This document shows, piece by piece, positions 1-64,000 of a stretch of DNA of 64,000 nucleotides (within the stretch, counting starts at the first letter, position 1; every line of letters starts with the position of its first letter). The notes beneath the pieces are model-generated. The model saw only the letters and a list, made by a program, of their open reading frames with translations, had not been told where the DNA came from and made no database searches. Location: NCBI RefSeq assembly GCF_021869535.1, contig NW_026262690.1, positions 77,314,001 through 77,378,000 on the forward strand, written 5' to 3'. The DNA is from Mytilus californianus. Its lineage: Eukaryota. The translations under genes were made by a program, and so were the position numbers.

Positions 1-4
1 TATT

Positions 5-217
5 TTATGCAACGTTCCAGCATATGGAATAGTTTTTTTCATCTATTCCAGGTTTAGCATCTCCCACGATGTCCTTGACAGACGATTGTTGCTTACAAGA
101 AAGCAATTTACCATGATGAACCTTGATGGTAAATATCAAGTCCTTCCTTCCATTGTTATTATGGACACTATTTTCGTTAAATGAGTCACAGATGATCACA
201 GAGCACCTAATTTCTCC
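5..217 (-). CDS. Possible terminal exon of an unidentified gene at the window edge
   Basis: Acceptor-like TTTTTTTGTCAG, then about 70 open codons (EIRCSVIICDSF...ICWNVA*). No family recognised. Confidence 0.25.
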   Translation of the reverse strand, partial: GEIRCSVIICDSFNENSVHNNNGRKDLIFTIKVHHGKLLSCKQQSSVKDIVGDAKPGIDEKNYSICWNVA

Positions 218-1974
218 TGACAAAAAAAGTCAATGTTTTTCCCCAATGTTCGTGCTAATTTTGTTTTGATCTGGTCTATCTTTTGTCCTAAAAACTGTCA
301 TTTCAAACTTTCACATTCGATCATAAAGGAGGGTCAAACATTTTTCATGTATCAATGGTTAATACATTAAGTAATATCCTGGGGAATTGTGAAGCATGTA
401 ATTGCCAATCTGCTACTGTATAAAGCCAGATCAATGGAAATAGTTATCCGATTTTTTAAACTGGTGTACCATGAAAGTTCTCATTAATGGAGCAGGTCAT
501 CAGCAGATTTTTTAAAAGGAGCAACATGATGGGCGTTACATGTGAAGCAGAAACTGGTAAAGCTTTGGAAGCACCTACATGCACCTCTGTTTGTTAGACT
601 CTTGTAGCTTAATATATTGTTCTTGTGTATTATTTTGAGGACTTTTTCTTATTTATTGTGTTTCTCTTCAACTTACATTTTTGTATTGACTCCTTGCAAT
701 ACACATTTTTAGGGCAATTTAAAATGAGGCACACCATTTCAGTGTGAAATGCCAATTTCTTCATTAATCTTCATCAAGCATGCTAAGGGACAAAAGTTCT
801 GATAATTAACGATTTATAAATATTATATAAAGTTGGATATTTGTGTAAGGGATATATTTTCAATAATATCTGTATGAAAATAAAATTGAAAATATATCCC
901 CTTTCTTATTCAAAACTATAATGACGTCTGTGAAGGCTACTAGAATTAGTCTGTTTGTTTTGATGACTTCATGTGTCGATGAGGCTGTCAATGAGGGATT
1001 TATAAAAAATTGTAAAACAATACTCTCAGTAGACATCAGGATCATCTTGCCCAAGTTAATTGGAACTTTAAGATCAGAAACAGATACACGAAAAAATGCA
1101 AACAAATTAGACCTCACAATCTGGTTTCGTCATAGAAATCACAGGACCAAATATTCTCCATGGAAATGAGATGTGCTAATGCTTATACAACTGCATACCA
1201 ATTATCATTGACCTACCACTAACGGTTCCCCTTGAACTGACCTAATCACAAACTAAAACATGAAAACGAAGCAAAAGTTTCAAAGTCAATAGACCATGAA
1301 TGAGGAGGGCGGGGCCAAATAATGTCCATGAAAATGAGATGTGCCAATGCTTATACAACTGCATACCAAATATCATTGACCTACCACTAGAGGTTCCCCA
1401 TAAACTGACCTAATCACAAACTAATACATGTAAACAAAGCAAAGTTTCAAAGTCAATAGACCTTGACTGAGGGGGCGGGGCCAAAATTGGTTTGTGACCT
1501 TTAGATATAAACATAAGTAGTTTGCTGTTTGTTTTTGATTGCGACTGACTCACTGACATTTATCTCATTTTTTCTGCCTTTTATTGCCTTTAAAAGATCC
1601 ATCAAAATATCATGCAGATGATTCCCCATGTAGTCTGATTGAAAGATTGTTTTTTACCTAAAATCCAGTGGCAAATATTTCATGCACATTCAAGATGATC
1701 CAGATAGTTTAACCAGCATTGCAAAGGACATTATATCAGTTGGTAAGACAGACAACACAATTAGCCTAAATTTTATTATAACTTATCAATGGCATAGGAA
1801 AGAGAGACTTTTTTTATTCAAGTTTTTTCAGATAATGGACACAATTCTTGATATTGCGTAGTTTTCTTCAGAAAGGGGAGATAATTCCTTTTATAAATAT
1901 GACAAAAATGGGTACCAAAAGATCATTCACCAATACAAATATGCCAAGAGTTGCTCTTTTACTGTTTAAATATA

Positions 1975-2330
1975 TCTCGAATTTGACATACACAGTCATC
2001 TCAGTACCAGAATCTATGACAAACGAGACGATTTTAATTTTGAAATTATCAATTTCCCCCACCTTAGTAGCAATATACCAACTTCACCTGCATATGGGAT
2101 ATACATTTCCCAACTTATTCGGTATTCAAGAGCTTGCAGCTCCTTCTCAGACTTTGTGACTTTGTAAAACGTCACCAGTGTCTGAGCAGAAAGTTGACGA
2201 ACCAGGGGTATGTCAAAGAACGTCTCGTCCTTTATCCTAAAAAAGTTCATCGGAAGGTACCAAGACCTTGTTGATAAATATTCCGTATCAACTTCACAAA
2301 TAATACACGATGGTCTTGAAGTATAGATTC
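1975..2330 (+). mobile_element. 5'-truncated Penelope-like retroelement RT C-terminus
   Basis: Translates RIYDKRDDFNFEIINFPHLSSNIPTSPAYGIYISQLIRYSRACSSFSDF...KLTNQGYVKERL, the RT thumb region of a retroelement family common in bivalves. It has an internal frameshift. Confidence 0.75.
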
Positions 2331-2394
2331 TGCGTACTGACGTTGTTTATCTTCTTAATAACGTGTTATAGTATTCTTTTATTTGTCTTTATTA

Positions 2395-2705
2395 TTATTA
2401 CTTTTACTGTTAAGTCTGTTTTTTGAGATATCCATTTGACGTGACTCTGTTCTTATGTATCCCGTCATAATTTGGACGACAAAATTATTTTATTTATTAA
2501 TATCACTTTTACTGTTAGTTCTGTTTTTTGTGATATACATTTGACGTGACTCTGTACTTATGTATCCCCTCATACTTTGAACCACAAAATTATTTTATTT
2601 ATTAATATTACTTTTACTGTTAAGTCTGTTTTTTGTGATATCCATTTTACGTGACTCTGTACTTATGTATCCCGTCATACTTTGAACGACAAAATTATTT
2701 TATGT
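2395..2705. repeat. Three tandem copies of a ~105-bp unit
   Basis: TACTTTTACTGTTAAGTCTGTTTTT..GATATCCATTTGACGTGACTCTGT.CTTATGTATCCCGTCATA recurs near 2400, 2505 and 2610. Confidence 0.85.
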
Positions 2706-3353
2706 CTACCTGTGCGAATTTCAACGCCCGATTTTACGCCAGTACTTAAAACCTTCCATCCTTTAAGGGTGGATTTTACATAGATAAATTAAATCGTATA
2801 ATAAAAAAGCAAAATGAGGATGTTAAATTTGATGTATGCCTTTATGTGTGCTTCGTTACATTTGTTTGTTTTTATAGTGATTAAGATGATAACACAATGT
2901 TGACTGCTGTACCCTTATTTTTGACATTTCTACCTATTGTGTCTGTTTGTTTTGTTCATGCATAGTTGTCAATATAATGGAATTTGATCCGACTGTCATA
3001 CAAGTGAGAGGTTTAGCTAGCTATAAAACCAGGTACAATCCACCATTTTCTACATAAGAAAATGCCTGTACCAAGTCAGGAATATGACAGTTGTTATCCA
3101 TTTGTTTGATGTGTTTGAGCTTTTGATTTTGCCATTTGATTAGAGACTCCTTTTTTAATTTTCCTTGGAGTTCAGTATTTTTGTGATTTTACTTTATACA
3201 ACTGACAAACCAACTTTTCTGTATATTTTCCTTTAATTAACATTAAATTGAATTACAAAAATATATAATATGCATGAATTGAAAAAAGACCTGAGTCAGT
3301 TCATGAATAGAACCCTGAGTAGCTTTTAGCACAAAATATTAATTTTATAAATT

Positions 3354-3925
3354 ATCAGTGAGAAAAACCACTTTTTTATAATACATACAAATGAGAAGAC
3401 TAGTAAACTATTTAAATGCCCAAATATATAAATGAAATATCAGATAATGTACAGTAAACAATGTATAAACACCTGCAACAAAATTTTAATACAAAAAAGC
3501 CAGATGAAAAACATTTTTCATTTAATATCCAATGACATCCCTGCTCTTTGGAATAGGTGGATACAGGAAACCGTCATGGGGACAGTTGCTTTTGTATTTA
3601 CTTGACCCATTTGGGCTGTAACGATGGTGATGGTAAACATCAGTGAGAAAAACCACTTCTTAACAAAATATACAAATGAGATTAATGTCTCCAGAGACTA
3701 GTAAATTAAATGCCCAATAACTGAAATATCAAATAATGGTAAACAATGAATAAACACCCGCAACAAATGTTTAATACAAAAAAGCCAGATGAAAAAAGTT
3801 TAATCTATTATCCAATGACATCCCTGCTCTTTGGAATAGGTGGATACAGGAAACCGTCATGGGGACAGTTGCTATTGTATTTACTTGACCCATTTGATCC
3901 ATTTGGGCTGTAATGATGGTGGTGA
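3354..3925. repeat. ~285-bp tandem duplication of the RNase T2 stop-codon region and 3' UTR
   Basis: ATCAGTGAGAAAAACCAC starts both copies (about 3354 and 3640). The block CCAATGACATCCCTGCTCTTTGGAATAGGTGGATACAGGAAACCGTCATGGGGACAGTTGC occurs twice. Confidence 0.85.
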
Positions 3926-6900
3926 CGAACATATCTTTTGGATTGGTCACAGCTGACTGGTTTGAAGGTCTTTGACAGGCAGATCTCAACCTCATATACT
4001 AAGTGCTTCCTGGTTTTCTGTAATAAGGACAAAAAAATCTTTTTATTTATGTAAAAAGGTAAAGTTTTTACTGATATTTTTAATAATATTGAATATCTGT
4101 TACAGTCTTTTTTCAAAATTTGTGCAAGCTCAGAGGTAGATAGGTTTAACCTATATATGGTTAACAAGATTTTGATAAATGCAATCTTGAAAAATTATTG
4201 AAAGGAATCCCATCTTTTTGCAAAGTTAAATCAGTATGAGTTACTTTTCAAAATTGTCATTTATTGAATAAACTCTGAAAAAAAATATTTCCTGAAATGA
4301 AACTAAAGACAATACATTCATTTATATTTGGTCAAATTCTCAATCAAGGAAGAATTTGGTGGGTGATGTATTAAGAACTTTCATGAAAATATTAATAATT
4401 TCCCTACAAAATAAAAAGTGATGAAATGATTTTTTTATGACTTTCTTTAAAATAGAAACAAATAGTTTTAATGACATACTTCAAAATTCACAATAAAAGC
4501 CAACTCATAAGAAAATGTGAGAAAAAATAACAAAAAAACCTTCAATAATGGGCAGTATTTTTTGCAATTAGAATTTTTAATCAAGGTTTGAAGTGAAATA
4601 TTACAACTGACATGATACAATTATTCTACTTTCCCCAAATGTGAACTTATCAAAGTAATTTGACCAACTTTATGGCAAATTCATCAGAGTTAAAAAGTTT
4701 CAAAGTTTCTTAAATATGTGTATCTAACAAAAGTATCAATATATTAATTAAGGGTCTTTATTTTAAACTAACAATTTTTTTTTCTAAAGTTCATTTTGTT
4801 GTAGACCATATTTAAGATTTACAAAAATGACAATAGTTTGACTATGATTATATTGTCACAGCAGTTTTCACTTCAAATAAAACAATGATGTCAATATAAT
4901 AGAAATGGTCTATTACCTGGTCATAAGCACATTCTATCCTAGGTACAACTCCAATCTGGTCCTGAATAGCTGTTTCTAGCTGACTGACCTTTAACATATT
5001 AACATGAAACTTTGTGAATAAAGAGATATGCTGCTCACATTATGATACAAATGTAGATTAGATATTAGCCCATAAAAACTAAAAGCTATCTATACCCGAG
5101 TCTTTGGCATATTACCAAAAACTCTGCAAACCACCCAGTGAAACCCCTCCCCTCCCCCCCCCCCCAAAAAAAAAAATAATAATGGCATTGAAGTAAAAGA
5201 ATGTGTCCCTTAACTGCATTTTTTGTTTAAATAACAGTAGCATTTTTAAAATGATTTTCGGTTACCATGCTGCAAAAAGAATGTTCTCCTACCACACTAA
5301 TAGGAATACTGGTTTACTGTTATACTTAGGCTATAACCATTATAAAGATTTTTGAAAGTGTTCTTATAAGGACTATTACATTAAAATGTATGTGGGAGGG
5401 TAGGAAGGGAAGTTTAATTATTGAATGTAGGTCATGGGTCTTTTTTCAGTATGCGTCTATTACCATTATGCAAAATTATCTAAAAAATGGTTCTTGGTTG
5501 TAGGGATATTTTGAAAGTCCCTTCCTACCCTCCCACATACATTTTAATGAAATAGCCCTAAGGATAAACTTTTTACTCACATTATAAATTTTTGTGTCGC
5601 TTGGCATGATATTCTTATTGTTCAATAACCTGCAAATATATATTTATTAACAACTGAATCTGAAATATATTTATATCTTAAGTTTACCCTTAAAGGTCAA
5701 ACAAAAAAACTAACTTCAAAGAAAAAGGTAAAATTCTTTCTTTTGTTGATTAGAAATTCAATGCCAAAAAAGAAAAAAAATCACAAAGAGTATGTAGGAA
5801 AAATGATTTTCTCTGAAGGTTTGTATCTTGTTGTATTCTGATCAGCTTCTATCAAAAATGACTAACCCCATCTATTTTTGACTTCATACGCAAGTAGTGA
5901 CAGGACTGTGCAATTTGGATATACATTATTTTGTATTATTTGTGTTGTTGGGTGCTGTTTCAGTGATGTTACAGCCAATATATATTTTCCCAATATCTAG
6001 AACTACAAATCCATAATTGTAAAACTCACGTGGTAGCATCTAGACCTTTCATTACATCAAGAGCTTTTCTGAAGTACATATATTCATTAGCAGTTGCTGG
6101 TAAATCCATAGCACAAGTTCCATGTTTAGTCCATTCATGCTCCCTACAAAAACACATGTATAGAGTTATTATATAAGAAATATACAGGAGATGTGGTATG
6201 ATTGTATATCAATTGACCTTTCGGGCAGGTTCGTAAAGGGTCATTAGCTGTCAAATTCATATTCACCGATTTGACTCAAGCTCTCATATTTTATTTATAA
6301 CATACTAAAAGTACATCCAAATTATAAAAAGTCTAAAATAAACAATTTACAATGCATGGGCTTGATAGTATTAACAGCATTTCATGTGAATTTTAGTCTA
6401 AACGCCATCTAATTAACCATCAAGGTGACCTCCAAAGACTGCCGGCGGTCATATAACCTGATATTGACATAACTATAGATATAAATAGATAGCTAACTCG
6501 TGCAATTTGATTTTTCTAGGTCTGTTTGATTTCATATTATAGGTTAAAAATATATGTTAATCATCGTTTTTACCTGTATAAGAATGAGTTTTTGTGGATT
6601 GAATCAGTCAATTAATTGGTTTACCCTTATTTCACTTTCAATGTTGACATGCTTTTCCTTTTAATAACTAAACACACCTAATTCATATGTAACCCATCTC
6701 TAGCTAAAGGGTTAAATTGAAGGTCACATGAATACGGATTCAATGAGGTCGAATTATTCACTTGCAAGTGAATAATTCATCAGAGATGTTTCGTAGCTTA
6801 TTTTGTCAAAATTGAACCAAACTGGCTGCTAAAAGCGAATTATTATTTCCCTTTTTCACTTTCATTAATAATTGAAAAAAAAAATATATTTTAAGTTTTT

Positions 6901-9396
6901 TTTTATCTCGTAGCTAATGACCCTTTAAAAAAAATAACTAAAACATAATCAGTCAAAAACACTTGTATAATGAGTTCTCACCAGAAACTGGTATCACTAG
7001 TATCAGCGTACATGTTAGCCCAAAACTTGCTTAACTCTGATGTCATATTCTGCAATTATTAAAAAAAAGTTTCTGGTAAAATATGTAAACTGATAGAAGC
7101 ATTTATTCATCTTTCTTTATCATCAAATGACTAGTCTAAAATATAAATTACACATACAGGAAAATAAATTGCTTTGCTAATTTAATCACATTGTGCTATA
7201 TATAATTACATTGTGCTACAAATAATCACATTGTGCTCTATATAATCTCATTGTGCTATAAATAATAATTATTCTTTTTATAAATGAAATCCATGTTCTT
7301 CAATTAATAGAATTTTCTATTTAGCAGAGAAAGAAGTTTCAACTTTGAATCACTGGTCTTAGATTTTACATCTAATATATCTGTAACTTTTCAACTTTGA
7401 ATCACTGGTCTAAGTTTTTATAACTAATATATCCGTAACTTTTCAACTTTGAATCACTGGTCTTAGATTTAACTAATATATCCGTAACTTTCACTTTGCA
7501 GTATTTACCTTAATGATGTTAGCATCAAATGGCACTTGTCTGCAGTCTGTTGGACCTTCTGTTCCAAACTTTGTAGGCCTAAAGTAAAATGAAAAAGAAC
7601 AAATATTCTAACTTCGAGAAGCCAAATGTGCAAAATACATTAGGAAAACAGCATTATAGAGAACATAGAAAGAATATTCAAAGCTATCAAAGGTCAACGC
7701 TGTGTTAGAGATTTGTAATCTCTATTGATGCCTCCATTAGACCTCTTCTCATCAACTTTTAGCAACAAACTTACCCAAAAAATGTCTTTTTAAAATATGT
7801 TGATGTGATTATAAACATTTTTTAAGGGAAAACTTTTGCTCACACTTTCGGTCAAATTTACCATTTTAAAACATGTTTCTGAGATTTTTTTTTACACTGT
7901 GTTTGGTATTTCAAAAATCAGCACAGCAATTTCATATTTATAGTATATGTGATTTAATGTAATTTTGAAGGATTACAAATTTATTTTTGTGTGCACAAAA
8001 TGGTACATGTATTGCCAATCACAACTCATCAAACTTTTCATTCCACATTTTTTTATTGTAAAGTTTTTTTTTTCTATAGGCGATTGTTCAGTCTAACAGG
8101 ATTTACATGCAGTTAATAGCTAGCAGATATTCTAGTAAAATATTAATATGAAACTAACCAGAGACCATGTATAGACCAAGTTGATACACCATCAGGTATC
8201 ACACACCTATGGTGCTGTAAAAAATAAAAGTATACAATATTTTACATTAATAACAATGGTAAAGATGATTTTTTTTACAGATTCTACTTTATATCTAATT
8301 TACTTCAACCAAATAAGACCTGACAACACAACTAACTTGTAGTGCATTTCTTTTGAACAATAAATGCAAATTAAAAGAATCGCACCTGCACTTTCAACAT
8401 AACATTTATACAGTGTGATGTACTACTTCTAGGACAAATTATATCAAAATTATAAAAATCTTCACTCAAAATATGGACAATTTTATGTTGAAGGGGTCAT
8501 GAATTCAGTTTGGCAGCTTCAGACACACCATTTTTTTTTTCATTGTTCAAGTGGACCAAATCAAAATTTTACCTTTAAATTTATGACCCAATTTTTTTGA
8601 GTGAAAATTCATTCCCTTTGTTGTTATTTGAGGCATAAAACATGAGAAAATGATATGGGAGGGTGTGTGCAAAATATTTGCAAGGATAACACTGTCCAGA
8701 CTAGGGACTTTGTTTGTAGACCATGAAAATCAAAGGGTGATAATTGTGTCATCAGGCCTATTGAAAGGTCAATATATGCATATATATGCAGGCAGTGTTG
8801 CCATGATGTCTCAAGACGTAGGGGTTCGAATGCCGCTGAGGGAAGAACAAAAATTTGTTTATGCAAATTTGCAGATCTAACATTGTTAGGCTAAATTTAA
8901 CATGTTTAAGACAAAGTATATGAAAAATTATGGTGTTAGCCCTGTATAACCACAGGTTATCCGATGGAAAATGTCTGTCATAAAGTTGTCACATATTTAC
9001 CTTTTTTCACTCGAGCCTCACTGATGAGTCTGGTGTACAAAATTTTAAACCTACTATGTATTATAGGCTTATCAATAATAGACTTAAAGAAATTCTATAT
9101 GAGCAATTTGGATTTCAGTTTTTCAAATAGTTCTTGTTGCAATCTGAATAAGGTTGATCAAACACAGTAAAATCAGATAACAATCAGCAATAGTATCATA
9201 ATTGAAGATTATGTACTATTATTGCTATTAATTTCATGTTATATAAAAGAAATATTAACAGTTGAAGGATTAGTTTATTTTGTCATGTTCATAGTTTTTT
9301 AATGCTTAGTTTGTGCATACCTCTTGCTCTCCCTGAACACACACAGTGGTAGGCCATTCCTGAGTAAACGTAAAAATATCCCATTCAGCCGACATA
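3808..9396 (-). CDS. RNASET2: Ribonuclease T2; 8 coding exons recovered, N-terminal/signal-peptide exon not identified
   Basis: Exons 9396-9321 (MSAEWDIFTFTQEWPTTVCVQGEQE), 8214-8159 (HHRCVIPDGVSTWSIHGLW, CAS I), 7578-7509, 7049-6982 (NMTSELSKFWANMYADTSDTSFW), 6143-6030 (EHEWTKHGTC, CAS II), 5629-5581, 4988-4917 (IGVVPRIEC), 4017-3808 (EVEICLSK...CPHDGFLYPP, stop). All junctions are GT-AG and phase-compatible. Confidence 0.93.
5370..5558. mobile_element. PIF/Harbinger-type MITE
   Basis: 41-bp TIRs (GG[A/G]CTATT[A/T]CATTAAAATGTATGTGGGAGGGTAGGAAGGGA) flanked by TAA on both sides. Confidence 0.8.
6237..6924. mobile_element. Non-autonomous TIR element, Kolobok-like
   Basis: 13-bp TIR AGGGTCATTAGCT / AGCTAATGACCCT, flanked by GTAA and TTAA (near-TTAA TSD, AG termini). 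Confidence 0.55.
7183..7495. repeat. Two short intronic tandem arrays
   Basis: CACATTGTGCTA(TATATAAT) about 4 copies at 7185-7260. TTTCAACTTTGAATCACTGGTCT..ATTT...CTAATATATC.GTAAC 3 copies at 7338-7490. Confidence 0.8.
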
Positions 9397-9681
9397 CTGT
9401 AAAGTAGATGGTACAATAATGCATAAATATTCTAATTGTATATATAGATGAACAAACAAAAACATAAAAATTTTATATTATCTCTTGTACATGGTTTTCA
9501 CTAATTAATTTAGTCACTAAATTGGTGTAGGACCTTTTTAGATAATAAAAAAAAAAACCCAATTTTTAAATTCATGCGTCCAAAGTTCTTTTACAAATTT
9601 ACCTTTATCAGGAATGCTGAAACCAAAACATCTAAAAGCCCAAGGTGAATAAAACCAAAACATATGAAAAGCAATAATTTA

Positions 9682-9998
9682 CAGCTGTTATCCTAATGCT
9701 AGCAAGTTAAAGGTTTGGTTGGATTGATTGCTTTGTTTGTATTAATGTTTGCTCAAGCATTGTAATTAAGATTGACATCTGCTAACAATATAAGTAGGCG
9801 GAGTTAAACCTGTATATAGGTAAATTTGATTATTTGATAATGTCCAATCAAATTTAAATATAATGTATACAAGTTTAACTCCACCTTTTTATATTGTTTT
9901 CAGATGTCAATCTTAATTACAATGCTTGAGCAAACATTAATACAAACAGCAATCAAGAAAACCAAACCTTTAACTTGCTAGCATTAGGATAACAGCTG
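9682..9998. mobile_element. Fold-back MITE with TA TSD (Tc1/mariner-type)
   Basis: Arms of about 140 bp are near-perfect inverted repeats (CAGCTGTTATCCTAATGCTAGCAAGTTAAAGGTTTGGTT...). TA at 9680-9681 and 9999-10000. Confidence 0.85.
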
Positions 9999-11329
9999 TA
10001 ATAAATATATATATACCCTAAAAGGCCTGTTAATTGGATTAAAGATATGATCGCAGATGATAAGTAACTATAAACTATCTGACATAAAACTGCATCCAGA
10101 TTAATGAAAGATGAACTATTTCAGTAAGAGGCTATTATACTTCCCTAAATACTTCCATTAAATCTTATAACACTATTTTTACTGTAAATTCAGAAATTTT
10201 TGTGATGTTTTTGTTTGTGTGAAAATTGCATCTGGACAGGTTTCACAAAAATAAAAATTCATCTTTTTACAGAAACTAGTGCAAAAATAAATCCCAGTCA
10301 ATGTTGGTGCTTATGGAATTAATTGTTATACACAATATCAAAATAAATTTAGTTTCTCTTTTCCATTGTTATGAAGTGAATGTGATTTATAATAACTATC
10401 TAAAATGATTTTAAATCTGACATAGAATAGCTTAACATGTTTCTATGCATAAATGGGTGTACCTGAGTGTAAAGCAAAGAACCAAGAGGAAAATTGTCTT
10501 CATGGCTGGAAACATCAAGTCAACCTGCAGTTAAAAATATTTTATAGTATACTAAATAAATCTTGTTATAAAGTGAGTGAAATACTATTATTACTGTTGT
10601 ATATAAAACTTCTAGTAAATTTGAATACAATGAATGTACTTCAGTCATTCCCAAGGTCCCTAGACATTGGTCATAGGCCAGTAAAAAAATTGGTTTGGTC
10701 CAGTTAAGTGATATGCATTACTGGATCAAATGACCAGTAAAATTTTTAATTTTGTCCAAATCATATGTGTAAATGTCCTGTGAAAAAAACTCTGGTCCAG
10801 TTAAGAAGAATGGTTTAACAGACCAAATGTCCAGATGATTTCTCAAGGCTTTGGGAACCACTGGTATTTGTAGTCCAGGCATCTGTTATAAACCATGCAT
10901 TTATCATGAACAGAAATATGTCATGAAATATTGGTTAAATATGCAAAACATTCCTGATATAGACCAAGACAAATCTTAAAGACTTTTAACCTCTGACTGT
11001 TGACCTTTTATCAATTTTATATTGTAAATACATATGCCATCAGTATAAATATGCCATTAGAGGGAGGGTTGAGTGCTCACAGACATGTTTATTTCTGCCA
11101 TATTCTGTTTGTGCCTGTCCAACAATAATCATGATTATAAACAAAAGAAACTAATGGTACAAAATCTTTTGCAGTGGATTTATTTATCACACCTGGCAAA
11201 CTTAAATCATTGAACATAAATGAGACAAAAACCCGACGACAAAGAATATTAAGGTCAATATATGGTCTTCAAGCGACAAGTTTCTATACAATATATCTTC
11301 ACCAGGTTAGTACTTCATGAGCACTGAGA

Positions 11330-11550
11330 TGGGTGCCACATGTGGAGCAGGATCTGCTAACTCTTCCAGAGCACCTAAGATCACCCCTGGTTTTTGGTGG
11401 GGTTTTTGTTGCTCAGCTTTTAATATTTAAGTTGTGTTTTGTAGACTTGCTTGTCATTTGTTAGTTTTTTATTTTCTGCCATGGCATTGTCAGTTAGTTT
11501 TAGAGTTATGAATTTGACAATCCTTCTGGTATCTTCCGCCTCTCTTTTAT
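11330..11550 (+). repeat. Interspersed retroelement 3'-end repeat (relatives near 520-700, 30860-31060 rc, 57280-57480, 59820-60010 rc)
   Basis: GGTGCCACATGTGGAGCAGGATCTGCT.AC.CTTCC.GAGCACCT.AGATCACCCC and degenerate copies. Confidence 0.6.
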
Positions 11551-13256
11551 TGAATTTAATTTGACTAAAGTCTAGAAAAACAATGGGAATAAATTAAACT
11601 TCTAGGACTTAAAGATCTGCAATCAAAACCAAAACTCCTCATGGAAAAATAAAGACTTAAAGACAACCAAACCAAAAACTAAGTTCCTGCATTGATTCAG
11701 TTGTAACATAGAATTTACATGTAAAAATAAGTAATTGAAGCAAAAAATTGAATAACTTACAATTGATGAAACTGTGAAAACCTGTGTCCACTCCTGTCTC
11801 AGTCCACTTTGGAACTGAAAATATTTATAGCCTTCTGGCCTTCTTATAAACTACAGTAAAATCTTTTGAAATTCAAGTTGGTGTTGTCTAAACTGAAACA
11901 CAAACAAATTCATACAAAAAATATCACTTCTAACACTAAATATTCTATTTCTACACCTCCTATATATATACCTAGCTATTTCAAAATAAAAATACATTAA
12001 AAGTCTATTACATGTATTATTTTTTAAAAAGGAAAATAAATTTTGTTTTACTATAGACTACCACCTCACCACTACAAAGTCAATCATGACAATACTGGTG
12101 CCTACTAGTTAATTGTAGATCTTTATTGATCTGGACTGATAAGAACACATGTATGTCTATATCTAGTACAGAAATTTTCTTTAATAGTACATCGTATAAA
12201 TGTACTAAAATCTTCTTTATATTACACTTGAACCTACTTTTATAGTCTACAGTTAATTACTGAAATGTGAATGTGTTATTTCCGACAAGCCTTAGTTTAT
12301 AGTTCAAATGAACCTTCTCTATGTGTGCAAGGCCTTTGTTTGGGTTTAGTTGGTTAGTACTTCGCTTTGTGTAAATAGAAAGATGTGTGTATATTCAAAC
12401 TCTGTTTACTAGACTGAGTAGGGACATTATGAATACAATATAGCGTAATAATGATATGACGTAACAATACATAATTTTACCTATGTTACAGTCTTTGACG
12501 TTAGGAATAAGAGTAGCTTTAATCAGTTTCTCTGCATTGCGGTAAATCGTAATAGACTTTATAGTTGGAAAGCACACAGTACCTTGAAATAAGACTGTGC
12601 ATGCATTGGACTAGTTCAATCTAAACAAGGGCTATGATTTCACATGGTTGCCCGTTGGTTCATTCTAACTAAGACAGTGCATGGACAAGGTTAAATTAAG
12701 GTGACAGTAGTTTAACGATGTTTAAATCTTAAATTGTTTAGGAATAGACAAATCAAGGTAACAAACAAAAGCTGAGGGAATGCCATGAACTCCAAAAAGA
12801 ACGATCCTCGGTCACGACAGTGTGTTGACAGGCTATGCATGCATCACCATTGTTCAGTCATGCGAATTCACACTTCACCAAAATGTCACAATCGGGGAAA
12901 AAAAGTTATCAATTAATTCAGACTTCTCTCTCAAACACTGCATCTGAAAACCCTCTACACCAAGGAGATGTCAGAACAAGGCTGAGTAACTGAGCTCCAG
13001 TATGGCATTGTGAAAACTTCTTTTTACATGGATTTGTGTTATTTTCTATTAAAAGAAATCTTTTGGCTTCAGATTTTTTAAACAATAGATCATCTACATG
13101 TAATTAAAATTTTCTCCTTTCAGCATCAAAGATCTATAAATTGGTTTGTGCAATATTATAATAAAAAATTACAAGAGGCTCCTTGGAGCCTGAATTGCTA
13201 CCGGACAAAAATATGGCATTTCAATATTTACTTATACCTTTTACACAATCAATAAA

Positions 13257-14245
13257 CTGCTTCGCTGAGTGCAGCTGGATACGCCCGCAGAGGTCCAACC
13301 CTGAACAGTTGGGCAAAAATGGACACAATATTCAAGCTTGATACAGGTCTGAATTTGGATTGTTATTAAATATTTGACATATTATAGGTTTCTGAATAAA
13401 TGTAGTCAAAGAACTTGAAATTGGTTATATGAATTGAATTTATATTCAATTAAAGATTTCTTGCTGTTGTGCAATACACTGCTGTTGCGCATTACTTAGT
13501 AAATCTGTTGTCAGACTACAAACAAATAAAATCTTATAACTCGGAAACTTAAAATCGAAAATTTATAAATATCAAAAGGGAGCTTACAAAGATAGATATA
13601 AACAATTTACCAAAGTTTCATAAAAATTGCTGAAAGCATTTTTGAGTTATTGTCCGAAAACTGGAAAATCCACCCATTTTGTAATGAATAAACCCCCATA
13701 AATCGGAAACGTATAGTCTAAAACTTATAAAAATCAAAAGGGAGCTCATGTCGACAGAAATAAACAATTCACCAAAGTTTCTTGCAAATTGGTGAAATTG
13801 TTTTTGAGTTCTTCTCCGAAAACTGGAAAATCCACCCTTTTTTAATGAATAAAACCCCAAAACTCGGAAACGGTAAATCCGAAATTTATAAAAAAACAAA
13901 AGGGAGCTCAGGTCAATAGATATAATCAATTCACAAAAGTTTCATGCAAATTGGTGAAAATATTTTGGAGTTATTGTCCGAAAACTGGAAAATCCCCCCT
14001 TTTTTAATGAATAAAACCCCAAAACTCAGAAACGGTAAATCTGAAATTTATAAAAAACGAAAGGGAGCTTACGTCAATAGATATAAACAATTCACCAAAG
14101 TTTCATGCATATTGGTAAAAGCGTTTTTTGAATTAATGTCGGACATGTTGACGACGGACGGACAGACAGACGGACGGACAGACGGATGGAGAGACAGACT
14201 GTCAACAGTCTACCATAATACGTCCCCTAAACGGGCGTATATAAA
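13257..14245 (-). mobile_element. Helentron-associated non-autonomous element (HINE/DINE-like)
   Basis: On the minus strand: 5' subTIR TATACGCCCGT followed by a (GTCC/GTCT)n microsatellite, a central ~180-bp tandem array, and 3' subTIR GCGGGCGTAT with a short terminal stem. Confidence 0.7.
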
Positions 14246-14346
14246 CTAATAAATAGAACTTTTAATATTAAAAATTAAATTTTTTATATTAAAAAATCGC
14301 TATTTTTTAATCTTAAAAAAAATAATCTTTAATATTAAAAATTTGT

Positions 14347-16308
14347 AAGGGGTTCCGTGAAACCCTGTGTCTCGTCTCGCCTACGATTGCTGCTATCAGC
14401 GTAAAAGTGTAATGTTGACTTAAAAAATGAGTCCATTCATCAGTAAAATACAAAATTTAAAAAATATTCAAACAGTCTTTTTCTTTAGATGCTATTTCAT
14501 GGTCTTGACGATTAGCTTCTGTTCAAGTTTTATAACAATCCATGAAGGTTTAAAAATTTATAATGTCAAAAAAGTTTAATCCCAGACTGTCTGTAAATGA
14601 TAACTGTAAATAACTAAGTCCATCTATCAGAAAAATACTGAAAACGAAAAAAATATATCTCTTAATCATAAAAAAGCTTGTGCCAAAGTTTCACAAAATT
14701 CTGAGAAGGTTTGATAAAGTAATTGATGTGTAACAAACTTTAACACCAGACTGTATCTATTTGTTAACTGTAAAAATAAAATTAGTCTATTTATCAGTTA
14801 AAAATGGAAAAATGAAAATCAATATCTTCAAAATTTTGCTGTGAAAACCGTATTTTGGTAAAAACTAAACTTCTGTCAAAATTTCCTAAAATTTCACGAT
14901 GGTTTTACATTTAAGTTATTGATGACTAAAATACTTTAACATCAGACTGTATCTACTTGTTATAATAACTGTAAAAAAATCTAAGTCCATTTATCAGTAA
15001 AATATGGAAAAATGAAGATAAATATTTTCTAAATTTTGCTCTGGATACTGTCTTTTGGTCATAAACAAGCTTCTGTTCAAACATTTGCTGCAAACTTGCC
15101 GCAACCATTTTACCATGCAAATAAAGGTTGCGGCAAGCTTGCAGCAAACATAATAATGCAAATTAGATTTGCCAAAAACTTGCTGCAAATTTGCAGCAAC
15201 TGTTTGCTGCAAACTTGCGTCAAACTATACCAATGTCATGTGTGTAGACACATTCAATTCATCTCTATCAAATAACACGACACATTCAATTCATCTCTAT
15301 CAAATTACACATCAAAATTTAAAAAAAGAACTTCCTGCATGCCTATATACAAACAGTCATTGAAATAATACTTTGCAACTAATGAGATTTGAGGAAATAC
15401 ATACATGCATTTCATTTTTGAAAAAGGGGGCGGGGGTCATTCTCAAAAGATATCATATACCGGTATAAAGAAATAAAAAACAATAAATCTTAGATGTGTA
15501 TTTAGCATAAAGCTAGGTAATAATTGTGTTACAGATTTGAAATTAACTTTATTAAACAGTATACTTTAATCAAGTACAAAATTCAAACTTATACATGTTA
15601 TAATAGCAAGAGTATTTCAAACATATAGTTGTTAACTTAATTATATGTATGATGGTGACATTAATTATTTTATTACATCAAAAGTTCTATGTATAATTTG
15701 TACTAACAATGTTACATATTGAATATCCAATATTATTGAACCAAAATGCCTCCTTGATCTCTTATGTATATGTAACATTTATCAAACACAATCAACATGA
15801 CCTAGCCCACAATTTCAAATTGTTAGCATCCAGGAAGTGCCAACTAGGCATGCCCAGTCAATATTGTGTAATTCTGGCAATGTTCTGGCAAACATATAGA
15901 ATGGTCAAAGTTTTCTGCAATCTAATGCGGCAAATATATAGAATGGTCAAAGATTTCTGCAAACTTGTGGCAAACATTCTTTATCATCTTAACTTTCCTG
16001 CAATTTTACGGCAAACATTGATGTTTCTGCAAACTTGCCGCAATAAGCTGAAATATTTGCCGGAAGTTTGCAGCTAGCGGCAACATCTGCAAACACTATT
16101 TTCTCTATTCCTGCAAACTTTTTGTTTGCCGCAAGCTTGCAGCATTAAGTCTGCTGCAAATTTGCGGCAAACATTTCAGTTCTATAAGGGTTGATGTCTA
16201 AAAAAACTTTAATCACAGACTGAACCTAAATGTTGACGCCGCAGACGACGGAATCTAGGATCGCTATGTCTCGCTTTCGCGAAATAAATTTCGCAGGCTC
16301 GACAAAAA
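14347..16308 (-). mobile_element. HINE-like element with an internal tandem array and a nested insertion
   Basis: Minus-strand 5' end TTTTTGTCGAGCCTGC with an adjacent palindrome. The 3' end has GTAGGCGAGAC plus hairpin GGGTTTCACGGAACCC. Degenerate ~180-bp units at 14500-15070. Confidence 0.55.
15075..16192. mobile_element. Nested DNA-transposon-like element rich in palindromic TTGCNGCAA motifs
   Basis: Clusters of TTGC(G/A)GCAAG/ACTTGC motifs at 15080-15225 and 15860-16170. The right end reads ...TTCTATAAGGG. Confidence 0.5.
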
Positions 16309-18512
16309 TTTGATTTATTAAAAATTAAGTTATAATTTTTGGTATTAATAAATGATTTTTTAATTTCAAAAAATAGGGAATAAATTCTACAATGGCTTGC
16401 CATACTGGTTTAGAACCCGTTACATCAGAAATTTGCGTTTTTCTCAAATAAATTTAATCAGGAACACTTTGGGGAAGGACTTTCAATTTTTCTTAGAGAC
16501 GATGAAAAAAACAGGTTACCGGTACTAGTATGACAATTTTAGCAGGAAATTTTACAGGTAAGAGGACCAGTTACCGTCACTATCCAATTTTGCCATTAAA
16601 TGATAGAATTTACATTTAATCGGGACATTAATGTTATATTTGGCATCAACATTCTGACCATTAATTTGGAAGGTCTCCTTCCTGCTCTTAAAGTTCACTT
16701 TATGTCAATTGAAATCAACCACTTACAGGGTATTGAAAGACACATAGATTTTAATTTTATATTCTTCAGAAAGAAATTAAAATTTTCTAACGCAAGGTTA
16801 GATATTGCTTTGTTTAAAAACAGTTTTCCAAATCTGGTACGTCATGTCCCCACACGTGTATCTTCCCATGGCATTTTCAATTTACAGAAAATTTGGCATT
16901 TCCCTATCTTAATAGACTCAAATAAAACGGATTATTTGCAAATGAGATAAAAATATTTGTCTGAAGATATCAGCAGTCTGTTGTTTTTAGGCGTTTACTT
17001 CCGTTATTGAATAAAATGACAGATGACGGTAACTGGTACCTGACAGTAACTGGTCCTGGACCAGTATTGATGACCTTTCCTGAAATTCTTTGTTCAACAA
17101 AAAGAATAAATATACAGCATACGACACATGACATAATTTCATGCTAAAAACAACTCAGACAAAGGTTTAGCTGAAACTTCTTCCAGATACTGCCACAATT
17201 CAACATATTGAACAGTTGAATATTTTAAATAATAATTCTGACAATAGACTGGGCCTAGTCCAAATAATTAAGACGTTGTAGGAAGGCGTCACAGAAAAAA
17301 AAATAAAATAGCCTTTCAAGACGTCATTATTATTTGGACTAGACTGGGCCATGAAATGGCATGATCTCAGGCTAAGTAAAACGTATGCATCCATCCACTG
17401 GCTCCTACTTAAAATATTATACATTATATTTATATCTTTACCTTACACTGCTGTATTGCACTTACACACTGTCACTGAAGAATGAGTAAGGATCAGCTGA
17501 TTGATGTGACGGTCGGATGTCTTCTGTTCCTTTCCGCAAAGTCATTGACAAGGAACCCGTAATTATTATTCTGAAAATAAGCCACTCCGTATTTGACTCC
17601 GAGTCTTAGAATATAAACTTTTGACAGGTTGCATCTCACAATTGATGTTAGCAATTTTATTGCGATTTTAACTTCATTGCCACATATCTATGGTAATATC
17701 CAAGTCAAAATAATCAATATTACGAAAATATATCAATTTTAACAAGTCTACATGAACCGTCTTGCTGCCAAAGGCATATAAACAAAGTACTTATTTATTG
17801 AATATTGTGCTGTTGTGTAGACGACTCTCAAATTCATGCATTTTCCCGTACATTTCCTATGTCTCAGTGCTTATGTTAATCCCTCACAGTAAGAACCAAT
17901 TATATAACAGAAGTGTGGAAATGGTATGCATGTCTCGCCCGACTCACCAGAATATGAAAAAAAATATGCAAACTCTGGTCTCATCAACATAACATTATCT
18001 TTGTCCATTTACCCGTGATTGCTAATTTAATATTATCTGCCATCTTATGGAAGTGTCATTTTTTTTTTTTTATGAGTTCTAAAGATGTCAGATAAACGCC
18101 TAAATCAGGTAATCAAGACAAAAAGAATTAATATAATAATGACGAGTCCAGATAAATCGAAAAAACAGAGATGGAGAAAGACGGGGAATATGAAAAAAAG
18201 CCGAAACAAGATTTACAGAAGTCATGCCTCAAACAGATTTCCCCAGTCTCTCCAGTGAAGAAACTTCCAAAAATGAATTTAATTTTTGCACAATTTGCAA
18301 CACCCACTTCTTGCTGATCAAAAATCTAACTTTAAATATCTTCTATATTTTGTGTATTTTTCAGGTTTTACAAAATGAATGTACATATACAGAAAAAGTG
18401 AAGGAAAATCATTGAAAACTACAAGAAAATTAACTGAAAGCAGAAGATTTACATGTAGATATTGACATACATGTACCATTAAGATGAACAAAATACATAA
18501 ATAACCTACTAC

Positions 18513-21500
18513 ATGGCTGCATTAGTTATGATGAATCGGAAGAAAAAATCGATACTGTACATACTCTGTAGCGGGGCTCTGATTTACTATGTAATACAAG
18601 TGGTATATTTCAACCAGGAGTATAGTCCATTACAAGTACTAGCAGATGCCAGAAGCGAGGCTCGAAGATTACTTAGGTTTATAACATTGTATCATTACCA
18701 GTGCAACAATACAGTAATGATGTCTAACAATACTAACTGGCCTGTTTGTACTGAAGTGGATGGTGGAATAAATGTGGAGTCGAAAAATTCTAAAAAGGCT
18801 TACTCTGTTGGGTATGTTCGTTTAATATATCTACATACATTGCTTATAAGACTTCTTATACATGTTATATATATTTGAAATGACATTTTATATAATTACA
18901 TAGAAGTACCTAGGGGTGGAAAACATTTACATTTTGTAGGTGATTCACCTATATACCTTGTCATGTTGATGTATGAATTGAAATTTGTGTGCAGGACAGG
19001 CAACCATCACTTGTGAAATAAGGAAAATTGTACAGAATGGGATACATATATATCACTGAAAGGAGGTGTGCGGTATAAGTCAATGAGAGTATCCCAACAT
19101 CTCCACACAATAAAAGCCGAAAACATCAAAAGGTCATATATACAAACTTCATGAACAGACAAGTATGTAAACAATACAAGTATATGAAAAAAATACCCTT
19201 TTAAATTATCAACAGAACGTGTATATTTTGTAAGATTTATAAATAAATATAAACCTAGAATTTGAACTTTATTTAAGGCTTTGAACACTATTTCTTAATT
19301 ATCCGTTAATTTATTGTTTTGCTTGTACAAAAAGAAATGACATCATTTTATATTTATTTTTCTTTTGCAGGCCTTCTGAAGACTTAGAATTTGAAAGACT
19401 CCTCGTCAGAAATTTATCATTTAATGTATTTCTCATATGTCACAGACCAATATACTACGATGGAAGTTTGAATAATACATATGTTATTAAAACAGTTGTG
19501 GTGCCAAACGACCCATCAGACTTTACTAGAAATTCATATGAAACACAGACGTTGAACGATATCATGTTAAATTTACATCATACTCACATAGATGTACTTA
19601 AAATAGAAAATGTTATGGATGAGATCAATACACATGAGATTTTATTTTATCTTGTTAAGGATGATCTCTTGAAAAAGGTTGATCAGCTTCATATTTCATT
19701 ACATATTGGTAAGTTCACCACATGAGATTTTATTTTATCTAGTAAAGAATGATCTCTTGAAAAAGGTTGATCAGCTCGATATTTCATTACATATTGGTAA
19801 GTTCACCACATGAGATTTTATTTTATCTAGTAAAGGATGATCTCTTGAAAAAGGTTGATCAGCTCCATATTTCATTACATATTGGTAAGTTCACCACATG
19901 AGATTTTATTTTATCTAGTAAAGGATGATCTCTTGAAAAAGGTTGATCAGCTCCATATTTCATTACATATTGGTAAGTTCACCACATGAGATTTATATTA
20001 TCTTTAAATGACTGTATCTTCAGATGAGTCTATCGCATGATATTATGTAGTTAACATATCAATCAGTTGTAAGTAATAAGATTTTATAGGAGATATTCAA
20101 AAATTATAAATGAGACTTTATAGTGGTTGGATAAAAATTTGACCAATGATATTGCATATTGGAAAGCTTTCATGAGATTTTATGTTAGTGGTGCCTTGAA
20201 CACATGTTGTAAATGACTAGCTACATTATAACAAAGATGATGGCAGTCTTACTCTCTAAAGTTAACTACATTCATACGGTATTGCATAGTATCCAGCTGC
20301 ATTTAGATGTCAAGAATGACGGGAAAGTTGACACGAACACAAATTGCAATAATTTGAAATGAGACTTAAGCTTGCTTCAGGTATTTGTTAGAATAACTTG
20401 AAACACTCAAACTGTCTTCCAAAGAAAGAGAATGAAGCAATCAACCATTTTTAACCAGTAATATGGACAACAAATCAATCAAAGAGACGATCAGTTTTCA
20501 AAGCTTATCTTTGATTATTGTTTTTACAGTATATTTCAACTTTCCTAAAAATTGAAAACTGTTGAAAATCAGATGTCAAATATGTAAAAATCATATAACA
20601 TTAAAGGCATTAAACCATAAAAGCTACATAAATCAAGTTGTTTCACTTGTGTCTGTAACAATATCCAATTACATGTAAATCTAGCCTTGAAAAATAGATG
20701 CATATACATTATACAGGGGCTGGATGTTAAGTCATTTCTTAATTATTTAACTTTTTAGACCATTTTTCTCTTTTCTTTATTTATGTTTACCCTTTTTCTC
20801 TATTCTTTATATTTCAGCACCCCATTATCATCTATTCTTTATATTTTTTGCCCTTTATTCTGCACTTTTTGCTTAATATTCTCTATTTTGTAAACCCCAC
20901 CCTGACCCTCATGTACATGTTATAAATCATCAGAAAAAATCATTACAACACTACATGTTTCTACTTGGATATTATTACAGACACTTTTAAATTTGATGCA
21001 ATTAGTCAAAGTTAAGTAATTAGGTCTTTCCACCTTTCAGTGGAAAGACCTATTGGTTTTCTTCTGATTATTTTTTTTTTCTTCCGCCTAATTTTTTTCT
21101 TGCGGTGTATTTTTGTTTCAAAAGATGTCGCTTAGTTTTTTGGTATATGATATCATACAGTCTATACGCTTTTGAAACTGACCCTGTTTAACCGAATACT
21201 TTTCTTTGTAAGAGTTATCTCCCCAAACACTGTTTTTCTTGTTATGAGATCTCCTCCGCAACCGTAAAAGAAAGCGACAAATTTATTTTTCCAAATTGCT
21301 CGTTATATCCTCAGGATGTTAGGTTTTATTTAGACCGAAGCTTTACGAAGACTCCATATGAGAGTTATTTCCCCTTTTGTATTTGATATATGTGAAATGT
21401 ATTTGTAACTGGAAAACCATAAGTGATAGAGGCCTAGGGTCTTTTGATTTGAGGTCCTTGGTCCATAAAAATGAAAATGAGGTCAAGGTCAAAGGTCAAG

Positions 21501-24500
21501 GTCATGTTCAAAATTTTGATTTTGGCTTGTTATCTCTTATTTTTAGAAATCATATAAGATATCGACAAAATATTTTCATACAATTGTTAGTTGCGACATG
21601 TCGTAACACGTAAATTTTAGTTGAAAGGGTACGTAGACATTTGATGCGAGTTTTCCCCCCTTTTATATCTAATATTAGTCGTATGGAAATATATATCATT
21701 AACAATATAAAGTAGAGGCCTAGAGTCTTTTGATTTGAGGTCCTTGGTTTATGACCTTGAAATTGAGCTCAAGGTCATAGGTAATATTTAACGTTCTAGA
21801 TTTTGACCTTTGCTTTTACCTCATATGTATACATGATAAAGACAAGGGACTTTTTGCATTAGGTTGCAAGCAATGTGACATTGAAAAAGTCAACCGGAAG
21901 TGACCTTTTGTAAACCGGAAGTAGCTATTTTTTGTACTAAATTATTGTAAAAGTATATAGAACCATATATTTTTGGAATCAGTGTCAAGTAAACTATCAA
22001 ACAATACCGGAAGTAACATATTTTAAACCGGAAGTAAAAAATTATCTCCCTTATTTATATCTTTTTGTATAGAAACCATATATTTTTGGAATCAGCGTAC
22101 AATAAGCTGTCATTTGACGCAGAAATTGACATTTAAAACAAAATTTTAATATTTTCATATCAAATACTCACTCACTAATCCTTACTGGTGGAAAGACCTT
22201 CAATTGTTCTGCGAACAATTGGTTTTTAATTTGTACTTTTATTTGTTATTTTGTTTATATTTTTGGTTTTATCGTCTTTGAAAAACAATCTTTAGTTGTA
22301 AAGGACAGAATACAAATAACAACTTCTATTTTTCATTTTGTTTTTCTTTTTACTTTTAAATCTATTAAAATGTTATATGATCAATTACAAATCCAATATA
22401 CTTCTATGATCATTTCGGATAAGATTACACTTTTTATTGTCCAATGACCCATAATTATTGTTCACATGCTGAAAATATTCTTTTTCAGATAAAGTAGATG
22501 ATGATCATTTATACAGTTGGTATAGAAGTCTGTATAACCTTTTCCACAAGTCAAGATTCAGATTATACCATACATCAGCATCAGATCAACTGTGTTTACA
22601 GATCACACTCATGGAGTCATGTACATACTACATGTCCTGGGTCAGAGATCCTGGACCACAAACCATGATATTGTACCCTCCAGCTATTGATGGTAGGTAT
22701 ACACCCTAAGCTCATTCTATCCTGTATTTATGGTAAATAAAGGGCCTTTTTTACCCACCTGCTATTGATTATAAGTTTATGTAAAGTCAGCTTTTGATAA
22801 TAGGCAGTGTACTTGTAGCTTGAAACAAGATATTGTACCCACTTATATTTGATAGTAGTTTCGACCCTTGGGGTTCAAACTTTGATATTGTACCCACCTA
22901 GTATTTATGGTAGATTTAGACCCCAGCTCTTAAACCAAGATATTACACACACCTGCTAACCAAGATACTTACATGTAACCCTTGGTATATTGCATGAGAG
23001 CTCAAATAAAGATAGTGTACTAGAGTGCTATTGTCAGGTTCAGATTGTTGAATTTGTACTATCTTTAAAATGTGAGGTAACTACTTTTATTCTACAAAAA
23101 TGTAGGTCAGGGCCCATGAAGTAATTATCTAAGAAATCCTGTGTTTTAACTGAAATAAAAGAAAGGGAATACTGTATGTACATATATAAGCAGTTTTCTT
23201 GAATGTTTCTAATTTTATGAATTAGGAAAACAATGAAAAAAAAACCCTGCAGGTTGAAAGAATTATTGAATTTATTAAAGTTGTATTACAACAAAAATAC
23301 ACAAAAAATACACATGAAGAAAAGTTTATTCACATACTGTACGCTGTTGCTGATTTCATGCACAGGTTCTTAAAATTAACACCAAAGAATAATAATTCAT
23401 TCTGATTTGAATATAAAATATCATATCTTGAATGTAAGCTTTGAAAATGTTTATTATGTTTTATGAATGTTGTTTTAAAATATGCATTATATATTAGACA
23501 ATTTGTGAACATTGTTATGTATTGTGTAGTACAAAAATGTATAAAACTTTGTTATGTATAGTGAATTATACAATTTGTAATGTTTTTTTTATTTTACAAT
23601 TTATTATGTCTTATTTGTAATAAAAAACCCAAATATGTTTCAGGTTCAATAGAATTTGAGCTTGCAAGAATAGATGATTATTTAGAGAAACCAGAAGGCT
23701 ATTGTGATGATAGTGTGGATATACCAGTACTGGGGGGTACTCCTATATCATTATGTACCAACACTGACAGATACATGTTAAGAAATCCTTGTAAAATTAT
23801 TTTAATAGGGTAAGTGGATATGTCGGGAGGGGATAGATCTAGATATTTTTGTTAGGGGTTTTCATGTGGATACTTTTAAAGGTGGAGCTCTTGCCTCATT
23901 TTCAATTTTTGTCCGACCTGAAAGAAAATGTACCAATAAACTGGCAATTTGTAATCTAGATTTACCTTTATTTTTTATCTCATTCAAAGGTATTTAAATG
24001 AAAACTCTTGTAGAACAGAATTTGCCTATTTCTATCTCACAGGATATAATCTAATAATTTTTGTTAAATATTTGCAGGGAGGAGAAAATGCAATTAACTA
24101 CAGATTCATATTTACCCTTTGAACTACGATGTGATGTTATTGGATTGAAGATGTTAGATGGTCATATTGATGCAGATGTTAATGAATATACCACCAATAA
24201 TAGAGGGTAATATTAACCAATAATAGAGGGTAATATACAACCAATAATAGTGGGTAATATTAAGATATAATACTTCATGGTAGACATAAGTTAAGTTTGT
24301 TGGAGATTCCCTACAACTTCGAAAAATTAAAGAATTATTGGGAATGATTTAGATGGAATGCGAAAGTTATGCACCTTTGAAATTGGCCAAAAAAGAAAAT
24401 AAAAATAGTTGCATTTGTAATAAAATACATGCCAGAAATAGTTTGCCTCACTGATCAACTGAGGGTTCATTATTTTAAACAAAATTTCAGGATCTAAAGC

Positions 24501-26072
24501 TGTTTCTAAAAAGATTGAAAATAAATAATCTTTGTGGGGAGATTAAATAGGGTGTTCTCTAATCTTGTGATCTAATCTCTGATTGGTCTTGAATGTAACT
24601 TGCCCCTTTTCTGTCTCGCATGTGGTCTTAGTTATTCCATGTCACATATATAGTTTTATATTGAAATAAGTATGATTGTACAAAAATATTGATTTGTTCA
24701 AAACAAATTTTTATCTCTATCATGTTCAAACTCTCCTCCTTAATTTAAATGTTACAAAAAAGCAGTGAGCAGAAAATTGCTAAAACCAAGCAGTGAGTAA
24801 AAAATTACTTAAAACCAAACAGTAAGTAGAAAATTACTTAACCAATCAGTGGGTAGAAAATAACTTAAACTAAGCAGTGAGTAGAAAATTACTTAAACCA
24901 ACCAGTGGGTAGAACATAACTTAAACTAAGCAGTGAGTAGAAAATTACTTAAACCAACCAGTGGGAAGAACATAACTTAAACTAAGCAGTGAGTAGAAAA
25001 TTACTTTAACCAAATAGTGAGTAGAAAATTACTTTAACCAAGCAGTGAGTAGAAAATTACTTTAACCTTTCAAATCTGTCATTTCATTGCAGAACTATAC
25101 TACAGTCTACTACTGGAAGGTCAACAGTGTTAGAAGCACTGGACAAATACACATTGTACGACAACAAGAACATTTTGTATCTGAACATGCCAAACATGTT
25201 TTGGGATTTCATTACACCATTACTAAATTCTGGAGTCCTAAAGGTAATTTATACATTGGGGAATAAAGGAATAGGGTTTAAACATAAGGAAAGTTCAGTT
25301 AGTCATACTAAATCAATTGAAATTTGGAAATGTGGTGAAGATTCACTTGTTCCTATTAGAGTTATGTAATTGTCAGCCTTTAATAAAACTATAGAAATTT
25401 GACAAATATCATTCTGAACCATTGGACGGAGGTAAAATGATTTTGACATACATGTTTGTCACATTTGTAGTTCCTGAGGTAAGGCCTTTACTATGAAATA
25501 ATAATATAAGGAGGATAGAGAAAAGAAAATTTCATCCATTAATTTTTGGTCAAATATATTTAAAGTTCATAGATATTGAAGTACTTTAACAAGTTTAAGG
25601 CAAAATGCAATAAAATAAATGTGAAATCATGTAACTTTTGGTGAAGTGAGGAATGTAGACAACATTCTGCATACAGAAAAAATCAAAAGCTCTTGTTGTC
25701 CTCTTATGATTTTGACACAAATTTACTGAAGTAATGCATATGTGATTGTGAAACAAAATAATGGAGGTTGATTTGTTCTGTTTAAGAAGTTAAGTCTCAA
25801 AAAGATTTATTCAGTTTAGTGTTTTAGAAATGCTTCCTTTTTTTCAGGGATTTCATCAATTAATCATAGACATCAATCTCCACAGAATATCAAAGAATCT
25901 GCCGGTTGGAACAATCAGAACTTACTACAGTGAACTTAAACGTATTGAATCTTATGGCTTTGATCTCTACCAATCTATTAAGCTTGGAAATGATGTTAAA
26001 TTCAGACAAAACAAAGAATATCACAGACTTAATTTTGTTAAAACAAGACCGCCATATGGAAAGTCAATATAA
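18513..26072 (+). CDS. Type II membrane protein with two tandem divergent METTL24/Methyltransf_22-like domains (about 503 aa)
   Basis: Exons 18513-18811, 19371-19708, 22489-22692, 23644-23809, 24078-24206, 25093-25243 and 25848-26072 join in frame (1512 nt). N-terminal basic stretch plus hydrophobic anchor (RKKKSILYILCSGALIYYVIQVVYF). Domain 1 has YQC..NWPVC, AYSVG..DLEFE, HIDVLKIE and VDQLHISLH. Domain 2 has YC..PISLC, CKIILIG and FHQLIIDINLH. The family call is from motif recall. Confidence 0.75.
19631..19995 (+). repeat. 88-bp tandem array copying the end of exon 2 and its splice donor
   Basis: Unit starts at 19631, 19719, 19807, 19895 and 19983 (partial). Each full unit contains ATATTG|GTAAGT. 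Confidence 0.92.
21021..22222 (+). mobile_element. Complete Helentron-associated element (HINE)
   Basis: 5' palindrome AGGTCTTTCCAC...GTGGAAAGACCT, 3' subTIR GGTGGAAAGACCT (22187-22199), then perfect stem-loop CAATTGTTC-TGC-GAACAATTG, in T-rich flanks. Confidence 0.8.
24775..25068. repeat. ~28-bp minisatellite, about 10 copies, just upstream of exon 6
   Basis: (A/C)AGCAGTGAGTAGAAAATTACTTAAACC repeated. Confidence 0.9.
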
Positions 26073-26457
26073 TTGTATAGATAGTCTCGTAGATCTTTAT
26101 TTATTTTTAATATTTGAAATCATGATAATGCCAATGTGTATTTTTATTTCATTGTATCATGTCATATTTCATGAATCTATTTATATAGAATAAGAAAAAG
26201 AATATTAAAAGTTTACTAATATTGAGAAGATTGCCTATTTCTTTACAATAATACAGCTGTTCCCTACCACTTGGCTTAGGTGATCTGTTTACTTCCAATT
26301 TTTGTTTCATTGGAATTTAGTTGGCAGAAATGATGACATGAAGTACACCTGGAAGAATACATATATCACTATATGTTTGCATTACTGAACATTACAAATG
26401 TTTGTGTAAAATTTTGAAATCACAAGAGAAAATGTATGATGCCTCAAAGTAAAGTGA

Positions 26458-26513
26458 TTTTTATACGACCGCAAAAATTGAAAATTTTTTGGTCGTATAT
26501 TGGTATGACGTTG

Positions 26514-26545
<32 letters not shown>

Positions 26546-29500
26546 TGGCGTCGTCCGGCGTCGTCCGAAGACACATTGGTTTTCGCACTCTAACTTTAGT
26601 TTAAGTGAATGGATCTCCATGAAATTTTACCATAAGGTTCAATACCACGAAAGGAAGATTGAGATTGATTTTGGGGGTTATGGTACCAACAGTTAAGGAA
26701 TTAGGGGCCAAAAAGGGGCCAAAAATAAGCATTTTTGTAACTTCCAGACAATAACTTGTGTGTAAGTGTATGGATCTCTCTGACATTGTACCACAAGGTT
26801 CCATATCACAAAGGGAAGGCTGTAATTGATTTTGGGGGTAATTGCCTCAAAATTTTAGGAATTAGGGGCCAAAAAAGGGGCAAAAAACAAGCATTTTTCT
26901 AGTTTCATGACAATAACTTGTGTGTAAGTGTTTGGATATTTCTGAAATTGTACTACAAGGTTCCATATCACAAAGGGAAAGCTGGAATTGAGTTTGGGGG
27001 TAATTGCCTGAAACGTTTAGGAATTGGGGGCCAAAAAGGGGCCAAAAATAAGCATTTTTCTAGTTTCCAGACAATAACTTGTGTTCAAGTGTATGGATCT
27101 CTCTGAAATTGTACTGCAAGGTACCATACCACAAAGGGAAGGCTGGGATTGAGTTTGGGGGTGATGAATCATAAGGGGGTTCAAAAAATTTGGGGGGGGG
27201 ATTTTTTTTTTTCTTTTTTTTTCTTTTTTTCCTTTTTTTTTTCTTTTAAAATTTTCCATTTTAAGTTGGTTATTTCTGATTAATATTTAAAAGCAAATAA
27301 TAATGATATGGTAGGAGATACACACCAAACAGGATGTGTAAATTATTATTTAATAAGTATTGTGCAATAGCAAGAAATTTTCAATTGCACAGTATTGCAC
27401 AATTGCAAGAAATCTTCAATTGCACAGTATTGCGCAATAGCAAGAAATCTTCAATTGCACAGTATTGCGCAATAGCAAGAAATATCCAATAGCACAATAT
27501 TGCGCAAAAGCAAGAAATTGTCAATTGTACAGTATTGCACAATAGCAAGAAATATTCAATTGCACAGTATTGTGCAAAAGAAGATACTTCCTATAAATTG
27601 CTTATTTCTTGATCAATTTCAATGGGGTTTTATTCTTGAATTCTTGGGGTTCTTTAATATACTGAATCTAACCGTGTATTAAGTTTTTGGATTTTGGGCC
27701 CCGTTTTTAAATTGGTCCACATTGAGGTCCAAAGGGTCCAAAATTTAACTTTGTTTGATTTCATCAAAAATTGAATTATTGGGGTTCTTTGATATGCCGA
27801 ATCTTACCGTGTATTTAGATTCTTAATTTTTGGTTCCGTTTTCAAATTGGTCTACATTAAGGTCAAAAGGGTCCAAAATTAAACTTAGTTTGATTTTAAC
27901 AAAAATTGAATTTTTAGGGTTCTTTGATATGCTGGATCTAAACATGTATTTAGATTTTTGATTATGGGCCCAGTTTTCAAGTTGGTCCAAATCGGGGTCC
28001 AAAATTAAACTTTGTTTGATTTCAACAAAAATTGAATATATGGGGTTCTTTGATATGCTGAATCGAACCATGTATTTAGATTTTTGATTTTTGGGCCCCG
28101 TTATCAACTTTGTCCACATTGAGGTCAAAAGGGTCCAAAATTAAACTTTGTTTGATTTCATCAAAAATTGAATATATGGGGTTCTTTGATATGCTGAATC
28201 TAAACATGTATTTAGATTTTAGATTTTTGGCCCAGTTTTCAAGTTGGTCCAAATTGGGGTCCAAAATTAAACTTTGTTTGATTTCAACAAAAATTGAATA
28301 TATGGGGTTCTTTGATATGCTGAATCTAACCATGTATTTAGATTTTTGAGTTTTGGGCCCCGTTATCAACTTTGTCCACATTGAGGTTTAAAGGGTCCAA
28401 AATTAAACTTTGTTTGATTTCATCAAAAATTGAATTCTTGGGGTTCTTTGATATGCTGAATCTAACCATGTATTTAGATTTTTTATTTGTGGACCCGCTA
28501 TCAAATTGGTTCATATTGAGGTCAAAAGGGTCCAAAATTAAACTTTGTTTGATTTCATCAAAAATTGAATTATTGGGGTTCTTTGATATGCCAAATCTAA
28601 CCGTGTATTTAGATTTTTAATTTTGGGTCCCATTTTTTAAATTGGTCTACATTAAGGTCCAAAGGGTCCAAAATTAAACTTAGTTTGATTTTAACAAAAA
28701 TTGAATTCTTAGGGTTCTTTGATATGCTGAATCTAAACATGTGTTTAGAATTTTGATTATGGGCCCAGTTTTCAAGTTGGTCCAAGTTGGGGTCCAAAAT
28801 TAAACTTTGTTTGATTTCAACAAAAATTGAATATATGGGGTTCTTTGATATGCTGAATCTAAACATGTATTTAGATTTTAGATTTTTGGCCCAGTTTTCA
28901 AGTTGGTCCAAATTGGGGTCCAAAATTAAACTTTGTTTGATTTCAACAAAAATTGAATATATGGGGTTCTTTGATATGCTGAATCTTACCATGTATTTAG
29001 ATTTTTTATTTGTGGGCCCGCTATCAAATTGGTTCATATTGTGGTCAAAAGGGTCCAAAATTAAACTTTGTTTGATTTCATCAAAAATTTAATTATTGGG
29101 GTTCTTTGATATGCCAAATCTAACCGTGTATTTAGATTTTTAATTTTGGGTCCTGTTTTTTAAATTGGTCTACATTAAGGTCCAAAGGGTCCAAAATTAA
29201 ACTTAGTTTGATTTTAACAAAAATTGAATTTTTGGGGTTCTTTGATATGCTGAATCTAAACATGTGTTTAGATTTTTGATTATGGGACCAGTTTTCAAGT
29301 TGGTCCAAGTTGGGGTCCAAAATTAAACTTTGTTTGATTTCAACAAAAATTGAATATATAGGGTTCTTTGATATGCTGAATCTAAACATGTATTTAGATT
29401 TTTGGCCCAGTTTTCAAGTTGGTCCAAATTAGGGTCCAAAATTAAACTTTGTTTGATTTCAACAAAAATTGAATATAAGGGGTTCTTTGATATGCTGAAT

Positions 29501-30121
29501 CTTACCATGTATTTAGATTTTTTATTTTGTAGGCCCGCTATCAAATTGGTTCATATTGTGGTCAAAAGGGTCCAAAATTAAACTTTGTTTGATTTCATCA
29601 AAAATTGAATTATTGGGGTTCTTTGATATGCCAAATCTAACCGTGTTTTTAGATTTTTAATTTTGGGTCCCATTTTTTAAATTGGTCTACATTAAGGTCC
29701 AAAGGGTCCAAAATTAAACTTAGTTTGATTTTAACAAAAATTGAATTCTTGAGGTACTTTGATATGCTGAATCTAAACATGTGTTTAGATTTTTGATTAT
29801 GGGACCAGTTTTCAAGTTTGTCCAAGTTGGGGTCCAAAATTAAACTTTGTTTGATTTCAACAAAAATTGAATATATGGGGTTCTTTGATATGCTGAATCT
29901 AACTATGTATTTTGATTTTGGACATTGGACCATAATAGGTAAATTAAAAAAATTGAAGTTCTTAGACCACATTCTTTCTGTGTCAGAAACCTATGCTGTG
30001 TCAAATATTTAATCACAATCCAAATTCAGAACTGTATCAAGCTTGAATGTTGTGTCCATACTTGCCCCAACTGTTCAGGGTTCGACCTCTGCGGTCGTAT
30101 CAAGCTGCGCCCAGCGAAGCA
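26458..30121 (+). mobile_element. 3.7-kb HINE carrying three successive tandem arrays
   Basis: 5' subTIR TTTTTATACGACCGCA, (GTC)n microsatellite at 26515-26545, ~130-bp units at 26600-27170, ~31-bp units at 27355-27580, ~130-bp satellite at 27620-29910, 3' subTIR TGCGGTCGTAT (30090-30100) and a terminal hairpin. Confidence 0.8.
27620..29910. repeat. Satellite-like array of about 17 units of ~130 bp
   Basis: GGGTCCAAAATTAAACTTTGTTTGATTTC..CAAAAATTGAAT...GGGTTCTTTGATATGCTGAATCT recurs every 125-137 bp. Confidence 0.92.
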
Positions 30122-30174
30122 TTTTATTGTATGATATCATTAGTTGAAGTGTCTCAAATTATCAGGTCTTAGTG

Positions 30175-30441
30175 TCATGGATTCCAAAAAAAGTGAATCT
30201 GTCTATTATATCCTTCAGCATTCATTCCAATAGGCTTTGGTGAAAGTTTCATTTTAATAAATTTGTTACAAGCCACTAGTGTGGATATACATTGGAATCT
30301 ATGCAGAAATTCATCTTCTGATGAACTAATCAATTGAAACCAAAGGAAAAACAAAATTTCCATTTGAAATACTGTCCATGCACTGTGTGTCCATGTGGTA
30401 GTACAGGTACTTTTGTGTTTATTGGCCAACCAATTTTCCTG
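30175..30441 (-). pseudogene. Degenerate Mab-21/cGAS-like (cGLR) fragment, tentative
   Basis: One frame reads RKIGWP..VPVLPHGH...KWKFCFSF, and the adjacent frame continues ...C..LVACNKFIK...GYNRQIHFFW. The W-to-FFW spacing (about 57 aa) resembles the Mab-21 stretch from WRISFS to SY..KT..FW. Stops and a frameshift are present. Confidence 0.3.
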
Positions 30442-31820
30442 AGAGTAGAGACTCAGTTTGAAAAAAATAAACGAAGAAAAATATTCTTTGGAACTACAAC
30501 AATTGAAAATTGATATGCCAGGAAAACCCCTTTTGAGGCAGTGGGTGTTAATAAATGTATCTATCAATGCTTGCCTGCATCAACTTTTTGCAATGTTCTT
30601 AAGACCTCTACTAATTTGCCTTTATCAAAAATGCCCAGCTACATGAAAGATTAATGTATGATTATCTCCCTTACATGATTGACTAGGATTGTCAGTTTTC
30701 CTACTGAAGGTTGGTCGTTCTCTCCGGGCACTTTGGATTCCTCCACCAATAAAAACTGACTGCCACGAAATAGTACAATAATGCTGAAAGTGGCATTAAA
30801 CACCAATCAATCAATTAATCTTAAAGTTTTGATAATATTTTATAGAAAAAACAGAGAGAAGATACCTAGGGTCATTCACAAATCATACGTCCAATGAAAA
30901 CAGACAAAACCATGGTCAAAAACAAAAACGATATAAGGACAAACAACAATATAAACTTAAACATTGCACAGAAAGCTAAAAACAGAGCAGCACTAACACC
31001 ACCAAGGGGTGAACTCAGGTACTCCTGAAGGGTAAGCAGTTCCTGCTCCACATGTGTTACTCAATGTGTTGCTATAGACTTCAAATTGAATATTTTTTCA
31101 ATACGAAAATCGAAATTCAAGTTTTTTATAACTAGACAATTAAATTTTCTGTCCCATTTTTGTTTCCACACTCTAACTTTAGTTTTCCTCATCCAAATTT
31201 TACGAAACTAATACACAATGCTAAAAGCCTAAACTCCCAGATAAAGTTTGAACTTGGGCAGTGAGTCACTTACTGTTCTAGAGTTATGCCCTTTATAACT
31301 TGGAAATTTGCCATTTTTTGTCGAGCCTGCGACTTTTGTCGCAGAAAGCTCTTTATAGGGATAGTGATCCGGCTATTCTAAGTTTGTTTCTTAGATACTA
31401 TAAGCAATATGTCTACTATATTTTGTGTATGAAATAATTGTAAGGTTTACATGTATTTCCGGTTTGGTTTATCTGACCATGACCTCATTAACTTGGATCA
31501 TGTTAAGTTTATGTGATACTTGTAGTAAAGCTTTATATTTAGGACTATCAACATAAAATCAATAATCAGTAAAGCAGGCAAGACATTTTAGCCTGTGCTC
31601 TCTTGTCTTATTTCCACACCCTTTTTTTAACTTTTCAAATTTTATGAAACTTATACATAATGCTAAAAACCACAACATGCAGACAGAGTTCAAATTTTGG
31701 CAGTAAGTCTTTGAGTCATTAATCGTTCTAGAGTTATACCCCTTTTAAACTTGAAAATTGCAAAGCATGAGCGGGTGTATTCTTGTCCTAAGACACATTC
31801 TTCTTTTATTTTCAATTTAG

Positions 31821-32103
31821 TTTCTTCTCTCTCTCAAAAACTCTGGATTGGGAAACAGTACTGAATGAAGATTGCATCCAAGGTGAGATTTTCCTCGGGG
31901 TACTTTAAAACAAAAAGACTCATTTCGAAATAATTATTTATTTTCTTTAACTTGTCTTGCAATCAGACATCAAAATTCCCAGATATTATGTCAGTCCAAC
32001 AGTCTCTAAGAATAGCTGGTTTGAAAAGCCATTATTTGACCCACATTACAATTATTGGAAGTTTTGTGATAAAATCTGTAAGACATTTGATAAGACGCCT
32101 TAA
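31821..32103 (+). CDS. Two spliced exons of an unidentified small gene
   Basis: Exon 31821-31882 (TTTAG| ...KTLDWETVLNEDCIQ G|GTGAG) joins exon 31967-32103 in phase across an 84-nt intron, giving QDIKIPRYYVSPTVSKNSWFEKPLFDPHYNYWKFCDKICKTFDKTP*. Confidence 0.45.
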
Positions 32104-33639
32104 ACAGTATGGAAAACCAAAATTTGCCTGACACTTCATACAATCAACAGATTTTGAGACCTTTGTTTAAGAGATATACAAATGTATATAGTTTAAGAAA
32201 AAAAAACAAAATACATTAACATGCTTTTAAAACTATGATAATTTGAATACAAAATGACATCATAGTCATTTTTTATCAACAGTTCATTTTAATATTTCTC
32301 AAATAATCTTTTTTTTGCCAGTACAACAAAAGGTCAATACTAAGTTTTTGAAACCATACTTCAATATTCATTTGTAACACCATCAGTAAGAAAGTATACG
32401 GAAGTCTCTTCTCACAAGTCAATCAGAACTTTAGACCACAATTGAATTAAAAAGATTTAAAAAATAATCCATCTTAAATGAAAGAACCTTTGTGAGCACG
32501 CTCATATACTCCAAGCCCCCACATTGTCATTTGGCAAACAAAATCTCACAAGATTCCTAAGTTCAAAGGCACTTAACTCCTGTCGATATGCACATCTTCA
32601 TATTATGTCCTTATTATCTACAAAGTTCCATGAAATTTTGTTGCATGGTATAGAGGAGTTGGGATGACAAGAACAGGACTTACAAACTGCTGGACATCTA
32701 TAGGCCGTAAGGTGACCTAAAGTTGTTAACTTCTATGTCATTTGGTTTCTGGGGGAGAATTGTCTCATTGGCAATCATACCAAATCTTGTTATTTTTATA
32801 TGTACAATCATTATATGCATCAAATATAGTTGACCTTAGTGTTTATAGTATCTAAGAAAAAAAACTTAACCAGGAAAACTTCAGATTGGCCAATCAACCA
32901 TGAAAATGAGGTCAAGGTCAGATGAACCTTGACAAACAGACATGTACACCTTACAATCATTCCATACACCAAACATAGTTGACCTTTTACTTATACTATC
33001 TTAGAAGAGGACATAACTACCATGAAAATAGTTTCAAGGACAGATGATTACTGCCAGACAGACATGTTCATTTTACAATTATTTCATTCACCAAATATAG
33101 TTGACCTATTGCTAACAGTATTAGAAAAACAGACCAAACCACAAAACATAACATTTACCAATGCACAGTGAAATGCGGTCTAGGTCAAATGAAACCTGCC
33201 AGACTGACATACACCTTACAATTATTCCATACATATATAGTTAACCTACTGATTAAAATATCTGAGAAATGCACCCAATGATGTAAACCTTGCATGTAAT
33301 CCATATACCAAATATAGTTATCCTGTTAATCATAATAAGTGAGAAATTCACATGACAAAAAAAACTAAACTTTTTTTGTAAGCAGTCGCTGAACAATGTA
33401 AATGAGGTCAAGTATAATGGACAGATAACACACAGAAATTTTGTAACATAAGGCATCTGTATAAAAGATATGAAGCCTCTAGGTCTTCTACTCTCTAAAA
33501 TATAAAGCTTATTACAAAAAGTTTATGCCGCTGTTCTTCATTACAATCCCTATGTCTCCCATTATGCAACTTTAGTCACAGGCCAGACAAAAATTCAAAC
33601 AGACTAATTAAATAAAAATTATTTATTTATCTATCCACA

Positions 33640-36600
33640 TTAAAAAATTCCAATAGCTTTATTGACTGCTTTTTGTTGTTCTATTTCTGACATTTTCTCA
33701 TAATGGGAGAACTCCATTGTAAAGTTTGCCATTCCATGGGTATTGCTTCTTAAAACAGTAGAAAAACCCAATGTTTCTGACAGAGGTGTGATAGCATGTA
33801 CCAATTTGATATCTTCTTCACTATCAACATTCTCCATATGGCTTCTTCTTTTTCCTAAATCAGCCATCACTGCATGTAAATTGTCCTCATCTACAGTTAC
33901 CTGAAAAGAGAAAGGTCAAGAAGTTATTTTCCGAAATGTCTTAAAATATATTCATACGGTACTATAATTGCCATTATTGTTACTAATAGATATTTGAATA
34001 GTAAAATGTTTTGTATTTGCTATGCTATAAGCCTACAGGATCAAACATGCAGATGAAATTCATTGGTTTACTTTGATATAAAATAGCATTTTTTGCACTT
34101 TTAAAACATGCCATATTTCTGATTACAGTAACAATATAATTTATTGCAATAGTATAAAATTCATATAAATTATTGCATAATTGAGGGTCTGGGAAGAATA
34201 TACAAAATAGTGGGCTGAAAAATAAAGAATAGAGAATAATGTGGTGCTTAAATATAAAGACTAAAAAGTCATGGGCAATATAAAATATCTGGTTCCTATC
34301 TAGAGACTTAGAATTTGTTCCCTAGTCAAAGATGGCTAGACATTCTTCTCATTTTAATTTTAATTTGCTTAGTAAGCTGATTTTACTCATTTTTTTTAAA
34401 ATCCAAAAGACAAAATGGTAACAATTTCATACCTCCATTTTCATCATAGGTTCTAATAAAACAGCTTTGGCTTCCTTCAGTGCCTTGTGTACACACTGTG
34501 AAGCACAAGCTGTGATCATGGCTTCAGTGGTAGACCTTCCTATCTCAGCTTTATATAATTCCACTTCAACATCTATCACAGGAAAGTTTAAAATAGGACC
34601 TGAAATAAAATGTAAAAGAATTATTGACACTGATTTCCTCATCCTGCATGTTGACGAAAAAATAAAATAAAAACAAAGATAGTATTTTTTCATTGATTTG
34701 GTAAAAATAAAGTTTGAATACATAAATTGAAAAATCAAAGAACCAAAACTTTTTCCATAAATCACATTTCTTATGATAACAAATTACAAGTACCAAAATT
34801 ACAAACATTTGACGTGCCATATCACATATCAAAAAGTTTTTCTCATTAATTCTAATGATGCTCATTTCTAAATGTTTAAAATTCCATATATCAATCAGTG
34901 AAAAGCAATACACACACAAAAAAACACCCAAAAGAAGCCAAGGAACTCTTTTCATGGATAGAATACCTTAGAATTAAACAAATACAAAAAATTACTTTTA
35001 GTATAAAAATATGAATAAAGCATATTTGGTATTGAATGTGACAGACATCCAACAACACAAAGTTGAACAAAAAAATAAGTTGAGTGTACAATGAGGGTTA
35101 AAAGCTTACAAAATATGTATACAGACGGCTCTAAAAGAGATTAAAGTTTAGAAGCAGTGAAGTAAAATATACAACTGACAATCTAATATTTTTCATTTTT
35201 CAGAAAACTGCATTCAAATTGTAAAAAAAAAAAACATAACTTTAAAATTTATTTTAGCATGTTTATCATAATCAATCTGCTATACCAGAACTGAATGCAG
35301 ATTTGATTCCTATTTCAATTGCCTTCAATTGGTTTCTATGTAATTTTTCTAGAGAATTTTCACGAGACTGAACAAGCTTAACATGTTTGAATTCTTTCTC
35401 CTGTAGACTAAAATGAATTGACATTCCAAGGACCACATGCTGTTGAACATTATTGATCATTGTATCCATTGTTTCTTCCCAAGATGATTCTCCTTCACAA
35501 GTTTCTCTGTAAGCTACTTGTAAAGGACCCATATAAACATCCAACTTGTACTCTGTTAAAAGTCTCTGTCTTATAATGTCTAGGTGTAGTTCCCCCATGC
35601 CTCCTAATATAGTCTGGCCTGTTTCTTCGTCTACTTGTACCTGAAAAATACATTTTTGGTTAACTGAATGGTTTTAAAAAGGATATAACAAAATATTGAA
35701 TATGAAGATTTTTGGTTACCAATTGGCAATTTATTGGTTGCAAATTAATGCAATGTTTTGGTGATGCATGTGTCTGTGGAGTAAGTGAAAGGAAAATTTC
35801 TGTGGCTTTTAGTGGCAATGTAAATAAACTGTTGACACAGATCGATGAGGTATGATCGTCAATGAGACAATTATTTCGTAAACACCAAAGGACAAGGATA
35901 TGAACAATGTTTCATCAAGAGCCAGATTCTCAACAGATGCTCCAGCTTATAATGCAAAAGATTCAATATCATTTCTGAAACCAGAAGACAACTATTATAT
36001 TACAATGCAAACTCTGTCTTCTCCATTTACGAAGTTAGTCGGATAAATTAAGGAATTATCCATTGCAACTGTTGATCAAATTACAAAAAATGCAAGATTA
36101 ATTGATATAATTTCAGCAAATATGGCATACAAATATTGTGATCATAGTTTTTAACTAATACTTATCCCGTCACAGTATCCCCAATAATAAAAACAAAAAA
36201 AGCTACAAAGATACTTTACCGTGAGACTAGGATCCTCCCTCTTAAGACATTCCAATGCTAAATCTAACTTTCTCTGTACCGAAGGAGATTCAGATTCTAC
36301 AGAACACAGAAAAACCGGAGGATGTATATTTATACCACCAAGGACTGGAAATTCATCAGGGTCATGTTCTGTCAATCCTTGTTGTTTACGGAGATGATGT
36401 AGGTTCTTAGCTGCCATCTCTGCAGTTGCTTTGCTTGCTGTAAGAGTGTCACCAGTCTGGGTCTAAAAAAATACCTTTGTTATAAAAACATGACAAAACC
36501 TTGCAATGACTTTTAATTTATTCATTTTTGAACATTAGGGTATACGGGAAGAATGCAATTTTGTACAACGTCTGGCCTTCCCCAAATATGTGGCAGATAA

Positions 36601-39600
36601 GTCAATATTTATGTGAATAAAAAGTCATAGGGTAACTAGACTATTTAACATTTTTCACTTCTTCTACAAATTCTAAATATTCTTACTGGATAAAGGTAGT
36701 TAATTAGTGGATTTTTTTTATAGGATTTGGTACCTATATTTACATATCTATTTTTAGAACTAGATAATACCGGTATACCTTTTTGAGTCCTGCTATACAA
36801 ATGATATTTCCTGCACTGGCAGTGTTGACATCATGATATTCATTAGAGTATACTTGAATCAGTCTTGATGGTTTCTCTTTACAATTCTTATTCACATTAT
36901 AGATCTCCCCCAAGTTCATCACACCGGAATATAATCTTAGAAATGTTAGTGGTCCTCTGTGTTTATCATGTATAATTTTAAAAGCATATGCACATAAGTC
37001 TGTCTCATAGAACTGAACCAAATCCATTGTTTTTTCTAAAGGACTGGGCAAATAATGGTTAACAGCATCTATCAATGGCTGAACTCCCGCATTCTTTAGT
37101 GATGAGCCACACAGTACTGGAACAATATGTCTGCCGATGGTAGCATTTCTCAAAGCTACATCGATGTCCTCGGCAGTAATGGCACTGTCAGTTATGACAC
37201 GATCTGCTATGTTCTCACAGTAATCTGATAGATTTCCAATTAAACTGTTTCTACACTTTGTTGCTACTTCCCAAAGTTCAGGATCAGTTTTAGAATCCAA
37301 ATCTTTTATGCTGAATATTTGACCTTCAGAACTTTTTTCAAAGTCATATGTTATTTTTTGCATATTTACAATATCAATAATGTCTTTAACTCTGTTACCA
37401 TCAAGTATAGGAAAGTTGACAAGTAAAGGTTTAATTTTCAATTTATCTTGAATTGATTTTAAACATTTCTCAACATCAGCTCTTGGTTTGTCCATTTTAT
37501 TCAAGAACACAATACTAGGGACTTTGTACCTGTTAGCTTGACTCCATACTGTTAAAGTTTGAGCTTCAACTCCTGTAAATAAAACAAGAAAGAATTAACT
37601 TTATTTGATATTATTTTGTCCTTCATACTTTTCAATTATAGGATCTAAATCTCATATGACATTTTATCCCCATATATATGGTAAAATTGAGAATGGAAAT
37701 GGGGAATGTGTCAAAGAGACAACAACCCAACCAAAGAGCAGAAAACAGCTGTAGTGCATTTGAATGTTTTTAAATGAATGCTTTCTGGTTTAAATCAAGA
37801 AAAGACTTTGAATGCCCTGTGACCTTGACTTTTAACATTTGTGCAGTAGGGAAGTACAATTGAAAGTTACTAGGTTCTAGCACAAACCAAGGAAAATAGG
37901 GAATTCTTTCAAAACTTTCAGAAAATGAATTATTAGATGTGATGTCATATAATTTTTGAAGTCAAAACTGACACATAATAGATTTCAATATGGACTCAAG
38001 TATCTTGGACCTTTGGAAATAACACAATTAAGGGCCTTTAACTCACAATCCCAATAAGTTGCTTAGCAGAGGAAACTGATCAAGTATATTAAGTATATAA
38101 TAAGATTTTTGGGGTTTTTATTTGTACTCCATATGTACTTTCATAATATTTATCTTACCAGCAGAAGCATCAATTATTGTTACAGCTCCATCCAACACTC
38201 TCAGGCTTCTTTCCACTTCTACAGTAAAATCTACATGCCCTGAAATTATACACATCTGGGTTTTTTTCAGTTTGTCTAAAGTTTCCTTTTAATTGTCCAT
38301 GTGTATGACTGAAAGGAGAAATAATGAAAAGGTCACTGTTTAATGGACCAAAAAATCATTTGAGTAGTGTTTCAGAACTATTGACAATTCTTCTATTTAA
38401 CAGGTAAAATAATCAAGCAAAATAAGATACTATTACCATCTACTATTCTTGAAATTTGGGTAGACTTGATAAACACACTTTTGAAATTGCAAGAGAACTA
38501 CTTAGATGGGGGCTGAGGGAAACTAAAATAAATAATATCCATCTTTTCTTAATTTAATTAAAACACTGATCGATATGAACACCTCTTTAAATAAGAACAT
38601 TTCAATAGATTTTTATCTCTTGATAATTAATTGAGTCATATAAATCTTTTTTTTTCTTCAATGTTATAAATTGATATCCATTAATGCTGACCACTATACA
38701 AGTTTTACAATCATGTTGAATGTTTGTCTGTAATATCCAGGTTATCAGAGGTAAGAATATCTATTAACATCAGCATCTGCTTAGATCTAATGTAACAAAG
38801 AGGAATCTGAACTTATGCTTTGATATAATCCAACCTAGCAAATTGCCTTTTTTGTCTTTTTTTTAACATATTAGTAGATAATGTTGAAACATAGTGGAAC
38901 ATTATATTGGATGTGGCCCCTGAACATAAACAGGTGAGCTATGGCTGCATTACCAAGCAGTAGTGGACACAATTTTTGGCTCAATTGTGAACACAACAGG
39001 ACTCATGTAACATTACAAGGACAACAAAGATATCAAAAAAATGTGTTTGATTCTTCATATGCTGCCACCTCTTTGGTGGATTTCCATCAATTACTGTACA
39101 TCAAATACTTAAAAAAAAAAGTTTAAAAGTTTTCCTCAAATTAAATGCAATCGGTACATGTCACAAAATACATTCTTGGTTGGAATCATACTATGACATG
39201 TATGAGATCTTTTGAATATGCATTTAAATATAACCAGACCTGGTGTATCTATGAGGTTTATTTTGTGCTTTTTCCAATGAAGTGTAATTGCTGCTGATGA
39301 TATTGTCATTCCACGATTTCTTTCCTGCTCCATGTAGTCCATCACAGTATCTCCATCATCAACATTACCTACAAAAAGTAGATCAATATTATTTCATAAT
39401 AAACTTTCCTTTATGATTTTTTAAACTGACCACTTTTGTACAGAACTAGCCCTTAAATTCTTTTGTCATATCTTAGCTGAAAATGCCAATACTTTAAATA
39501 TATAGTACTATATTTTGCATGCAATATTCAAACACATACCTGTCCTAAACTCTTACTTGAAGCTATGCTTATAAACTTTTATTTGACATTTATCATCTCA

Positions 39601-42600
39601 CCATGCATTTTATGTTTTAAAATGTGTTGTTTTCTTGACTTGTATACATGTATACATGTGTTTGATCTATTGTTGATTTGATGAGCTCAATAAGCTTGTG
39701 TTTTGGAGACTTTGTTGAACTGAGATATTCTTTTAATTTTATTCACTACTTTTCTAGACTCAGGGTGACATATTGTATAGACAATTAACTATCTTCTTTA
39801 TAACAGAAATTGTTGTCAGAGAAAATCTGTGTAATCTGTGTCGATCTGTCTGTCCTTTCCTAGCACGCTTGTTGCATTTTTCTCCACAACTACAAATCAG
39901 AGCTTTTTGGTAATTGGAACAAACTTATTACTGGTAAACTATACAGTGTACCATATTTTTAGATCTGTCACTTATTTAATACTTCCAGATTGGCAAATAC
40001 AAATGTAGATATCTATACCATGACAATGCTGGTAACAAGTGCTACCGCGGAGAGATCATTCAGTGTACTACGTCGGTTGAAAACATATATGATCAACCAT
40101 GAATAACGATTGGTTATCATCGCTAGCATTAATGCATATTCATCGGGATTTCAGTGTGAATATTGACAAAGTAATGGAGAAGTTCGTTTCTGCTTAGACC
40201 CGAAGAGCAGATTTTGGACAATTTTGAGTAAATTCTGTCTCACAAAAATGTGTTGCTTATGTATTCAATTTACCACGATTTACCCTATTCAAAAGAATTC
40301 AGAATAGTTTTGCATTCATGAATTGTCTACAAGTCCTATGTAGCACCTCTTTTTACCCTCCTATGACCGAAAACCGAAAAAAAAATATCATTTTTTGCAT
40401 AAAATGGTCCAAAAGATTTTCGCCTCGCTCCGCTCAGCGGTACATCAGCGTGCACATCATTTTAGTCTAGCTACGCCCCTGGTTTCTATAGATCATTATC
40501 GATATATTAGTATTATTGATATGTACACAAGATATGTCAGATAGTAGATACGGACTGCATTATTCTCATAATTCATCTTTATGAAAAGTATCTGAAAATT
40601 TTCAACGTGTTGTGTGCTTTATAATAGTAGAGAAGCTGATTCCAATTTTCAAGTCTTTAGTTTGAATAAAGGTATGCCAACTTGCCTCACTAATGAAAAA
40701 AAAGAATTAAACAGTTCTGCATTAAGGACTACCAACTCACACCACATATGAAAAGGAGTTTAATCCCAACGAATGAAGGTCTGCCAACTTGACCCACTGA
40801 TGAAAAAAAAAATTAAATCTTACTGCATTCAGGACTACCACTTTCATAAGTGGGGCGAGGAGGCAGGACAAAATTCAACAGGATTTTACCCTTTTTCATA
40901 GGTGGGGCGAGTTGTCATGGATTCCTAATTACAGTTAGCACTTTAATACCTTATATAAGTGCTACTACACTGTAGAGGGTACTCCAGTATCAGAGAGACT
41001 TTTGAATTCAAAATGTCCAAAATTACAGAAAAAATTATAACCCCTTTGTGTGATAAATATAAAATAAAGCTTATACTTAATAATAAATCTTACAAGGCAC
41101 TAAAACTATCTTCCTCTTTCGTAACAAATTGTTTAAATGATCTTAAATGCGAGAAGTAATCTATTGCAATAGATTTTCATTATACATGTATTTTATATTC
41201 ACATAATTGTTTGTATTTTACTACCATGTTTATCCATTCGATCATTACCATTTATTGTAAATGCGTTTGTGCCAATAAAATATTGTCTATTGTCTATTGT
41301 GACTGGTCACTTTATCAACTTTCTGTTTCTCTCATACTTGTAGGTTCCTAACATTGATGTGTAGCAGGAAAAATTCTGCTGGAGATTCGAGGATGCGGAC
41401 GACAGCTTATTCTAGTTTGTGAACTGATTTATACGGAGACGATAGATGCCAAATGCAAAAGCGCTATATAATATCTATGTAAATGAAAACCAAAAACAGT
41501 GAAAACAATATATAATTTAATCAACAATTACAACTTTTATTATGTAAATCCAAAGTAGAAATGGAGCAGTCAATGACTTCACTATTATACCCGTATTAAG
41601 AAGGCATATGGCAGATGCACTAACCTTGTAAAGGGTGGTTGGAAAGCACGGCTTTCCTAGGTTGGACTGAACGTCAGTCCTCAAGCAATTCAACATAACA
41701 ATTTCAAATCAATTATCTAAAATATATACGTTTTCCGAAGAAGGTAATTAAAGGTTCTGCGACGATGCAAATATTAAACTTTAGAATATGAATAAATATC
41801 TTTAACCAATGATTTCAAAATATCAATATCTATTCAATTTAACAAATATGTACTGAATAAGCTTCATGTAAATTATTAAATAAAGAAATATGAAATTTAT
41901 AGTTTTAAACAAGGGAAATAACAATGACATAATAATCCTAACTGCCACATTCCTCCCCCCTAAGACAAACGATAAATTTCATAAATAAAGTCTGCAAACT
42001 GAAATGTCTATCAAATTGATGTATCTGCCACACTAAACACGCAAAATGCAAATGTCATGTAAAATAAATATGAATAATTTGTAATGATTAAACATTAAAT
42101 CTAATATATATCAGTTAAAGTTAAATAATGAGACTGTTCAAGGAGACCACAACACCAGTCTGATACCCTCCTCCTCCCTTCAAAAACCAATGTAAATGAA
42201 ATAACATTTGAAAATTTAAATTTAACAAAAGTCTATCAATGTTCACCAGATTAAATGTCTTTCAAACACATGTAATAATATCACTTAGAAATAAATGTCA
42301 CTGTATAACACATACACAAACACACATCAGAATCAGAATCAGGTTCATCTGTTAACGGACGCGACTTTAAGTCTTCTTGGTAAGTAGGCTTCATATTCAG
42401 TGGTACGGCATATATTGTAATGGCACATCTAATGTTGAAATCCATGAAAAGTTATACCAGGCAATGTCTACCAATTTTGATCTCACAGTGGCACATTTGA
42501 CGTGTACCACCGGGTTCTATTACTGCACTCCAACGTTGTTGATAACGGTAACACAGACGTTGTGCCACCGATTGAAAGCACCATTCAGCTGAACAAAATA

Positions 42601-45600
42601 TACTGTTTCTGATCTGCACAGCAGACCTAGACTTGCAATTTAAGTTGTACCAGGTAATCTCCACCACTGTTGATCTCACAGTGGCACATTTGATGTGTAC
42701 CACCGGGTCCTATTACTGCATTCCAGCGTTGTTGATAACGGTAGCACAAATGGTGTACCACCGGGTCCTATTACTGCATTCCAGCGTTGTTGATAACGGT
42801 AGCACAAATGGTGTACCACCGGAGATGGATCGGGTCCATCTATATGCAAGGTTCTCAAAATAAAGTTGGACGATGCCCAACTGTTATAGCAAGGTTCTCA
42901 AAATAAAATGTATGATGCCCAAATTTTGTGCAAGTTACTAAATAATGGATCGGGTCCATCTGTATGAGCTAGAAGTGTTTCTAACTTGAAGCTTAACTTT
43001 CACTCTATTGGTTTCTGCCATAACTAATAAAAGTCAAGAGGTCGGACTTCTATAAACTCTCTAAATACTAAATATTTAGCTAGAGATTACAATCCAGACA
43101 AATGAGCAACAACTCATAAACAAACCAATTCCTACTAAAACTAGCTAACAGTCTACACTTCAAACTACACAGAAGATCAGCCTTTATTCAAGTAATAATA
43201 AAAATGAAAAATATAACAAGATGAGATGCACGGCATCCCTCCCTTGGAAAAAGAAAAACCAAACAGCCAAAATTGAGGCGTATGACACCTCTGAGTATAC
43301 ATTGAAATAAATCTAAAGTAAAACTGTATATATACAACACAATGTAAAAACAAAAATTAAACAAAGGTAACACAATCTGAACTACAAAAATTGTGATTTA
43401 AATCGTTCTTTAATATCCCTTCTATTTTTGAGAATTTCACTTGACTATCTGCAGACCTTTCATCTCTAGCATGGACTCTAAGAGACACATTTGGACACTT
43501 AGACCTGACATGACCTAACTGATGACATTTAAAACATTTCTTATGTTTACGTTTCCTATGTGATCTCAGTCGCCTCCTCAAGATATTCATTAAAATTTCA
43601 AAATTCTTATGAACAGTATCACAACAAACTGAACTTTCTGACTCATCAATAGTTTCTGGATCACCAGTAAAATGAACAGCTTCATATTCAATAGCTAGTG
43701 ATAAAGCCTCGTTTAAACTATGAGGGTGCTTAAAAGTGACAAATTTAGTCATCTCAATATTCAAACATGATGTAAATAAGTCAGTAAAATACACATCTAA
43801 ATCTGAAAAATTATCAGGATAAGCCTTATGAGCTAGTATCTTGAAACGCTGACCAAAGTCAGAAATTGTCTCATTTTCCTTCAAACTACACAGTCGCAGT
43901 TGAAATTTAAAATATGCCTCCCTCTCCTTAGGATTGAACCTCTGAATAAGTAAATTTTTCAAGCAGTCATAATCATACAACTGTGGCCTTTTTACGAAAC
44001 GTAAAATAGTTTGAGCATCACCTCTCAAATTCATTATTAACTGACATTCCATCTCAAATTCATTCCACTGATTCCAAAGAGAAACTGTCTCAAAATGAAC
44101 AAAATAATCTGTAACATCAATGCGGACACCATCAAACAAACAAGGTTTTTCTTCAAACCTAATCATAACTCAATATGCATTTACAAAATGAATCAAACGA
44201 TGAAAATAAAATACCCAAGGAACAACTATCCGCCCAATTCTTCAAAACTGGTCTGCTTAGGACTATCATATCCAACTACAAGTACTGACTCAAATGTTTG
44301 CTCCATTTCTTATAAATAATTTAGTTCAGTTACAAACCAGAAAAGTTGCTTTATAACTCCGCATCCGCCTCGCGGGACCTACATGTAGCAGGAACAATTC
44401 TGCTGGAGATTCGAGGATGCGGACCACAGCTTATTCTAGTTTGTGAACTGATTTATACGGAGACGATGGATGCCAAATGTAAAAGCGCTATATAATATCT
44501 ATGTAAATGAAAACCAAAAACAGTGAAAACAATATATAATTTAATCAACAATTACAACTTTTATTATGTAAATCCAAAGTAGAAATGGAGCAGTCAATGA
44601 CTTCAATATTATACCCATATTAAGAAGGCATATGGCAGATGCACTAACCATGTAAAGGGTGGTTGGAAAGCACGGCTTTCCTAGGTTGGACTGAACGTCA
44701 GTCCTCAAGCAATTCAACATAACAATTTCAAATCAATTATCTAAAATATATACGTTTTCCGAAGAAGGTAATTAAAGGTTCTGCGACGATGCAAATATTA
44801 AACTTTAGAATATGAATAAATATCTTTAACCAATGATTTCAAAATATCAATATCTATTCAATTTAACAAATATGTACTGAATAAGCTTCATGTAAATTAT
44901 TAAATAAAGAAATATGAAATTTATAGTTTTAAACAAGGGAAATAACAATGACATAATAATCCTAACTGCCACAGATGCATGTATCATGTGTATAACAAAA
45001 TGTTGTATCATTTTCATACATTCCTAATACATTTGTGTACATGTACTTAGTACCAATTTTAGTATGGTAAGCTTAAATGTGTGCTAATCTACTTTGTTAG
45101 AACCATCATGATCAAATTCAAGCAGACATAACTCACTAAGTTTTATGAGAAACATAGTTTACATTATTTTTCATTTAAATAGTAGTCTAGTTTGTGGCAG
45201 TGGAATAATATGTTAGATAATTTCTCTCATTACTAAAAGTATTTGGAACTGTGGAATGCTCAAAGGACTTGAAATGTAAACAGCAAAAGTAACAAATTCA
45301 TATGAATAAATAGTGCAGGGTACGTAAGCGAAATAGAAACATAAAGAACATCTTGTGGGCAAATTGTGTAAGTATATAAAGTGTGGATAATTGTTACCAA
45401 TATGCCTTGTGAATCCAGAGTAAAATAACATTCTCTCCGATGTTGTTGTTTTTCCGGCATTGATGTGGGCCATGATGCCAATATTTCTGATATTTTGCAT
45501 TGGTTCATCCTTTAGACCTGGTTTTGGTGCGGACGACTTTAAACGTTTAAAATGTTTACAGAAGCATGTTAATTTGTGCAAACAGTATCGCCTGTACATC

Positions 45601-45641
45601 ATTTGAGATTTTTGATGAATCTTGTGGAGGTTATGGAACAT
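33640..45641 (-). CDS. GFM2: Mitochondrial ribosome-releasing factor 2 / elongation factor G2 (about 757 aa, 8 coding exons)
   Basis: Exons 45641-45398, 39368-39240, 38239-38159, 37572-36779, 36462-36220, 35640-35286, 34599-34433 and 33900-33640 total 2274 nt in frame. Motifs: [62 protein letters not shown] single G-domain and EF-G domains II-V are present, and the divergence pattern fits GFM2 rather than GFM1. Confidence 0.92.
39985..40481 (+). mobile_element. hAT transposon 3' remnant (dimerisation domain plus TIR)
   Basis: From 40020: [23 protein letters not shown](M), frameshift, [19 protein letters not shown], typical of the hAT C-terminal dimerisation domain. GCTACGCCCCTG at 40470-40481 is a plausible 3' TIR. 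Confidence 0.75.
40950..41300 (+). mobile_element. CR1/L2-like LINE 3' remnant
   Basis: [14 protein letters not shown] resembles the H.LL.C..Y...R ORF2 C-terminus. It is followed by AATAAA and a short tandem tail (TATTGTC)n. Confidence 0.5.
41360..44973 (-). mobile_element. Gag-only (non-autonomous) Ty3/Gypsy LTR retrotransposon in GFM2 intron 1
   Basis: Direct 590-bp LTRs at 41360-41949 and 44384-44973 (TG...CA, about 7 mismatches by eye). 4-bp TSD GATG at 41356-41359 and 44974-44977. Polypurine tract (minus strand CTTAGGGGGGAGGAA) abuts the 3' LTR at 41950-41964. PBS-like sequence at 44368-44383. Confidence 0.92.
43357..44166 (-). CDS. gag: Retrotransposon Gag with CCHC zinc knuckle (269 aa)
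   Basis: Intact ORF with Gypsy capsid signature FDG...[14 protein letters not shown]...[27 protein letters not shown] and [14 protein letters not shown]. It ends in a stop with no protease, RT or integrase motif recognised downstream. Confidence 0.9.
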   Translation of the reverse strand: MIRFEEKPCLFDGVRIDVTDYFVHFETVSLWNQWNEFEMECQLIMNLRGDAQTILRFVKRPQLYDYDCLKNLLIQRFNPKEREAYFKFQLRLCSLKENETISDFGQRFKILAHKAYPDNFSDLDVYFTDLFTSCLNIEMTKFVTFKHPHSLNEALSLAIEYEAVHFTGDPETIDESESSVCCDTVHKNFEILMNILRRRLRSHRKRKHKKCFKCHQLGHVRSKCPNVSLRVHARDERSADSQVKFSKIEGILKNDLNHNFCSSDCVTFV

Positions 45642-46059
45642 CTAAAAGTTACACCAGCATACGGACGTAGACTGGATGAATCCGGATAATAAAATTCACA
45701 ATCTTTTCTGAGGTTTTTTTGCTAGCTATTAACATGATCCATATCAAAAATATAGTCTGCCCCTCTATGTATCCTTATTTATGTTTGTTATAAAAGCTAT
45801 ACTACCTATTATTAGTAAAGGTTAATTCATATAAAAATTCTGTATGTATATCCGATATGTTTATATAGTTGATTTGAGTAGCATAAGAAAGTAAGCTGTT
45901 TATAATGGCCCAACTTGATAAGTAATCTAGTTAAAAAAATCTTTTAAAACTATTTAGTTCTGTTTACCCTCCGACCCTGACCAAATATGAAAACTGTAAA
46001 CTGATGAATAAACATGTAATTTTGTTCTTTTTGAATTTGCTTCACTCGCCGTGTTTGAA

Positions 46060-46930
46060 CTTTCTTTTAAGCCGGTATACTTTTATGTCCTTCAGTTTTA
46101 GTCAATGACATAGCTCTTCAACTGCTTCGGTTCTTATACATCCTTGGCTTTCAAATATTCGGTTTTGAGCGTTCGAATTCCTAACTGAAGGTAAATCTAG
46201 AAAAGCGCTTCGAACTTGACGCATAAAATTTATAAAATGTTCAGTGTTTTCATTTTTTTACAACACCGAGTCGATATCGCTGCTGGTAGACTATCAGTCC
46301 CCGAGGTATCAATAGCTCAGTAGTCAGTACTTTGGTGCTGACATGATTAATGAGGGGGTGGACAGCTTTTAAGGGAGGTGGGAGGTGGGGGGGGGGGGGG
46401 GGGGGGGGGAGAGAAAAAAATAGGTGGGAGAGAAAAAAGATTCTAAAAGTGGGAGGTGGGAGATAGGGGCGGGAGGTGGGAGAAGGGTATCCCCCTGTGC
46501 ACCCCCTCATTAATAACAAACCTTTCTTAAATTGTGACTTTGCCCGTTTAAAAATTTATTAATTATTTTAAAAAAATCTAAGGTTGCAACTCTCTCAGGC
46601 AAAGTTGACCTTAGATGAATTTGGCTATTATTTCTAGGTCGTTTTTTGTTATATAGCTCTTCAAATGTTTCGGTTCTTATGCATCTTTGGCTTTCAAATA
46701 TTCGGTTTTGAGCGGTCCTGCTGAAGTTAAATCCAGAAAAGCGCTTCGAACGCATGCAATTTATAAAGTGTTGCTTTCATTTTTACAGCACTGGATCGAT
46801 ACCACTGCTCAGTTCCTAAGGTATCATCAACTCAGCAGTCAGTACTTTGGTACTGACATGATTTATGACAAACTTTTCTTAAATTGTGATACGAAACTAA
46901 GGTTTCAACTCCCTCAGGCAAAGACTTTTC
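46060..46930. repeat. Two tandem copies of a ~300-bp interspersed repeat
   Basis: GGTTCTTAT.CATC.TTGGCTTTCAAATATTCGGTTTTGAGCG...AAAAGCGCTTCGAAC at about 46128 and 46672. Confidence 0.75.
46346..46514. mobile_element. G-rich mini TIR insertion
   Basis: ATTAATGAGGGGGTG ... CACCCCCTCATTAAT. The paralogous repeat copy near 46850 shows the empty site GACATGATTTATGACAAAC. Confidence 0.8.
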
Positions 46931-47334
46931 ACAAGAGTTCAGCAGGTCACATGTTTTCATCCTTTTGATTGTGACATGCTTTAGACGTCCTGTGTCATAT
47001 ACAAAAAAAATCTTACTGATTCAGGAGGTTTCATTATGATAGAACTTCACTTGACTGATACTCTTAAAAAATAATATTATTGCTTATTCATTAATATTCG
47101 CGTGCTACCAATTTCCGTGGAGTTCATGTGTGAGTGGAAAACACGAGCTCAAATACTTAGCGGTTAAAACGTTTAAGTACATTTGATAGGAATTAATGAT
47201 GAAAGCACGAAAAAATGTATTCCTCGAAATATCAATTGTATCTCAACCGTGAAGTGTATACGAACAAAGATGATATATAAATCTATAGTAATTGCATGAT
47301 TTCCCTTGTTGTTTCAATTCAATCTTAACTTTTA

Positions 47335-47475
47335 CTAGGATTGTCAGTTTTCCTACTGAAGGTCGGTGGTTCTCTCTCTTGGCACTCCGGCTTCCTAAAA
47401 AAACTGACCGACACGAAATAGCACAATAGTGCTCGGAAAGTGGCATTAAAAACCAATCAATCAATCAATCAATCG
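47335..47475 (+). mobile_element. SINE 3' half with V-domain-like core (second copy at 30685-30820)
   Basis: GGTCGGTGGTTCTCT..GGCACTCCGGCTTCCT...CTGACC..CACGAAATAG..CAATA...GAAAGTGGCATTAAA with a (CAAT)n tail at both sites. Confidence 0.55.
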
Positions 47476-48849
47476 TAGTTGTTTCAACAGAGACATATAA
47501 TATATATATATTGTATTATATGTCTCTGGTTTCAGGAAGAATATCTTTCAGTGCAAAATTCGATAAAATTTAGTAAAATCTGGCTACACTCCACAATACA
47601 TGACGATAGAACCGTCGAGTGTAACTTGACAGACAACCTATGTAATAATAAGGCAGAATTCAACAATGTACACAAAAGTTCAGTGTAGCCAGAGATATAT
47701 ATGTGTACATATTTCTCTGGTGTAGCGTATGAAAAAAAATTAATTCAAATTGTTTCAGATAAACACGAAAAAGATGGACAACGAATTTCGGCCGACAATA
47801 GCTTCTATTCCGCAAATGTGAACAACGTGGGCTTGGAAACAATGATAGTTAGAGAGCATTAACTACGAGCTGAATTTTTTTCATGTTTTTGCAGTTTCTA
47901 ATAATTATCAATAACCAAATATTGAATACTAATTCGTTATTAGCTGTCAGTTTGGTTCAATAACATGAACGGTACCAATTTTTCTGCACCAGATGCGCAT
48001 TTCGACAATAAATGTTTCTTAGGTGATGCTCGAGGCCAAAATATTTGAAAATCCAAAACTTGCTTAAAAATATTTGCCAAAGTAAGCTCCAAAACTTCAC
48101 CGATACATTGTTTACTCGCAAAGCAATAATTCAACTCCATCAAATCCATCTGCATGCGACCTGTTATTCACCTCAGTTGAAGATAATTACGCATATGCTC
48201 ATCATGTTCGGTTATTGAAAAAAATATTGCCAGCTGAAGTGACACTATGAATTCAATGGGAAGACCGATAACACTGACTATATTGTTTTTATTATAAAAT
48301 TCTGACATACATCATTCTAACACCGAACATTAGTCGATCTCTATTCGTCTAGTCGCAACTCTAGTAGAATCTAAGTATTGGCAAATGAAATGTCTCTGGT
48401 CTAGAAGACAGTAGAGTAAAACCGAAAAGTTTAAAAGTAACACTGTGAGTGTAAAAGATGTAAAAAAAGAACAAAATTGCATGTTTAAAGTTCACGTACA
48501 GTTTTCATATTTTGTCAGGAGAGTAAATAGAACTTGATGTATTGAAAATACTTTTTGAACTAGATAACGAAATTACGTACCAAGTTGGGTCATATATAGA
48601 TAACTTACTTGCTTATGCTAATAAAAATTTTACAACTCTAACATATTTGTGATACCGCATACTGAATCAACCTTTACTAATAATAGGGTGTATAACTTTT
48701 ACAACTTAGAGGCAGTGTCGTAGTCTTAGTGTCCTTTGTAATAGATGTATTATGTTTATGGTTGACTAAACCAACTTTAAAACCGCCATATTTATTATTT
48801 TAAGTGAATCTAGAAGCACGCTAGAAAAATATCTAATATACAGATTATA

Positions 48850-48967
48850 ATGGCTAGGAAAGACAACCGTCGGAATATATGTATGGTTTTGTGTTTTGTG
48901 ACAGTAGTCATTATTGCATTACTTGCTGTAGTTATATACCTTGCCACCAGGGGTTCTATCTGTCCAG
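48850..48967 (+). CDS. Upstream exon encoding a signal-anchor peptide, in frame with GALM
   Basis: MARKDNRRNICMVLCFVTVVIIALLAVVIYLATRGSICP ends at the strong donor CAG|GTAAGT in phase 1. The GALM acceptor TTACAG|AAAGTGAAATG (49430/49431) continues in frame as E-S-E-M. The exon is preceded by acceptor-like ATACAG at 48843. Confidence 0.7.
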
Positions 48968-49438
48968 GTAAGTAAAGCTTGTGTTATTATTTACAAATCT
49001 TTTTATAGATAAATATTCTTACATAACAAGGTCATTACTATTCTATAGTAAGACAAGACAGACGTTATACATTCCGTTTGAATTCACTTTTAATTCCGAG
49101 AAAAACAGTATATATAAACCTTAAGATAGATTCATTTGATATCTAGTTGTTTAGATCAATCACTCGTTTGTATCCAAATTTAAAGTAATTATAGTAACTC
49201 CACAGATTCGTGAAAGGTCACTGCTTAAATGCAACTGAAAATGCTCAATTTTCCACTCAAAAACAAACACTTTTTGTGTAGTATGATGCTAATAGTACGA
49301 GGTCATCATAGTTGTTATTCAGTAGTATGATATGATACTTCAAACATAGAGTAAATACAAATAGTGGTTTTCAATGGTTTTGTGTATGTGTATACTAGTG
49401 AGTAACACCTTGTCGTGATTGTCTTTACAGAAAGTGAA

Positions 49439-52400
49439 ATGTCTTCGATTTCGAAAGAAGAATATGGAGAGTATAAAGGAGAAAAGGTTTTTCAGTAAGT
49501 TACTTTATTTTATAAAATTTAGGTCAACTGCTATGGCGTAGCTTGACTCTTAAATTTGTCGTGAGACAAATAATTTGCAGCTGCTAGTCTCGTGTCAGTC
49601 AAAGGGAAGAGGCGGTATATTTCTTTCATGATGTTTATACAAGATAACATGCAACTTTTAAGATTTTAAGGTGGCAAAGTGATGACAGGGTAATATAAAT
49701 ACGATCACTTTTGGTCTTCTTCCGACCGGCTATAAACCCCTTGCCAAAGTTGAGCGTCCGTTTGGTTTTTAGGATGATGTATAAATACGCAGTCACGTCC
49801 GGTCAGAATGGGAACTTGTAATCCAATGCCAAAAATGAGAGTGCCACGCTCTCTGCACGTTAAGAACTCTTGAAACTTATTCTTTGAAGGGTCCGTAGGT
49901 GGCCTGTTGCCAGGTTAAATTTCTGTTCTTTTCCAGTTCACCCTCAGTTTCCAATGTAGTCCTATCATCTCTTCTTGCACATGCATGAAATATTTGCCAC
50001 TGGACGTAAAGCAAACATCGATAAATCTACGAATCTACGATCGAACGGGAAAAATTTCCTTGTTGATTGATTGATTGTTGTTTGCCTAAGACGTCTAGTG
50101 GCAAACATTTCATCCATATTCAGAAAGAGAACAAAGTAGCAATAAGTCCAATAAGAAGATTCTGTAATGCGAGTCAACGGGTATGAAGCCGGGGAGAAAA
50201 TTGCGACTGTCGCTGGACAATAAGGGTATGTTGGATAGGGACAGAAAAGTGCATAGCAAAAGGCTGCCTGCAGACCCCTCAAAGAGTGTTGTAATGGGTT
50301 TTAATCATGTATACAGCAAGTCTCCATACTGATCGGATGTGACTGCGTATATTTATACATCCCGGCTCAGCCAAATTAACCCTACGGAATGTATATTTTG
50401 ATATTTTGAAATTAGAAGTTTGAATTATTAAAAGGTCCTTATTCCTTTATATGTTCATGATGAGATTATCTATTGCATATATGATTTTATTATAATGTTT
50501 TCAACCAAAGGATGTATATCGATTAGGGATCACTAAAATGTGAACTAATAACAATGCATTTTTATGAAATAACTGTATCAAATATTGCAAACAGTAAGTT
50601 CAGAGTACACATCAAATCATGAAATATGTCTTCTTACACTATAATATCGGTCGCTGTACTCCTAAATAGATTTATGTAGCAACGTCACAGGCAGAGCAAG
50701 AAAACACACAAATTAAGTAACGCTCAGCAATAAGTGCAGAAAATATTTGTTATTCTGTTTAAGATATACACTACAGAACAAGAATAACGTAAAAGTACAG
50801 ATCATCAACTTTGGAGGAATAATTACCAATATTTTTGTTCCGGACAAAAATGGTAAAATAGCAGACATAACTTTAGGATACGATAGTTTAGATAGTAAGT
50901 TTACAAGTAGCAGACTTTTATACTTATTAAGAATCATACTTTTCATAAAAGCCGATAACGTGCATTTTTGATATAGTTGGTCATTGATTTATGAGTATCC
51001 TGAAATCATATATATACAGGTGTGTTGGCTCGCAAACATATCTTCCACTACTTCTAAAAATAACAAAGCATAATTAAATTTCATTCATTTATAGATGATG
51101 AAAACGAATTCAAACTATATTATGATACACTGTATTCAAATTATAAATTATCAGAAATTTCATGTATGTCTGAATATCTCAAAGATTTAAAGGACCGTCT
51201 ACAATATATTTATTAGTAAGGGAGCTACCATTTGATTTTTATGGGGGCTAGGATGAAAAAAAATTTCCTGCCTTTTTTTTTAGTTGTAATCTCTGTCCTG
51301 CCTTTTTTTAATTAGTTTATCCTGACTTTTTTTACATAAATTGTCATCCTGCCTTTTTTTTTTGCAAAGTTGCTCATCCTGTCTTTTTTTTATTACTCAG
51401 AACTCCTTTCCTGTCTTTTTTTTCAAATTTCATCCTAGCCCCCCCCCCCCCCCCCCCCCTAAAAATCAAATGGTAGCTCCCTAATGTTTACTTATTAACG
51501 ACATCAACCTACACACCATCTTCAATCACTGTAAAAAAGGTGTAAATTAAAGAATGAATTTGTTTGAATTGTTACGTTAATCTTGCTTTTGATTTTCAAG
51601 CTCACATTGAAGTATCCTGAGATAGGGATCTAAAATAATTTGAATTTAAAGTTTTAAATCTGTTGTATAGGGTACACAAAACCTGGTCCATATTTTGGTG
51701 CTATCATAGGGAGATACGCCAACAGAATAGCTAATGGTACATTTGAGCTGGATGGAAAGAATTACACATTAGAAGTGAATAATGGCCCAAATTCTCTACA
51801 TGGTGGAAAGTTTGGCTTTGATAAGGTATGAACAATGAGAATAAATAACATATTGCATTGAAAAATATATCTTTGGTCAGGTTATACCATGGCTTTTGTT
51901 CTTGTCGCATAGTTCTACGAGAGACACTTAGCAAAAACTAGACACACTTAATTCCATGGCCGAAAAAATGAACAGTTAGAACAACGAACAGTCCATAAAA
52001 CTAGGGCTTTTTTACTAGGCTTTGCAAATTGCAAATGGCTGCTATTTTTGTTCGAGCATATTGTTTTTCTTAAATTGTTTAACATTTCACAGCGGTATAT
52101 CATGTTACTTTTATTATTCTTCCCTTAGTTTATATATTTTGTATTTACATTGTATCATAGATCAAATTTATTTGTTCAGTGTATGTTCACTGGTGTTAAT
52201 ATGTCCTTTGATTGAGTCAAGCCATTTCAGTTGATATTTTATAGTGTGTCTTTCTATGTTGTGATGTTACACTATTGTTTCAGATAAGGGTGAATGTTTG
52301 GTACCATTAAAACGTTTAAACCCGCTGCAATTGTTTGCACCTGTCCTAAGTCAGGAATCTGATGTTCAGTAGTTGTCGTTTGTTGATGTGGTTCATAAGT

Positions 52401-55400
52401 GTTTCTCGTTTCTCGTTTTTTATATAGATTAGACCGTTGGTTTTCCCGTTTAAATGGTTTTACACTAGTAATTTTTGGGGCCCATTATAGCTTGCTGTTC
52501 GGTGTGAGCCAAGGCTCCGTGTTGAAGACCGTACTTTGACCTATAATGGTTTACTTTTATAAATTTTGACTTGGATGGAGAGTTGTCTCATTGGCACTCA
52601 TACCACATCTTCTTATATCTATTTGTAAACTAACATGAGAAAATACTGCGGTCCTTTTCACAAAAAATCTTAAGAGTAAAAATACTCGTAAGTCATACAC
52701 ATTTCAGTATAACTTACGATCAATTTTAATCGTAAGAAGTTTTGTGAAAAGTGTCGCTGGTCCTTAGGAATCACCGAAAAGTTTTATTCATTTTTTTTTG
52801 TATTTTTAAACCGATGTAAATCGAACCACATTTACGTTCCATTCGCTTTTCGCTAATGTTATACTAGTAACCTTTAAAAGAACTTTATCTTTCATCCTAA
52901 TTGTAACATGAATGGAAATGTTTCTTTTGATTTTCGAGAGAGTTAACTGATGATATTTATAGATGAGTGCATTATACCATTATTCTATATCCACGTTGAC
53001 CACTTGTCGTAGGAAAGCAAAGAATTGCAAGAGCTTACACCAGTGCTTTACATTCTATCTCAGAAGTTGTTATTGCACTGTCTGGCTCCGCCTACTCGGA
53101 CTGTTAAAAATTGAAACAATGAAACCTTTTAACTGTGTACACAGGAAAAAGTGCCACACATGTTTTACGCATGGAATAAAAAAGTTTGTAAAACGTATGT
53201 TGTTTGGTGCGTTTAACGCATGTTTTATTCAACATGCGTATAACACACGTGCAATAACACATAAAATATGCGTTACAAAACATTATATCTCATGCGTAAA
53301 ACATATGTTTGTACAAACGCATGAAAAATACATGTTTGCGTATATTTCACATGAAATCCACACATGATGTCTTTTGATAGCTGTTGTTTTTTTCTTTTGG
53401 CTTTATTTTGTTTTTTATAAGGGGCAAGTAACAATTTACAAATGAAAAACTACAGTACGTGGACAAAAGTATACATGTGTGTTTTCAGAAAGTGTGGGAG
53501 GCTTCAGAAGATGATGATATATTAGCCTTGAAGTATGTCAGTGCCGAGATGGAGGAGGGTTATCCTGGAGAAGTGACAGTCGTTGTTACCTATATGTTGA
53601 CAGAAGATAACGAACTCGTAATCCATTATACTGCTAACACCACAAAGAAAACTGTCATAAATCTTACTAATCACGCTTACTTCAACTTGGCTGGTCAGGT
53701 AAATCTTTGTGAATAAGAGATACAAGAGGCAAATTTTACTCTTATCTTGCTGTTTTGAAATTCAGACACACTATCACAAGAGAAAGAAATGGTAAAAACA
53801 AGTGTTAAAAGAAGCAACTTTCTGTTTTGAAAGTCAAACAACGGCCATCTCGCAAGGGAAAGTAATGGTAAAAGTGATTGGTGACAAACACAATGAAGGG
53901 CAGTTTGTGATAAGGTGACCAATTTAGGTAGCCACTTACCAATCTTACTGTTTTGAAAGTCAAACAAGCTATCACGCAAGGGAACGTAATGGTAAAATTA
54001 ATTGGTGACCCACACATCGAATGGCACTTTGGGTGATACGGTGACCAAGTTAAGTAGCAACTTATCATGCTGCAAATATCTTTATTGCTTATGATCAGAC
54101 GCGAGTGTGGTAAAAGGTTAACACATAAAGATCAAACTAGCTTGTCCTACAAGAGACATGATGAGCTTGAAAAATAAAACACTTTTATATTGTTCTTGTG
54201 TATTAGTTAGTTTTCTCATTTGAATTGTTTTACATTGTCATTTCGGTGTCTTTTGTAGCTTACTATGCGGTATGGGTTTTGTTCATTGTTGAAGCCCGTG
54301 CAGTGACCTATAGATGTTAACTTCTTGTCATTTGGTCTCTGGAATCCGGAATATCAAACAGAGAGTCTGTCCTAATCGCATTTATGTTATGATATATGTT
54401 ATGTTTTGTTTTTCATATATTCACCAAGTCTTTATCAAGTGACTAGAAAAAAAGCAGTGCAGAGTTTTTTTAATTAAATTTTGATGATCATAGCAATTTT
54501 TTTTTTTTATTAAATTTTGATAATCATAGCATTTTATTATTTTTTCTAAACATTTTATATCTTTTAATTGTCTTTTTAGATTTTGTTTAGCAGTCTTTCA
54601 AAGATTACATTTTCAGCGAATTTACATTTAAACGGTCAATGTTTTAATGGCAAGTTTACTTTATGTAAACATTCTTCAAATTTGGTTTATGAAAAATAAT
54701 AAAAGATGAAGTACTTTTTAAAATTCATGAAAACTCATGAAAATTTGATGGATGAATTTATATATACATCGCTGCAACGTAACAAACGAACATGTATACG
54801 CAAAAGCATTAAAAGGCGTAAAAAAACTTTACAATATTTGACAATTTTCGGACGAAATTCATGTTTCCTCCAAAACACGTTGTATGTTTTTATGTTTAGA
54901 ATACGAAATCATAGCTCAGAATCACGTGATTCTGAACCTTCTGATATACTTACAGTTATTTGTCATGAGTACTTGAGTTATTTTTATTTTTTCAGGGCAC
55001 CGGTGATATTTTGAAACATACTGTAGAACTAAATGCCGACAGATACCTTCCCGTAAACGATGTTTCTATTCCAACAGGTAATTTCACGATTCAGACATGA
55101 AAACGAATTCTCCCCATCCCCTCCCCAATCCCATTATATGTTCAAAAAGTATGCATCTGTATATTGAAATGAAGTGAATTATAAAATTCCCTTTTCTCCC
55201 ATGAGAAGTATATTGATCGATTATTAGAGATGTTTTTAAATCGTAGGTACTTCTACCGTTTTTATTTGTTTGATCTGTACAAATAATGATCTATAATGCA
55301 AAGTATTTGAATCCATCGATATAATGCATTATTATCGAACTGAACTAATTCATCATCCGATTCTATACTTTCTTTCAGATTGACTTATCAACTTTTGGTC

Positions 55401-57596
55401 CAATATTTAATGCAAATCCCAAAACCTCCGAAACATCGGCGGGGTTTCATAATCTAACATAAGATGATGTAAGCAGTTACTGTGTATATATAGTCCACTA
55501 CCAAATACCCCTTTTTGCTCTAATTATGTAGACATTCAAACCGGTTCTGGTCAGTTCAATAAATGATAAACCACACATTGATTAAAGTTGTCTCTTGCAA
55601 TTTCTTGTCATATCCTTTCTGCACTTTGCACTCTGCTTTTCCGCTAATTTCATTAGAGAAACAGATTCTAGCACTTTATCACGTTAGCTACGATATTTTT
55701 CCACTCTCCGTAGTAACTTTGAAATGCTCAGGAAACATTCCGGGCATTTTAAAGTTTAACAATTTAACTATCTCGAGTGGATTAATATCGTGCTCGTCGT
55801 ATTTACAAGCATCCGTCTGCTGTGTGGGTTATTAATTTCTGACTAACCAGTAAGACGTTGAACAAAACCTTGCTTTGTATCTTTTCGAAGGCGATCCTGA
55901 AGCAGTAGAAGGAACTAAAATGGACCTCAGAACTCCCATAAAGTTAGAAACAGTGATCGACGATGTGCCAGGCAATGTAGGGTATGATCATTGCTATTGT
56001 TTTAGTGATGCTGGTTGGAAGAAACTCAGAGCAAGGTAAACAAGGTTTAACTGTGAGCATCACAACATTTTATATCGGAGAATCCAGAATATTGAAAAGG
56101 AGTGTGGTAGTTTTTCATATCGGTTTAAGATTTGTATTTATAATCCTTTTCTTCTCATTTTGTATTAACCTTATATTTATTGGCTTCATCATTTAGGAGC
56201 AGGACCCATTGACCTTCAAATTTGCCACTGTTTTTTTATGGCTACTTGTCTAACTGGGAGGCAGGTTAATTTGGTACACACAAAACGCAGTCGTAGTTGA
56301 CACTTTAACTCAAGCTTAAACTGAATTTGAAAATCTGTGAATTTTAATATATTTAAGAAGAAAATAACGTATTCTGATTAAAATTGAGAAGCAAAGCGAT
56401 ATCACAGACATTAGTTTATTTCGAATGAAAACAACTGTTCATTATAAGTGTTACGAGGATGTTACAATCTTAATAACTTCTTTAAATTCAAATAACACAT
56501 TTTAGTCTATAAGATATTTCCGTCTTAATAGCTTCATTAAATTCAAATAATTATGTTTTGTCTTTAAATATCTTGAAGTAATGAAGCGACTTCAAAATTC
56601 TTTGTCAGATGTGTAATCTTTCAAATGCATTCCAAAGAATTCTGTTGGTTGCAGGGCTAAATCAGGAAAACCGTTTTTAAAGAATTAAAATAAATTAAAA
56701 ATATAAAATATAACGATGTCAACCTTCATCAACTTTAACATGAATTATTGAAGGGAACTCGATTTTTACAGGGTTTATGAGGAAGTAAGTGGTAGGAAAT
56801 TAGAAGTCTACAGTACAGAACCTGGTATGCAGTTCTATACTGGATTTTATTTAGATGAACCTGGTAAAAAAGGTGGACATTATCATAAATATAACGGGTT
56901 TGCATTAGAAGCACAACATTATCCAGATAGTCCACATAATGTAAGTATGCGTCTCTCTTATAATAAACTAGTAAGACATATGCCTATATAGGTGACCTTT
57001 AGATGCTTAGCTAATTCTGTCCATGTGGTATCTGGTGAATGTCTTACTTATGTCATCTCATGACGCAACAACTGAAAGTTCAATTTGTGACAACATACCA
57101 CTGCATGGTTATATTTTCTTGACGTTTTCTGTCAGTAAGAATAGGTAACATTATATTGTCCCTAATTAATTTAAGCATGTCCACAGATGACCACGGATCG
57201 TAGCCACAATCCCGTCCTCTTTTCCTCAATTTGGAAATCACCGATTTAAATTATCACCGAATTTTTTACTTAAAATGAGCAACAAGACGGGTGTCAAATG
57301 TGAAAGCAAGTTCTGCTTAACCCCCAGAGAACCAGCACGAAATCATTCCAGGGTTTTTGTTTGGTTTAGCGTTGCTCAGTCTTTATTTTTCTATGTAGTG
57401 TTTACTAGCATTTCGTCGTTTTTATGGTTTCTCTTCAACTTATGAGTCTTGACTGTCATTTTATTATCTCCCACCCTTTATTTACATTGTGACCATAATT
57501 CCACTTGTTTTCTTACAGAAAAATTTCCCATCAACAGTACTATCACCAGGAGAAACCTATTTACAGACAACATCATATAAGTTTGGATTAGTATGA
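49439..57596 (+). CDS. GALM: Galactose mutarotase (aldose 1-epimerase), 341 aa, 8 coding exons
   Basis: Exons 49439-49494, 50764-50894, 51671-51825, 53489-53698, 54996-55077, 55891-56035, 56772-56940 and 57519-57596 total 1026 nt in frame. Motifs [43 protein letters not shown] and LEAQHYPDS retain the catalytic His and Glu. AATAAA near 57818. Confidence 0.95.
51220..51481. mobile_element. PIF/Harbinger-type MITE in GALM intron 2
   Basis: TIR GGGAGCTACCATTTGATTTTTA / TAAAAATCAAATGGTAGCTCCC, TAA on both flanks, internal CCTG.CTTTTT repeats. Confidence 0.85.
52230..52622 (+). repeat. Interspersed repeat ending GAGAGTTGTCTCATTGGCA.TCATACCACATCTTC (other ends near 32750, 59760, 62310)
   Basis: The same 3' signature is seen at several places in the window. 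Confidence 0.6.
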
Positions 57597-58041
57597 GGAG
57601 TATACATGAAATAATTACAGAAAATGACAAAACTGTTTGGAGCATTAATACTGAGTAGCAATCAGACCCAAAAATGATAGCTTATACATGTTTAATGCTT
57701 TGAAAAAGATGGGGATTCATGATGCAGTCGTATTGGCTGGGTTATACGACGCCAATAATTAAACTTGTATTAATATTAAATGTGGGTATTAATGAAAAAG
57801 TGTAACAATTTGCATGAATAAAATTCTATATATTGAGTTGTGTTTCTTTTAAATGTTTAGCTTTGTGGGATATGATAAATTGATGATGAAAACAACCATG
57901 TCAAGTAAAATAACATGTTTTTTGACAATTTTATTAACCTTCCGACATGAAGTTCACATTTCTGTCTTGTCACGTTTATACATAATCATTTATCTTTTTT
58001 ACCCTGAAATAAAGTATTAAAAAACATGAAGGTACAAAGTA

Positions 58042-58314
58042 TCATCCTTTGTCAGTTTCAGTCTCTTCTTTATCTTTTGATAAAGCATCTTGATAAATAA
58101 TAGCTACGATTTCTTCCAAGTTTTGTTGTTTTCCAGAATGTGTTTTATTAACCACAGCACCATCTAAACATGGATCCTGTGAAGACAAAGTTTGTGTATT
58201 TCTTTCCAATAACTGATACATTTGACCTTCTTTCGTTTTCTCAAGAGCTGTTAGCATTTCTTTGGCAGTTGGTTCCTTTGTCTGTTTTCCTTTCACTTTG
58301 TTTAGTCGTCTCTC
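58042..58314 (-). CDS. Terminal coding exon of an unidentified gene convergent with GALM
   Basis: Strong acceptor (T)nCTGCAG, then an open frame ERRLNKVKGKQTKEPTAKEMLTALEKTKEGQMYQLLERN...ETDKG*. Minus-strand AATAAA near 57932. A phase-compatible 34-nt exon lies at 58608-58575 (TTTTAG / GTAAAT). Confidence 0.6.
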   Translation of the reverse strand, partial: ERRLNKVKGKQTKEPTAKEMLTALEKTKEGQMYQLLERNTQTLSSQDPCLDGAVVNKTHSGKQQNLEEIVAIIYQDALSKDKEETETDKG

Positions 58315-58782
58315 TGCAGAAAAAAAAACAAGCAAATGTGGAAACAAATTGAATCGGCAGTGCCGGTTAAGAAAAATGAGCGTCAAGTTTATGGCTAAAT
58401 GAACATAAATAAAAAAAAACAGTAGAAAATACTGACCAGTATAATAGTTTTATGCTTGATATCTGCAAATGACTATGGGCAGATTTGAAACAAAGCCAGA
58501 TTAAAAATGGGAATCATGTAAGATGGTGCGTTCCATTATGCCAATGAATAATGATAAAATTAGGTGAAATTTACCTCGCAGGTTGAGGACTTGGTATGAG
58601 TTGACACACTAAAACGTCGAGCCTGATATAATATTTTAAAAGTTCATAACTACAAACCATGCCCTGATGTAAAGTTAACCTATATAATACTTATGTAAAC
58701 AGGATAAAATCTCGACCAAATATTGTTGACCAGCCATGTGTAATTTTTATCTAAACACTTTAACCGGACCACTGGAAAGCAA

Positions 58783-59674
58783 TCTAGAGGCTCAAAAGAG
58801 CTTGTGTCGCTCACCTGCATCTTAAACTATGGCCACTTTTAGTAAAAATCCTCATTAAATGGGAACAACTCTATTAAGAGTTAACTGACAATTTCAGTCA
58901 TGTAGACATATTTGTAGATCTTATCCTACTGACATTTTTTCCTTCCTAAAGTTTCTATCTATCTATTATAGTTTCAAGATGATAAGCAAAACATGCAAAA
59001 AAATGTAAAAATATATCATCACTGACGATTTTAACCATATGTCTTATTTGTAGATCTTGTCTTGCTGATCATTTGTGCTATTTAAAGTTTCTATCTTCAA
59101 GGTATTAGGCAAAAACGCAAAACTTTTGTAAAAATCGTCATTAAAACGGCAATAACTCTAATAAATATTTTGGTCTTTTGACTGATTTGTAAATTTTGTC
59201 TTGCTGATAAGTTTTGCTATTTAAAGTTTCTGTCTATCCATTATAATTTTCGAGATAATAGGGAAAAAAAATTAAAAATGGTAATATTCGTCATTTAAGG
59301 GCAATACTCCTATAAGAAGTCGTCTGACAGTTTTGATGTAAATGGACAAGAGTTGGAGCTCATCATTTTGAACATTATTGCACTAGTCAGAATTTCTCTA
59401 TTTATAGCAGTTTTCAAAATAATAGGCAAAACTTGCATTTTATCCCTATGTTCTATTTTTAGCAATGTCGGCCATCTTGGGTGGCAGACGGGGTCATCGG
59501 ACACATTTTTCTAACTAGATTACCCAATGATGATTGTGGCCAAGTTTGGTTAAATTTGGCCCAGTGATTTCAGAGGAGAAGATATTTGTAAAAGTAAACG
59601 GACGACGACGATGGACGACGGACGCTAAGTGATGAGAAAAGCTCACTTGGCCTTTCGGCCAGGTGAGCTAAAAA
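58783..59674 (-). mobile_element. HINE-like element
   Basis: On the minus strand: 5' TTTTTAGCTCACCTGGCC..GGCCAAGTGAGCT palindrome plus (GTC)n, and 3' CAGGTGAGC subTIR followed by hairpin GCTC-TTTT-GAGC. Confidence 0.7.
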
Positions 59675-61798
59675 GAGGTCAAGGCTACATGTCAAAATGA
59701 CACATGCTACTTTCCAAGAACAGACATGTCTACATTATAAAAACTGTCGACCTGTCAAGAGTTGTCTCATTGGCACTCATACCACATCTTCTTATATCTA
59801 TATAACTTGAAATAGAGGCGGAAGATACCAAAGTGATTTTCAAACTGATAAATAGAAGAAAACTGATAATGCCACGACAAAAAAACGAAAAACGACAAAA
59901 AGACAAACAAACAACAGTCTACAAAAGAAAACTAATAAAACTAAAGACTGAGCAACACAATCCCCACAAAAAACCGAGGGTGGTCTCAGGTGCCTCAGAA
60001 GGGTAAGCTGATCTTGTTCGTCGTATTTTTTTACACAAATAAATTGATCACTGTAGCCTAAAACTGAGGTCAAGACCATGCATCATATTTTAATCGGACA
60101 TATACTCCAGGCAATTAATTCACATACAGGTATCATATAGTGTCGATCGGATGTACATATTTTATAGGAAAGATCCCAAGTCCTAACAAAACCCAAGTAT
60201 AAGATCTGCATATTCGTGGTAACAAAATTTTGTCTCTGGATTAGAAACCATGCTTCTGTGACACCGTTGCAACTTCGCCTCCATTGTGCCCAGCACCCTA
60301 GACAATTTGGCAAACTAGGCTGTGTAAAAGCATAGCTTTCTTTAGTAGAGTGATGTCATTCATAGTTGGATTCATCTAGGGTTGCAACACAGATCATGAT
60401 CTATTTGGACATGTAGATCAGCTGTTTTAAAATACTTTCCATGCAGTCACATACATAATTGTTCTAGTTCGTATTTGTATAAATTATTACGTTCATTACT
60501 TATTGTTAAAATTCTATTCTGAAATTTAAATCCACTGTGTTACACATTTTTTTTTATTACTTTAGAAAGTTTATATAACATACTGTGAAGTCACACTTCT
60601 ACAAAAAAAACACCAACTATCGCTGACCTATTTACTTCGGATTAGGACTCATTTCAGAAAACGTAAAACTTCAACTGATCACATTAGCATGAAAATGAAT
60701 TCAAAGTTTCAGTGTCAATAACTGACTTCCAAGAGAAACTAATTTATAAAATACAAAAATAATTGTGTTTAACTATGATAAAACAAGGATAAGATAAAAA
60801 CAAAAAAAAACATCTCAGGGTTGACCGGAGAATAGAAATACGGTAACCCTGAATTCTCCAATCCGGTATTGAAACCCATGCTGAAGGGTGTCTTGTTTTG
60901 TTGTCCGGATGTATAAATACACAACCACGTTCGGTCAACATAAGGAGACATCTAAAGGAACTTTACATAACAATTTGAGGGGATCTTAGGTGGCCTGTAG
61001 CAGGACTAAAACATTTCACGTACCAATCGCATACTCTTTTTCCAGCGATAGAACATATACCTGGTAGATTTACTGATATTTGTTATCGTCCTGAATGTCA
61101 TTCGTGAATATGCATGATATATTTGACACTGGTCGTTGAGAAAACAACAATCAAAATAATAACTACCCAAGTACCTAAGTCCACCTAAGAGTCACCTAAG
61201 CCTCTCCTCTAAAATATGTTACTAGTATATGAAGTACAGCAAAAATACATTTGGTCAAAACTATAACTAACGCTTCATGCCCTGAATGAATAAGAATAGA
61301 ACATTCTAGATTACAGTCTGATTCAGAATGAATAAGATAGTAATTTATCAATCTACAATGTACAAGCTAAGCCTTAATCTACCACATCCTCTTATTTTAA
61401 TATTGATTAGCAGTATAAAAGATCTGACAAAAAGATCATTTTACCGTACATACTACATAAGCATGAATAAAGATAGGAATATATTATTCTAAAGTATAAG
61501 GTTAATCAGCATGAATAAATGCGGGAGCCGGTATATCATTTTAGAGTACATGTAAAATCAGCATGAATAAAGATATAGAAATAGGTCACTTAAAATTAGT
61601 GGACAAGTGGCTGTTAAATGTCCAGGGGCAAATATTACGTGCATTGACTTGATTATCATAAATAAATTTTTTAACCATAGGCATATGATCTCGTACAAAA
61701 AAAGGCACATGAAGTAGATCTGTGAGAAGAAGGGAGGTAATCGAGGTTATCAAATAAATCTTCAGAAAATATAAAGAAATCAATGATCTTTAACCTAC

Positions 61799-61889
61799 CT
61801 AAAGAGTCTAAGTACCGCTCTGAGCTGATAAGATCATGTAACGGTTCCACTGGTGGACCATTTTCTAATTTGGTTGCTGTGCTTTTCAT
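61799..61889 (-). CDS. Probable coding exon of the same unidentified minus-strand gene
   Basis: MKSTATKLENGPPVEPLHDLISSERYLDSL is followed by donor G|GTAGGT. The linking exon to 58608 was not found. Confidence 0.4.
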
Positions 61890-62014
61890 AATTTCTTCTT
61901 ACCGGAAGTAAATAATAACATAAACATTGCAATATGAATACAAATGGTTGTTTCCCTTTTGCCACTAAGTGAATGTAAACTAAGAATTTAACCATTCCAA
62001 CTTCTTAATTTTTG

Positions 62015-64000
62015 TTCATGGATCTTCATGGTCAACTTGAAACTGAAACTTTTTTTAGATTACCTTTGGTAATATTGTTGAAGCCCGGCCTTGGCATGGA
62101 AGTTCCCTTATAATATAAGTAAAAAATGGAAGAAATATAACTGTTACAGTATTTGTTCCTGACGAAATAAAGGGTATAGGATACCGGTATCTGTTCCAAC
62201 AGATTTTTAATAACAGAGTTTTCACAGGAATAAATATGCGTTAACAGATCGTACGATGACCTGTAGTTGTTCACATCCTTGTCCTTTGGTCTTTGCGTGA
62301 TAATTGTCTCATTTGCCATCATACAACATCTCCTTATTTTTACATGAAAGACAATACAGAACTTCTTTGCTTTGGGTTTTGACAAGTGCGTTTAGGGATT
62401 TTGTGTCATGAATTAATACACCATATGATTCCCATATTCCTTGAGGGGTGACACGCTTTTAGGATGTGGCCGGAATATAGGGAAAAAAAGGGAAAAGTAG
62501 AAAAAAAATACAAAAAAGCGGGATTTGGAAAATGATCACCCTCGTGTTACCCCCTCTTCCTTCTTTACCATTCCGATAGAGTTAATTGTGGTTTGGGCGT
62601 CCTTTCGGCCTGAAGATAGAGAACAACAATACAGTGCTATTCCCTGGATTTTGATTTTGTTAAATGCGTGTATGAATTTTGTGACAAGAATTAGTATATG
62701 TTATTCGGGAACTTCACAGGGGATATGGTGTATACTGGAGTGAAATATCTCGGCTAACCCTGCAATTTGATTGGTCACCGTGACAGGGAATATGAGCCCA
62801 TATACCCTGTGGACAAAAACGAAGATAAAAATGTTAGATAATGTTAAGATCAGGACACGTCAGTATAATATAATTGTTGTTCGAGCTACACAGGGGATAT
62901 GGGCTCTTACTCCCTGTCAGTGCCCTATATATGTATCCCCTTCGGCTGACGGCCCAGGACATATAAAACGCGGACATGGAATATGAGCCCATATACCCCT
63001 GTGAAGATCCCGAATAATACATATTAATTATAGACACAAAATCCATACACGTATACACCATATGCTTCTTTTTCATTATACGTTTGTTCACTGTGTTATT
63101 GTACAAGTTAGGGAACCTATACTATTGGTATTCGAATTATTGTTCGTGGTGGGGCCGTGGCCACAACAAAGAAAATACTGTTCGTCACGAGATAATCATT
63201 ATTTCGATAATAAAAACAGGTTTGGAAAAAGACATAAGTCAATTATGATTTATGATTTACATGTACATAATTATAAATAGTTATAAATTACGTGGTTTAA
63301 CTTTGTACTTTAATTCTAATTTCCATATTTGTGAATGATGGTCCTTGAAACTGATCAAAATCCAAGTTGAAAAAATAGTATAAAGAGGTTTTACCGCAAC
63401 TGTAATCATCGTACGTAGAAAAAACAACAACAACATGTAAAACATTTACGAAGTAAGAGGTGAATGACCCAAGACGGGTGTTCGTCAATACTAATGACCA
63501 TGATCAAACCAGTCGGTTCCCCCAACCCCAATGTTCTAGTATCTTCTAAATGGTCGAGATCCCCACCCTAAACCATACATATTCTGGTTTGTCGTGCCAA
63601 GATGATTTGAATGATAGACAGGGTTAGTCAACAGGCATCACTAATGCATATATCTTCACTGGACCAAACCAATTTTCACTGGACTTTGCCCAATGTCAGG
63701 CGACCCTGGGAATAACGAATTATGGGAGATTCGTTTGTGAGACTTTGAACAGCATCTTGTTACAATCATTTCTTGTTTTTTTTTTCATGTGCATAGGTGT
63801 GGTCAACTTGAAACTGAAACTTTTTTTTTGATTACCTTTGGTAATATTGTTGTAGCCGGGCCTTGGCATGGAAGTTGCCTTATAATATTAGTAAAAAAAA
63901 TGGAAGAAATATTCTGGAATATTATTTCCACTGGAAGAAATATAACTGTTACAGTATTTGTTCCTGACGAAATAAAGGGTATAGGATACCGGTATCTGTT
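62015..64000. repeat. Direct duplication of a ≥190-bp block (62015-62210 and 63795-64000)
   Basis: GGTCAACTTGAAACTGAAACTTTTTTT.GATTACCTTTGGTAATATTGTTG...GGATACCGGTATCTGTT occurs twice, about 1.77 kb apart. Confidence 0.85.

Follow-up and report, generated by a model that had tools for sequence, protein, structure and literature searches.

A predicted membrane-anchored isoform of galactose mutarotase from an alternative first exon in Mytilus californianus and other bivalves

One short exon of Mytilus californianus raises the question of what use an animal could make of a mutarotase that is exposed to the secretory or endosomal lumen or displayed on the cell surface. Human and vertebrate GALM is the cytosolic aldose 1-epimerase of the Leloir pathway, and to our knowledge galactose mutarotase in animals has been described as a soluble cytosolic enzyme; a literature search found no description of a membrane-anchored animal mutarotase, nor of the anchor in the bivalve isoforms X1. 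The window, the whole stretch of 64,000 nucleotides that was analysed, is free of N runs. The part of it considered here is the 5′ end of the M. californianus galactose mutarotase (aldose 1-epimerase) gene, whose annotated span is 48850–57596. We propose, with a probability of roughly 0.85, that this one gene yields two proteins through alternative transcription starts: a 383-residue type II membrane-anchored form and a 341-residue cytosolic form. The protein models are already public; the recognition of the anchor and of its conservation is new.

An initial annotation of the locus had placed the start codon of the anchor-encoding exon at 48850 and its end at 48967, and a check of the sequence confirmed these coordinates to the base, with GTAAGT immediately downstream. 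Exon 1 is 118 nt long (39 codons plus one base; donor CAG/GTAAGT, the slash marking the border), and its 5′UTR continues upstream of 48850. The acceptor (tttacag/A) lies at 49431, 8 nt 5′ of the canonical GALM ATG at 49439. The split codon G/AA, followed by AGT and GAA, precedes this ATG and gives the linker E-S-E in the anchored form, so that positions 49431–49438 are linker codons in one product and 5′UTR in the other. The phase joins exon 1 to the acceptor in frame, and the 42 residues expected ahead of MSSISKEE are indeed added. Exon 2 ends at 49494, again with GTAAGT next, and splicing of exon 1 directly to exon 3, skipping exon 2, was rejected as out of frame (phase 1 versus phase 2). 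The rebuilt gene model has eight coding exons with AG/GT borders throughout, and encodes 341 residues in its canonical and 383 in its extended form. The MEHKRK exon, a third first exon known from M. trossulus isoform X2, is absent from positions 44000–49500. The features of the locus are as follows.

48850–48967, plus strand: alternative first coding exon with a phase-1 donor, predicted signal-anchor exon (sequence, homologous exons, dN/dS, XP_052058360.1)
48968–49430, plus strand: intron 1 of the anchored isoform, GTAAGT...TTTACAG
49431–49494, plus strand: shared exon 2 (junction 49494^50764 in 36 reads of run X21 and in contigs of runs X1 and X12)
50764–50894, plus strand: GALM exon 3 (junction in RNA, Pfam Aldose_epim match, gene model)
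51671–51825, plus strand: GALM exon 4, with the NSLHGG motif and sequons NGT and NYT (Pfam match, gene model)
53489–53698, plus strand: GALM exon 5, with the catalytic NLTNH motif and sequon NTT (Pfam match, gene model, 1SNZ alignment)
54996–55077, plus strand: GALM exon 6 (gene model; colinear with the L085 cDNA)
55891–56035, plus strand: GALM exon 7 (gene model; L085 cDNA)
56772–56940, plus strand: GALM exon 8, with the LEAQ motif and the catalytic Glu (Pfam match, gene model, 1SNZ alignment)
57519–57596, plus strand: last coding exon of GALM, stop codon included (gene model, annotated span)

The domain downstream of the anchor has the hallmarks of a complete mutarotase. Pfam family PF01263 is matched by four exon pieces at or above its gathering score (27.5 to 67.2 bits), and the precomputed Pfam match of P0009 is the same family. 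Human GALM (1SNZ) aligns end to end with residues 43–382 of the extended protein (E 1.7e-92; human residues 3–343), and the mussel domain is predicted to share its beta-sandwich. The motifs NSLHGG, NLTNH, (Y/F)DH and LEAQ align with those of the human enzyme, and their His and Glu residues do not vary among 13 bivalve long forms; the roles of the two His, the Asp and the Glu are presumed to be those established for GALM. The 341-residue isoform is the direct counterpart of the human enzyme, whose chain lacks the 42 N-terminal residues (stub, transmembrane helix and linker) that the alternative first exon would give the long form.

In the RNA sampled from M. californianus, the cytosolic form prevails. 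Contigs from runs X1 and X12 start at 49278 and 49382, respectively, and both continue unbroken into exon 2. The read depth in run X21 climbs through 8, 13, 29 and 40 at positions 49413, 49423, 49453 and 49485, and does not jump at the acceptor, 49431. The 5′ ends of the cytosolic transcript therefore fall at about 49278–49400, within intron 1, and the 3′ part of this intron doubles as promoter and 5′UTR of the cytosolic isoform. The suggestion that a cytosolic form is made from the second ATG is borne out directly by these transcripts, which cross the acceptor, and by a 341-residue protein in Logan (P0136); the mussel RNA sampled is dominated by the cytosolic transcript. The junction 48967^49431, put forward in the initial annotation, is present in an orthologous mytilid cDNA and in many oyster cDNAs, but it is not listed in four RNA runs of M. 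californianus (reads mapped over a stretch of 5991 nt, with about 6% of a run read and joints listed from at least three reads). Exon 1 has a mean depth of about 0.46 over its 200-base bin, equivalent to about one read; the sampled positions of exon 2 have 29–40 reads. With its junction unlisted and about one read on exon 1, the anchored form is therefore minor in the sampled run and makes up no more than a few percent of its GALM RNA. Words of exon 1 do occur in three probable same-species RNA runs (a fraction of 0.50 of these words in X2, 0.47 in X7 and 0.27 in X23), where they could stem from unspliced RNA or DNA. Together with the RefSeq model, they suggest that 48967^49431 may be used in M. 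californianus itself.

Exon 1 conservation: An open reading frame arising by chance in AT-rich DNA beside a promoter was at first the favoured reading of exon 1, and held to be rather likely, because the junction was absent and transcripts start inside the intron. It was ruled out by conservation of the exon. Two further lineages (L001/L003 and L002) have a homologue of the exon that is likewise 118 nt long and agrees in donor position and phase, and an equivalent exon of the same length and donor occurs in the mytilid cDNA L085. Between species the exon alone aligns, and the flanking DNA is unalignable. Its dN/dS (omega) is 0.10–0.14, with synonymous sites near saturation, and codon differences amount to 15 synonymous versus 9 non-synonymous. 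Conservation of the frame in related species, to which the initial annotation had looked, is therefore present, and by these sequence comparisons exon 1 is real and held by purifying selection. GALM exon 2 is absent from the roughly 580–620 nt downstream of the exon in L002 and L003. A profile of the 39-residue exon, run against 1.84 billion representatives, returned two short genomic ORF fragments and nothing else, and a degenerate pattern of the exon in metagenome contigs returned one further genomic copy and zero cDNA.

The anchored isoform in bivalves: The predicted 383-residue product is identical, residue for residue, to RefSeq XP_052058360.1 of M. californianus. Full-length relatives were found by a search with an alignment of the window’s exon pieces on a bacterial GalM scaffold (A4). 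Among them, L085 is a 1657-nt cDNA contig from a related mytilid with an uninterrupted ORF of 385 residues, colinear with exons 1 and 3–9 of the window; its match to exon 1 stops exactly at the equivalent of 48967, and its linker is kept in frame, with a two-codon indel relative to the window. Other mytilids contribute three 385-residue cDNA variants and one of 387 residues, and oysters, among whose assembled cDNAs the long form is abundant, contribute at least nine 391-residue variants, from short Logan contigs; Logan has no cDNA on record for the exact 383-residue Mytilus protein. M. edulis and M. trossulus each have a model of the same 383-residue X1 next to short isoforms, and pairs of an anchored X1 with a short X2 or X3 exist in these two species, Magallana gigas, Crassostrea virginica, Argopecten and Mizuhopecten. 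Saccostrea has both forms, though in different species; Pecten maximus has an anchored X1, and Sinanodonta (a unionid) and Mactra (a mactrid clam) have long anchored models. Purifying selection has preserved the anchor in all of these groups: mussels, oysters, scallops, the unionid and the mactrid. The RefSeq-identical model, the junction in the L085 cDNA and the isoform pairs in several bivalve orders together support the reading of a membrane-anchored isoform with which the analysis began.

Anchor and topology: Exon 1 encodes a basic N-terminus followed by a hydrophobic stretch, as anticipated. The N-terminus has a net charge of +3, the hydrophobic helix spans about 23 residues, and the exon also encodes the motif IYLATR-x3-C-P. 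Residues 10–28 of the 383-residue protein average 3.30 on the Kyte-Doolittle scale, and every long orthologue reaches at least 2.98 over 19 residues. AlphaFold places a helix at residues 5–33 (pLDDT 82–86) and disorder at 34–42, with the beta domain beginning at residue 45; by hydropathy and this helix, the segment is long enough to span a bilayer. The flanking charges are +3 on the N-terminal and −1 on the C-terminal side, and range from +1 to +4 and from −3 to +1, respectively, in 13 aligned bivalve long forms. Under the positive-inside rule the more basic flank stays cytosolic, which would put the catalytic domain on the lumenal side of the membrane and the N-terminus on the cytosolic side. 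Hydropathy, flanking charge and the AlphaFold helix thus predict a type II, lumen-facing orientation, and a Golgi-lumenal or cell-surface site with N-glycosylation may follow from it. The sequons NGT, NYT and NTT that had been pointed out are present in the catalytic domain, with NLT besides (four in all). They give little support to a lumenal location, because NLT, the only one conserved across anchored orthologues, sits in a catalytic motif that human GALM, a cytosolic enzyme, has as well; the other three differ from one order to another.

Three other readings of exon 1 were weighed against the two-product model. Very improbably, the exon would not belong to GALM in M. californianus at all: the RefSeq join would be homology-driven or ab initio, and the exon silent, part of another transcript or a separate small ORF. 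The lack of junction reads or contigs in the four mapped RNA runs and the poor yield of the profile search speak for this reading. It is countered by purifying selection on the exon in this lineage, by the same 383-residue X1 in M. edulis and M. trossulus, by the mytilid cDNA that carries the junction, and by the exon-1 words in three probable RNA runs. Nor does an upstream gene account for the exon: the nearest neighbour, an EF-G/GFM2-like gene, is on the minus strand, which leaves no plus-strand owner upstream.

The remaining two readings accept the exon and differ over the fate of its product, and each seems improbable. Secreted or periplasmic members of the mutarotase family exist, and the helix could in principle be a cleaved signal peptide, making the long isoform a soluble secreted or lysosomal mutarotase. 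Many bacterial GalM ORFs carry signal-peptide or lipoprotein-like N-termini, a small-residue stretch (A-T-R-G-S) follows the mussel helix, and NbAELP, a plant aldose 1-epimerase-like protein with a signal sequence, is secreted and reaches the cell wall (PMC5622589). Against cleavage, the hydrophobic core of about 23 residues exceeds the typical h-region of 7–15, AlphaFold gives a single continuous helix over residues 5–33, and the best-conserved part, LLAV-IYLATR, lies at the helix end, a region in which little constraint would be expected on a cleaved peptide; core length and the conserved C-terminal end predict an uncleaved anchor. No more probable is an anchor that holds the domain against an organelle (the ER, the mitochondrial outer membrane or an endosome) from the cytosolic side, which would localise mutarotation of the Leloir pathway without lumenal exposure. 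N-terminal signal-anchored proteins with cytosolic domains are known, the catalytic domain is common to the cytosolic isoform, and it has neither conserved extra sequons nor a disulfide pattern; yet the flanking charges are opposite to this orientation in all 13 aligned bivalve long forms.

In the two-product model, a transcript from upstream of 48850 would include the 118-nt exon and splice 48967^49431 in phase 1 to encode 383 residues. The first 33 or so residues would form an uncleaved type II signal anchor, consisting of a basic cytoplasmic stub and one transmembrane helix, from which a flexible linker of about 10 residues would tether a complete GALM beta-sandwich, predicted to be catalytically competent. 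By prediction, this domain lies outside the cytosol, either within secretory or endosomal compartments or on the exterior of the cell; the compartment and the physiological role of the anchored form are inferred. A transcript starting inside intron 1 reads through the acceptor and encodes the 341-residue cytosolic enzyme of the Leloir pathway.

Comparison with known systems: The closest relatives in architecture are the orthologues XP_071159398.1, XP_063428049.1 and XP_011448800.3, each named ‘galactose mutarotase-like isoform X1’ and each with an N-terminus arranged as in the mussel. The RefSeq and UniProt names retrieved for bivalve X1 proteins read galactose mutarotase or aldose 1-epimerase, and in them the membrane anchor goes unmentioned. 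NbAELP and signal-bearing bacterial GalM proteins belong to the same fold family and share with the mussel form an N-terminal targeting out of the cytosol; they are the products of separate genes, constitutive and with apparently cleaved signals, whereas the mussel would use one gene, alternative first exons and a predicted uncleaved anchor. The layout is the same as in Golgi type II enzymes, with a 9-residue basic tail, an anchor of about 23 residues and, on a short disordered stem, the globular domain. The latter enzymes are glycosyltransferase-like; in contrast, the mussel domain is a mutarotase, its stem is very short (about 10 residues) and its Golgi residence is putative.

The locus would be a clean example of dual targeting through alternative first exons. 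Beyond that, we give about even odds to the idea that an ancient mutarotase, facing the lumen or exposed on the cell surface, has been retained in bivalves and perhaps in some gastropods, that it is encoded by the gene that also gives the cytosolic Leloir enzyme, and that it speeds the interconversion of galactose or glucose anomers. If so, this enzyme would act where glycosidases release sugars or where transporters receive them, with digestive-gland endolysosomes, the gut or gill surface and the Golgi as candidate sites. It may serve the use of dietary sugar after extracellular or lysosomal glycosidases, an anomer preference of transporters, or glycan salvage, and in that case an animal would have a regulated step of sugar anomerisation beyond its cytosol.

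Re-reading of the sequence confirmed the exon coordinates of the initial annotation exactly: the upstream exon (exon 1) starts at ATG 48850 and ends at 48967, directly followed by GTAAGT. Its frame, preceded by an in-frame stop 12 codons 5' of the ATG, comprises 39 codons plus one base and encodes a basic start (net +3), ~23 hydrophobic residues and then ATRGSICP. The in-frame join to the galactose mutarotase (GALM) acceptor, proposed at the same time, was borne out: the acceptor (tttacag/A) lies at 49431, and the split codon plus two further codons (E-S-E) run in frame into ATG 49439, the MSSISKEE start. The rebuilt gene model has AG/GT borders on all coding exons and yields 341 aa for the canonical form and, as originally stated, 383 aa with the extension; four exon pieces reached the Pfam Aldose_epim gathering score.

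GALM coding exons (canonical form), rebuilt gene model
49439-49494, plus strand, GALM coding exon
50764-50894, plus strand, GALM coding exon
51671-51825, plus strand, GALM coding exon
53489-53698, plus strand, GALM coding exon
54996-55077, plus strand, GALM coding exon
55891-56035, plus strand, GALM coding exon
56772-56940, plus strand, GALM coding exon
57519-57596, plus strand, GALM coding exon

The query for the homologue search was an alignment in which the exon pieces of the window were placed on a GalM ORF of bacterial origin (L005:1312-2343) as scaffold. The 383-aa product is identical to protein P0009 (XP_052058360.1, "galactose mutarotase-like [Mytilus californianus]"), whose gene on GCA_021869535.1 is exactly window 48850-57596, and the join of exon 1 to GALM is already modelled in RefSeq.

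Homologous copies of exon 1, all unspliced and genomic, were recovered by a word search with the exon-1 ORF (P0001, a 67-aa ORF on JGI contig L001), a profile search of 1.84 billion representatives (P0002, on Logan contig L002) and a DNA pattern scan (contig L003, a 99.5% match to L001 across the exon). Each has the ATG, a length of exactly 118 nt and a G/GTAAGT or G/GTGAGT donor at the window's position and phase, the conservation of frame that had been named as a check. The alignment of the window with L001 is limited to the exon (73% nucleotide identity), the flanks being unalignable. Codon differences in the exon are 15 synonymous vs 9 non-synonymous, those at codon positions 1, 2 and 3 number 11, 4 and 18, dS is 1.4-1.65 and omega 0.10-0.14, a pattern that marks exon 1 as conserved and, as judged from substitutions, under purifying selection. 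Positions 1-1292 of L001 carry further copies of the contig's exon region in both inverted and direct orientation (e.g. 1127-1150 repeats 917-941 as its reverse complement); L001 looks like a palindromic assembly chimera, and L003 is clean.

The splice partner of exon 1 is apparent in a related mytilid, where the 1657-nt Logan cDNA contig L085 encodes the 385-aa protein P0012 in an uninterrupted ORF (252-1409). Window exons 1 and 3-9 match L085 colinearly, the exon-1 match stopping exactly at 48967; the linker reads ESEKE-M vs ESE-M in the window, an in-frame two-codon difference in a region that is 5'UTR in the cytosolic form. L085 is thus transcript-level proof of the exon 1-GALM junction in that mytilid, and the predicted splice stands there, with no such joint listed in the four aligned RNA runs. 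Because the L085 5'UTR is contiguous with genomic L003 sequence 5' of the ATG, the exon truly is the first one in this mytilid. Membership of exon 1 in an upstream plus-strand gene was excluded, since the nearest upstream gene, EF-G/GFM2-like with its first coding exon at ~45216-45641, is on the minus strand.

This neighbour (33600-45641, minus strand, Pfam GTP_EFTU and EF-G_D2) is divergent from GALM, and one of its introns holds a 270-aa minus-strand ORF (43360-44169) with Retrotrans_gag and Ty3 capsid profile matches. A satellite array of 136/262-bp period (~17 copies, 82% matches) occupies 27636-29919, near arrays of 161-bp x 3.5 (26591-27162) and 35-bp x 6.6 (27356-27584). Just 3' of GALM, public annotation places a minus-strand CCDC32-like gene (PF14989; contig L084 10193-10747, window ~58042-58596).

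For a view of M. californianus RNA, four runs were aligned to window 45650-51640: X21 (raw stranded reads, ~6% of the run read), X1 and X12 (RNA contigs) and X4, which gave repeats only. The exon 2-3 junction 49494^50764 was found in 36 X21 reads and in one contig each of X1 and X12; the junction 48967^49431, for which spliced reads had been named as the check, was listed in none of the four. In the 200-base bin that contains exon 1, GALM-strand depth averages ~0.46, equivalent to about one read. With start points at 49278 (X1, 1399 nt) and 49382 (X12, 1283 nt), the two contigs run unbroken through 49431 into exon 2, as suggested earlier for a cytosolic form from the second ATG; X21 depth climbs smoothly through 8, 13, 29 and 40 at 49413, 49423, 49453 and 49485, the profile of a 5' end without any step at the acceptor. 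From these 5' ends, the stepless ramp and the missing joint, it follows that the dominant mRNA in the sampled mussel RNA is one that starts within "intron 1", with the 341-aa cytosolic enzyme as its product. Short stretches of very high depth at 49850-50050 and 51050-51450 (GALM introns) and at 46050-48250 occur in every aligned run, including that of another species, with many loose read ends; they are transcribed, dispersed repeats rather than exons of GALM.

The same RNA could be read as exon 1 being unused in M. californianus, or as a chance ORF, the view favoured after the first RNA result. Three probable M. californianus RNA runs (X2, X7, X23) contain 0.50, 0.47 and 0.27 of the words from exon 1 plus flanks, where roughly 0.3-0.5 is expected for an exon with a short 5'UTR, so the chance-ORF view was no longer favoured; conserved length, donor and phase together with the low omega rule it out.

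Paired forms recur in a bivalve survey based on cluster membership and on a full-length search.

Long and short GALM forms in bivalves
M. edulis: long X1, 383 aa; short X2, 341 aa
M. trossulus: long X1, 383 aa; short X2, 349 aa (third first exon, same acceptor), and X3, 341 aa
M. galloprovincialis, M. coruscus: long 383 aa; short, 341-aa model in M. galloprovincialis
Two other mytilids (cDNA): long 385 and 387 aa; short 343 aa
Magallana gigas: long X1, 391 aa (at least nine Logan cDNA variants, 1-7 contigs each); short X2, 354 aa
Crassostrea virginica: long X1, 393 aa; short X2, 357 aa
Saccostrea: long 389 aa (S. cucullata X1); short 339 aa (S. echinata X2)
Pecten, Argopecten, Mizuhopecten: long X1, 394-395 aa; short 342-361 aa (Argopecten, Mizuhopecten)
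Sinanodonta (unionid): long 391 aa
Mactra (heterodont): long 390 aa

The long N-termini are homologous in alignment: a basic stub leads into a hydrophobic core that is followed by (V/I)IY(L/F)A(T/V)(R/K), often then Cys. Across the 13 aligned long forms, mean Kyte-Doolittle hydropathy over 19 residues is never below 2.98, and no short form exceeds 1.25; in the long forms the charge runs from +1 to +4 on the N-flank and from -3 to +1 on the C-flank. The third first exon of M. trossulus isoform X2 (P0126) begins MEHKRK, and no counterpart was found in window 44000-49500. In the Pinctada imbricata model P0004 (572 aa), an incomplete GALM copy and an anchor-like segment are fused with a complete GALM, as a result of either tandem duplication or merged annotation. 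Likely gastropod homologues with a hydrophobic or signal-peptide-like N-terminal start include P0171 (Bulinus truncatus, 450 aa), P0168 (Logan, 410 aa) and P0179 (Bradybaena, 365 aa).

In the AlphaFold prediction of the long form (13-sequence alignment, mean pLDDT 78.7), residues 5-33 form a helix (pLDDT 82-86), residues 34-42 are a disordered linker and the beta-sandwich starts at residue 45. The match to human GALM (1SNZ, E 1.7e-92) is confined to residues 43-382, with catalytic and binding motifs conserved and their His and Glu invariant in bivalve long forms. The hydrophobic N-terminus might instead be a cleaved signal peptide, or the anchor a cytosol-facing tether; the positive-inside rule, the ~23-residue core and the conserved helix end argue for an uncleaved, N-in (type II) protein whose enzyme domain would be lumenal or extracellular. 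The sequons cited initially (NGT, NYT, NTT) are present, as is NLT, but they are weak evidence, because only NLT is conserved and it belongs to the catalytic NLTNH motif also found in cytosolic human GALM. An N-E/V-T sequon before GKGG, common in other bivalves, is absent from the M. californianus form.

The catalytic part of the mussel protein is ordinary GALM. Non-cytosolic relatives include bacterial GalM with signal peptides and the secreted plant aldose 1-epimerase-like NbAELP (PMC5622589), but these are encoded as separate genes. The database names retrieved for the long bivalve isoforms, whose sequences are already public, are only galactose mutarotase or aldose 1-epimerase, with no mention of a membrane anchor; a full-text literature search, of incomplete coverage and no proof of absence, yielded no report of an animal mutarotase with a membrane anchor. 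The gene structure first proposed is supported. Two transcript classes from alternative starts are established, the upstream one through the cDNA of related bivalves, and this class adds the conserved signal-anchor-like exon in frame. The downstream class yields the standard cytosolic enzyme and is dominant in the mussel RNA sampled; the long form may reside in digestive endolysosomes, at the cell surface or in the Golgi.
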